Source: Candidatus Dormiibacterota bacterium
GTDB lineage: Bacteria; Chloroflexota; Dormibacteria; Dormibacterales; Dormibacteraceae
Assembly (NCBI GenBank): GCA_035538475.1
Contig: DATLKH010000373.1
Coordinates: 1 to 39,183 of the forward strand
Reading direction: 5' to 3'
DNA length: 39,183 nt
Part shown: in pieces, positions 1 through 39,183 of the stretch
How positions within the stretch are numbered: position 1 is the stretch's first letter
Layout of the letters: each line of letters opens with the position of its first letter
The notes under the pieces: generated by a model
The model's input: only the letters and a program-made list of their open reading frames with translations
The model's database searches: none
What the model was told of the DNA's origin: nothing
Made by a program: the position numbers and the translations under genes

Positions 1-1593
1 ATCGCAGCTCTTGGCTCACTTGGGATCACCGTCGGACGCATCGGAGTTGCGGCGGGAGCGTGGGCCTCGGCCGTTTCACTAGCCGCGATCTGGATTCCAC
101 TTCGCTCTACGCAGGAGCTCGCTCTGGGTCAGCTGGGCTTCGGTTCCTCCCTTGATGTGCGGATCGATTCGGTTGCGTTCGTCTTCGGGTTGATGATCGC
201 GATCCCCGCATCGATCCTGCTCACTCTTCAGCGCAGCTCATGGCAGGAATCGGCGATCGCGATGCTTGCGCTGACCGCCGCGATGGCCGCGATCGAAGTC
301 GGTGGAGTCGTGCTGACCGCCGTCGCGGGCGGAACTGCGGCCACGCTCGCGCTGGTGCTCCTGGAAACAGAAGACCCGGCGGCACCGCGTCCAAGCTGGG
401 CGGCCTTGCTCGCCGGATGGCTCGCGCTTGCCTGGGTGGGCGTGCTCCTGCAGATCCGCGGCGGCACGGCCGTTTACGCTGCCGTACCGATCTCCACGGT
501 CACGCCTGCCATCTTCGGCCTGCTCGGGGTCTCCGCTCTGGTCGTGTCCGGTCTGTTTCCCTGGCGTGGCTGGCCGGTGCGTTTGTCGCCTCGGCCGAAG
601 CTCGATGCCGCGGGAGTGATCATCGCCACTCTTTTCCCGCTCGGCTTCTACCTGCTCGTTCGCGCATATGAGCTGGGCGACGGCAAGTATCCGCATCCTG
701 CATTCAACGCGACCCTTGCGGTGATCGGAGTTCTCGTCGCCTTCGGGGCAGCGTTGCGGGCCCAGGCGGCGCCGGCGCGGCGCGAATTCTTTGCGCAGGT
801 GGTCTCGGCGTTTGGCGGAATCGCGCTGATGTCGATCGGTCTCGGCACTCCGGTGGGCCTGGTCGCCGGCTTGGTTTTGCTGGCCACCGCCGCCGCCCTC
901 AACACGTGCGTCGCCCTCCTCGGTGACGGCGCAAACGGTGCAACGCTGATCGCGATCGCCGCTTGCGCAGGCCTGCCTCCGGGAATCGCTTTCGGCGCGC
1001 TCGCGCTGAGCATCGAATCGACATTTGAAGCGGGCGATTTTCTTGGCTTCGTCGGACTCTCCGGAATCGTGACCTGGGCAATCTGGGTGGTCGCGTCGGC
1101 GAGAGCTGCCGGTCTGCCGGCGAGCGAGGCATCGACAGCTGAGCGATTTCCCCGAGCGGCTGCGGCGATTGCGCTGGTCACCATGCTGGCTGGTCCTGCA
1201 CTCGCCGCGTTCGCTTACGGATTTGCCGATCCTGTGGCGGCGAGCGTGATGCAGCCGGTCACCGTCTCTTTCGCGACCCGATTCAGTGAGCTGGTCACGA
1301 CATCGACGGTCCTGCCCGCGCTCACCTTGTTTGCACCGTTGCTGCTGATCGCTTTGTTCGCATATCCCGGGCTTGGACTCGCCGCGCTTGAGCTGCAGCC
1401 TCGGCCGCCTGTCATCACCCTTCGCGGACCCGATTGGTGGATCCGCGCCCGGGCCGTGGTGATGGCCGCGAGAATGCCCGAGCAGTACCGCTCGCTCGTC
1501 AATTTCCAGGAACTCGAGAAGGCGGCAGCGAGCGGTAAGCCGTGGCTCTGGATCGCGACACTTGCGGCGCTCGGTTTCGCTGTGACGCGTTGA
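1..1593 (+). CDS. Polytopic membrane protein, 5'-truncated by the window edge; weak resemblance to antiporter-like proton-conducting subunits (NuoL/M/N, MrpA/D)
   Basis: Frame 1 has no stop from nt 1 into the listed ORF 157..1593. The upstream residues (IAALGSLGITVGRIGVAAGAWASAVSLAAIWIPL...) form further TM helices. The segment GLFPWRGWPVRLSPRPKLDAAGVIIATLFPLGFYLLVR loosely recalls the P-x-H-x-W-L-P...A...K-x-G-x-Y-x-x-x-R region of PF00361 proteins. Confidence 0.5.
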   Translation: MAALGSLGITVGRIGVAAGAWASAVSLAAIWIPLRSTQELALGQLGFGSSLDVRIDSVAFVFGLMIAIPASILLTLQRSSWQESAIAMLALTAAMAAIEVGGVVLTAVAGGTAATLALVLLETEDPAAPRPSWAALLAGWLALAWVGVLLQIRGGTAVYAAVPISTVTPAIFGLLGVSALVVSGLFPWRGWPVRLSPRPKLDAAGVIIATLFPLGFYLLVRAYELGDGKYPHPAFNATLAVIGVLVAFGAALRAQAAPARREFFAQVVSAFGGIALMSIGLGTPVGLVAGLVLLATAAALNTCVALLGDGANGATLIAIAACAGLPPGIAFGALALSIESTFEAGDFLGFVGLSGIVTWAIWVVASARAAGLPASEASTAERFPRAAAAIALVTMLAGPALAAFAYGFADPVAASVMQPVTVSFATRFSELVTTSTVLPALTLFAPLLLIALFAYPGLGLAALELQPRPPVITLRGPDWWIRARAVVMAARMPEQYRSLVNFQELEKAAASGKPWLWIATLAALGFAVTR

Positions 1594-2132
1594 TCGAAGG
1601 GATCGCGGCAGTCGCCGCATGGCTCGGCGTCTCGACGATCGTGCTCACCGACGGACGCCTCGGCCTGGCCAGCGGGATGGCCCTCACAACCGTCGCACTC
1701 ACCGTGATCGCGTGGCAATCCGCCGGCGTCTTCGACGCGGCCGCCATCCTGATCGGGGGCGTGGTGGCATCGGGACTGCGCTTTAGATCCGGCCCTGGAG
1801 GATGGAATTTGATGCCACCAGGTTCCACACCGCGACTCGTTCTCCGTGTCGGGTCCGGTGTCCTCGCGTTGTGGGTTGCGGCGACGGTGATGCAGGGATC
1901 GGGCACAGCCTTTCGTTTCGTCGCCATGATCGCAATCGCGCTGCCGGCTGCCCGCATCCTGGCCACGAATGAAATCGCGGCGGCGACCACCGCGACGGGT
2001 GCGCTCGTCCTTGGCATCGCAGTTGCCGCCGCGACGCATGAGGCGTCGCCAGGTCCCGCGCCTTACCTGATCGCCGCACTCGTGGCCGCAGGGGCGGCGT
2101 TGTGGCCCAGGACCGCACCCCGTGGCGCCTGA
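1590..2132 (+). CDS. Hydrophobic membrane protein, function unknown
   Basis: An in-frame TTG at 1590 overlaps the upstream TGA stop (TTGA), which suggests translational coupling. The translation is mostly Ala/Val/Leu/Gly-rich TM segments. Confidence 0.5.
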   Translation: MIEGIAAVAAWLGVSTIVLTDGRLGLASGMALTTVALTVIAWQSAGVFDAAAILIGGVVASGLRFRSGPGGWNLMPPGSTPRLVLRVGSGVLALWVAATVMQGSGTAFRFVAMIAIALPAARILATNEIAAATTATGALVLGIAVAAATHEASPGPAPYLIAALVAAGAALWPRTAPRGA

Positions 2133-3165
2133 ACCGGCGACGCTGGTCGCTTTGATGGTCGCGGGACTGGCCTTTGCGGTCGGGCTTGCTCCCACGCGTC
2201 AGCAGCAGCGCCGGTTGGTGATTCGTGGCACCACCGGACTCGCGGGTGCAGCCATGGTTGCACTTGCTCCCACGCTGATTCTGGCGATTCCGGTGCTGGT
2301 CGGCCTCGGCGTGCTGCATGCATCGGTTGGAGGCAGATCGAAATTCACGGTGCGCCTGCGACCGATTGCAATGGCAGCGGGACTGCTTGCGCTTGCCCTG
2401 CTGTTCGCCGGCGTCGCCGGCCCTGACGTGCTGCAGCGTTTTGCCGCGATAGGCGCCGTCGCAGGGCTCGCGGCGGCGATCGGAGTCGTGCCTTATCTGC
2501 ACGAACTCGACCCCGACGTTCCCGCGTCAGCTTCGCCCATCGCCTGGCTTGCCTTCATCGGACCGCTGCTCGCTTCGGTGGCAGTGCTGCGCGTGGAGCA
2601 GGTGTTGACAGTCGACGCCGACGGCGTGCTTGGCGCAACTTTGATCGGCCTCGGTTTGTTGAACCTGGTCTGGGGCAGCATCTCGGCCTGGCGAACCGAA
2701 ACCGACATCGAGGCGTGGCGGTACTCGTTCGTCGCCGACTGGGGTCTTGCGCTGTGTGGATTCGGTCTGGCTGCAGGCGATGGGCGCAGCGCCGCGGTGC
2801 TGATCCTGTTCACGATCCTGCTCGGCCGGCTCCCGCTGTACCTGGTCTGGCAGCAGTCGGTGCATGAGAAGGTCCCCACCGAAAGACCCATCAATCTCGT
2901 GGTCGCCGGGTTGCTCGCCGGTTCTGCGCCGTTCGCGGGTTTTGCGGGCCGCATCCTGCTCCTGCGGGGCGCCACTCAGATCTACTGGCCGCTGGCAATG
3001 GCCATCGCGATCGGGTTGCTCTTGTGGCTGCCTGGATCGTTGCGATTGGGTCGCAGCATCGGGCTGCCCCGCGCAAGACAGGCGGTTCTCGTCGCGATCG
3101 TGATCGCCTTGAATGTGACCGCCGGCCTTTATCCGCTGCCAATCCTTTCGGCCGCCGGATATTGA
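2122..3165 (+). CDS. Polytopic membrane protein, possibly a second degenerate antiporter-like subunit
   Basis: A GTG start at 2122 overlaps the preceding gene by 11 nt. The protein has more than 8 predicted TM stretches. The segment VPYLHELDPDVPASASPIAWLAFIGPLLASVAVLR resembles the same region noted in the first protein. Confidence 0.5.
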   Translation: MAPEPATLVALMVAGLAFAVGLAPTRQQQRRLVIRGTTGLAGAAMVALAPTLILAIPVLVGLGVLHASVGGRSKFTVRLRPIAMAAGLLALALLFAGVAGPDVLQRFAAIGAVAGLAAAIGVVPYLHELDPDVPASASPIAWLAFIGPLLASVAVLRVEQVLTVDADGVLGATLIGLGLLNLVWGSISAWRTETDIEAWRYSFVADWGLALCGFGLAAGDGRSAAVLILFTILLGRLPLYLVWQQSVHEKVPTERPINLVVAGLLAGSAPFAGFAGRILLLRGATQIYWPLAMAIAIGLLLWLPGSLRLGRSIGLPRARQAVLVAIVIALNVTAGLYPLPILSAAGY

Positions 3166-3971
3166 TCCAGGTCATACAGTCCGCCGGCGCGCATCTGTTG
3201 GCGCTTGCGGTGTATCCAGGGCTGCTGGCCATGCTCGCGTTCGGTGGCGTGGTTGAGCTCGCGTGGATGCGATTGGTGACGCGCGAAAGGGCGATGCCAA
3301 GGCTGCCTCGGCGCCGGCCGGGGCCGGTGGTGGTCACCGTTGCGCTCTGCGCGATGCTCGCCTCAGTCCAGGCGGCGGCTCCACTCAGCCCAATGCTCGC
3401 ACAGGAACGGAGCGTCGTCCTGGCAGCGGCAGGACTTCTCTTCACGACGTGGGCGGAGCTGGCGCTCAGTGTCGAGTACGCCGTGGAGCCAAGGCTGACC
3501 CTCCTGGTTCAGGTTTTCTGGCTGCTCGCGGTTTTGGGTCCGGCGGTTCAGCTCGAGAGCCTGCGCCCGCAGGTTCTGGGTAACGTCCAGGTCTCTGGGC
3601 TGCTTCCGGTCAAGGCCGCGAGCGCATTCCTTTATCTGCTGTGCCTGCCGGCTCTGCTGCGCCTGTGGCCGGTGGTGCCTCCGGGTGAGCGACGCGCGGG
3701 CCCACGTCTGGATGCGGTGCGCGTTCTGAGCTGGTTTCCCTACTGCGGCCTTTTCACGACCCTGTTCATTCCTCCGGCGCCCGACGACCTGCTCGGCGCG
3801 CTGCGCTTCTTCAGCCTCTCGGTGGGGGTGGCGGCGGTGGCGCTGCTGCTCGGAATCGTGTTGAGGCGCCGCGGCGCCCCTGCGACGCGATCGCTGTACA
3901 CCCGCGCTGTGGCGCCTTACGCGGTCGCGGTGCTGATCGGCGTGATCATCACCTCGGTGCTGATGCGCTGA
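3162..3971 (+). CDS. Polytopic membrane protein with a weak NuoH/HycD-like N-terminal motif
   Basis: A TTG at 3162 overlaps the upstream TGA (TTGA). The N-terminal LAWMRLVTRERAMPRLPRRRPGP loosely recalls the ERK-x-x-x-x-x-Q-x-R-x-GPN motif of complex I subunit H. The part of ORF 3024.. upstream of 3162 overlaps the previous gene and is rejected. Confidence 0.45.
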   Translation: MIQVIQSAGAHLLALAVYPGLLAMLAFGGVVELAWMRLVTRERAMPRLPRRRPGPVVVTVALCAMLASVQAAAPLSPMLAQERSVVLAAAGLLFTTWAELALSVEYAVEPRLTLLVQVFWLLAVLGPAVQLESLRPQVLGNVQVSGLLPVKAASAFLYLLCLPALLRLWPVVPPGERRAGPRLDAVRVLSWFPYCGLFTTLFIPPAPDDLLGALRFFSLSVGVAAVALLLGIVLRRRGAPATRSLYTRAVAPYAVAVLIGVIITSVLMR

Positions 3972-4036
3972 GAGGCCAAGAACCGAAACCTTCGGATGGT
4001 CGCGACAAAGGGGCACTCTCGTAAGTGGAAACCCCG

Positions 4037-4052
4037 GATCGTCGCGACGATC
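4037..4052. promoter_or_regulatory. Perfect 16-bp palindrome GATCGTCGCGACGATC upstream of rplU, with a half-site copy GGATGGTCGCGAC at 3994-4006
   Basis: Read directly from the sequence. It lies roughly where a -35 element would be relative to the TACAAT at 4071-4076. Confidence 0.35.
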
Positions 4053-4070
4053 AGAGAAGTCGGCGCTTGG

Positions 4071-4076
4071 TACAAT
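4071..4076 (+). promoter_or_regulatory. Candidate extended -10 element (TGGTACAAT) for the rplU operon
   Basis: TACAAT preceded by TGG. It ends 8 nt before the proposed GTG start at 4085, implying a leaderless or near-leaderless mRNA. No convincing -35 was found. Confidence 0.3.
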
Positions 4077-4084
4077 CACACGCC

Positions 4085-4609
4085 GTGCCCAAGCCAGATA
4101 ACTCGCCGTCTGCCGTCGTGGTCAGCGGCGGCAAGCAGTACAAGGTCGCCCTCGGCGAACGGATCCTGGTCGATCGAATCGCGGCCGAACCGGGTTCGTC
4201 CGTGAAGCTGGACCGGGTTCTTTTGTACGTGGATGGCGAGGGCACCAAGGTGGGCACGCCCGTCGTCGATGGGATCGATGTCGACGCCAAGGTGATCGCC
4301 CACGAGCGCGGACCTCGCACCGAGAGCATTCGCTACAAGTCGAAGAAGCGCGTGCGCGTCCATCGCGGTGGGCGCTCGTACCTGACCGCGCTGGAAATCA
4401 TCGCCGTCGGCGGGATCGGCCGCGAGGAAAAAGCCGGGGACAAAGAGGAAATGGAAGCCGAGCCCAAGCGCGGGCGCGCCAAGAAGGCGGCTCCCAAGAA
4501 GAATGTGGAGGCCAAGGCGGTCGAGCCGGTCGAGGACGAAGAGACCGAAGAGCCGGAGCCGAAAACGCCGAAGCGTTCATCGCGCCGGACCAAGAAGGAA
4601 ACAAAGTAG
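4085..4609 (+). CDS. rplU: 50S ribosomal protein L21 with a ~70-aa Lys/Glu-rich C-terminal tail
   Basis: [24 protein letters not shown]... and [15 protein letters not shown] match the L21 family. A GTG at 4085 gives a normal N-terminus, whereas the ATG at 4025 would add 20 non-conserved residues. Confidence 0.9.
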
Positions 4610-4611
4610 AG

Positions 4612-4893
4612 ATGGCACACAAGAAAGGTGGCGGTTCGTCCCGCAACGGTCGTGACTCGAACCCGCAGATGCTGGGCGTCAAGGTCTACGGCGGCCAGCT
4701 GGTCAACGCGGGCACGATCCTCGTCCGTCAGCGCGGCACCAAGATCGCGCCCGGCACCGGTGTCGGACTCGGCCGCGACAACACGCTCTTCGCGCTCGTC
4801 GCCGGTCACGTCAAATACGAACGCGTCGGGAAGGACGGGCGGCGCGTGACGGTGGACGCCGCCGCAACAAGTCAGAACGCCGAACAGAACTAG
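4612..4893 (+). CDS. rpmA: 50S ribosomal protein L27
   Basis: [44 protein letters not shown] is the canonical L27 N-terminus. There is no Prp-cleaved extension. Confidence 0.95.
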
Positions 4894-4924
4894 CCGAGCT
4901 TTCGTCGATTCGGCCCGCATTCAC

Positions 4925-6136
4925 GTGAGCGGCGGCCATGGCGGCCGTGGCTCCGCATCCTTTCGCCGAGAGCCTTTCGTTCCGCGGGGCGGTCCCGACG
5001 GCGGCGATGGAGGCAGAGGTGGATCGGTGATCGTCGAAGCCACCAACGAGATGCGTGACCTGTCGGAGTACAAGCGCCGGACTCGGTGGCGGGCCGAGGC
5101 CGGATCGGACGGCGCCGGCGGACGCAAGACGGGGCGCAATGGGGCTGACATCCTTTTGAAGGTTCCAGTCGGAACGGTGGCACTGGATGCGGACGGAGCG
5201 CTGATAGCAGATCTCGACCGGCCGCGGGCGCGTGCCGTCGTGGCGCAGGGCGGGGTGGGCGGACGGGGCAACGTTCATTTCAAGAGCTCGACGCGCCGCG
5301 CCCCCGACTTTGCCGAGCCCGGCCTGAAAGGCGAAGAGCGGGAGCTGACGCTGGACTTGAAGCTGATCGCCGACGTCGGGCTCGTCGGGCCGCCGAATGC
5401 GGGCAAGTCATCGCTGCTGCAGTCCCTGACAGCAGCACGGCCGAAGGTCGCCGACTATCCATTCACCACCCTCGATCCGGAGCTGGGTGTCGCCGAAACG
5501 GAAGGCGGTCGCATCGTCATCGCGGACATTCCGGGCTTGATCGAAGGCGCAGCGCGCGGCGCTGGACTCGGACAAAGATTTCTGCGTCACGTGGAGCGCA
5601 CCAAAGCCCTGATTTACGTGCTAGACGGTGCCGCGTCAGATCCATGGAAGCAGCTGGAGACGATTCGCAGCGAAGTCGAACAATTTTCGGCCGGGCTCGC
5701 GAAGCGGCCGCACGTGATCGCGCTCAACAAAGTCGACCTCGAGCCGGCGCGTCGCTTGCGCTCCAGCTCCCGGCGGCGCGATGTGGTTCTCGTTTCCGCA
5801 TTGACGGGCGAGGGACTGCCTGAGCTGTTGGCCGCCGTCAACAAAGTCCTGGCCACAGCCCCTCGGCCTTCGGTTCCCGTGCTCCCATCCGTGACCAAGC
5901 TGCGCCCGCGTCCCAGCAGTGCGATTGCGGTCGAGCGCAAGCCTTACGGCTATCTCGTGCGGAGCGAGAGAGTGGACCGGCTGCTGGAGCGCTACGACCT
6001 CGAGACAGACAGCGGGCTCGCACGATTTCAGTCGGCGATGGATCGGATGGGCGTCAATTCGGCGCTCGAGGCGGCAGGCGTCAGACCGGGTGACACGGTG
6101 CGAATTGGCGATCTCGAATTCGAGTACCAGCCGTGA
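4925..6136 (+). CDS. obg: GTPase Obg/CgtA (Obg fold, G domain, C-terminal OCT-like domain)
   Basis: Gly-rich Obg fold (GGHGGRGSASFRRE...GGPDGGDGGRGG), G1 GPPNAGKSS, G3 DIPG, G4 NKVD. The first canonical start is GTG 4925, but the conserved FVDSARIH is encoded in frame at 4901-4924 (see findings). Confidence 0.9.
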   Translation: MSGGHGGRGSASFRREPFVPRGGPDGGDGGRGGSVIVEATNEMRDLSEYKRRTRWRAEAGSDGAGGRKTGRNGADILLKVPVGTVALDADGALIADLDRPRARAVVAQGGVGGRGNVHFKSSTRRAPDFAEPGLKGEERELTLDLKLIADVGLVGPPNAGKSSLLQSLTAARPKVADYPFTTLDPELGVAETEGGRIVIADIPGLIEGAARGAGLGQRFLRHVERTKALIYVLDGAASDPWKQLETIRSEVEQFSAGLAKRPHVIALNKVDLEPARRLRSSSRRRDVVLVSALTGEGLPELLAAVNKVLATAPRPSVPVLPSVTKLRPRPSSAIAVERKPYGYLVRSERVDRLLERYDLETDSGLARFQSAMDRMGVNSALEAAGVRPGDTVRIGDLEFEYQP

Positions 6137-6744
6137 AGATAGGAATCCTCGGCGGGACGTTCGATCCGATTCACCGCGGCCACCTGGCGGCGGCGCACGT
6201 GGCGATGGAATGCGCCGGGCTCGATCGGGTGCTGTTCATCCCCAGCGCCACTCCGCCACATCGCGAGCCCGCGCTCGCCACGCCCGATCAGCGTCTCGAC
6301 ATGACGCGCCTCGCCATCAGCGTCGAGCCGCGCTTCGAGGTCTCGGATATCGAGGTCAAACGAGGCGGTCGTTCCTATACGGTCGACACCCTGCGTGGGC
6401 TTCGCGATCTGTATCCGCATGACAAGCTCTATCTGATCCTTGGATGGGACGCGGCGAAGCTTTTCGAAAGCTGGCGAGAACCAGACGAGATCCGGCGCCT
6501 TGCATCGGTCATAGTCGTGACTCGGCCTGGCAGCGGCCCGCTCACGGAGATCGGACTCGAAGCCGCAGGCCTGGAAGCCCCGTCGGACACGGTCTGCGAG
6601 GGGGAGACGCCTGACATTTCCGCGAGCGAGCTTCGGGGCGCGATTGCAGGCGGCGAGCGGGTGAGCAACTGGCTGCCCGACCCCGTCCGGCAGTACATCG
6701 CCGAGCACGGGTTATACGGGGATAATCGACAAGTTGGCTGCTGA
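6133..6744 (+). CDS. nadD: Nicotinate-nucleotide adenylyltransferase
   Basis: MKIGILGGTFDPIHRGHL (the (H/T)xGH motif) and a C-terminal ISASELR. A GTGA overlap with the obg stop. Confidence 0.9.
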   Translation: MKIGILGGTFDPIHRGHLAAAHVAMECAGLDRVLFIPSATPPHREPALATPDQRLDMTRLAISVEPRFEVSDIEVKRGGRSYTVDTLRGLRDLYPHDKLYLILGWDAAKLFESWREPDEIRRLASVIVVTRPGSGPLTEIGLEAAGLEAPSDTVCEGETPDISASELRGAIAGGERVSNWLPDPVRQYIAEHGLYGDNRQVGC

Positions 6745-7111
6745 CCGAGCCCGGCGACTCACTCCCTTGCAGCTGGCGCGTCTATTGCGGAGCGCTGCGG
6801 CGGAGAAGAAAGCCTGGGATCCGGTGATCCTGGACGTGCGCGATCAAACGTCGGTCGCCGACTACTTCGTCATCTGTGAAGGCGAGACGGATCGCCAGGT
6901 CCGTGCCATCGCGGACGGCATGATGGAAGCGGCGAAGCAAAGAGATCGCAGGCCGCTGGCCGTCGACGGCTATGAGGACGCGGGATGGATTCTGCTCGAC
7001 TTCGATTCGGTGCTCGCGCACGTCTTCCTCCCCGGTGAACGCTCGTACTACGACCTCGAGAGCTTGTGGGCGCCCGCGGCGAAACGAAGGAAGAAGGCGG
7101 CGAGCGCTTAG
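6734..7111 (+). CDS. rsfS: Ribosome silencing factor RsfS (iojap family)
   Basis: DPVILDVRDQTSVADYFVICEGETDRQVRAIAD...WILLDFDSVLAHVFLPGERSYYDLESLW is typical RsfS. It sits in the conserved position after nadD. Confidence 0.9.
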   Translation: MAADRARRLTPLQLARLLRSAAAEKKAWDPVILDVRDQTSVADYFVICEGETDRQVRAIADGMMEAAKQRDRRPLAVDGYEDAGWILLDFDSVLAHVFLPGERSYYDLESLWAPAAKRRKKAASA

Positions 7112-7464
7112 ATCAGCTGCGCGTAGCGGTCGTAGATTTCTCGCAGCTCAGCCGGCGGCTCGACTCGATGTTTCTTCATCACATCGAACAGGCTGAGGAT
7201 GTGACGCACTCCGGCGAGGGTCACTCCTTTTTCGCGCGTCAGATGCTGAATCACCTGCACTTTGCTGATATCGCGCGGCGAGTAGCGACGCCGGTTCGTG
7301 TTGGTGCGATGCGGTTCGATCAGTTGGGCGTCCTCGTAAAGCATCAGCGTTCGTGGGTGCGTTTCCAGAATCTCGGCGGCAACACTGATCGTGTACAGCG
7401 GCTTGTCGAGATCGCTGAAAGATTGGTTGTTGTTGCCGCGATGGCCGCGATTGTTCATGTGCAT
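7108..7464 (-). CDS. MerR-family transcriptional regulator, HspR-like
   Basis: LYTISVAAEILETHPRTLMLYEDAQLIEPHRTNTNRRRYSPRDISKVQVIQHLTREKGVTLAGVRHI aligns by eye with the HspR HTH region. An ATG at 7464 shares one nt with the tadC stop (TGATG). The longer ORF starting at 7536 would overlap tadC. Confidence 0.8.
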   Translation of the reverse strand: MHMNNRGHRGNNNQSFSDLDKPLYTISVAAEILETHPRTLMLYEDAQLIEPHRTNTNRRRYSPRDISKVQVIQHLTREKGVTLAGVRHILSLFDVMKKHRVEPPAELREIYDRYAQLI

Positions 7465-8339
7465 CAGCGGAACGAATTCAAAACTTGAACGATGGCTGGG
7501 CCAAGGAGAACGATCCACAACACCGGAAAGATGCATCCCACCATCGGAAAAACCATACGGGACGAGGCTTGCGCAGCCCGCTCTTGTGCGCCCTGGCGCT
7601 GACGGCGTCGCATCTCGGTGGCTTGAACGCGTAGAAGTCGGGCGATGGGAACACCCATCTGGTCGGACTGGACGATCGATTCGACGAGATGATGCAGGTC
7701 CGGCACGCCGGCGCTCTCGGCCATGCTTTCGAGGGCCGCCATGCGCGGACGCCCCAACCTGATTTCGCGCAAAACCTTGCCGATCTCGTCGCCCAACGCG
7801 TTGTGGAATCGCTCGGTGATGCTCAGCAATCCTTCGTCGAGGCTCATTCCAGACTCGACGACAAGGGTCAGCAAGTCGGTGGCCTCGGCGAGCGACTTCT
7901 GGATCTCACGCCGGCGCTGGCCGATGCGCTGCTCGATCCAGAGGTTGGGCAGGATGAAACCGACGGCCGCAAACAACGCGCCCGCCAGTGGCGCGGCAAT
8001 CACTATCGGCAGGCCGGTCCGAACGATCGCTCCAAGCGCAAGCCCGACCACGGCCATCAAGGCGGCCACGCTGTAGCGGACCGACTGGAACGCGGCTGGT
8101 GTGAAGCCGGCGGGGTTGCCCGCCTGGTTGAGCTTGCGCCGAAGCTGGACCGCAGTCCCCGCCGGGAGCCGTGACACCGGTCGAAAGAAAACCTCGATCC
8201 GCCTCAGCAGAGTCGGTCTTGGCGCCTGGGTGACGTGGCCGCCGTTGGCGGCTGCCGTGCGCATCTGGTCGATCGCGATGAAGTAAGTGATCACGACCAC
8301 CGCACTGATCAGACCGGCGCTCACTGCAATTGGAGACAT
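7464..8339 (-). CDS. tadC: Type II secretion system F-family membrane protein (TadC-like)
   Basis: T2SSF-type sequence (EIQKSLAEATDLLTLVVESGMSLDEGL...) flanked by TM helices. It is the second of two tandem T2SSF genes. Confidence 0.8.
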   Translation of the reverse strand: MSPIAVSAGLISAVVVITYFIAIDQMRTAAANGGHVTQAPRPTLLRRIEVFFRPVSRLPAGTAVQLRRKLNQAGNPAGFTPAAFQSVRYSVAALMAVVGLALGAIVRTGLPIVIAAPLAGALFAAVGFILPNLWIEQRIGQRRREIQKSLAEATDLLTLVVESGMSLDEGLLSITERFHNALGDEIGKVLREIRLGRPRMAALESMAESAGVPDLHHLVESIVQSDQMGVPIARLLRVQATEMRRRQRQGAQERAAQASSRMVFPMVGCIFPVLWIVLLGPAIVQVLNSFR

Positions 8340-8344
8340 GTTGG

Positions 8345-9289
8345 TCAGGCCTCGAGGGCCGTCATGCGGCGGATGATCAGGTTTCCGATGAGGATCATGA
8401 CCGCGGCCAAAACCATCATTCCGTAGCCGACCAACGTGCTGGTCATCGGCGCGTAGTAGCCGGGTACGAAGACATAAAGTCCCAGCGCGAGCAGGATCGG
8501 CAAGCCCGTGATGATCGTCGCGGAAGCTCGCGACTGCGCGGTCAAAACGCTCATGTCGCGTTTGGTTTGCACGCGATCGCGCAGCGTGTCCGAGATGTTG
8601 TCCAGCACTTCGGCCAGATTTCCGCCAACTCGAACGTGCAGCAGGATGGCGGTGACGATGAACTCGAGGTCGGGGCTGTTGATGCGAAGCAGCAGCGCGC
8701 TCAGCGCGTCCTCCACCGAGATTCCAAGCGTGATCTCGGTGGCTACGCGCTCGAACTCGGTGGAAGTCGGCGGCTGAGATTTTTGGGCCACCGTCTCGAG
8801 CGCGCGATCGATCGCGTAGCCGGTCTTCAGCGAGTTGGAGATCAACTGCAGCGTGCTGCCAAGTTGGTCGTTGAACAGCTGCTGCCGGCGGCGCTGCAAG
8901 TACGCGACAACGAGCGGCGGGATCACGTAGCCGACCACGCCGAGAACAATCGGACCCAGCCCGAATCCGAAACGGAAGAGTCCGATGAGCACGCCAAGAG
9001 CGACAGCGCCGATGCGGATCAGCAAGTACTCAGGGGGTGTGATGTTCAACCCGGCCCGCGCCAGGTCTTCGCTCAACGTTGGCTTCCCCTGACCCCTGCG
9101 GCGCTGGCTCAGGTTCTCAGCGGCCGGTTTGAGCAATCGGTCGACGAGCTCGCGCGGCGTGGCCCTTGCGACAGGGCCCTGCACCGGCACGCGCGCCCGT
9201 TCCTTGCGAACCTTGTCCAGCGCCCAGAAAAAGACGAAGATGGCGGCGGCCATCGGCACGGCGACGATCGTCTCCGGCGGGAAGTTCAT
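8345..9289 (-). CDS. tadB: Type II secretion system F-family membrane protein (TadB-like)
   Basis: T2SSF-type sequence (FNDQLGSTLQLISNSLKTGYAIDRAL...) plus TM helices. An ATG at 9289 forms an ATGA overlap with the cpaB stop. The longer ORF starting at 9472 overlaps cpaB and is rejected. Confidence 0.8.
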   Translation of the reverse strand: MNFPPETIVAVPMAAAIFVFFWALDKVRKERARVPVQGPVARATPRELVDRLLKPAAENLSQRRRGQGKPTLSEDLARAGLNITPPEYLLIRIGAVALGVLIGLFRFGFGLGPIVLGVVGYVIPPLVVAYLQRRRQQLFNDQLGSTLQLISNSLKTGYAIDRALETVAQKSQPPTSTEFERVATEITLGISVEDALSALLLRINSPDLEFIVTAILLHVRVGGNLAEVLDNISDTLRDRVQTKRDMSVLTAQSRASATIITGLPILLALGLYVFVPGYYAPMTSTLVGYGMMVLAAVMILIGNLIIRRMTALEA

Positions 9290-10107
9290 GCCGAGAACAG
9301 GGTGGGGTAGGCGGTCTCCACTGCCTGAAGCGTCACCCCTCTGGCCGAGTTGATGGACGGGCATCCGGGGTCCGGCGCTTGAGTGCTGTCTTTCAGGTAG
9401 TCGTGGAACGATTCGAGCGTGTACTTGAGCGAGGCATAGGTCATGAACCAGTTCAGGATCTCGGCCTGGCACTGGGTCACGACCACGGTGAGACTGTTTG
9501 CCCCCGAATTTGCTGCCGACGCAGGCGTGCCGACGCGAATCACGTGCAGGTTGGTGAAGATCGTCTTGTCGGCCACGCGGCCCGTGCCTGACACGGTTGC
9601 GATGACCGAGATGTAATCGTCGGCCTGGATGTTGTTGGCGACGCCCTGCAGCTCGCTGGTCGGAATGGTGAAGGCGACGTAGCCGGCCGGGATCGGAAGG
9701 TACTCGGACTGGGCGCCGAGCGCCTGGTTCGGTTTCGCGACCTCGTTCGCCGTGATCGCGCTTCCGGCCGGGATGGCGACCAGCGGCACCATGCCGACCA
9801 CGTCGCGCAGGGCCTGGAAGTAAACCTTGGGGTATGCGCCCGGGACGGGAATGCTCTGGGTGCGGAGGGCGTCGGCCGCGATCGGGACGCGGGCCTGCAG
9901 GTCCTGGGCCGCGACCACCACCGCCTGGGTAGGCGTTCCGTTCGTGTTGCTGGCGTTGAGCGCCACCAGCACGAAGGCGGCCATGACGATGAGAGCCAGC
10001 AGAATGCCGAGCAGCGTGAAGGGTCGGCGTGAAGTAATCCCGCTAAGGGTCGTCAAAGCCGACCCATCATAGGCAAGATATCCCGGTGCCGAACCCCCAT
10101 AAAGCAC
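9286..10107 (-). CDS. cpaB: Flp pilus assembly protein CpaB/RcpC-like (N-terminal TM anchor plus SAF-like domain)
   Basis: RRPFTLLGILLALIVMAAFVLVAL anchor followed by VVVAAQDLQARVPIAADAL...IPAGYVAFTIP, which is typical of CpaB. An alternative in-frame TTG start lies at 10056. Confidence 0.75.
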   Translation of the reverse strand: MLYGGSAPGYLAYDGSALTTLSGITSRRPFTLLGILLALIVMAAFVLVALNASNTNGTPTQAVVVAAQDLQARVPIAADALRTQSIPVPGAYPKVYFQALRDVVGMVPLVAIPAGSAITANEVAKPNQALGAQSEYLPIPAGYVAFTIPTSELQGVANNIQADDYISVIATVSGTGRVADKTIFTNLHVIRVGTPASAANSGANSLTVVVTQCQAEILNWFMTYASLKYTLESFHDYLKDSTQAPDPGCPSINSARGVTLQAVETAYPTLFSA

Positions 10108-10667
10108 CCGGCGAAACGACCTTTTCCGGCCGCGGCCGCGAGCGGGGACAGTCGCTGGTCGAGTTCGCGGTCTCTTCAGTCGTCCTGCTGCTGCTGGTGG
10201 GCGGGCTGGTCGACGTCGGGCGGGCCATATACATCCAGGAGTCCCTTTCCAACGCCGTCCGCGAAGCGGCGCGGCATGGCGTCTGGTTCGATGCGCCCAG
10301 CCTTTCCCACCCTTACCTCTACGACGGCCAGATCAAATCCGAAGTTGACACCGAGCTGGCGGCCGTCAACCTGCCGGCGGCGACCATCAAGGGCAACTGC
10401 CCGACGCCGGCTGACGGCAACCTGTACCACAACCCGCCCTATCAGTCCTCGTTCTATCCGACTGCCGCGAACCAGCCCTGGCTGTACATCTGCTACAACA
10501 ACCAGGCCGGTCTCGATTATCCGAGCAGCCCCGCCACGAACCTCGCGCAGGAAGACCTCAACGTCATCGTCCTCTATTCCTATGCGCCCCTGACCCCGAT
10601 CGTCACCAACCAGTTCGGGATCTTCAAGGTGGCCGCCAACGAGCACATGACGGTGCAGGGCAGTTGA
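10086..10667 (+). CDS. TadE-like pseudopilin / pilus assembly protein
   Basis: N-terminal ERGQSLVEFAVSSVVLLLLVGGLVDVGRAIY...AVREAARHG matches the TadE N-terminal domain pattern. Confidence 0.7.
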   Translation: MPNPHKAPGETTFSGRGRERGQSLVEFAVSSVVLLLLVGGLVDVGRAIYIQESLSNAVREAARHGVWFDAPSLSHPYLYDGQIKSEVDTELAAVNLPAATIKGNCPTPADGNLYHNPPYQSSFYPTAANQPWLYICYNNQAGLDYPSSPATNLAQEDLNVIVLYSYAPLTPIVTNQFGIFKVAANEHMTVQGS

Positions 10668-11206
10668 TGAAGCGCTACTTCTCTCAGCGCTCGCAGGCCC
10701 TGATCGAGTTCTCGCTCGTTTCGCCCGTGTTGCTGTTGCTGCTGTTTGGAATCGTCGACATGGGCCGCGGCATCTTCTACTACGACACGCTGAACCATGC
10801 GGCGCGGGAGGGTGCGCGCACCGCAGTGCGAGCTTCAAACCAGCTTCCTAACAACGCAGACGTGTTGAACGCCGTCAGCGCTCAGATGCTGGGTACGCCG
10901 GTCTCAGAGGTCTGCGCCCAGGGACCGATCAGCTCCGGCACGCCGCCCGCCAACTCGGCCTGGCTCTACATCACCGAGCCAAACCCGCCATCGACGGTCG
11001 AGACAAGCCCGCCCCCCAACGCTCCAGGCGGCGAATACTCGACTCCCTCGAACGGATCATGCAGCGCGGTCAATCCGGCAGGCGGGAACGCGCAGCTGCA
11101 GGTGACACTGCGCTTCAACCTCGTTTTCATCACGCCCGTGATTTCGCAGGCGGCGGCAAATCACGTGGTGCTTTCCGCGGCCGCGGTTTACCGGACCGAG
11201 TACTGA
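10664..11206 (+). CDS. TadE-like pseudopilin / pilus assembly protein (second copy)
   Basis: QRSQALIEFSLVSPVLLLLLFGIVDMGRGIFYYDTLNHAAREGAR. The start (TTG 10664 or ATG 10667) overlaps the previous stop. Confidence 0.75.
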   Translation: MMKRYFSQRSQALIEFSLVSPVLLLLLFGIVDMGRGIFYYDTLNHAAREGARTAVRASNQLPNNADVLNAVSAQMLGTPVSEVCAQGPISSGTPPANSAWLYITEPNPPSTVETSPPPNAPGGEYSTPSNGSCSAVNPAGGNAQLQVTLRFNLVFITPVISQAAANHVVLSAAAVYRTEY

Positions 11207-13206
11207 TGAAATCCCCACGAAATCAGAGGCTGCGCCGTGATTTCGCGGGGGCCCCTGTGATGCGCCGGCAGCAGGGACAGGCGGTGGTCTTGATCGCGCT
11301 CATGATCACCGTGCTCATCGGGATGGTCGCGCTCGCAGTCGACGGTTCACGTGGCTTTGCGATGCGGCGGGATCTCCAGGCTGCTGTCGACGCGGCTGCA
11401 CTCGCAGCCGGCGACAACTTCCAGCAGACCGCGAGCTACTCCAGCGCCGAGCAGGCGGCGACGTCGATCTTCGGCACCAACCTGCGTCTGTATACGAATC
11501 CGCCTTGCAATCCCTCATACGGCTCGCCCGGTCCGTCACCGCTGACCATCAACTGCACGTATCCCGACGGGACGGTGCTGACGCAGCAAGTCGTCTCGCT
11601 CGGGGCCCAAGGCAGCCAGTTCAACCTCAGCGCCCGGCGCACGCTGCAGCTCAACTTCGGCGGGCTGTTGACCAACGGGGTCAACCCAGCCGTCGCCGGT
11701 GCCGCGAGCGGCACCGTCAACAATTTGCTCTACGCACCCACTGTCGCAGCCCTCAACCAGGGTGGGTGCAGCGGATCCGGCAATCCGCTGAGCGTCAATG
11801 GATCGGGAACGCTGAGCATCACTGGCGATGTCGTCGCCAATGGCACGGTTAATGTGCTCTCGGGCGCAATGTCCGTCGCAGGAGACATCTACGCGCGCTG
11901 CCAGTCGAGCATCGCCGGGGCCACGAACACCTGCTATTCGAGCGGCCTGGGGGGTCCGTGCACTTTTCCGGATGTGATGGGGGCAGTTCGTTCCGGTTTC
12001 AAGATCGCAGACCCGTCGTACCCGATTCCTCCGCTCAACGGCACGGCACAGGGAATACCGGGTGCGAATGTCGTCATCTATCCGGGCACCTACGCCGCCA
12101 ACCCGCTGATCGGCGCGGGCAGGTGCTACTTCCTGACCGCAGGCGTGTACACGTGGCGGTCCGGGTACAGAGCCAACGGCGGCTTCGTCAGCAATGAGCT
12201 GAAGCCACCCGACGAGCCAAGTCCCACCGACATCACACAGCTCGCTGCGAAGCAGTTCTGGAACACCAACGGAGTCAACTGCGCGGGCTCATTCAAGCTC
12301 ACGGCGACGGCCGGTTCCGGATCGACCGTCGGCACCTATGGATTCAGATTGACCTCGATCCGGACGGATACGTACAACGGCGTCAGCTACACGCGGGAGA
12401 GCGCACCGTCGCGGTGCCAGTCACTGACGGTGAACATCTCGCAGGTTGCGACCGCGACCGTGAGCAATGTGCCCGGGGCGCAGGCCTACCGGCTCTACAT
12501 GTCGACCAATGGCTGCACGCCTCCATTCGGACTCGTCTACACCCTCGATGTCACCGGGACTCCGGAAAACGACAACCTCAGCGGCTGTCCGTGGGGGCCG
12601 TGCAGCCTGGGCCAGACGATGGTTTCGGCGCCTGCGTTCATCCTGGCGGGCTTACCTCTGCCCAACGCCGCGGCCGCGCCAGGGACTCCGGGCTCATATC
12701 CGCCGGACGACGAGAGGGCGCCCCTACAAGCCGGACTTCCGAACCAGAACGCGCCGCGGCTGACGCCGCCGGCAGGCGGTCGGGGAAACGAAAACGAGTG
12801 CGTAACGGCAGGCGGCGGCGTGCTGGTTTCGTGCCCTGCAGCAGTCACTCCGGGCGCGGTCGTCTTCTACATCCCCACCGGAGGATGCCTGAATGCGACC
12901 AGCACGAGTGACACGTTCATCTTCAGCGGATATCAGTACGACTGGATCTCGGTATACGAGCCGGGAGCAGGCAATCCGCCGGCCAACACCTGTCCCAACG
13001 TGATCGCCGCCGCAGGCAACTCCGCGTACATCGGCCTCGTCTATTTGCCCTCGGCCAGCCTAAATGTGCAGAGCAGCACGACATTCGAGTCGCAAGCCAC
13101 GGCCGGGATCATGGCCGACACCGTCAGCTTCACCGGGTCGCTGCCGATCATCACCTACGGCGCGGGTTACGCACCGATCCGGCCCGCCAGCAGACTGTCT
13201 AGCTGA
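11206..13206 (+). CDS. TadG-like large pilus-associated protein (Tad N-terminal domain plus ~600-aa Gly/Thr/Ser/Pro-rich extracellular region)
   Basis: RRQQGQAVVLIALMITVLIGMVALAVDGSRGFAMRRDLQAAVDAAALAAG is the TadG-type N-terminus. An ATG at 11206 overlaps the upstream TGA (TGATG). The ORF-track start at 11059 lies inside the previous gene. Confidence 0.7.
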   Translation: MKSPRNQRLRRDFAGAPVMRRQQGQAVVLIALMITVLIGMVALAVDGSRGFAMRRDLQAAVDAAALAAGDNFQQTASYSSAEQAATSIFGTNLRLYTNPPCNPSYGSPGPSPLTINCTYPDGTVLTQQVVSLGAQGSQFNLSARRTLQLNFGGLLTNGVNPAVAGAASGTVNNLLYAPTVAALNQGGCSGSGNPLSVNGSGTLSITGDVVANGTVNVLSGAMSVAGDIYARCQSSIAGATNTCYSSGLGGPCTFPDVMGAVRSGFKIADPSYPIPPLNGTAQGIPGANVVIYPGTYAANPLIGAGRCYFLTAGVYTWRSGYRANGGFVSNELKPPDEPSPTDITQLAAKQFWNTNGVNCAGSFKLTATAGSGSTVGTYGFRLTSIRTDTYNGVSYTRESAPSRCQSLTVNISQVATATVSNVPGAQAYRLYMSTNGCTPPFGLVYTLDVTGTPENDNLSGCPWGPCSLGQTMVSAPAFILAGLPLPNAAAAPGTPGSYPPDDERAPLQAGLPNQNAPRLTPPAGGRGNENECVTAGGGVLVSCPAAVTPGAVVFYIPTGGCLNATSTSDTFIFSGYQYDWISVYEPGAGNPPANTCPNVIAAAGNSAYIGLVYLPSASLNVQSSTTFESQATAGIMADTVSFTGSLPIITYGAGYAPIRPASRLSS

Positions 13207-16200
13207 CCGGTTCGGTCTCCGGCACCGGCGCGGTCGCCTCGACCGGCCCGGCGCCGTTGTGGTCGGTCGGCTCGCCGCGATTTTCGAGATGCGCGATGCG
13301 CCGGTGGAGCGCCGCCGCCGCTTTCGTATCGCCCAGATCTTCGAACCGCTCGATAGCGCCGCGCCATGTCGCCTTCGCGTCCTCGAGGCGGCCCAACCCC
13401 CAAAGCGCGTGCGCTCGCGTGGAGAGGGCGTCGGCCCGTTCCTTGGTCTGCTCGGCGGGAAGCAGCTGCAGCGCGGAATCGATGAGCCTGAGCACGTCGT
13501 CGAAAGCCCCGACAGCGAGCGCCTGCCGCGCCGCGTGGAGCAAGAAGCTCGCGGTGCGACCTGGATTGGCCGCCGTGCCCGCCTGATACAGGTGGTGGGC
13601 AATTTCCGCCGCGCGCTGCTCGGCCAGCTTGCCGTAGACACGCTCGAGCGTATCGGCCACGGCCAGGTGGTAAGCCTGCATGCGCGGCAGCGCCAGTCCG
13701 GCGAGCACGCGTTGACGAACGAGGTCGTGCGCGAATCGATAGCGGTCGTGGCCGAGGGCTGAAATGAAATGGCCGCGCGTAGCTTCGTCGAGCGCGTCAC
13801 GCAGCTCATGGCCTGCCAGCTCGCCGAACGCTTCCAGCAAACTGACCTCGAAATCGCGCCCGATGATGGCGGCCGCGACGAGCATTCGCTGCGCGGGCTC
13901 GCTCAGGCGCTGAATGCGCCGGCCGATCAAGCCGCGCACGCTTTGCGCAAGCTCGAGGTCTTCTTCGGTGAAGCTCGCTTGATGGCCGGCGCCACCGAGC
14001 ATGCTCTCCGACTCGGAGAGATAGAACAGGGAATGCTCGACGAAAAGCGGATTGCCTTCGGTCGCGGCCTGGATGCCGATGAGCTGGACCGGAGTCAGCG
14101 GCGTTTCCGCCAAACCGGCCGCAATCCGCTCGACATCTTGATCCGACAGCCGCCCGACGGCGATGCGCTGTGCGCGGCGGCGGCGCAACATCCGGGAGAG
14201 CGCGGTCGCAAACTGGCGGCTCGAGTCGAGCTCGGTGTCCCAATACGTGCCGAGCACGACCATTCGGCTCGAGCTCGAGCGCTCGGCGAGGTCTCTCAAC
14301 ATCGCGACCGTCGCCTCATCGGCCCAGTGCAGGTTGTCGAGCACGATCATCAGCGGTCTGTTGCCCTGGACCCCCTTCAAGAATTCGTGCACGGACTTGA
14401 AGAGCGTCTCGCGCAGCTTGTCGGCCGGAATCTCGGCAGCCGACGGGAGCGACCGCACCTTCTGGCGGAGATTTGAGGCGAGCAGGGCCAGCAGCGATCC
14501 GTGATGGCCCGTCGCCTCCAGCAGCGTCTTGGCCGTCGCGCTCGCCACAGCCGCGGTCAACACTTCGCGGAACGGTTCGTATGCCTCGCCATCGTTTTCC
14601 AGGCAGCGCCCGCTCAAGACGAGCCATCCCTTGCTTTGGGCTTCCGCGCTGACTTCGCTCGCCAGACGCGAGGCGCCGATCCCTGGTGCGCCAGCCAGGA
14701 AGATCACGCCGCCGGCTCCGGTGGCGGCCCGGTCCATGACCAGTCGAATGTCGAGCCGCTCCTGATCGCGATCCACGAAGCCCTCTGCGGCGGCGACCAC
14801 TTTGGGCGCTTCCTTCACTTCGGTCGGCGTCACCTGGTGCAGGCGCCATCGATCGGGGAAACCCTTCAGCTTGTAGCGGCCGCGGTACTCGAAATGCAGC
14901 TCCGCCACCGGGCCGACCAGCTCGCGGACGATCTCGGATACGAGCACCTGCCCGCCCTTCGCCTTGCCCGCGACGCGCGCGGCCACGTTGACGGCCGCGC
15001 CGAAGATGTCGCCGCCTTCCTCCACGACCTCGCCGGTGTTGACGCCGATCCGGATGCGGATCTTTCGATCCGGGTTTTGCTTGCTGTACTCCGCGATCGC
15101 CGTCTGAATCGCGAGCGCGCACTCGACGCCGTGGCGCGCGGAGCCGAAGCTGATCATGTAGCCGTCGCCGAGTCCTTTGATCCGGCGCCCCGCGTGCTCC
15201 GCGACCTTCTCCTCGATGATGGTCTCGTACGCCTTCATGATTTCGTGAGAGGCGGTGAAACCGCGGGTCGAGAGCAGCTTCGTGGACTCCTCGACGTCCG
15301 TGAACATGATCGTCACGGTGCCTTCGGTCTGACCCACGGCGAGGCTGCCGATGATGGTGTCGGCGGTGAGCGGCCCGGCGGGGTTGACGGGCTGACCCAG
15401 TCCTTCCGCGATCTCGCGCAGTAGGCCCTGTGATGCGCGGTAGCCGGCTTCACCCTGGGGATAGCGGACGGCGGTGAGCAGCCCGGACTCGACGGCGAGG
15501 CGCAGCTCGCGGCCGGCCGACTCCTTGCTGATCTTGCTTTCCCTCGCGTAATCGCTCGCCTTCAGCTCGGAGCCCTCGAATGCATCGGTGAGTGGCTGCG
15601 CCAGGCGCAGGCTCAACCCACGGCGGGAGATGATGCTTTCGATCACGGCTTGAATTCTTCGTGACGCGCCGACCGGTCCTGGGGAGCCTTCGTTCGACCG
15701 CACGGTCGGCAGCATTCCGGAGAAACCGCTGGACGCGGCGGCGAGCTGTCCGAGGGCGGTGGTGGCGCGAGCCATCGCGGTCGCGGCCTCCAGCGCTTGA
15801 GCTCCGTGCAAAGCGCTCGGGAAGCCCGGAATCGGCGTCGTGAGCTCGGGCGGGTAGATCACCTGTGGCGCCGCGGAAACGACCGGCGCGACGGGAGCTA
15901 CACCGGCCGGCGGAGGTGGCGCGTAAGCGGCTGGAGGCAGGGCCGCTGCCGGCGCGGCCTGCGGTTCGGCGGGCGTTTGGGGCGCGGCGGCTTGAAGGTC
16001 GGCCACCGCGGCGCGTGCCGCGTCGATCAGCTTGCGCATCTCTTCCTGCATCTCCGGGGTCTGAGCGGGAGCCGCTGCGGCCGGCGCGGCAGGAGCTGCC
16101 GCCGCCGGGCGTTCCGAGCTGAACGGCACGACCACGACCTGACGGACCACGTTCGGTTCGGCCTTGCCCTGCCCGCTGATGAGCGGGTCCTTGACGACCG

Positions 16201-17998
16201 GCATCATGCTGTCCGAGCCGGCGGGGATGAATCGAGATTTGGCCGGATCGAACAGGTCCTGGTCGACCTGCACGCCGTAGAACGCCGCTTTGTCCAAGGA
16301 CGTCGGGATGTAGCCGGTGGCGTTGAATTCGAGGCGCAGGTCGGGGCCCATGCCGAGCAGGAAGATGTCGCGCAGGATCGGTCCGTTTGCGTCATAGCCG
16401 ACGACCTCCGCGATCTGCGCGATCTTTCGGCGGCCGTCAGGCATGCGGGCCTGGTGCACGATCAGGTTCACTGCGGACGCGATCTGCGCGCGCACTGCTT
16501 CGAACGGAATGTCGATCGACGCCATCATCACCATCGTCTCGAGACGTGACAGCGCGTCGCGCGCGGAGTTGGAGTGAATCGTGGACATCGATCCGTCGTG
16601 ACCGGTGTTCATCGCCTGCAGCATGTCCAGCGCCTCGGCACCGCGGACCTCACCGACGAGGATGCGGTCGGGGCGCATTCGAAGGCTGTTGCGCAACAGT
16701 TGACGAATCGTCAGCTCGCCTTTGCCTTCGACGTTCGGTGGACGGTGCTCGAGCGCGATGACGTGCGGGTGATCGATCTGCAGCTCAGCCGCGTCTTCGA
16801 TCGTGATGACGCGCTGGTTGTGCGGGATGAAGCGCGCAACCACGTTCAGCGTGGTCGTCTTGCCGGAACCCGTGCCTCCGGAAACCAGGATGTTCATGCG
16901 CCCGAGCACGGCCGCTTCGAGGAACTCCGCCATGGCGGGACTCAAGCTCCCTTCGTGCTTGAGGTCCTCCATGCCCAGAACCGCGTCCTTGAACTTGCGG
17001 ATCGTGAGGGCGGGGCCGTGGATGGCGGCGGGCCGGATGATGGCGTTGACGCGGCTGCCGTCGGGAAGACGGGCGTCAACCATCGGATTCAAGCCGTCGA
17101 TGTGACGCCCGGTGGTGGCGACCATTCGCCGGATGGTTTCCAGCAGCTGGTTCTCGTCCTCGAAGCGAACGTCGGCTTTGGTGATCACACCACGGCGCTC
17201 GATGAAGATCTGGTCCGGACCGTTGACCATGATCTCGCTCACCGAGCGGTCGTGCAGCAGGCTGTCGAGCGGGCCGTAACCGACGGCGGCGCGCAGGATG
17301 ATGTCGGCGAGGGCCGACTTCTCCTGGGCGTTGAGCGTGATCCCGTCTTCGAGCAGGAAGCGATCGAGGTGCGTGCGCACGGCGCGCGAGAAGGCCATCG
17401 TGTCGCCGGTCGTGAGGCCGACATCGCGGATGAGGGCGAGGCGGTCTCTGAAATCGTTCGCGAGCTTGTTCAGGTCGCGGCCCTGACGAGCCGCGGCGGC
17501 GAGGATGTCGGATCGGCGCCGCTGCGGCTGTCCGGGCGGCGCGGCCGGCGCGGCCCACATTTCGACGAACTGCATCTCGAGCAGCGAGGGCGAGGCGGCC
17601 AGGGCCGGGATGACCCGGTTCACTTCGGTCAGCCGGATCTTGATCGCAATGCCCTCGGCTTCCTGGGTGACCCCCTGCTCGATGTATGCCGCGATCCACT
17701 CGCCATCGCGGAAGCGAAGGATCGCTTTGCGCGCCTGAGTCTTGTCCCCAGGGTCAGGCTCGAGCTCGGGATCTTCGACCGACCCGAAAACGACGTACTT
17801 GATGTCGCGCGTGGGAATGAATCGTGGTCGCTCGGCGTCAGGTGTCGGGTAGAGCGGATAGCCTTCGCCGCCGTCGAGAATGCGCGAATCGGATTCACCT
17901 TCCTCGAGCCCGCCGTCGAGCCGGTGGACGACCACTTTGAAGCGCATGGGTCCACCTTCAGATTTCCCGGACGGAGGCGCCGTGACGACCTCGCTCAT
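13199..17998 (-). CDS. 1,599-aa multidomain fusion: unknown N-domain, TadA/CpaF secretion ATPase, Pro/Ala linker, wHTH-like segment, class III adenylate cyclase, degenerate STAND (AAA_16-like) NTPase, TPR
   Basis: CpaF core: [17 protein letters not shown], Walker [10 protein letters not shown] (nt 16856-16879), [42 protein letters not shown]. Cyclase: [58 protein letters not shown]: FVDRDQE...[28 protein letters not shown]. All lie in one frame with no stop. GGAG sits 9 nt upstream of the ATG at 17998. Confidence 0.85.
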
Positions 17999-18054
17999 GC
18001 CCTAATCTCCGACCCCGGCTGGCGATCCTAACACTGGCTCGATGCGGTTCAGCT

Positions 18055-19056
18055 TCATTGCGAGCCGAAGCGCTCCGGTGGACGTCTGCGATCGAGCACC
18101 CATTTCGAGCCCGGCATGCGTTTGGCCACGCCCTTGACCTCAGCGGCTCGGGACGCGACCGCCGCCGCGCTGCTGTAGCTCGCCGGCTCGACCATCACGA
18201 CGCCGATGGAAACCGACACCAGCGGGCTGCGGAGCATGTTTCCGTTGCGCTCTTCACTTTCGATCCATCCGCGCTCGCGATCGACGGGGTCGTACAGCGC
18301 CGGGATCGCAGCGTCGAAACGCTTGGTGATCTCACTCGCGATCGCCTCCGCAAGTTTCGGCTCGGTGAGGACGACGAAGTCATCGCCGCCCACGTGTCCG
18401 GCGAAATGCTGGGGCGAGTGATTCTCTTCGAGGACCTCGAGGATGATCGTCGCCAGAGTCTTGATCACGTCGTCGCCGCGAAGGAATCCGTAATGGTCGT
18501 TGTAGCTCTTGAACGTGTCGATGTCCGGATAGAGGACCGCGAAACGCTGTCCATGCGCGAGGCGGCGGGTGATCTCGCGCAGGATGTCGCTGTTGCCGCT
18601 CATGCCGGTAAGCGGGCTCAGTCCACGAGCTGTGGTTGCACGCGTCATCACCGCGCGAAGACGCGCCACCAGCTCTTCCGGCATGAAGGGCTTGGTGACG
18701 TAATCGTCGGCGCCGCTCAGAAGGTGCTCGACCTTGTCTTTCAAGGAGTCGCGCACGGTCAGGAACACGACCGGAATCAGCCGAGTCCGGAAGTCCCCAC
18801 GAAGCTCGTTCATGATCTCGTCGCCGGTGACGTCGCCAAGCATCAGGTCGAGCAGGATGATGTCCGGCCGCAGCTCGACCTCCGCTTCGTGCGCGGCGCG
18901 CCCGTTGTTCACGGTCACGCACTCAAACCCTGCGCGCTCGAGCACGCGCTTCACCAGCCGTAGAACCTGGTCGTCGTCGTCGACCGCGAGCACCATGTCG
19001 CGATGCACCAGGACCGCGTGGTGGCGATCGATGGCCGGGCGGTCGGCGATGCTCAC
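18055..19056 (-). CDS. Response regulator (REC) fused to a GGDEF-family domain with a GGDDF active-site variant
   Basis: REC: MVLAVDDDD, DIILLDLML (acceptor Asp), VFLT, DDYVTKPF. GGDEF-like: SPLTGMSGN, YPDIDTFKSYNDHYGFLRGDDVI, HVGGDDFVVL. A GTG at 19056 forms a GTGA overlap with the upstream stop. Confidence 0.85.
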   Translation of the reverse strand: MSIADRPAIDRHHAVLVHRDMVLAVDDDDQVLRLVKRVLERAGFECVTVNNGRAAHEAEVELRPDIILLDLMLGDVTGDEIMNELRGDFRTRLIPVVFLTVRDSLKDKVEHLLSGADDYVTKPFMPEELVARLRAVMTRATTARGLSPLTGMSGNSDILREITRRLAHGQRFAVLYPDIDTFKSYNDHYGFLRGDDVIKTLATIILEVLEENHSPQHFAGHVGGDDFVVLTEPKLAEAIASEITKRFDAAIPALYDPVDRERGWIESEERNGNMLRSPLVSVSIGVVMVEPASYSSAAAVASRAAEVKGVAKRMPGSKWVLDRRRPPERFGSQ

Positions 19057-19268
19057 GCTCCGTCCTCGTGTCCGCGACGCGGCAGTTTCTCCGTGAGCGC
19101 GATCGCGCGCTCGGCTGCGCTGCGGATCTCGTGAATGTCCGCCTTGATCGCCTCCGGATCGTTCGTCTCGTCGGCGATCAGCTCGCTGTAATTCACGATC
19201 ACGGCGAGCAGGTTGCGAAACTCGTGGATCAGCGCTCGGGTCGGGTCTTCAGCCATCGGTCCGCTCAC
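19053..19268 (-). CDS. 71-aa free-standing DHp/HisKA-like phosphoacceptor domain protein
   Basis: ALIHEFRNLLAVIVNYSELI...EIRSAAERAIALTEKL resembles the H-box helix and second helix of HDFNNLL-type histidine kinases. No catalytic domain follows. GTGA overlaps at both ends support real translation. Confidence 0.6.
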   Translation of the reverse strand: MSGPMAEDPTRALIHEFRNLLAVIVNYSELIADETNDPEAIKADIHEIRSAAERAIALTEKLPRRGHEDGA

Positions 19269-19684
19269 AGCCGCTTCACCAAATGCCAGGAATTGACATC
19301 GCCATGGCGCTCGTAACCCAGCTGGTCGAGAATCGATCGGGCGATGGCGAGGCCGCGGCCCCGCTCGCTTTCGTGTCCAGGCATCTCGTTTGTCAGGTGC
19401 TCATGTGCGGCAGCGCCACGGTCCGTAAAAGTGGCCTCGGCCGTGTGGCCGTCGTAACGCAGCACGTACTCGACCTGATGGTCGGTGCCGACGGGGCGTC
19501 CGTGCGTCAACACGTTGCCTCCGATCTCGCCGAGGGCAATCTCGAAGAGCATGAGGGGGCGGTCGTCGACAGGTCGCTCCAGCGTGTCGCGCAGGTTCGC
19601 GAGCGACCTGTGGATGAGGTCGAGTCCGGGATCGACTTCGGTGAGAAATGCCCGAAACTCAAATTTCTCCTGATTACCCTCCAA
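19265..19684 (-). CDS. RsbW/SpoIIAB-like HATPase_c serine kinase (anti-sigma-factor type)
   Basis: N-box EIALGEIGGNVLTHG, G1-like FTDRG, G2 GRGLAIARSILDQLGYE, ~139 aa, immediately downstream of a STAS gene. TTG start at 19684. Confidence 0.8.
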   Translation of the reverse strand: MEGNQEKFEFRAFLTEVDPGLDLIHRSLANLRDTLERPVDDRPLMLFEIALGEIGGNVLTHGRPVGTDHQVEYVLRYDGHTAEATFTDRGAAAHEHLTNEMPGHESERGRGLAIARSILDQLGYERHGDVNSWHLVKRL

Positions 19685-19687
19685 GGC

Positions 19688-20029
19688 TTAAAGCCCGGTG
19701 AGGGCTTCCTCGACGGTCGCGTAATACGGAAAGACGCGGTCGAGCGTCGTCAGCTCGAGCACGACCCGAACCTGCTGGGTGGGTGCGGCCAGGCGAAGCT
19801 CGCCTTCTTTGCTGCGAATCTGCTTCAGGGCGGCGATCACCGATCCCAGGCCGGTCGAGTCGACGAAGCTCACGCCTTCGAGATCGATCACGACTTTCGG
19901 CGATCCGGCCACCGTCGCGTCGTTGATGGCGTCTTTCAAGATCGGCGCGCCGGCCACGTCGAGCCGCCCAGTAGGGGCGACCACCGTGGCGCCGTTGTCA
20001 GCCTGGCGAGTCTGGATTTCGAGGGCCAT
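19688..20029 (-). CDS. STAS-domain anti-sigma-factor antagonist (RsbV/SpoIIAA-like)
   Basis: VVIDLEGVSFVDSTGLGSVIAALK carries the conserved phosphorylatable Ser in DSTGLG, as in RsbV. The ATG at 20029 is preferred; alternatives are 20047 and 20098. Confidence 0.85.
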   Translation of the reverse strand: MALEIQTRQADNGATVVAPTGRLDVAGAPILKDAINDATVAGSPKVVIDLEGVSFVDSTGLGSVIAALKQIRSKEGELRLAAPTQQVRVVLELTTLDRVFPYYATVEEALTGL

Positions 20030-20102
20030 TTGCAGCCGGAAGAGCATATGGCAGATAGTCCCGACTTCAGCCCACTTGAGGTGGCCAACCGCGGCCACGA
20101 TT

Positions 20103-20165
20103 GCGGATCGTCCGGACCATCCGCGATTTTCGGCCGCGTTGGCACGCTTTGGTCCGGACTATCCG
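20103..20165. promoter_or_regulatory. Candidate operator pair in a divergent intergenic region: 22-bp near-palindrome GCGGATCGTCCGGACCATCCGC plus a 14-bp direct-repeat copy 42 bp away
   Basis: GTCCGGACCATCCG (20110-20123) and GTCCGGACTATCCG (20152-20165) match 13/14. The first sits inside a 20/22 palindrome at 20103-20124. Confidence 0.35.
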
Positions 20166-20181
20166 TGTAAAACTCCAGCCC

Positions 20182-21318
20182 GTGACCGGAAGTCCGGCGG
20201 CGGAACGAGTGCTCGTGGTCGACGACGACGAGGCCCTGGCCAGGGTCACCTGCCGAGTGCTGAGGTCCCGAGGCTTCGAGTGTGACGTCGCTCTTTCCGG
20301 CGCAGAAGCCAGGAAGCTGGTTGAGGCGCAGGACTACGCGATCGCGCTCCTCGACGTGAAGCTGCCCGACGAGTCAGGCTACGGGTTGCTCGAGGAGCTT
20401 CGCGCCACCCGGCCGGACATCGCCATCGTGATGATCTCGGGCGTCGACGACCCCGAGCTTGGAAGAGCAGCGCTCGAGCACGGCGCCTATGCCTACCACG
20501 TCAAACCGGTGGGCGGGACGCAGCTGTATCTGCTGGTCGTCAACAACTTGCGCCGGCGCGCGCTCGAGATCGAGAACCGAGCCAACGTCGAGCGGCTCGA
20601 GGGGTTGCTGCGCGAACGAGCCGAGCAAATGCGTCGAGCGGTCGAGCTCCAAGCGGGGATGCTGCCCCCACCTCCATACAAGGAACGTGGTTTCGAGGTC
20701 GCGGCGCACTTTACGGCTGCGCGCGAGATCAGCGGCGATTTCTACGACTGGTACTGCACGCCAGACCAGCGCTTCATGGTCACGCTCGGTGACGTCATGG
20801 GTAAGGGCCTGCCAGCCTCGTTGATGATGGCGACGGCACGGGCGGCGTTGCGTGGTGCTGCGTCGGTTGAGCCGATGGACGTGGGCTTGAAGCAAGCCGC
20901 CGAGGTCATGTCGGCGGCGCTCGAGGTCAACAACGCGTATGTGACTGTCTTCCACTGCCGCTTCGATCCGGACAGCGGCCGGCTCGAGTACATCGACGCC
21001 GGGCACGGGCACGCCCGGTTGCTGCGGGGTGGGACCGGTCAAGAGCTGCTGCCCCTTCGCAGCCTGCCGATTGGAATGTTTCCCGATGCTCCGTACTCAG
21101 TCGGAAGCGCGATCCTGAATCCTGGCGATTCGTTGGTGGTGTTTTCGGATGGGTTGCTCGACCTGCGCCCCGACCTGGCCACCAAAGACGTCCACCTGCC
21201 GTACGAGGTGCGGCGCGCCACCTCCGCGCAACAGATGGTCGACGCCCTGGCTCAGGGAGCGAGAGGCAGAGAGTTGTTCGACGACGTGACCGTGGTCGCG
21301 CTGAGGCGGACCGGCTAG
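20182..21318 (+). CDS. Response regulator (REC) fused to a PP2C/SpoIIE phosphatase (RsbY/RsbU-like)
   Basis: REC: VLVVDDDEALA, AIALLDVKLPDESG, YHVKP. PP2C: ISGDFYDWY, TLGDVMGKGLPASLMMA, VVFSDGLLD, DDVTVVAL. The GTG at 20182 gives a normal REC N-terminus. The ORF-track start at 20101 would translate the repeat region. Confidence 0.85.
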   Translation: MTGSPAAERVLVVDDDEALARVTCRVLRSRGFECDVALSGAEARKLVEAQDYAIALLDVKLPDESGYGLLEELRATRPDIAIVMISGVDDPELGRAALEHGAYAYHVKPVGGTQLYLLVVNNLRRRALEIENRANVERLEGLLRERAEQMRRAVELQAGMLPPPPYKERGFEVAAHFTAAREISGDFYDWYCTPDQRFMVTLGDVMGKGLPASLMMATARAALRGAASVEPMDVGLKQAAEVMSAALEVNNAYVTVFHCRFDPDSGRLEYIDAGHGHARLLRGGTGQELLPLRSLPIGMFPDAPYSVGSAILNPGDSLVVFSDGLLDLRPDLATKDVHLPYEVRRATSAQQMVDALAQGARGRELFDDVTVVALRRTG

Positions 21319-23591
21319 CGCTCCGCCGCCATTTCTTTGGCCGCCATCCACCGCTCGAGCACGGCGGCGACGATGTGCAGCTTGAGCGGTTTCGTTATGT
21401 AGTCGTCCATCCCCGCGGCCAGGCATCGCTCACGCTCACCATCCAGGTTGTCGGCAGTCACGGCGATGATGGGGATGTGACGTCCGCCGCGCTCGTTGCG
21501 GCGCATGCGCCGGCTGGCCTCGTATCCGTCCATCTCCGGCATCTGGCAATCCATGAAAACCATGTCGTAGCGGCCGTTCGCCACCATCGACACGGCTTCA
21601 CCGCCCGTTCCGGCGACGTCGACTTGATAGCCAAGGCGTTCGATCATTCGCACCGCGACTTTCTGGTTGGCCGCGTTGTCGTCGACCACCAGCACGTGCC
21701 CGTGCTTGGGAGTGGTCGAGACCAGCTCCTCGGCCGCGGCCTCGGGGGGTGCGTGCCGGGTGATGACCGTCTGCAAGACGTCGAATAGCTGGGACGGCCT
21801 GATCGGCTTGACCATCTCCGCGTCGACACCGGGCAGCGGCTTTTCCGACCGGCCCGCAGACGTGAGGAGCACCACCGGCAGGTTGCTCAAGGCCGACTCC
21901 TTTCGAATCTGCGCCGCAACCTCCGCGCCGTCCATCTCGGGCATCATCAGATCGACGATGACAACGTCGATGCGATCGTCGCCGGTGGCTGCCTTCCGCA
22001 GCTCGGACAGAGCCTCCTGTCCGCTGCCGAAGGTTCGCTCCTTCATTCCCCACGACCTCACGTAGCGCTCGAGGATCGTGCGGTTCGTCCGGTTGTCGTC
22101 GATGATCGCGACAGCGGTCCCGGCAAGGCTGACCGGGGGGCGTTCGTGCGCCTTCAGAGCCGCCTCCCGGAACAGGGCCGTGAACCAGAAACGGCTGCCT
22201 TCACCCTTCTTGCTCTCGACGCCGATCTCGCCGCCCATCAGCTGAGTGAGCATGCGAGCGATCGCGAGCCCGAGGCCGGTTCCGCCATGGCGTCGCGTCG
22301 TCGAGCTGTCGACCTGGGGATAGACGCTGAAGACGCGCGCGATCTCTTCCTCTGTGAGGCCGATACCTGTGTCCGCCACCGAGAACTCGATCGACACCCC
22401 GGGCCCCTTCGCCTTGCGACTCTGGGCTCGTACCACGACTTCGCCCGAGTTGGTGAACTTCACTGCGTTGGCGACAAGGTTGATGAGGATCTGGCGCAGC
22501 CGGCCCGCGTCGCCGATCACGAGCTCTGGTACGTCCGGTGCCAGGTCGACGATCAGTTCGATGCCCTTGTTCGATGCCGCCTCTGCGTAGAGCTCGGCCG
22601 CTTCTTCGGCCACATGCTTGGGACTGAACTCGATGGTTTCGAGGTGCAAGCGGCCGGCTTCGATTCGCGAGAAGTCGAGGATGTCGTTGATGATCGCCAG
22701 CAGCGAGTCGCCGGACGAGCGGATCGTGTCCACGTACTCGCGCTGCTCGGCGGTGAGCTCGGTGTCGTCCAGCAAGCTCGTCATGCCGATGATGCCGCTC
22801 AGCGGCGTGCGGATCTCGTGGCTCATGGTGGCGAGGAACTCCGACTTCAAGCGAGTCATCTCCTGCAGTTCGACGTTGCGCTGCTCCAGGTTGGAAAGGA
22901 GCTCGGCTTGCTTGGCTCTGGCCGCGGCGGCGGTGTTCTGTTCGACCTTGAGCTGAGCCACGACGCGATGGACGAGGACGCCGAAAGCGACGAGCAGGAG
23001 TGCTTCGAGGACGGCGGGGGCTGGATCTCCAGTCGCTTGGTTGACGAAGGTTACGAACACCAGGTCCGCCACGCCCAGCGCCGCGCCGACGGCGAACTCC
23101 ATCGTCGAGTAATAGAGAGCGAGGAAGATCAGCGGCAGCAAGACGAAGGGGAATGCGAGCACGACGCTCAGCCCAAACTGCACCTCCAGCCCGAACGCGA
23201 CCGCCAGCCCGACGATCGGCGGGACCGCGCGCAGGTATCGAGGGATGCGATCCCACGGCAGCAGGACCAATGAGCTGCCCAGGACTGTGATCGGGAAAGC
23301 GATCCCAACAGCGACCGGTGTGGCCCCCAGCCAGAGTGGGTACATCGCCAGCACAAATCCGGCCACCACCGGAATCGCGGCGACCACGCCGTTCCGCGGG
23401 GCAGTGTCGATTCGCGCCAGCGGTATGATCACGAGCCCCACACCGAGCAGAAAAGCGATGCTCAACGGAAGCGATGTCACAACCGCGGTGAAGCCGTGGG
23501 CGCTGACCAGACCGACGATGGCAATGCCGAGGAAGGGATAAACCCTGCGGCTCAGACCATCTGCGTGAAGCGGAGTGTTGTGTGAATTCAA
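21315..23591 (-). CDS. Membrane-anchored hybrid sensor histidine kinase with two C-terminal receiver domains
   Basis: ~215-aa multi-TM N-terminus, coiled coil, H-box [19 protein letters not shown] boxes ([25 protein letters not shown]), REC1 AIIDDNRTN...[15 protein letters not shown]2 [11 protein letters not shown]...[12 protein letters not shown]...DDYITKP. Confidence 0.9.
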
Positions 23592-23644
23592 ATTCAGCCG
23601 CGGGCAGCTTACATAACATCGCCGCCCCCTGAGCAGTCTCAGCG

Positions 23645-26167
23645 TTGGCTCATGAGAGATCTTGCGCGATGCTCGTTAACGCGGCTGAAGGTGCGCGAGC
23701 CACATCTACACTTTGTGCCCTGCGCACCTTCCAAGCCGCCAGGGGGGGCGAGGGGTCTGGGGCATTGCCGGGAACCGATCCGCGGTCGTCGACGAGGATC
23801 TGGAGCCTGGTGCGTCGTGTCACACCTTTCGCCGCCGTCGCGGCGATCTTTGCCCTCCAAGTACTGACCAACATCGGGCCGGTGGTGGCCTTTCCGCTTT
23901 ATCTGGCGGTTGTCCTGGTCACGGCCCTTCAACGCAGCCGCCTGGAATCGACCGCGCTCGCGCTGATTGCAGCGGTGGCGATCTTGAGCTGGTCGTTGAT
24001 CGTCAACGTCGACGTCGCGAACATCTCCGGCGCGGCGGTGCTCGGCGCGCTTTTGGTCGGGCTCGCCATCGGATCGGAGGAGATGGTCCGCCGTTCGCGT
24101 GAGGCGTCAGCGCGCGCCGAAGAGACGCTGAGCCGGCTTCGGGACAGCGAGAAGACGCTGCGAAGCGCGCTCGAGTCGACGAGCGTCGGGCTAGCGCTCG
24201 CCGATCTCGAGGGTCGGTGGCTGGAGGTGAACGAGCCCCTCGCCGCCCTGCTCGGCAGGACGAAGGCGACCCTGCTCGATACCACCCTTGCCGCGATCAC
24301 CGCGCAGCCGGATCGCGCCGAGCTCGAGCACGCGCTGGCGTTGTTGCGGTTCGGTGATGTGATGCATTGGGAAGGCGAGCTGACGGCGCTCCGGCAGGAC
24401 GGCCTGGCCGTGCCGGTATCCCTCTTCATCGCCCGCGTCCCAAGCGTTGTGCACGGGGAACCCGGATTGCTGGTCCAGGCGACCGATGTCTCCCTCCGCA
24501 AAAGGGCGGACGCGCTCCGAGAATGCCTCGGCGCCGCCCGCCACGTCATGGTCACCTCGGTCGATGCGGAGCGGGCGCTGCCGGAGCTGGTGTCGGTCCT
24601 GCGGTCTTTTCCCGACACAGCGGTTGCGCTGTTCTGGATGCTCGATGCAGATCGTCAGTTGCTCGTGTCCCGCTGCGCCTCACCGATGCATGAGGCCCGT
24701 TTCGCGCCTTTCCTGGAAGCCAGCCGGCGTGAATCGCCCGCCGGGGCCGGCTTGATCGGCCGAGCCTGGCAGGCGGGTGTGATCGCGGTTGATGAGGATG
24801 TCGAGCGGGCCGACTCGACGTATGCGCGCCGGGGCGTCGCCCGCGCCGTCGGACTCCGTTCTGTGGTCGCATTTCCCGCGATCTATGACGGCGAGGTGAT
24901 CGGGCTGGTCGAGCTTCTGTCCGAACACGCCAGGGCTCCACGCGAGGACGAGGTCGCGCTGCTGGCGACCCTTGGGGTGGAGATCGGACAGTTCGTCGGC
25001 CGTTCACGCCTTGCGCAGGCCCTGCGCCGGAGCGAGGCGGATCACCGCGCGATCTACGAGCGCTCACCGATCGGCATCGCGCGCGTCAGCAGCACGGGCG
25101 AGCTGCTGGAGGCGAACCCGGCGCTGCTCCGGATGCTCGAGCACGATGGCCCGACCATGCGCGACAACGTTTGGCCCGACCTGCTTCGCTCGTTCGACCA
25201 GGCTGCATCGAGGCTGCGCAAAGCGCCGATGCTCGCCGGGATCACAGACGGCAGCAGCATCCAGGTGCGCGCCGCCACCGGCTCCGGCAAGTGGCTGTGG
25301 CTGCAGATGACGGCCACGTCGATTCCCGACATCACCGGCCGCCCGGAGCACGTGCTCGTGATGGTCGAAGACGTGACCACGGTGCGGGACACGTCGGACA
25401 AGTTGGAGGAGGCGCTGACGGCCCAGCGCGACGCCAACTCGAACCTCGAGAAGATCGACCGGACCAAGAGCGAGTTCCTCAGCATCGTCAGCCACGAGTT
25501 CCGGACTGCGTTGACCGGCATCCAAGGCTTCAGCGAGCTGATCCGCGACGGAGGGCTGGATCCAGACGAGGTCAAGGCTTACGGCGGCTACATCTTCAAC
25601 GATGCCGACCGGGTAAACCGCTTGATCGGTGACATGCTGGACCTCGACCGCATGGAATCGGGGCGCATGACCATGCGCTCTGGCGCGATCGACATCAACG
25701 AAGTGTTGACCGAGGCGATCTCTCGCGCCGCGGCGTCATCCGTCACGGTCGAGTTCAAGTCCGACCTCGATCCTCGGCTGCCGATCGTCGCCGGCGATCG
25801 CGACCGGCTGGTTCAAGTCGTCAGCAACCTGGTCAACAACGCGGTCAAGTACTCGCCGGAGGGCGGGACCGTCACCCTGTCGAGCAGGGTCGAAGGCGAG
25901 ACTGCCCTGATCAGCGTGACCGACACCGGCATCGGCATCCCCGCCGACGAGATCAGTCACGTGTTCGAACGGTTCCGCAGGGTGCGCAGCGGAGCCGCTC
26001 AGGCGATTCCTGGGACTGGCCTTGGCCTCACGATCGTTAAGCAGATCGTGGAGATGCACGGGGGCAAGATCTGGGTCGAGAGCGCGCTCGGGCACGGCTC
26101 GTCGTTCCATTTCACGATCCCGCTGGCCGCCGACGGTGCGGTCGCAGCGCAGCTCCGCCATGGCTGA
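23645..26167 (+). CDS. Sensor histidine kinase (TM, PAS, GAF, PAS, HisKA, HATPase_c)
   Basis: H-box [57 protein letters not shown]-like segment lies around [10 protein letters not shown]...[18 protein letters not shown]. The start is uncertain: the GTG at 23810 is preceded by GGAG and gives an N-terminus that begins at the first TM helix. Confidence 0.85.
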
Positions 26168-26543
26168 GACGCGTGGCCCGCGCACAGTGCTGGTCGCCGA
26201 CGACAACGAGGTGGCGCAACGACTGTGCAAGCGCGTCCTCGAGAAGGCGGGGTACGCGGTGCTGATCGCGGCTGACGGTCTGCAGGCCGTCGACATCGCT
26301 CTGGCACAGCGCCCGGCGATGATTCTCATGGACGTCGCCATGCCGGGCATCGACGGATTGGAGGCGATGAGCCGGATCAAAACCCAGATTCCCGGCATGC
26401 CTGTGGTGATCGCGAGCGCGCACTCGATGGCGAGCGACCGGGAGCGATTTCTCGCCGCCGGCGCCGACAACGTGTTGAGCAAACCGTTTCGACTTGCCGA
26501 CCTCGTGTCAATCGTCGACAACCTCGCTGGAGCGCTTAAGTGA
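26160..26543 (+). CDS. Single-domain response regulator (CheY-like REC)
   Basis: VLVADDNEVAQ, MILMDVAMPGIDG, VIASAH, VLSKPF. The ATG at 26160 overlaps the kinase stop by 8 nt. Confidence 0.9.
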   Translation: MAETRGPRTVLVADDNEVAQRLCKRVLEKAGYAVLIAADGLQAVDIALAQRPAMILMDVAMPGIDGLEAMSRIKTQIPGMPVVIASAHSMASDRERFLAAGADNVLSKPFRLADLVSIVDNLAGALK

Positions 26544-28225
26544 AAGACCTCACGGGGACGCGGCTGGGCCAGTACGAGATCGTCGAGAAGCTGGGCGGAG
26601 GCGGCATGGCGTTGGTGTACCGCGCGATCCAGCAGCCGCTCGGCCGCGAAGTCGCCCTGAAAGCCCTGTCATCGGAGCTGTTTCAGGACGATGGGTTCGT
26701 CAAGCGGTTCGAGTCAGAGGCCAAGACATTGGCGAAGCTCGACCATCCGAACATCCTCCCGATCTACGACTTCGAAGTGCTCGACGGGACCGCGTTCCTG
26801 ACCATGCCGTTGATTCGCGGCGGCACGCTGCGCGACATCTTGAATCGCGGTGTGATGGATCCACTTGCGGCTTGGAGATATCTGCGCGAGATCGGCGATG
26901 GACTGCAGCACGCGCACGACGCGGGGATCGTGCACCGCGACCTGAAACCGACCAACGTCTTGATCCATCAAGACGGGCGGGCGATGCTCGCCGACTTCGG
27001 GCTGGCGCGCGGCGCGGGACAACCCACGCACCTGACCACGATCGGGCTGGCGATCGGGACTCCCGGATACATGGCGCCAGAGCAGGTGATGGGTCACGAC
27101 GTCGATCGACGCGCGGACATCTACGCGATGGGCGTGCTGTGTTTCGAGATGCTGACCGGACGTCTTCCTTATATCGGCGCGAACCGCATGGAGGTGGCGT
27201 ACGCGACTGTCAACTCGCCGATCCCGTCGGCGGTGAAGATCAACGCCAATCTGCCGGACGAGCTCGACACGCTGTTCGAAAAGGTGCTGGCCAAGGATCC
27301 GGCGCAGAGGCCACAGTCCGTGCGTGATCTGCTGGGAATGATGGCCAAGCTGCCACAGCGGCGCACGGCTGCGCAAGGTGCTGTGGCTGCGCCGGCCGCA
27401 GCCGCTTCCGCGACTCCGACGGGTGGAGTTGCGGTCCTGCCCAAGCCGGCGACCGCCGCAGGATCCGATACCGCGTCGATCCGTGTTGTCACGCCGCATG
27501 GCGTGCCTGCGCCACCTCCTCAGAACTTCCATGGATCACCGCCGCCAACGCCCACCGCGGCGGGCTACTCGACCATCCGCACGCTCGAGCTGATGGGCGT
27601 GCGTCCCGCGCGCGCACGCGGGCGCTTCATTCTCAACTCGTATTTCAGCAACTACGTGCATGTGGCACGGGAGGCCGCTGGAGATCGATGGCCGGAAGTC
27701 GCGTACGCCGCCGGGCTCGTTCAGTACATCGAGCAGGATGCGCCCCACGACGATCAGCTTTCTTCGCCGGTCGAATCGTTGAGTCGATTGAATGATGCAT
27801 TCGAGACGATCTTTGGACCAGAAGGCGAAGACGTGATTCGTGCATGGGGCCGGCGGGCGACAGAACGCTGGCTCGCCGAGGGTCGAAGTGGAATGGGCGG
27901 CGCGCGGCGTTTTGTGCCCGGCCGTCAGCGCAAGCTCGCAGGCGTGGTTCGGAATTTCACCGAGGCGATGGACAACGTGCGCGGAGAGCACACTCATTCG
28001 TGGCTGCAGGTTGACGAGCACCAGTTCTGGCTCGTCAACTTCTCCAACATGTTTGCGCTCGGCCGGATCAAGACGGTCAAGTCGTGCTACGTGTGGACAT
28101 CGGCGATTGAAACGATTCTTCGCTGGGCCGGGCTGGCAAACGACTGGTACGTGGAAGAGGTTGAGTGCGGCTCGGTGACCGGGACGTTCGACTGCGCGTA
28201 CGCGATCCGGTCATCGCAGGCCTGA
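26540..28225 (+). CDS. Hanks-type Ser/Thr protein kinase with an Ala/Pro linker and a ~215-aa soluble C-terminal domain (possibly V4R-like)
   Basis: GGGGMALVYRA, VALKAL, HRDLKPTNVL, DFGLAR, GTPGYMAPE. No TM segment. The C-terminus ends EEVECGSVTGTFDCAYAI. A GTGA overlap with the response regulator stop. Confidence 0.9.
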   Translation: MKDLTGTRLGQYEIVEKLGGGGMALVYRAIQQPLGREVALKALSSELFQDDGFVKRFESEAKTLAKLDHPNILPIYDFEVLDGTAFLTMPLIRGGTLRDILNRGVMDPLAAWRYLREIGDGLQHAHDAGIVHRDLKPTNVLIHQDGRAMLADFGLARGAGQPTHLTTIGLAIGTPGYMAPEQVMGHDVDRRADIYAMGVLCFEMLTGRLPYIGANRMEVAYATVNSPIPSAVKINANLPDELDTLFEKVLAKDPAQRPQSVRDLLGMMAKLPQRRTAAQGAVAAPAAAASATPTGGVAVLPKPATAAGSDTASIRVVTPHGVPAPPPQNFHGSPPPTPTAAGYSTIRTLELMGVRPARARGRFILNSYFSNYVHVAREAAGDRWPEVAYAAGLVQYIEQDAPHDDQLSSPVESLSRLNDAFETIFGPEGEDVIRAWGRRATERWLAEGRSGMGGARRFVPGRQRKLAGVVRNFTEAMDNVRGEHTHSWLQVDEHQFWLVNFSNMFALGRIKTVKSCYVWTSAIETILRWAGLANDWYVEEVECGSVTGTFDCAYAIRSSQA

Positions 28226-28228
28226 GCC

Positions 28229-28256
28229 CGCAAACCCGCGAGCGCCGGCGTTTGCG
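28229..28256 (+). terminator. Candidate GC-rich hairpin downstream of the Ser/Thr kinase gene (no U-tract)
   Basis: CGCAAAC...GTTTGCG forms a 7-bp stem with extra CCG/CGG pairs inside, 4 nt after the stop. A second imperfect hairpin is GAAGGCCCTC/GAGGACCTTC at 28323-28354. Confidence 0.25.
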
Positions 28257-28448
28257 TCATTGAAATCGAGTTGAGACGCGCGTGCCGGCATCGGCGTGTA
28301 TCGAGCTCGGCTGCTAAAGCAAGAAGGCCCTCCACCGGGGGGCAGAGGACCTTCAGAAAGGAGGGAGGGTTAGGTTGGGACCTGAGGTCATGTTACCGCC
28401 CACAAGGCGACTGTGCGCGAGGGAAATTCGGAGCTTTAGAGTCGTTGC

Positions 28449-29585
28449 GTGGCTCGGTTCGCAATCGACCTGACCGCGACCTGGCGCCCGCAGCGGGTGG
28501 GCATGGTCACGGTTTCCATCGAGCTTGCGAAAGCCCTGATCGCCAATCGCGGTAAAGACCAGTACACGATTCTATGCAGTCGTGAACGGCCGCCCGAGCT
28601 CGAGGGTCTCGCATGCGAGGCCGTATTCGCGCCCTACCGGCACGAGGTTCCGCTGAAGACGCGTTGGATTCCGGCCATCGAACCACAGCTCGGCTGTGAC
28701 GCCATCCTCTATCCGTACTGGCCCAGCCCGCCGCTGCGCAGAGCTGGCGCGCCGCCGGCTGCGGTGTTCGTGCACGATCTTGCGTTCCGCATCACCCCAT
28801 CAGAGGTTCCCTGGCAGCAGCGCCTTTACATGGGTGCGACGCTTGGTCGCTCGCTGAGAGATGCGGCCGCAATTCTTGTCCCGTCGGAAGCGACAAAGCG
28901 GGACCTGATGCGGTTCTATCGCGGACCAGGGATGGAAGAAAAGACCGAAGTCGTGCCCGAGGGATTGACTCCGGCCGCTCCTGCGGGGGCACTGCCCGAG
29001 GGAATCGAGCCTGGCTACGTGCTTGCGGTGGGAACCATCGAGCCGCGAAAAAACTATCTGCGTTTGCTCGCGGCCTACCGCCGGCTTCGCAGCGGCACGC
29101 TCCCGTTCATCATCAACGGGCGGCCGGGCGTGCCCCAGCTCGTCATCGCCGGTCGGCCTGGATGGGCCTATGGCGACACGCTCATCCGCATTCGCCAGGA
29201 GCCGGGCGTGAAGTATCTCGGTCACGTCGACGAGGCGACGCTGAGCGCGCTGTACGAATCAGCTTCCGTGCTCGCTTATCCCAGCGTTTACGAAGGATTC
29301 GGGCTGCCGCTGCTCGAAGCGATGTCGCGCGGCCTGCCGGCCGTCATCGGTTCCGCAGGGGCACTCCCGGAGCTCGCCGACGGAGCCGCGATCGCAGTCG
29401 ATCCCCAGAACGAAACGGCGATCGCCGAAGCGCTCGAGCGCCTGCTCGCGCAGCCCGATTTGCGTTCGAAGCTCGGGGAGGAAGGGAAGAGCCGCGCCGC
29501 AAGTTATACGTGGGAAGGCGCCGCGAAAAAGACGCAGGCGGTGTTGACCCGAATCGCAAGCAACGCAGCGCGTAAGGTGGCGTAG
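28449..29585 (+). CDS. Glycosyltransferase family 1 (GT4-type)
   Basis: VGTIEPRKNY, YLGHVDEATLSALYESASVLAYPSVYEGFGLPLLEAMSRGLPAV carries the E-x7-E region typical of GT4 enzymes. Confidence 0.85.
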   Translation: MARFAIDLTATWRPQRVGMVTVSIELAKALIANRGKDQYTILCSRERPPELEGLACEAVFAPYRHEVPLKTRWIPAIEPQLGCDAILYPYWPSPPLRRAGAPPAAVFVHDLAFRITPSEVPWQQRLYMGATLGRSLRDAAAILVPSEATKRDLMRFYRGPGMEEKTEVVPEGLTPAAPAGALPEGIEPGYVLAVGTIEPRKNYLRLLAAYRRLRSGTLPFIINGRPGVPQLVIAGRPGWAYGDTLIRIRQEPGVKYLGHVDEATLSALYESASVLAYPSVYEGFGLPLLEAMSRGLPAVIGSAGALPELADGAAIAVDPQNETAIAEALERLLAQPDLRSKLGEEGKSRAASYTWEGAAKKTQAVLTRIASNAARKVA

Positions 29586-31133
29586 ATGACTCGACGGATA
29601 GCGGTAGAGCTGATCGGTGGACAGGCCATTGCCAGGTCGCTCGACGTCCATCGTTTCGAGGTGCGGGGCGGCGATCCTGACGTCATCCTGGCCGCGACCG
29701 ACGAGCCGATCGGTGAGGGGCGCGCACTGCAGCTCAGGGAATTCGTGCGCAAAGGCGGTGGACTCGTGGTGGTCCACGGCACGCTGGCAGCTTGGTCTTC
29801 GCTCGATCCGATCCAGGAGATGGCGGGCTGGATTCCAACCGGCCCTGCGCCGGCGACCGAGCTGGTCCTGAGACCGAATCCTGATCATCGCGTCACCCAA
29901 AACCTCGACCCCGAGTGGAGAGTGCGCGACGAGCTGTATCTCTCGGAAGGCCCGCCGCTCGACGCAGACCTTCTCGTCCGCACGAGCTGGCGTTTCACGG
30001 ATCAGGTCGTCGCGTATGCGCGACAGTGTGGTGAGGGCCGCTTCGTCTATATGGGTTTGAGCGCGTATCAAGACTCGAGCTTCCAGACGCTGCTCGCGCG
30101 ATCGCTGATCTTTGCCGCGGGAACTCAACCGGTCGAGCCGGCAGGTGTGGGCCTGCTCGGTTATGGCGCGATCGCACGCGATCACGCGGCTGCGATCACC
30201 GCCGTCGGCGGACTGCGTCTAGCGAGCATTTGCGATCTGTCGGTGGAGCGACGCCAGCTCGCGGCACGCGAATGGTCGGTGCGCACCCATCCGCGCCAGC
30301 AGGACCTGCTTGAAGATCCCGACGTGGCGGTGGTCGTGGTCGGCACCCCACCCAGCGCGCACACCGAGCCGGTGCTGGCAGCGCTGGAAGCCGGCAAGCA
30401 CGTGGTTTGCGAGAAGCCGTTCACGTTGCGCGCGGAGGACGCCGACCGGATGATCGACTCCGCAGTCTCACGCGGGCTCACGCTGACGGTGTACCAGAGC
30501 CGGCGGTGGGATCCGGACTACCTCGCGGTTCGCAACGCCGTCCGATCGGGCCAGATCGGTGACCTCTTCTACATGGAGTCATTCATCGGCGGTTTCGAGC
30601 ACCCGTGCGACTACTGGCACAGCCATGAGCCGATCTCGGGCGGAACGATTTACGACTGGGGCTCGCACTATTTCGACTGGATCCTGGGGCTGTTCGATGA
30701 CCGTGTGACTTCTGTGTCGGCGCAGGCGCACAAACGCGTGTGGCACGACGTTACGAATGCCGATCAAGTCCGCGTCGATCTGACCTTCAACGGCGGTCAG
30801 CAAGCGAGCTTTTTGCAATCCGATGTCGCCGCAGCGCGCAAGCCGAAGTGGTACCTGCTGGGAACACAGGGCGCGATCGTCGGCGAATGGGTCGACGCAG
30901 CAGTGCCGGCCGATTTTCCTGCGAACGTGAAGGTGTTTCGGCCCACGGGCGAAGAGCGGCTCGCACTCGCAAGGCGTGACGACCACGGCTTTTATCGGAA
31001 TCTCGCCGATCACCTCGCCTGGGGTGAGCCGCTCGCCATCCCCGCACAGGAGGCGCGCCGCAACGTTGCGGTCATGGAAGCCGCCACACAATCGATCGCT
31101 CGAGGCGGCGAGCTGCTCAAGGTCTCGATATAG
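29586..31133 (+). CDS. Fusion of a ThuA-like (class I GATase-like) domain and a Gfo/Idh/MocA oxidoreductase (ThuB-like)
   Basis: N-terminal domain: FVRKGGGLVVVHG, GEGRFVYMGLSAY...LLARSLIFAAG. C-terminal domain: GVGLLGYGAIARDH Rossmann motif, EAGKHVVCEKPF. Confidence 0.7.
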   Translation: MTRRIAVELIGGQAIARSLDVHRFEVRGGDPDVILAATDEPIGEGRALQLREFVRKGGGLVVVHGTLAAWSSLDPIQEMAGWIPTGPAPATELVLRPNPDHRVTQNLDPEWRVRDELYLSEGPPLDADLLVRTSWRFTDQVVAYARQCGEGRFVYMGLSAYQDSSFQTLLARSLIFAAGTQPVEPAGVGLLGYGAIARDHAAAITAVGGLRLASICDLSVERRQLAAREWSVRTHPRQQDLLEDPDVAVVVVGTPPSAHTEPVLAALEAGKHVVCEKPFTLRAEDADRMIDSAVSRGLTLTVYQSRRWDPDYLAVRNAVRSGQIGDLFYMESFIGGFEHPCDYWHSHEPISGGTIYDWGSHYFDWILGLFDDRVTSVSAQAHKRVWHDVTNADQVRVDLTFNGGQQASFLQSDVAAARKPKWYLLGTQGAIVGEWVDAAVPADFPANVKVFRPTGEERLALARRDDHGFYRNLADHLAWGEPLAIPAQEARRNVAVMEAATQSIARGGELLKVSI

Positions 31134-31141
31134 AACGCCGC

Positions 31142-32029
31142 TTGCGCTGGGGGATCCTCGGCGCAGCCGATATCGCTCGCAAAGCGCTGCTTCCCGCGAT
31201 TGCCGCATCTCGCAACGGAGCGATCGTGGCGATGGCAAGCCGCGAACCGGAGCGGGCGAAAGCGATGCTCTATCCGTATCCCGAGGCTCGGGCCTGCAGC
31301 ACGTACGAAGACCTGATCGCGGACGAGAGCGTCGAGGCGATCTACATCCCGCTTGTGAACAGCCTGCACCTGGAGTGGAGCGTGCGCGCACTGGAGGCAG
31401 GCAAGCACGTGCTCTGCGAAAAGCCACTCGCCATGAACGCGCACGAGGCCGAAACCATGGCCGGGGCTGCGAAGCGGTCCGGCAAGCTCTTGATGGAAGC
31501 CTTCATGTACCGGATGCACCCGGACACGAGTTCGTTCATCAAGTCGATCGCCGAGCCGATTCACGTTCAGGCGAGCTTTGGCTTCAACCTGCATGACCTC
31601 GCGAACTACAGGCTCCGGGCCGAGCTGGGCGGTGGAGCGCTGCTCGACGTCGGATGCTACGCGGTCAACGTCTCGCGGTGGATTCTGGGCGAGCCGGTGG
31701 ACATTTCCGCCCGCCTTCACATGAATGACGCCGTGGACATGACCGTGAGTGCGCTGCTCGAATTCTCGGAAGGTCGCACGGCGTCGATCTGGGCGAGCTT
31801 CGAATCACCTGAAGAGCAGCAGCTGCGCGTCATCGCCAAAGACATCGTGCACGCGCGCGCCCGTCCGTTCACTTCGCGCCACGATCCGTGGGATCCATAT
31901 CAGATCATGGTCGAGTCGTTCGGGGACAGCATTCTCGACGGAAGGCCGCAGCCAATCCCAATCGAAGGCTCGATCGCAAATATGCGGGTGCTAGATCGGA
32001 TTCGCGAGGTCGCCACGCAAGCCGGATAG
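31142..32029 (+). CDS. Gfo/Idh/MocA-family oxidoreductase
   Basis: RWGILGAADIARKAL, EAGKHVLCEKPLA. TTG start at 31142. Confidence 0.85.
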   Translation: MRWGILGAADIARKALLPAIAASRNGAIVAMASREPERAKAMLYPYPEARACSTYEDLIADESVEAIYIPLVNSLHLEWSVRALEAGKHVLCEKPLAMNAHEAETMAGAAKRSGKLLMEAFMYRMHPDTSSFIKSIAEPIHVQASFGFNLHDLANYRLRAELGGGALLDVGCYAVNVSRWILGEPVDISARLHMNDAVDMTVSALLEFSEGRTASIWASFESPEEQQLRVIAKDIVHARARPFTSRHDPWDPYQIMVESFGDSILDGRPQPIPIEGSIANMRVLDRIREVATQAG

Positions 32030-32527
32030 CGGCTTCATGACGAATTCCGAGGCCGAGACTTCACTCAAGTCTTTGATGCCGTTCTCGAGCAGCTGACGCG
32101 CCGCGTCGGGATCTCCATTTTCTGAGGTGTAGTCGCAAAGATGCCGGCGGGGATGGGCAAAGCTGTTGCGGAGCACCGCGTCAGTCGTGTGCGGAGCACC
32201 AAACCAATTAATCGGTTTCTCGCCGATCTTCTCGTAAAGCTCAAGAATCTCGGTGAGCAGGTGATCTGCGCGAGCCGAAGCGTCGGACAGGGGCGTACCG
32301 ATCCCATGCGGCAGCTCCGCCTCGTTGATCGCATCGGCGTTGCCAGGCGGATCGTAAGGTTGATCGTTCGCGATGGCAGCGAGCGCGTCACGCATGCGCT
32401 CACGCCACATGCCGATGTGGAACATGACGAGTGAAGCGGGCCAGCCCTTGGGCGCCCGTTCCGATTCACGCGCTCGATCGACGAACTCCTGCTCGGCCCG
32501 GCGTTCGCTTTCCAGCACACGCCGCAC
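31991..32527 (-). CDS. Hypothetical protein, possibly a DinB-superfamily helical bundle
   Basis: Helical, His-containing segments (LVMFHIGMWRERM, SFAHPRRHL). No firm family match by eye. The 3' end overlaps the convergent oxidoreductase gene by 39 nt. Confidence 0.35.
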   Translation of the reverse strand: MRRVLESERRAEQEFVDRARESERAPKGWPASLVMFHIGMWRERMRDALAAIANDQPYDPPGNADAINEAELPHGIGTPLSDASARADHLLTEILELYEKIGEKPINWFGAPHTTDAVLRNSFAHPRRHLCDYTSENGDPDAARQLLENGIKDLSEVSASEFVMKPLSGLRGDLANPI

Positions 32528-32543
32528 CCGCGACTTCTCGATC

Positions 32544-33431
32544 TCAGGCAGGGGTCATGTCCAGAGTCTGTGTGCCTTTGAGCGTGAGCGGCCCGCTCAG
32601 GAGCGGGTTTGGCGTGGCGCCAGGCGCTGTCGTGAAGTTGAGAGTGGCGTCGATCGTATCCGTCTGGTGAGTCTTCACGATGCGCTTTGCACCTGCGTCG
32701 ACCCACGACGTCACGGTCGATGCGTCGGTGCCATTGATCGCAAATCCCGTCACGCCGGACGAACCGCCGGTCGGAAACAGCTCGCTTCCACCCTGCGTGG
32801 TGGAGTCGAGCTTGAGATTGATCGTGGTGTTGATACTCGAGTCCACGACCGATGTATTCACGCTGCCGACCTTCTCATCCTTGGTGTACTTGTTCGTCGA
32901 CGTGACGTGAATCGATCCCGACCCTACCGGCGCATTCTCGTCGAAGTCCTTCGTCCACGTGTCACCGACCTTCACCGGTTTGTCAGGAAGGATCGCGGAG
33001 AGCAGTCCACCTTGACTGCCTGAGATGCCCGGAACTCCGACGCTGCCCTGAATCGCGTTTCCATTGATGCTCACCACGTGCCCATCGGGCCCGACCTTCA
33101 TCTCGATGCTCGTGGTGGTGCTGGTGTTGGTTGTGTTGGTCGTGCCGTTTGCCGTCGTCTTCACCACAAGATTCGTCAGGTCGACATTGAGGTCGGCAAT
33201 CCCACTCGAGTCGACTGACTTGACGGTCATCTTTTCGTCCGCCGAGAGGTCGACGTTGACAGGGATGCTCATGCTTTGAAGACCCACGGTGTAGTTCAAA
33301 AGGCCGTGGAAGTGATATTTGTACGTGTCGCCGGCCTTGTATCCGAGCGTGATCGCGTGGGCTGAATTTCCAACGTTGACCGAAGCACACGCCGCGATCA
33401 AGAGAAAGCCGATGAGTGCAAGTCGCTTCAT
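32544..33431 (-). CDS. Putative secreted lipoprotein, Thr/Ser/Asn/Val-rich beta-type protein
   Basis: MKRLALIGFLLIAACAS has a signal peptide with a lipobox-like L-I-A-A-C. The composition differs from neighbouring genes. Confidence 0.6.
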   Translation of the reverse strand: MKRLALIGFLLIAACASVNVGNSAHAITLGYKAGDTYKYHFHGLLNYTVGLQSMSIPVNVDLSADEKMTVKSVDSSGIADLNVDLTNLVVKTTANGTTNTTNTSTTTSIEMKVGPDGHVVSINGNAIQGSVGVPGISGSQGGLLSAILPDKPVKVGDTWTKDFDENAPVGSGSIHVTSTNKYTKDEKVGSVNTSVVDSSINTTINLKLDSTTQGGSELFPTGGSSGVTGFAINGTDASTVTSWVDAGAKRIVKTHQTDTIDATLNFTTAPGATPNPLLSGPLTLKGTQTLDMTPA

Positions 33432-33449
33432 GACACCGCTCACACTACG

Positions 33450-36400
33450 CTACCCCGCCGGTTTTTCGACCTCTACAAGTACAGGTTCGGCGGGCGGTGG
33501 TTCGGGCGGATTCAAGACGGAAACTGGCACGATCTGGCGGAAGCGCCTCAAAGCTTGCTCCCAATCCGCCAGCAGGTGCGCCGCCAGCCGGCTCTTGGTC
33601 CGGAGGTGATGCTCTTCGACCAGCGCGCGCAGCTCCTCGCGGTCCTCTTGCGGAACTTCGCGCGCGATGACGCTGTCGGCGTTCAGCTGCAGGAAATCGA
33701 TGGCGTATGCGACGCCGCCCGTCATTCCCGCCCCCGTGTTCCACCCGACAGGCCCCAGCGAAACGGCGACTCCGCCGGTCATGTACTCGCAGAAATGATT
33801 TCCAGCACCTTCGATCACGGCCGTGGCGCCCGAGTTTCGGACGCAGAACCGCTCGCCAACGCGGCCGGCGATGAACAGCTTGCCGGCGGTGGCTCCATAC
33901 GCGATCGTGTTGCCCGCCAGCACCGGGTCGGTGGCACCATCGTCCGAGAACGGCCGGATCGTGATCACCCCGCCGCCCATGCCTTTGCCGACATAGTCCT
34001 GAGCTTGTCCTTCGAGCGTCACCTCGACGCCTTCGGGCAGGAATGCTCCGAAACTCTGCCCCGCACTGCCGCGATAAAAGCGGTGGTCGCCTGACGCGAG
34101 CGAGGCGCCTACCGACCGATCCGCGTTTGCGATGTGACCCGATGCCGGGGGTGACGACGGTTCGTCTCCATTGCGCTCCGCCACCCGCTTGCGCGGCTGC
34201 GACGCGTCCGTCGTCGCCAGCACATAGGAGAGGTCGAGAAATGTGCTCTCGCTGGATTCGAGCAGCTCGACGCGGCCCACGATTTCGTCGAGGGTTCGCG
34301 CGCCGGCGCGCGAGAGTTGTTCGCGCACCTCCTCGGCCAGCAAGAGCAGGTAGTTCACGACGTCTTCTGGCCGGCCGGCGAACTTCGCGCGCAAGTCTTC
34401 GCGCTGCGTTGCGATACCCGTCGGACATGTGTTGAGGTGACACTGACGCGCCATATCGCAGCCAAGTGCGACCAGCACTCCCGTACCGAATCCGAACTCT
34501 TCAGCACCGAGCATCGCGGCAATGACGACGTCGCGGCCGCCGCGCAGGCCGCCGTCGGTTCGCAGAGTGACGCGATCTCGCAGGCGGTTTTCGACCAGCA
34601 CTTGCTGTGTTTCCGCAAGTCCGATCTCCCAAGGGGTGCCGGCGTTTTTGATTGAGGAGAGCGGTGATGCGCCCGTGCCACCGTCGTGGCCCGAAATCAG
34701 GATGTAGTCGGCGCGCGCTTTTGCTACACCGGCGGCGATGGTGCCGACGCCAGACTCGGAGACGAGCTTCACTCCGACCCGGGCGCGCGGATTCGCGGTC
34801 TTCAGGTCGTAGATCAGCTGCGCCAGGTCTTCGATCGAATAGATGTCGTGGTGGGGTGGGGGCGAGATCAGCTGCATGCCCGGCTGCGCGTGGCGCAAAC
34901 GCGCGATGAGGCTGGTGACCTTGATCCCCGGCAGCTGCCCGCCCTCCCCCGGCTTGGATCCCTGGGCGATCTTGATTTCCAGCTCGTCCGCCCGCTTCAA
35001 ATATCGCGGCGTCACTCCAAAGCGAGCGGAGGCGACTTGCTTGATTCGGTTGTCGCGGCGAACCGGTCCGTCGTCGGTGTAGAAATCGGGATCTTCGCCG
35101 CCTTCGCCTGAGTTGGAGCGCGCCCCCAGCTGGTTCATCGCGATGGCCAGCGCTTCGTGCGCTTCCGGCGACAGCGCGCCCAATGACATGGCGGTGCTGA
35201 TGAATCGTTTGACGATCACGTGCGCCGGCTCCACGTCTTCGAGCGGAGCGGGCTGTGCGGCTTCCTTGATGTGGATCAAGTCGCGCAGCGATTGCGGCCC
35301 ATCCATCGTCGACAGGCGCCTCCACTCCTTGTAAGCGCCCGCGTCCGCGGTTTGCGCGGCCTTCTGCGCCGCGCGCACGGCCAGCGGGTTGTACGTGTGG
35401 TGCTCACCGGCTTTCCGAAAGCGCACCCGGCCGTGATCGGGCAGCGCCGCGGGTCGTGTGCGGGTCAATCGCTCGAGGTCCTCGAAATTCAGACCGCCGA
35501 CACGCGACGGAACGGCCGGAAAGCAAAGCTCCATCACTTCGGCGCCCAGGCCCAGCGCTTCGATCACCTCTGCGCCGCGGTAGCTGGTGACGCACGAGAT
35601 GCCCATCTTGGCCATGACTTTCAAGAGTCCGGCTTCGAGCGCCTTTCGATAGTGCGGCGCGCCTTCATCGCCGACCGTGGCGAATCCGAGATAGGGATGG
35701 ACCGCGCTCGCCCCGATCGTGATCAGGCACGCCAGGTCGTGCACATCGACCACATCGCCTGCAATTGCGACGATGTCTTTGGCCATCCGCTGCCCGCTCG
35801 CCAGCAGGTGCTCGTGCACCGCGCCGACTGCGAGCGCCATCGGCACCGGCATCCGCCCGGGTCCCGCGCGGCGATCGCTCAGCGCAATGACGCCAGTGGC
35901 TTCGTCGGCCTCGCGACACAGCCGGAGCAGCGCTTCACGCAGCGATTCGCCGGGCGAACAGGTCGCGTCGAGCACCACGGCGTCTTCGAGCACTCTTGCC
36001 AGCTCCGCTGCGCCGAGCAGCGGAGACTCGAGCTCCAACAATTGGCCGTTCGACGGGACGGCAGGATGGTGGCGGCGCAGCAGCTCGCGATCGACGCCGC
36101 CTTCCGGTTCGAGCGTGCCGTGACGCGAGCCGAGAAGCGTCCGCAGCGACATGACCGCTTTCTCGCGTAGTGGGTCGATTGCGGGATTGGTGACCTGGGC
36201 GAAGCGCTGGCGCAAGTACCCATAGATCCGGCGCGGCGTGCGCCCCAGAGCGGCGATTGGAATGTCGTCGCCCATCGAGTACACGGGCTCCGCGCCCGAC
36301 TCGGCCATTGCGGTGACGACGAATTTCACGTCCTCGAATCCCCAGCCATGCAGTGATTGATGAACCGGCAAGTCCTCCAACGGCTCGAGCTCGACGTGAT

Positions 36401-37661
36401 GACGCTCCACCGGAATCAGCGCACGGTCGGCGAGCAGGCGGTAGTCATGGCGTGATGCGGCCCGCTCTTTTGCATCCTCGTCTCGAAGCACCGAGCCGTC
36501 GCGGGTGTCCACCAGAAGCATCTGGCCCGGACCCAACCGGCCGCGCTCGATGACGTCTTCGGGATCCATCGTGACGACGCCGGCTTCGGATGCTGCAGCC
36601 ACGATTCCGGATCGAGTGCGCTGCCACCGCAGCGGTCGAAGTCCATTGCGGTCGAGCGCGGCGCCCACCACGATGCCGTCGCTGAAAGTGAGCGCAGCCG
36701 GACCGTCCCACGGCTCGAAACGGATCGACTGGTAGCGGTAGAAATCACGGACCGGAGCGGCCAGGTCACCGCGACCTTCCCAGGCGTCCGGCACCAGGCT
36801 CATCAGCGCCTCGGAGACTTCCCAACCTCGGTCCACGAGCAGCTCGAGCGCGTTGTCGAGCGAGGCAGAGTCGGAACCTTCACGCCAGATCGCTCCTTGC
36901 AGCTCGGGCTCGAGCTCGGCTTCGCGAGCCCGCATCCACGCGCGGTTCCCGGTGATCGTGTTGATCTCGCCGTTGTGCGCCAGCATTCGCATGGGCTGCG
37001 CCAGCCGCCAGTCCGGCATGGTGTTGGTGGAGTACCGCTGATGAAACACGCACAGCCGGCTCTCGCATGCCTCGTCGCGCAGGTCCACGTAGAAATCGGC
37101 CAGGCGGGTGCCGGCCATCAATCCCTTGTAGACGACGGTTCGGCTCGAGCACGACGGCAGGTACATCCGGACGGCGTCCCGGTCTGCCTGGCGTTCGGCC
37201 TGGCGCCGAGCCCGATAGAGTGCGTGCTCCCATTCGTCGGGGCCGAGACCAGGGTTGGGGATCAGTCCGTGCCAGATCACCGGCATGGTCTCTTGCGCGC
37301 GCTCGCCCAACGACGATTCATCGACCGGCACGCGTCGCCATTCGACCGAGCGCATGCCCGCTTCGCGCAGCGCCTCGCCGGCGACTCGCCGGGCCTGCGG
37401 ATCCCACTCGAAAAGCACGGCCACCGCGTGCGGTCCGAGGAGGCGCTCCGGGATCTGGATCAAAACCCCGGCACCGTCGCCGCTCTTGCCGTCCGCGTCG
37501 AGCCCGCCGCGGTGTGCGACCCGGGCAAGGGCCTCGACGCCCAGACGGACCGCATCGTGGCCGAGTCCGGGCGTGGAGACAAATCCGATGCCGCACGCGG
37601 CCCGGCCGCCGGGAACATCCCCCGGCCAGGCGTGGCGCGTGCGAGGTAATGCTGGGGGCAC
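33450..37661 (-). CDS. gltB: Glutamate synthase large subunit
   Basis: N-terminal nucleophile ACGIGFV, VFHQRYSTNT, FMN domain ISGHDGGTGASP, the Cys cluster region LGCDMARQCHLNTCPTGIATQ, and the C-terminal GXGXG domain. GTG start at 37661. Confidence 0.95.
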   Translation of the reverse strand: MPPALPRTRHAWPGDVPGGRAACGIGFVSTPGLGHDAVRLGVEALARVAHRGGLDADGKSGDGAGVLIQIPERLLGPHAVAVLFEWDPQARRVAGEALREAGMRSVEWRRVPVDESSLGERAQETMPVIWHGLIPNPGLGPDEWEHALYRARRQAERQADRDAVRMYLPSCSSRTVVYKGLMAGTRLADFYVDLRDEACESRLCVFHQRYSTNTMPDWRLAQPMRMLAHNGEINTITGNRAWMRAREAELEPELQGAIWREGSDSASLDNALELLVDRGWEVSEALMSLVPDAWEGRGDLAAPVRDFYRYQSIRFEPWDGPAALTFSDGIVVGAALDRNGLRPLRWQRTRSGIVAAASEAGVVTMDPEDVIERGRLGPGQMLLVDTRDGSVLRDEDAKERAASRHDYRLLADRALIPVERHHVELEPLEDLPVHQSLHGWGFEDVKFVVTAMAESGAEPVYSMGDDIPIAALGRTPRRIYGYLRQRFAQVTNPAIDPLREKAVMSLRTLLGSRHGTLEPEGGVDRELLRRHHPAVPSNGQLLELESPLLGAAELARVLEDAVVLDATCSPGESLREALLRLCREADEATGVIALSDRRAGPGRMPVPMALAVGAVHEHLLASGQRMAKDIVAIAGDVVDVHDLACLITIGASAVHPYLGFATVGDEGAPHYRKALEAGLLKVMAKMGISCVTSYRGAEVIEALGLGAEVMELCFPAVPSRVGGLNFEDLERLTRTRPAALPDHGRVRFRKAGEHHTYNPLAVRAAQKAAQTADAGAYKEWRRLSTMDGPQSLRDLIHIKEAAQPAPLEDVEPAHVIVKRFISTAMSLGALSPEAHEALAIAMNQLGARSNSGEGGEDPDFYTDDGPVRRDNRIKQVASARFGVTPRYLKRADELEIKIAQGSKPGEGGQLPGIKVTSLIARLRHAQPGMQLISPPPHHDIYSIEDLAQLIYDLKTANPRARVGVKLVSESGVGTIAAGVAKARADYILISGHDGGTGASPLSSIKNAGTPWEIGLAETQQVLVENRLRDRVTLRTDGGLRGGRDVVIAAMLGAEEFGFGTGVLVALGCDMARQCHLNTCPTGIATQREDLRAKFAGRPEDVVNYLLLLAEEVREQLSRAGARTLDEIVGRVELLESSESTFLDLSYVLATTDASQPRKRVAERNGDEPSSPPASGHIANADRSVGASLASGDHRFYRGSAGQSFGAFLPEGVEVTLEGQAQDYVGKGMGGGVITIRPFSDDGATDPVLAGNTIAYGATAGKLFIAGRVGERFCVRNSGATAVIEGAGNHFCEYMTGGVAVSLGPVGWNTGAGMTGGVAYAIDFLQLNADSVIAREVPQEDREELRALVEEHHLRTKSRLAAHLLADWEQALRRFRQIVPVSVLNPPEPPPAEPVLVEVEKPAG

Positions 37662-37745
37662 TGAGAGTCGAAGCGTACGGAGGGACCAGCTCGCCGGCTA
37701 GTGTGTGGGAGACAAATAACGGCGCGAAATTGTTATGCGGTTGCT

Positions 37746-37888
37746 ACATTGGGAATGTGCCGCGGGCGCCTCGTCGGACTAGGGCGGCCTAGGCGGCCGT
37801 GCGCCCCGCTCGATTCTCGACTTAGGCCCGCGTCACATTGGGAATGTGCCGCGGGAGCTTCGTCGGACTAGAGCGGCCTAGGCGGCCG
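37746..37888. repeat. Two 54-bp direct repeats (37746-37799 and 37835-37888, 51/54 identical), each beginning with the palindromic core ACATTGGGAATGT
   Basis: Read directly from the sequence. The period is 89 bp. Confidence 0.8.
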
Positions 37889-38029
37889 GGCGCTCAGCGC
37901 CGAAGCCGTCGTCGACTCCTGCGCGCGCTCGGTCACGCATCTACGGGATGCGCTCCTTCGCGTGCTCGTCGTCTCCTTGGCTCCGGCCGCCGATGCCGCT
38001 CGATTCTCGACTCAGGCCCGCGTCACATT
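37806..38029. repeat. Two 34-bp direct repeats CCGCTCGATTCTCGACTYAGGCCCGCGTCACATT (37806-37839 and 37996-38029, 33/34); the second overlaps the stop codon of the PucR-like gene
   Basis: Read directly from the sequence. Where the first copy abuts the second 54-bp repeat, a 29-nt hairpin/palindrome forms at 37827-37855. Confidence 0.8.
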
Positions 38030-39126
38030 CCCAGCAGCTGCTGCACGCGTAGGGCAACCGACAGGTTCAGTCGAGTCTCGGGGTCTTCCAGGTCCAGACC
38101 GGTGATCTCGCGAATTCGATCGAGCCGGTAGCGCAGCGTATTGGGATGGACGCGAAGGTGCTGTGCCGCCTGCTGCTGCTCCCCCGTCTCGAGGTAGGCG
38201 CGGAGCGTAGCCACCAATGCTCCTTTACGCGCGCTGTCGTGCTCGATCAGCGGACCGAGGTGTCGATGGCTGTAGTCGACCAATCGCTCGTCGCTCACGG
38301 CCGCCAGCAGTCCCGTGAGGCCGAGCTCGGGCACGGCGACCACCTGACTCCAGCGTTTGAAGCGCGCGAGCGACTCCATCACCGAAGTCACTTCGCGGAG
38401 CGCGCCCTGCACTCCGGCGGGCGCTTCGACAGGTGCGCTGAATCCAACCGACACCGTGAATCCTGGCTTCCAGTCGGCGACCGCCTGGCGGATCTGGAGG
38501 CCGAGGGCGCGGCTGCGGGCCTGGTGATCGACCTGTTCTGGGCCGAGCGGCAGCAGGGCGACGACCTGGTCCGAACGGCCTTGCAGGAGGGCGCGCGGGT
38601 ATGTGGCGCGAACCACGTTCGCGACCCGGCGCAGGAACTCGCGCTTCAGCGCTTGGATCGCGTCTTCGGAGATCTGCCGAGCCCGGTTGAAGCCGCGAAA
38701 GTCGTCGATGTCGACGAGCATCACGATGTGGCCGCCGTGCAGCGGGTAGCCGACGTGCCGGGCGCGGCGCTGGGCGGCGGATTCGTCCCCATAGGTGCCG
38801 TGCAGCAGGTCTTCGAGAAACTCGCCGCGGACGCGGTTCTCGACCTCGGAGAGCTCATGTTCTTTGGCCAGCGAAAGGGCGAGCACCAGCGCGGCCTGCT
38901 CGATCGCCATGAACGCCAGCTCTTCGTTGTGCGGTGGATGGTCGAGGATGGAGATGTAGCCGAGCACCTGGTTGGCGGCGAAGATCGGCGCGATCAAGCG
39001 CGGGCGCGACATGCCGAGGTGGGGGAAAGCGGGAACCTTGACCGGGCCGCGCTTGGCCTCGACTTCGCGCAGCATGCGCTGGATTTGCGGATCGAAGAGC
39101 ACGCGCTGCGGTGTGCCCTGGCGCAT
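38023..39126 (-). CDS. PucR-family transcriptional regulator (GAF-like and GGDEF-like middle region, PucR C-terminal HTH)
   Basis: The C-terminal AAQHLRVHPNTLRYRLDRIREITGLDLEDPETRLNLSVALRV is the PucR_C HTH signature. The frame stays open upstream to the window end (39183), so the gene may be longer. AAGGAA lies 6 nt before the ATG at 39126. Confidence 0.8.
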   Translation of the reverse strand: MRQGTPQRVLFDPQIQRMLREVEAKRGPVKVPAFPHLGMSRPRLIAPIFAANQVLGYISILDHPPHNEELAFMAIEQAALVLALSLAKEHELSEVENRVRGEFLEDLLHGTYGDESAAQRRARHVGYPLHGGHIVMLVDIDDFRGFNRARQISEDAIQALKREFLRRVANVVRATYPRALLQGRSDQVVALLPLGPEQVDHQARSRALGLQIRQAVADWKPGFTVSVGFSAPVEAPAGVQGALREVTSVMESLARFKRWSQVVAVPELGLTGLLAAVSDERLVDYSHRHLGPLIEHDSARKGALVATLRAYLETGEQQQAAQHLRVHPNTLRYRLDRIREITGLDLEDPETRLNLSVALRVQQLLGM

Positions 39127-39183
39127 GATCGTTTCCTTCCGGTGCGGGTCCGCGCTTCCGCCGGCGTGGGCGAGCAGGTGGAA

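Follow-up and report, generated by a model that had tools for sequence, protein, structure and literature searches.

The window, a stretch of 39,183 nucleotides of DNA from a Candidatus Dormiibacterota bacterium, carries a tad pilus locus in which one long gene joins a TadA/CpaF-type secretion ATPase to a class III cyclase. The genes concerned are as follows.

7464..10107, (-): cpaB/rcpC, tadB and tadC, the last two encoding platform proteins (Pfam RcpC/SAF, and T2SSF twice)
10086..13206, (+): tadE, tadE and tadG-like pseudopilin genes (Pfam TadE and Tad), convergent with the fusion gene
13199..17998, (-): the whole fusion gene, 1,599 aa with Pfam/NCBIfam domains, in a single frame in 77/77 related loci
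18055..19056, (-): response-regulator receiver plus GGDEF-family gene with a GGDDF motif (Pfam), always adjoining the fusion gene
19056..19690, (-): RsbW-like HATPase_c_2 gene and a small HisKA-like ORF, upstream partner-switching genes
19688..20098, (-): STAS gene, also of the upstream partner-switching type, conserved upstream across loci

In the translated window, the fusion ORF runs from ATG to TAG over 1,599 codons with no break; a GGAG precedes the ATG at a spacing of 8 nt, and the ATG itself lies 56 nt past the stop of the upstream receiver-GGDEF gene, whose GGDDF motif is invariant in 65/65 loci. The tadE-tadE-tadG synteny is conserved and also adjoins the unfused orthologue described below, and the cpaB-tadB-tadC string, with no ATPase gene between cpaB and tadB, is likewise conserved, unfused loci included. 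The initial annotation had named the fusion as the sole TadA homologue of this tad locus, and both the gene annotation and a tblastn search of the window, in which the fusion protein is the sole TadA homologue, agree with this; nor was a second copy found within ~6 kb in 80 related loci (~1 Mb of flanks). Genes for Flp pilin, prepilin peptidase and TadZ were looked for near the locus and none was found, and no cAMP receptor gene is evident within the window.

The protein comprises, in order, a beta domain, TadA/CpaF, a linker, an HTH-like domain, a class III cyclase, a STAND module lacking the P-loop lysine, and TPR, with purifying selection on every domain (dN/dS 0.04-0.31). Its parts, all on the (-) strand, are:

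17558..17950, (-): all-beta domain at the N-terminus, aa 17-147, made of two small Sm/SH3-like barrels and resembling DUF6982
16229..17521, (-): TadA/CpaF motor ATPase core, aa 160-590 (T2SSE E 1.4e-67)
16106..16228, (-): conserved tail that follows the ATPase, aa 591-631 (column conservation 0.91), shared with unfused long TadA P0124
15800..16105, (-): flexible linker rich in Pro, Ala and Gln, aa 632-733, with a single conserved helix at aa 646-672
15332..15799, (-): conserved helix, aa 734-766, and HTH-like domain, aa ~767-885, the HTH-like part being the ancestral long-TadA C-terminal domain as judged by alignment
15320..15346, (-): fusion junction, aa ~885-893, where the old TadA C-terminus meets the cyclase start
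14828..15331, (-): catalytic domain of the class III adenylate cyclase, aa 890-1057 (Guanylate_cyc, 79 bits)
13679..14782, (-): STAND-type module, aa 1073-1440, an AAA_16 nucleotide-binding domain with a degenerate P-loop plus a helical region
13274..13678, (-): C-terminal TPR-like helical repeats, aa 1441-1575 (sub-threshold TPR matches; dN/dS 0.19)

The motor core consists of a helical N-terminal region, an N-terminal domain and a C-terminal domain; the last of these holds Walker A, the Asp box, Walker B and the His box. The Pfam T2SSE match covers aa 240-516, and the closest structures are those of C. crescentus CpaF (345 bits, with the alignment reaching CpaF residue 490 of 501); the NCBIfam TadA equivalog score of 326 falls below the cut-off of 373. 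No other part of the protein is as constrained (96-98% column conservation, dN/dS 0.04-0.06). The motifs quoted in the initial annotation are all present in the translation, and they are invariant in the 65 homologues, the TadA motifs among them (65/65); R480, the equivalent of the CpaF retraction-face arginine R387, is also invariant. For the N-terminal ~130 aa, previously left unassigned, AF2 confidently predicts an all-beta domain of 10 strands (pLDDT ~95 over aa 20-145; dN/dS 0.22). This domain gave no significant PDB fold match, and its DUF6982 match is sub-threshold (18.6 bits, under the cut-off of 24.5), with better scores for the relatives P0131 and P0136.

The main stretch of the linker is 43-104 aa long across relatives and is 29% Pro and 22% Ala. 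Column conservation rises from 0.39-0.43 in the linker to 0.95 in its helix, and the dN/dS of the linker is 0.31. The HTH-like region that follows (dN/dS 0.17) aligns at 32-42% identity with the C-terminal ends of unfused TadA proteins, whose sequences stop at this point. Neither Pfam nor a PDB profile search recognises this domain, and its structural model is of poor quality. The earlier winged-helix assignment, for which non-significant MarR-like fold matches are the sole backing, is plausible, if unproven.

In the cyclase (Pfam Guanylate_cyc at aa 890-1050, E 3.9e-22; dN/dS 0.12), D901, K941, D945, D997, N1004 and R1008 are invariant in 65 homologues. These six are the metal Asp residues, the Lys/Asp pair that sets ATP specificity, and the Asn/Arg, as expected from the full ATP-type catalytic set described initially. 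To judge by these residues, the domain is catalytically complete and ATP-type, and should make cAMP. Pfam places AAA_16 at aa 1074-1248 (E 2.4e-24, 87 bits), with a P-loop that reads GAPGIGAS: Ala stands where the Walker A lysine is expected. In 65/65 homologues, with the register checked against RuvBL1, this position is A, T, V, S or M and never Lys. Because the lysine is missing in every homologue, the proposed "STAND-type switch" is doubtful, and the module is probably a scaffold rather than a working NTPase switch, although its dN/dS is still 0.13-0.25. The TPR assignment is plausible but likewise unproven, all of the Pfam matches being under threshold (E 0.03-0.9). The NCBIfam TOMM_kin_cyc model (TIGR03903) aligns with aa 893-1523 at 145 bits.

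Other Dormibacterota carry an unfused "long TadA" (P0124, P0273 and P0283; ~855-870 aa) that is 57-64% identical to the fusion and shares its beta domain, ATPase, tail, Pro/Ala linker and HTH-like C-terminal domain, but ends at the latter, without cyclase-STAND-TPR. It occupies the same locus position, convergent with tadG-tadE-tadE and then cpaB-tadB-tadC, whereas upstream it has Lon and a DEAD-box helicase in place of the STAS, RsbW-like kinase and REC-GGDDF genes. The C-terminal end of P0124 (...LTSDSVNSKIIASMRVTR*) aligns to the fusion just before the cyclase start. The join had been suspected in the Pro/Ala linker, at nt 15800-16150; because the linker and HTH-like domain are already present in the unfused long TadA, the linker is not the fusion point, which on this alignment is the old C-terminus of long TadA at ~aa 890, with the cyclase starting at nt ~15320-15346. 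The ancestral motor of the phylum would have been a long TadA (double beta-barrel, CpaF-type ATPase, Pro/Ala linker and small HTH-like domain), whose C-terminus, in a single lineage, directly gained the cyclase, STAND module and TPR repeats as a cassette.

The fusion is a genuine single gene and not an assembly artefact, because relatives are encoded in at least 148 species-representative genomes and the TadA and cyclase halves share one frame, with the same neighbours, in 77/77 fetched loci that hold both halves; these loci come from different species genomes, assemblers and projects. The claim of a single uninterrupted ORF joining secretion ATPase, cyclase and AAA_16 is thus borne out by the ORF itself, by the Pfam matches and by these loci. 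An indel in the linker could have made adjacent tadA and cyclase-STAND genes look like one: the linker DNA is low-complexity and GC-rich, so that indel errors are plausible, and GC1 exceeds GC3 within it. However, GC3 is high in the same frame on either side of the linker, and the single frame in all 77 independent loci, the existence of more than 100 full-length protein clusters and a true junction lying outside the linker altogether effectively refute an artefact, which we regard as vanishingly improbable.

More than 900 90%-identity clusters contain the architecture, which, among the sequences searched, is confined to one lineage, a single 50%-identity cluster; databases annotate the relatives only as "ATPase, T2SS/T4P/T4SS family" or "CpaF". 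The novelty claimed for it holds in that a literature search found no published description, but not in the sense of absence from databases, as those clusters and the species genomes attest. Our favoured reading takes the fusion gene to be the Tad-pilus motor gene of one Dormibacterota clade (uncultured soil bacteria).

We hold with about even confidence that the locus's own pilus motor tethers six cyclase domains and so links the pilus machine to cAMP synthesis. The ATPase part would form a hexameric assembly on the TadB/TadC platform that drives pilus dynamics, and each subunit would bear, on a flexible tether of about 45-105 residues, a catalytically complete cyclase domain whose active sites arise only on pairing with another. 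Six such domains, enough for up to three dimers, would be concentrated by the hexamer at the base of the pilus, and cAMP output would depend on assembled motors and stay localised to them. The STAND-TPR part is most likely a nucleotide-independent scaffold, or a partner-binding gate on cyclase pairing, rather than an ATP-driven switch. A signalling block of STAS, RsbW-like kinase and receiver-GGDDF genes lies directly upstream. We infer hexamer formation, cAMP synthesis and the dependence of the cyclase on motor assembly or activity; class III cyclases work as dimers and CpaF as a hexamer (PMC11300603, PMC12019362). Because the linker of 43-104 residues is flexible, the coupling would be by tethering rather than rigidly mechanical. 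The cyclase could also answer wholly to its own STAND-TPR part, with the motor just an anchor.

The flow of control might instead run the other way, with the C-terminal cassette chiefly regulating the motor and the cyclase acting as a dimerisation element or secondary output. Since an mCherry fused to the C-terminus of Caulobacter CpaF stops retraction (preprint 10.64898/2026.02.24.707734), a bulky appendage may mainly alter motor direction rather than signalling, and the retraction-face equivalent R480 is invariant. The ancestral long TadA already had a tethered C-terminal domain, and TadA proteins elsewhere have gained non-enzymatic C-terminal partners (TPR in P0232, STAS in P0217, RcpC in P0165, P0168 and P0169). 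But six invariant catalytic residues and the low cyclase dN/dS are hard to square with dispensable catalysis, and so flexible a linker makes constitutive steric blocking unlikely; we consider this reading a tentative, minority possibility.

It is less likely still, and on the whole unlikely, that the TadA part was recruited as an ATP-dependent oligomerisation or sensing module while another TadA elsewhere powers the pilus. The gene does end a signalling operon (STAS, RsbW-like kinase, REC-GGDDF) and lies convergent with the pseudopilin genes, outside the cpaB-tadB-tadC string; its equivalog score is sub-threshold, and the TadA search was confined to the window and ~1 Mb of flanks. Yet no second TadA appeared in that span, the strong conservation of the core fits a motor with many partners, and the unfused orthologue sits at the same position in tad loci with neither the signalling block nor another ATPase. 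Of the two alternatives offered in the initial annotation, a pilus motor carrying a cyclase is therefore favoured over an ATPase serving as a signalling input, because the positional orthologue is an ordinary though long TadA in the same tad arrangement. An anti-phage module, with a Pycsar-like cyclase or Avs-like STAND sensor fused by chance to an ATPase, seems highly improbable and is disfavoured: STAND-TPR proteins are common in defence systems and PADLOC gives a weak PycC match (29.6 bits), but this match reflects just class III cyclase homology, the Lys/Asp pair points to ATP, the P-loop is inactive without its lysine, and there is no effector gene in a chromosomal tad/signalling context that is conserved across the phylum.

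Among known systems, the TadA part of the fusion most resembles the bifunctional CpaF/TadA Tad motor of C. crescentus (PDB 8rjf, 8rkd, 9e24); the two can be aligned through their ATPase domains for ~365 residues. The Walker A motif, Asp box, Walker B/catalytic Glu, His box and the retraction-face arginine are all kept, and the gene is encoded with tadB/tadC, cpaB and tadE/G. Unlike CpaF, the fusion continues at its C-terminus for ~1,000 more residues, which make up the linker, HTH-like domain, cyclase, STAND and TPR, and, where CpaF has a disordered NTD0, it has a predicted folded double beta-barrel; its gene lies outside the cpaB-tadB-tadC string, and none of the genes cpaE/tadZ, flp and prepilin peptidase was found near it. 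Among solved structures, the nearest cyclase domains are mycobacterial Ma1120 (PDB 4wp3) and Rv1900c/LipJ (1ybt), at E 5.5e-29 and 5e-20, with alignments spanning the whole catalytic domain, but these proteins have other partner domains and no tie to secretion ATPases.

The order class III cyclase, AAA_16, helical/TPR recurs in actinobacterial cyclase-AAA(STAND)-TPR-LuxR proteins (M. tuberculosis Rv0386, Rv1358 and Rv2488c type), a type whose domain organisation has been surveyed (PMC2447327). TOMM kinase/cyclase proteins (TIGR03903) have a cyclase-AAA-TPR cassette in the same order. Those cassettes stand alone or follow a kinase, whereas here the cassette lies behind a secretion ATPase, and the fusion differs from the actinobacterial proteins in having neither a C-terminal LuxR-type HTH (by Pfam) nor a Walker A lysine. 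It also has the canonical Lys/Asp ATP-specifying pair, in place of which Rv0386 is reported to use Gln/Asn.

The nearest functional parallel is in P. aeruginosa, where pilus-dependent cAMP signalling involves the pilus motor ATPase: the type IV pilus machinery, including PilT, controls the class III adenylate cyclase CyaB through Pil-Chp (PMC10187167). That route relies on a type IVa pilus and on separate proteins, among them the PilJ chemoreceptor and the ChpA kinase, whereas the fusion places motor and cyclase in one polypeptide of a Tad (type IVc) system; the likeness is a functional analogy and does not imply homology of the coupling parts. If our reading is correct, the fusion would be a covalent short-cut of the Pseudomonas pilus-to-cAMP surface-sensing route (Pil-Chp, CyaB), and it suggests, without proving, a direct connection between a Tad adhesion pilus machine and second-messenger signalling.

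The fusion gene occupies a single, uninterrupted minus-strand frame of 1,599 codons between the ATG at 17998 and the TAG at 13199; its start codon is preceded by GGAG at a spacing of 8 nt, and the stop of the upstream gene lies 56 nt before it. Relatives of the protein are encoded in at least 148 genomes of a GTDB scan that took one genome per species, and the best 80 of these provided the related loci that we examined. We rejected a frameshift or assembly artefact on two grounds: GC3 is continuous, being high in that frame on either side of the Pro/Ala linker, and the TadA and cyclase parts lie in one reading frame in all 77 loci that hold both. Because one frame spans both parts in 77/77 loci, the linker hides no stop or frameshift, and the uninterrupted ORF described in the initial annotation stands. 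Among 5.8 billion clustered proteins, 913 relatives were found, the best 120 of which, drawn from NCBI, JGI, ENA and Logan assemblies, are all 1,547-1,653 aa long and all carry T2SSE, Guanylate_cyc and AAA_16. The genomes found in the GTDB scan are nearly all Dormibacterota MAGs (labelled Chloroflexi in older records), and the only database annotations of the proteins are "ATPase, T2SS/T4P/T4SS family" or "CpaF". The joining of a secretion ATPase to a cyclase-STAND module had been described as without known precedent; literature searches found no published description of a TadA-cyclase fusion, and those on Dormibacterota pili or cyclases gave nothing relevant, but the databases do hold the architecture, under motor names only. 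The Dormibacterota-type locus also occurs in SMAG MAGs (loci L009, L019, L020, L021, L026, L038, L045, L047, L060 and L081) with the titles Verrucomicrobiia, Eisenbacteria, Micrarchaeaceae archaeon, Nitrosotalea, Nitrosopolaris, Sulfotelmatobacter or Acidoferrum, records that are probably mislabelled or mis-binned.

The fusion is one conserved gene with all of its parts under selection, as the following values show.

Table. Parts of the fusion protein, with column conservation over 65 full-length homologues (alignment A1) and dN/dS calculated by codon alignment to 50 complete orthologues.
N-terminal beta domain: conservation 0.78, dN/dS 0.22
TadA core: conservation 0.96-0.98, dN/dS 0.04-0.06
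Post-ATPase tail: conservation 0.91, dN/dS 0.16
Pro/Ala linker: conservation 0.39-0.43, dN/dS 0.31
Helix 734-766 plus HTH-like domain: conservation 0.89-0.94, dN/dS 0.17
Cyclase: conservation 0.94, dN/dS 0.12
STAND module: conservation 0.80-0.87, dN/dS 0.13-0.25
TPR region: conservation 0.81, dN/dS 0.19

The motor part is a complete CpaF/TadA-type ATPase, as had been read from its motifs: Pfam places T2SSE at aa 240-516 (E 1.4e-67), and Walker A (GxxGxGK[ST]), the Asp box, Walker B with its catalytic Glu and the His box are present, with the catalytic motifs invariant in 65/65 homologues. A PDB search with this part scored CpaF at 345 bits, versus 158 for archaeal GspE-like, 139 for FlaI and 122 for VirB11 proteins. 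The C. crescentus CpaF structures, its closest solved relatives, could be aligned through CpaF residue 490 of 501, and the motor is therefore complete and ends near aa 590. The best NCBIfam model, TIGR03819 of the TadA family, gives 326.3 bits against a cut-off of 373.15, a weak negative in that the model was built for one particular TadA subfamily, associated with conjugal transfer. The retraction-face arginine of CpaF, R387, corresponds to an invariant R480 in the fusion. From its sequence conservation (dN/dS 0.04-0.06) the motor is predicted to form hexamers, hydrolyze ATP and extend or retract pili.

The N-terminal domain yields a confident all-beta model of two small barrels (pLDDT ~95), for which Foldseek found no significant match in the PDB. 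DUF6982 (PF22478) scores 18.6 bits in the window protein against a gathering score of 24.5, and 40.7 and 23.8 bits in its relatives P0131 and P0136; no mention of DUF6982 was found in the literature searched. On the other side of the ATPase, the main linker stretch is 43 to 104 residues long across relatives, consists of 29% Pro, 22% Ala and 10% Gln, and is flanked by conserved helices at aa 646-672 and 734-766; its sequence fits a flexible tether. For the HTH-like domain beyond it, the conservation pattern does resemble a winged helix, in line with the initial annotation, but Pfam and PDB profile searches found no match, the AF2 model is poor (pLDDT 59), and the top Foldseek matches, MarR proteins with E values of 0.5 or above, are not significant.

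We searched aa 1-1200 exhaustively against 1.84 billion representatives of 50% identity clusters, among which only one, P0121, has the fused architecture; the other large matches either hold T2SSE in tandem or join TadA to RcpC, TPR or STAS. The shorter relatives P0124 (852 aa), P0131 (779 aa) and P0139 (702 aa) align over two regions and then end. The first, aa 14-677, extends from the beta domain through the ATPase and its tail to the first linker helix; the second, aa 770-882, is the HTH-like domain, which is 32-38% identical. P0124, whose family of 855-870 aa proteins likewise comes from Dormibacterota, ends at the exact point where the cyclase begins in the fusion. In two genomic contexts this unfused long TadA sits in the same place and the same tad arrangement as the fusion, convergent with tadG-tadE-tadE and followed by cpaB-tadB-tadC, with Lon and a DEAD-box helicase upstream instead of the signalling block; there is no separate cyclase-STAND gene, of the Rosetta-stone kind, within 10 kb of the unfused orthologue. 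On the strength of the P0124 alignments and the shared tad contexts, we take the Pro/Ala linker and HTH-like domain to be old parts of the long TadA, to which a cassette of cyclase, STAND and TPR was added near residue 890; by position, the fused gene is orthologous to the motor gene of the locus. The linker had been suspected as the site of the join; it is already present, with the HTH-like domain, in the unfused protein.

C-terminal additions to Tad motors recur with different partners, since RcpC/CpaB follows TadA in P0165, P0168 and P0169 (plus DUF7507 in P0165) and TPR does so in P0232. A separate group of metagenomic proteins (P0122, P0123, P0125, P0128, P0129, P0132, P0134, P0135, P0140 and P0156) repeats the complete TadA/T2SSE ATPase unit two or three times in tandem within one polypeptide of 830-1,605 aa, and some of these proteins are named CpaF of Chloroflexaceae. 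In L082, a locus of the unfused lineage, two cNMP-binding-domain proteins are encoded at 2082-4266, ~6-8 kb upstream of tadA, possibly by coincidence.

The cyclase is matched by Guanylate_cyc at aa 890-1050 (E 3.9e-22; 79.2 bits against a gathering score of 21.9), and its closest solved relatives are mycobacterial Ma1120 and then LipJ. The full ATP-type catalytic set that had been noted is found, each residue in 65/65 homologues: the metal-binding D901 and D945, the transition-state N1004 and R1008, and the ATP-specifying pair K941 and D997. Judged by their residues, the active sites of both motor and cyclase are intact. Active sites of class III cyclases form only on pairing, and the cyclase of the fusion is predicted to dimerize and to synthesize cAMP.

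The module that follows, called earlier an AAA_16/STAND-type NTPase, does contain an AAA_16 domain (aa 1074-1248, E 2.4e-24, 87.1 bits against a gathering score of 32.6) but not a functional P-loop. Its Walker A reads GAPGIG-A-S, and the lysine position is occupied by Ala (51), Thr (7), Val (3), Ser (3) or Met (1), with Lys in 0/65 homologues; alignment with GPPGTGKT of RuvBL1 confirmed this register. Because the lysine is replaced in all 65 sequences, canonical nucleotide-driven STAND switching is unlikely, and a STAND module can evidently persist under selection without it. Walker B reads VLDN in the window protein, with DD in 57/65 homologues and DN in 8/65, and the region had no real match in the PDB. 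As for the proposed TPR repeats, a conserved helical region is indeed there, but Pfam matches are sub-threshold only (E 0.03-0.9). In NCBIfam, the part of TOMM kinase/cyclase proteins that comprises cyclase, AAA and repeats could be aligned with aa 893-1523.

The gene lies among the following features of the window, listed in the order in which they occur.

Housekeeping and ribosomal genes: L21, L27, Obg, NadD and RsfS
Minus strand: tadC, tadB and cpaB
Plus strand, convergent with the fusion gene: two tadE genes and one tadG-like gene
13199-17998, minus strand: the fusion gene
Upstream of the fusion gene, on its own strand: a gene of the receiver-GGDEF family, a small HisKA-like ORF, an RsbW-like kinase and STAS
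Farther out: a phosphatase of receiver-SpoIIE type, two histidine kinases and one Ser/Thr kinase

All of tadC, tadB, cpaB, the two tadE genes and tadG are less than 6 kb from the fusion gene, with no other ATPase there. The usual place of the Tad ATPase gene is between cpaB and tadB; in the window this position holds none, and cpaB is followed directly by tadB. The description of the fusion as the only TadA homologue in the locus was borne out, as tblastn of the window with the ATPase domain matched only itself. Gene order is kept in an 82%-identical relative and, as far as contigs extend, in every related locus. Motif scans of the window and of loci L001, L003, L014, L082 and L083 detected no Flp pilin or prepilin peptidase, and no TadZ/CpaE gene was recognizable near the fusion (window 7464-13206) or in L001, L082 and L083.

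The receiver-GGDEF-family gene (18055-19056, minus strand) carries GGDDF (HVGGDDFVV) rather than the canonical GG(D/E)EF, a variant invariant in 65/65 related loci, and from this motif its product may be a diguanylate cyclase that is non-canonical or inactive. At 19056-21318, on both strands, is a partner-switching set that accompanies the fused form in all cases and is absent beside the unfused orthologue: STAS, an RsbW-like HATPase_c_2 kinase, a 67-aa HisKA-like ORF with a HEFRN H-box, and the divergent receiver-SpoIIE phosphatase. A TadA-STAS fusion, P0217, hints at a functional link of STAS signalling with Tad motors. At the window's edge (157-3971, plus strand), there are three consecutive, very hydrophobic multi-pass membrane ORFs of 478, 347 and ~315 aa, none of them matched by Pfam, in a region with strong AT skew (-0.2 to -0.33) and no tandem repeats.

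CpaF is a hexamer that acts on a TadB/TadC-type platform (PMC11300603, PMC12019362). In the most likely reading, each hexamer of the fusion would bring six cyclase domains together at the pilus base, where their local concentration would be high; this would tie cAMP production in place and amount to assembled motors, and the Lys-less STAND-TPR part could serve as a scaffold or a partner-binding gate. By analogy, this would be a covalent counterpart of pilus-to-cAMP surface sensing in P. aeruginosa, a pathway that involves a pilus motor ATPase (PMC10187167). A bolder version, which we consider improbable as it stands, would make the motor hexamer a sensor and transmitter: its assembly state or ATP-driven cycle would govern pairing of the tethered cyclases and so derive cAMP from pilus mechanics, the trigger possibly being, for example, stalling under load on surface binding, with possible feedback via the N-terminal beta domain. 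If true, no known mechanochemical link from a type IV filament to a second messenger would be more direct.

In the main rival explanation, the appendage serves mostly to regulate the motor, which is compatible with cAMP output. A 2026 preprint proposes that CpaF retracts pili by flipping over to engage the platform with its C-terminal face, and reports that a C-terminal mCherry on CpaF blocks retraction (10.64898/2026.02.24.707734); the fusion, with R480 of that face invariant and ~1,000 residues borne by its C-terminus on a long tether, bears on this proposal, because its large natural appendage corresponds to the perturbation that blocks retraction in Caulobacter. The TadA part may instead have turned into a module for signalling, with the pilus driven by another TadA, an idea that sits poorly with the positional orthology to an unfused Tad motor and with the extreme constraint on the TadA core. 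A role in anti-phage defence (Pycsar/STAND) was rejected: the only PycC match scores 29.6 bits, and the context is a conserved tad/signalling locus.

How pili signal surface contact to the cell is an open question. In Pseudomonas, type IV pili act on cAMP via a chemosensory relay of several proteins; the Tad pili of Caulobacter also bring about changes in second messengers, though the means are unclear. The fusion is a minimal natural system, a Tad motor and a predicted competent adenylate cyclase in one strongly conserved polypeptide, in which coupling can be tested directly as cyclase output versus oligomerization, nucleotide state and platform binding. It provides a clean, testable natural link between pilus motor and second messenger, the mechanism of coupling being one that we infer, and adds a physiological trait for its host phylum, the abundant but uncultured Dormibacterota of soil. 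Each of its parts is of a known kind (CpaF/TadA, class III cyclase, cyclase-AAA-TPR cassette), the cassette having precedents in proteins of the Rv0386 type and in TOMM kinase/cyclase proteins (PMC2447327). With the Rv0386-type regulators the fusion shares a class III cyclase followed directly by AAA_16 and helical repeats; whereas those regulators have a C-terminal LuxR/GerE HTH, the fusion gives no GerE/LuxR match and ends after the TPR-like region. Lacking the LuxR domain, it falls outside the Rv0386 type, and lacking the P-loop lysine, it is not a canonical STAND NTPase; in the 1.84 billion representatives searched, such a cassette joined to a secretion ATPase is found in one lineage only.

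Follow-up and report, generated by a model that had tools for sequence, protein, structure and literature searches.

A conserved Dormibacterota gene cluster combining a partner-switching cassette with DHp, REC-GGDDF and Tad ATPase genes

The window, a stretch of 39,183 nucleotides from a soil bacterium of the Dormibacterota (contig DATLKH010000373.1), contains a cluster of signalling genes whose products were assigned by Pfam domain searches. A series on the minus strand encodes, in this order, a STAS protein, a kinase of the RsbW/SpoIIAB fold, a 71-aa DHp protein, a REC-GGDDF regulator and a TadA-cyclase-STAND megaprotein. The gene of a REC-PP2C phosphatase is divergent from the STAS gene, and that of a hybrid histidine kinase is convergent with the phosphatase gene. 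The features are as follows.

13199 to 17998, minus strand: 1599-aa megaprotein (Pfam T2SSE 228 bits, Guanylate_cyc 79 bits, AAA_16 87 bits; NCBIfam TadA 326 bits)
18055 to 19056, minus strand: REC-GGDEF-like response regulator, 333 aa (Pfam Response_reg 82 bits, GGDEF 61 bits)
19053 to 19268, minus strand: HisKA-type DHp hairpin, 71 aa from a GTG start (Pfam HisKA 27.9 bits, barely over the cutoff of 26.9)
19265 to 19684, minus strand: RsbW/SpoIIAB-fold protein of the GHKL serine kinase type, 139 aa (Pfam HATPase_c_2 42.5 bits, E=8e-11)
19688 to 20029, minus strand: STAS protein of the anti-sigma-antagonist type, 113 aa (Pfam STAS 74.6 bits; NCBIfam ant_ant_sig 80 bits, above cutoff)
20101 to 21318, plus strand: REC-PP2C phosphatase of the SpoIIE family (Pfam Response_reg 75 bits, SpoIIE 128 bits)
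21315 to 23591, minus strand: polytopic membrane hybrid histidine kinase, HisKA-HATPase_c-REC-REC (Pfam)
23645 to 26167, plus strand: PAS-GAF-PAS histidine kinase (Pfam, synteny)
26157 to 26543, plus strand: single-domain receiver, REC1 (Pfam Response_reg 103 bits; conserved in 55 loci)

Some starts are subject to revision. The longest STAS reading frame extends to 20098, the start being probably the ATG at 20029, and translation of the REC-PP2C protein probably begins downstream of 20101, near 20152; the DHp protein may alternatively start at the ATG at 19256 (67 aa), which is the choice of the gene callers. As read from the sequence, the TAA stop of the STAS gene is separated by 3 nt from the TTG start of the kinase gene, GTGA overlaps join the kinase gene to the DHp gene and the latter to the regulator gene, and a gap of 56 nt follows before the megaprotein gene, whose ATG is preceded by GGAG. 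The stops of the REC-PP2C and hybrid kinase genes share the sequence CTAG (21315-21318). No terminator-like site was detected among the minus-strand genes between 17998 and 20100, and the four core genes, from STAS to REC-GGDDF, are translationally coupled. The gene order, overlaps, gaps and divergent or convergent neighbours described in the initial annotation were borne out in every detail by domain searches and junction reading, apart from the name of one motif, which is corrected below.

The synteny comparison proposed in the initial annotation rules out that the arrangement is not conserved: the gene order is identical in every one of the 80 genome loci of sufficient length, from about 80 species, nearly all Candidatus Dormibacterota. 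The kinase and DHp genes overlap by 4 nt in 70 of 80 loci, the DHp and regulator genes in about 58 of 78, and the STAS/kinase gap measures 2-4 nt in 53 of 64. The junction between the regulator and pilus ATPase genes is looser: of 71 loci, only 15 show an overlap, and in the others the two genes stand 50-140 nt apart. The DHp reading frame has the diversity pattern of a coding gene (0.16/0.09/0.40 at the three codon positions), and its H-box, LIH(D/E)FRNLL, contains a His, a D/E at H+1 and an Asn at H+4 which are invariant in 77 of 77 sequences. Since the order is the same in 80 loci, and the DHp frame shows a coding-type codon pattern with an invariant His, the cluster is not due to chance.

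The proteins of the switch retain their functional residues. The phosphorylatable Ser of the STAS protein lies within FVDSTGLGS, a motif invariant among 79 orthologues; in the kinase, E53/N57, D88xG90 and G109RG111 are invariant, and the REC-PP2C motifs are conserved in 73 orthologues. The initial annotation held that all parts of an RsbK-RsbY-RsbV-RsbW cascade are present. This stands for the switch itself, in which the STAS Ser, the N, G1 and G2 boxes of the kinase, the PP2C motifs and the receiver Asp are intact, and is weakened for the RsbK analogue: 17 of the 64 informative loci lack the hybrid kinase, which occurs in about three quarters of genomes and is an accessory part. Its assignment as an RsbK orthologue is unsupported, only HisKA, HATPase_c and two REC domains being recognized behind a polytopic membrane region. 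The locus resembles the Bacillus cereus RsbK-RsbY-RsbV-RsbW-SigB system in having a hybrid kinase beside a REC-PP2C protein, a STAS protein with a phosphorylatable Ser and a GHKL Ser kinase; it differs in the inconstant presence of the hybrid kinase, in the DHp and REC-GGDDF genes which follow the kinase gene, and in that neither the operon nor the 10 kb around it contains a sigB-like gene.

The claim that the module contains no sigma factor was upheld. In 88 loci, searches reaching about 10 kb turned up no sigma gene, and the window has none either; the 1.28 Mb formed by the window and loci contain no sigma-70-family gene, nor does one appear in the Pfam results for the window and for three long contigs. 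This absence has to be read against the relatives of the kinase. The nearest ones outside Dormibacterota belong to GAF-PP2C/STAS/kinase operons, likewise devoid of an adjacent sigma gene, so that for this kinase clade the lack of a sigma gene in cis is the usual situation and does not prove a non-sigma output. The proposal that phosphorelay and c-di-GMP components have taken the position of the sigma factor is weakened accordingly. A conventional anti-sigma module, whose kinase would sequester a sigma factor encoded elsewhere, as in many actinobacterial orphan STAS/kinase pairs, and which would have only transcript or neighbourhood in common with the DHp, REC-GGDDF and Tad genes, is a somewhat unlikely alternative. 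It is favoured, besides the outgroup cassettes, by the kinase motifs and fold, which are of the SpoIIAB/RsbW/UsfX type: the AF2 model (pLDDT 89) has as top Foldseek matches SpoIIAB 1L0O (TM 0.75), RsbW 6M37 and UsfX 8IH8, within a TM range of 0.73-0.75. Moreover, in the best 150 relatives the fusion partners of the kinase are STAS and PP2C domains alone, with no instance of HisKA or GGDEF. LvrC, also among the top structural matches, shows that a phosphorelay feeding an RsbW-like anti-sigma domain is possible (PMC13269768). In Leptospira LvrB-LvrC, an RsbW-like Bergerat-fold protein (PDB 9QIH) similarly takes part directly in His-Asp signalling, but LvrC carries the receiver in one chain with the RsbW-like domain and its sigma target is assumed, while a free-standing kinase with a STAS/PP2C pair is found here (PMC13269768). 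Against an unlinked sigma factor stand the lack of any sigma gene within the 10 kb inspected, the 4-nt overlaps which lock the DHp and REC-GGDDF genes to the kinase gene in most of the 80 genomes, and the lineage-specific nature of this addition. The latter follows from the outgroup cassettes, which stop after the kinase gene: the DHp/REC-GGDDF pair was added to an older PP2C/STAS/kinase unit.

The DHp protein belongs to a large class, with over 1400 stand-alone homologues of 65-90 aa. Separated DHp and catalytic domains of EnvZ restore kinase activity in vitro, and the locus could be seen as a split histidine kinase, in which the RsbW-fold protein would phosphorylate the DHp His, and through it REC-GGDDF, and which unphosphorylated STAS protein would stop by competing for the kinase. 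The succession of kinase, DHp and receiver with 4-nt overlaps, the intact ATP-binding boxes of the kinase, and a DHp with the full H-(D/E)-x-x-N kinase/phosphatase motif and no catalytic domain of its own fit such a scheme. It is nonetheless decidedly improbable: no kinase-DHp fusion occurs among 120 listed homologues of the kinase, 120 listed homologues of the DHp protein and, in addition, the best 150 representatives, the kinase fold is nearest to dedicated Ser kinases, and the intact STAS Ser and PP2C phosphatase already account for the ATPase. A mirror-tree comparison, which is a weak test, gave no signal (kinase-DHp partial correlation -0.04).

In Spo0B and ChpT, a DHp-type helical hairpin with a phosphorylatable His passes phosphate between receivers. 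These proteins retain a degenerate catalytic-like domain, whereas the protein described here is a bare hairpin with the HisKA-type motif. A comparable relay, separate from the STAS/kinase circuit, might supply REC-GGDDF and REC-PP2C with phosphate taken from REC1 or from the receivers of the hybrid kinase, the DHp protein serving solely as histidine phosphotransferase or phosphatase; the proximity of the Tad gene would then reflect general genome conservation. This would suit the two receivers of the hybrid kinase, and searches of the window gave no Hpt domain; the PAS-GAF-PAS kinase and the single REC, whose gene overlaps the 3' end of the PAS kinase gene on one side and the 5' end of a Ser/Thr kinase gene on the other, are present in every related locus and would form a KinA/Spo0F-like upstream half. 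The whole 30-kb region is syntenic, including the unrelated GT4, ThuA/GFO and Ser/Thr kinase genes. Such an independent relay is still improbable, as the DHp protein is kept unchanged in the 17 loci without the hybrid kinase and its gene is coupled to the kinase gene rather than sited near REC1.

The possible output is next considered. The description of the regulator as REC-GGDEF holds for its domain architecture, which aligns with DgcR 6ZXC and PleD across both domains, and not for its cyclase motif, which reads GGDDF, invariantly in 74 orthologues; an RxxD I-site is not present in the regulator. Because this motif departs from GG[D/E]EF, synthesis of c-di-GMP is uncertain, and the suggestion of c-di-GMP as output is weakened. 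Activity is possible in an enzyme with GGDDF (PMC8835794); PA3258, a protein with this motif, has been reported to be without effect.

The megaprotein gene, located directly downstream of the core operon in the same orientation, is the sole Tad pilus ATPase gene of the locus, and its product is conserved over the full length in 51 genomes. An N-terminal all-beta domain (about 18-150) is followed by a TadA/CpaF ATPase (about 220-600), an Ala/Pro-rich linker, a class III nucleotide cyclase (890-1050) and a STAND NTPase with a helical, TPR-like tail. A c-di-GMP receptor domain could not be recognized in the megaprotein, whose N-domain gave only sub-threshold DUF6982 matches and an unusable model. 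Mycobacterial cyclase-STAND-TPR proteins, such as Rv0386, similarly combine a class III cyclase, an AAA_16/STAND NTPase and a helical repeat tail; here the unit is fused behind a pilus ATPase and lacks the LuxR-type C-terminus (PMC2447327). The idea that the switch leads into the pilus motor had been drawn from gene neighbourhood; it loses weight, since the unrelated neighbours are equally syntenic and synteny alone does not establish such a link.

Partner switches acting on diguanylate cyclases have precedents in Pseudomonas aeruginosa, HsbA-HsbD and SiaC-SiaD, the small protein being in the second case of the DUF1987 type and not a Pfam STAS protein. In the HptB-HsbR-HsbA-HsbD route, a multistep phosphorelay likewise leads to REC-PP2C/kinase functions setting STAS phosphorylation, and HsbA binds the cyclase and controls motility and biofilm (PMC5085249). 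Unlike the proteins described here, HsbR joins REC, PP2C and kinase in one chain, HsbD is a membrane cyclase without receiver, HsbA additionally acts via FlgM/FliA, phosphate enters through an Hpt protein rather than a DHp, and a pilus motor fusion is lacking (PMC5085249). SiaABCD shares the PP2C phosphatase, the anti-sigma-like kinase and a phosphorylatable small protein, SiaC, which in unphosphorylated form binds and activates the diguanylate cyclase encoded in the same operon (PMC8457831, PMC7647112); it has no receiver, DHp or Tad link. Other partner-switching trios whose output is no known sigma factor are HmpU/HmpV/HmpW of Nostoc punctiforme, which controls type IV pilus-driven motility, and those of SypA, BtrV and RbaV, all in operons without DHp, GGDEF or motor ATPase genes (PMC8256260).

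The interpretation originally proposed is partly supported. The preferred reading, tentatively held at a probability of roughly 40%, is that a partner-switching cassette has been co-opted to control a DHp/REC-GGDDF output expressed together with the Tad motor, through putative contacts resembling HsbA-HsbD (PMC5085249) and SiaC-SiaD (PMC8457831). Neighbouring histidine kinases, among which the PAS-GAF-PAS kinase is the likely phosphate source for the receivers, would set the phosphorylation of the phosphatase receiver; the STAS Ser phosphate would be removed by the phosphatase and restored by the RsbW-fold kinase. Instead of a sigma factor, the switch would gate the co-translated DHp/REC-GGDDF pair, most likely by binding of the STAS protein to the cyclase-type regulator, with the DHp acting as phosphodonor, phosphotransferase or phosphatase for its receiver. 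The output of REC-GGDDF, be it a cyclic dinucleotide or a binding event, would then act on the adjacent Tad motor.

The domain search of the window (Pfam) returned exactly the genes which the initial annotation had listed between 18055 and 23591, and their arrangement is confirmed and clearly non-random. These genes, together with neighboring Tad and phosphorelay genes, are reported below.

Features of the region (forward-strand coordinates; domain matches from Pfam)
7464-10107, minus strand: TadC, TadB and CpaB
10086-13206, plus strand: two TadE genes and TadG
13199-17998, minus strand: TadA-cyclase-STAND "megaprotein", 1599 aa; T2SSE 228 bits, Guanylate_cyc 79 bits, AAA_16 87 bits
18055-19056, minus strand: REC-GGDEF protein, 333 aa; Response_reg and GGDEF
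19053-19268, minus strand: DHp ORF, 71 aa; HisKA 27.9 bits, curated cutoff 26.9
19265-19684, minus strand: RsbW-fold kinase, 139 aa; HATPase_c_2, E = 8e-11
19688-20029, minus strand: STAS protein, first of the minus-strand series; STAS 74.6 bits
20101-21318, plus strand: REC-PP2C, divergent from the STAS gene; Response_reg 75 bits and SpoIIE (PP2C) 128 bits
21315-23591, minus strand: polytopic membrane hybrid kinase, convergent with REC-PP2C; HisKA-HATPase_c-REC-REC and no other domain match
23645-28225, plus strand: overlapping genes of one operon; PAS-GAF-PAS histidine kinase, single-domain receiver, Ser/Thr protein kinase of 561 aa

The junctions were read directly and agree with the earlier description. 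The STAS gene ends in TAA and is followed, after 3 nt, by the TTG start of the kinase; GTGA overlaps join the kinase to the DHp gene and the latter to REC-GGDEF; GGAG precedes the megaprotein ATG inside the 56-nt gap after REC-GGDEF, and CTAG is common to the convergent stops of REC-PP2C and the hybrid kinase. The STAS start is most likely the ATG at 20029 (113 aa), which matches the orthologue consensus MSLEVQ. Translation of REC-PP2C probably begins downstream of 20101; for DHp the gene callers choose the ATG at 19256 (67 aa). A scan of the window found no terminator-like site between the four small minus-strand genes and the motor gene, and neither promoter and terminator scans nor folding of the 56-nt gap gave a signal above shuffles.

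Proteins identical to those of the window were found on short metagenome contigs only. Kinase homologues are abundant, share 50-90% identity and are all about 139 aa long. A one-genome-per-species scan produced 101 relatives, and 80 loci were kept, nearly all belonging to Candidatus Dormibacterota or to same-lineage MAGs named "Chloroflexi bacterium CF_". The conservation of gene order, proposed at the outset as a check, was borne out: in a tblastn map of the 80 loci and in three annotated long contigs, order and orientation are the same wherever the contig is long enough, running through REC-PP2C; STAS, kinase, DHp, REC-GGDEF and megaprotein; TadG, TadE and TadE; CpaB and TadB. Plainly unrelated neighbors (a GT4 glycosyltransferase and ThuA/GFO oxidoreductases) are equally syntenic in the map, so that synteny alone overstates functional linkage. 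The kinase and DHp genes overlap by 4 nt in 70/80 loci, DHp and REC-GGDEF do so in about 58/78, and STAS and kinase are 2-4 nt apart in 53 of 64; REC-GGDEF and megaprotein overlap in only 15/71 loci, the distance elsewhere being 50-140 nt. Because of these statistics the four small genes are regarded as a translationally coupled unit, of which the motor gene is a co-oriented neighbor. The same data bear on the possibility that the relay components are independent of the switch and adjacent to it by coincidence: the equally syntenic unrelated genes are in keeping with such a view, the coupled junctions speak against it, and we consider it improbable.

Identity to the window ranges over 65-87% for DHp, 70-87% for STAS and 72-86% for REC-GGDEF. 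The TadA ATPase core (megaprotein residues 220-600) is 92-97% identical across 69 genomes, against 50-67% for the adjoining kinase; to judge from these values, the motor is under unusually strong constraint. Distance matrices for 12 proteins or segments, taken from 32 genomes, were compared by mirror-tree and partial correlation; the outcome was noisy and carried no informative signal. Two of the loci (L068 and L086) lie on separate contigs of one MAG (DATFVI01, isolate SMAG_U9460), each with one copy of the module; the module is duplicated in this genome, or the bin is mixed.

The components of a Ser-phosphorylation cycle (PP2C, STAS and kinase) are intact, as evaluated by residue conservation. 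The STAS protein scores 80 bits against the NCBIfam model ant_ant_sig (cutoff 53) and is a single-domain protein with the DS(S/T)G serine of the RsbV/SpoIIAA type, contained in a motif, FVDSTGLGS, invariant in 79 sequences. The kinase has the size (~140 aa) and the boxes of partner-switching GHKL kinases, residues E53/N57, D88xG90 and G109RG111 (N, G1 and G2 boxes) being invariant in orthologues. A single-sequence phmmer search with it against the PDB gave no match; an AF2 model built on 72 sequences (pLDDT 89) found as best Foldseek matches SpoIIAB (1L0O, TM 0.75), RsbW (6M37), UsfX (8IH8) and the RsbW-like domain of LvrC (9QIH). REC-PP2C, the putative STAS phosphatase, is divergent in all loci and conserves its acceptor Asp and PP2C motifs among orthologues.

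With the kinase, DHp or the megaprotein N-terminal domain as query, the 120 matches listed were same-lineage orthologues only, and for this reason yielded no out-of-phylum context, which was collected by a representative profile search and a metagenome scan with outgroup sequences. In the exhaustive kinase profile search, run on 1.8 billion representatives, scores are about 250 bits within the Dormibacterota clade and then fall sharply to 104 bits and below, where a large family of ~140-aa proteins, 32-39% identical, begins. Among the best 150 relatives, multi-domain members have the kinase domain fused to STAS, PP2C, PAS-PP2C or REC-PP2C, and none has it fused to HisKA or GGDEF. The nearest outgroup, on metagenome contigs, features a same-strand operon composed of GAF-PP2C, STAS and kinase, which ends there, with no DHp, GGDEF, TadA or adjacent sigma factor. 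From this layout it follows that the Dormibacterota lineage altered an ordinary PP2C/STAS/kinase cassette in three ways: on this comparison, the GAF sensor appears to have been replaced by a receiver, the phosphatase gene inverted, and DHp and REC-GGDDF added behind the kinase. Several of the outgroup operons (loci L124, L127, L140 and L151) have an ORF of 139-142 aa, with no Pfam match, directly upstream of GAF-PP2C.

No sigma-70-family gene is present in the Pfam tables of the window or of the long contigs L003, L006 and L007, and a tblastn search of 1.28 Mb of loci with RpoD, SigF and RpoE as queries, by which divergent ECF sigmas could be missed, found none; the Pfam tables fill this gap locally only, for the window and the three contigs. 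The cognate sigma factor which usually accompanies RsbV/RsbW modules in the same operon, sequestered by the kinase, is thus missing from the loci searched, and the original claim is correct for the 39-kb window. As an argument for a non-sigma target it fails, because a sigma-less cis context is the normal state of the kinase clade. Control of a conventional sigma factor encoded at an unlinked site would agree with this state and with the intact Ser cycle; it assigns no part to the DHp and REC-GGDDF genes coupled to the kinase gene, and is judged rather unlikely.

The DHp ORF is a translated gene under selection, given its nucleotide diversity of 0.16/0.09/0.40 at codon positions 1/2/3. Its homologues measure 65-90 aa in all 120 matches listed, and a single-sequence PDB search with it gave nothing significant. 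The H-box His typical of HisKA histidine kinases is found in 77/77 sequences, followed always by D or E at H+1 and by Asn at H+4; this H-(D/E)-x-x-(N/T) signature is used by HisKA domains for both their kinase and their phosphatase reactions. The 71-aa polypeptide carries no ATP-binding catalytic domain, and DHp would therefore receive phosphate from a receiver, in a Spo0B/ChpT-like relay, rely for it on a catalytic domain in trans, or function as a phosphatase. The second option could be realized by the neighboring kinase: RsbW-fold protein and free DHp would form a split histidine kinase, its activity switched by the STAS antagonist. The overlapping genes would suit such an enzyme, the lack of kinase-HisKA fusions among the best relatives would not, and we regard it as a long shot.

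The protein described as REC-GGDEF has in place of the canonical GG(D/E)EF active site the motif GGDDF, invariant in 74 orthologues, and its receiver acceptor region is conserved. Alignment to PleD and other cyclases (D-I-D-x-F-K-x-x-N-D ... G-D) reveals the guanine-recognizing Asn/Asp (PleD N335/D344) and the first metal-binding Asp; the Asp indicates a cyclase of the canonical rather than the Hypr (Ser) type. No RxxD inhibitory site occurs five residues before the motif, where the sequence reads HFAGHVGGDDF. Of two GGDDF proteins in the literature, the enzyme GSU1937 is reported active and PA3258 without effect (PMC8835794).

An intact His-Asp set is co-located in the region, with five receivers and three DHp domains. 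REC-PP2C corresponds to the input branch of the B. cereus RsbK/RsbY type, and the view that the cascade is complete holds for PP2C, STAS and kinase; it does not extend to a dedicated, always-paired RsbK-like kinase, since the hybrid kinase, present in the window and 47 loci, is absent from 17 of the 64 informative loci. The trio of PAS kinase, receiver and Ser/Thr kinase, with overlapping starts and stops, is kept in every locus reaching that far, and brings a third type of phosphorylation signaling to the neighborhood.

The megaprotein contains the only Tad ATPase domain of the locus. Besides the T2SSE match it has a Walker A motif, GGTGSGKTT, and is accompanied by TadB, TadC, CpaB and TadE/G, as expected of a TadA/CpaF ATPase; TIGR03819 scores 326 bits, under the equivalog cutoff of 373. 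Its cyclase domain carries, in our own reading of the residues, the metal Asp pair, the substrate Lys/Asp pair and the transition-state Asn/Arg of class III cyclases, with FTDVE, KGLGDG and a 13-residue stretch invariant or nearly so in 51 genomes. Flp pilin (searched by regex), TadZ/CpaE, prepilin peptidase and secretin were not found in the window. The N-terminal all-beta domain (~130 aa, within residues 1-183) is family-restricted, its 147 matches being all orthologue fragments. Profile and Pfam searches gave sub-threshold matches to DUF6982, of which no mention was found in the literature, in 22/41 members, and an AF2 model from 41 sequences (pLDDT 46.6) was too poor for a fold search. FHA and PilZ identities, considered on the basis of the sequence, were given up since it lacks their signature motifs; no cyclic-dinucleotide receptor was identified in the megaprotein.

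An invariant PxRRRSD, containing an RxxD-like motif, follows the N-domain at residues 158-164; a nucleotide-binding role of this region is speculation. A conserved winged-helix/HTH-like segment, with no Pfam family at E up to 5, lies at residues about 780-870 (window 15400-15700, minus strand), between an Ala/Pro-rich linker and the cyclase. A MerR-family HTH gene (7108-7536, minus strand; MerR_1 E = 5.5e-17) is directly downstream of TadC; when ORFs are called at their longest, it overlaps the 3' end of TadC. At 157-3971, plus strand, lie three membrane ORFs in a row, all polytopic, for which neither strand gave a Pfam match; the hydrophobic residues that they encode explain why AT skew is strongly negative over the first 4 kb.

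Taken as a whole, a sigma-independent, cyclase-directed switch is given a probability of about 0.4. Histidine kinases would phosphorylate the PP2C receiver, this step would set the phosphorylation state of STAS, the switch would then act on the DHp/REC-GGDDF pair, and the output of the pair on the Tad motor. The interpretation advanced initially is in part supported, by the intact and co-located PP2C, STAS and kinase; the non-canonical GGDDF, the inconstant hybrid kinase and a sigma absence that is no proof weigh on the other side. Precedent favors STAS as the part touching the cyclase: the binding of HsbA to HsbD depends on phosphorylation (PMC5085249), and SiaD is bound and activated by SiaC in its unphosphorylated form (PMC8457831; PMC7647112). 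In several other systems STAS is the output to unknown targets, as HmpV in pilus-driven motility (PMC8256260).

The module adds a variant to the known atypical-output partner switches, in which a bare DHp protein is placed between kinase and REC-GGDDF, fixed in Dormibacterota and located before a TadA-cyclase-STAND motor. To our knowledge, non-sigma outputs are described only for a few systems of proteobacteria and cyanobacteria, in most of which the target is still unknown, and the partner switches known to date release sigma factors or free a STAS protein. If DHp is a partner or substrate of the kinase, Ser/partner switching would be joined in a new way to His-Asp signaling, the other main system of bacterial phosphorylation signaling; if the two form a split kinase, partner switching would directly gate His-Asp transfer to a cyclic-dinucleotide-type regulator at the pilus motor. 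A real kinase-DHp pairing would be of high interest, and the module is otherwise of moderate interest. The fusion of TadA, cyclase and STAND suggests that second-messenger signals both reach this pilus motor and originate from it. The operon is fixed throughout an uncultured phylum abundant in soil, and the three candidate outputs beside the switch, namely the bare DHp, the REC-GGDDF regulator and the pilus motor, make the question of what the switch binds directly testable with few purified proteins.
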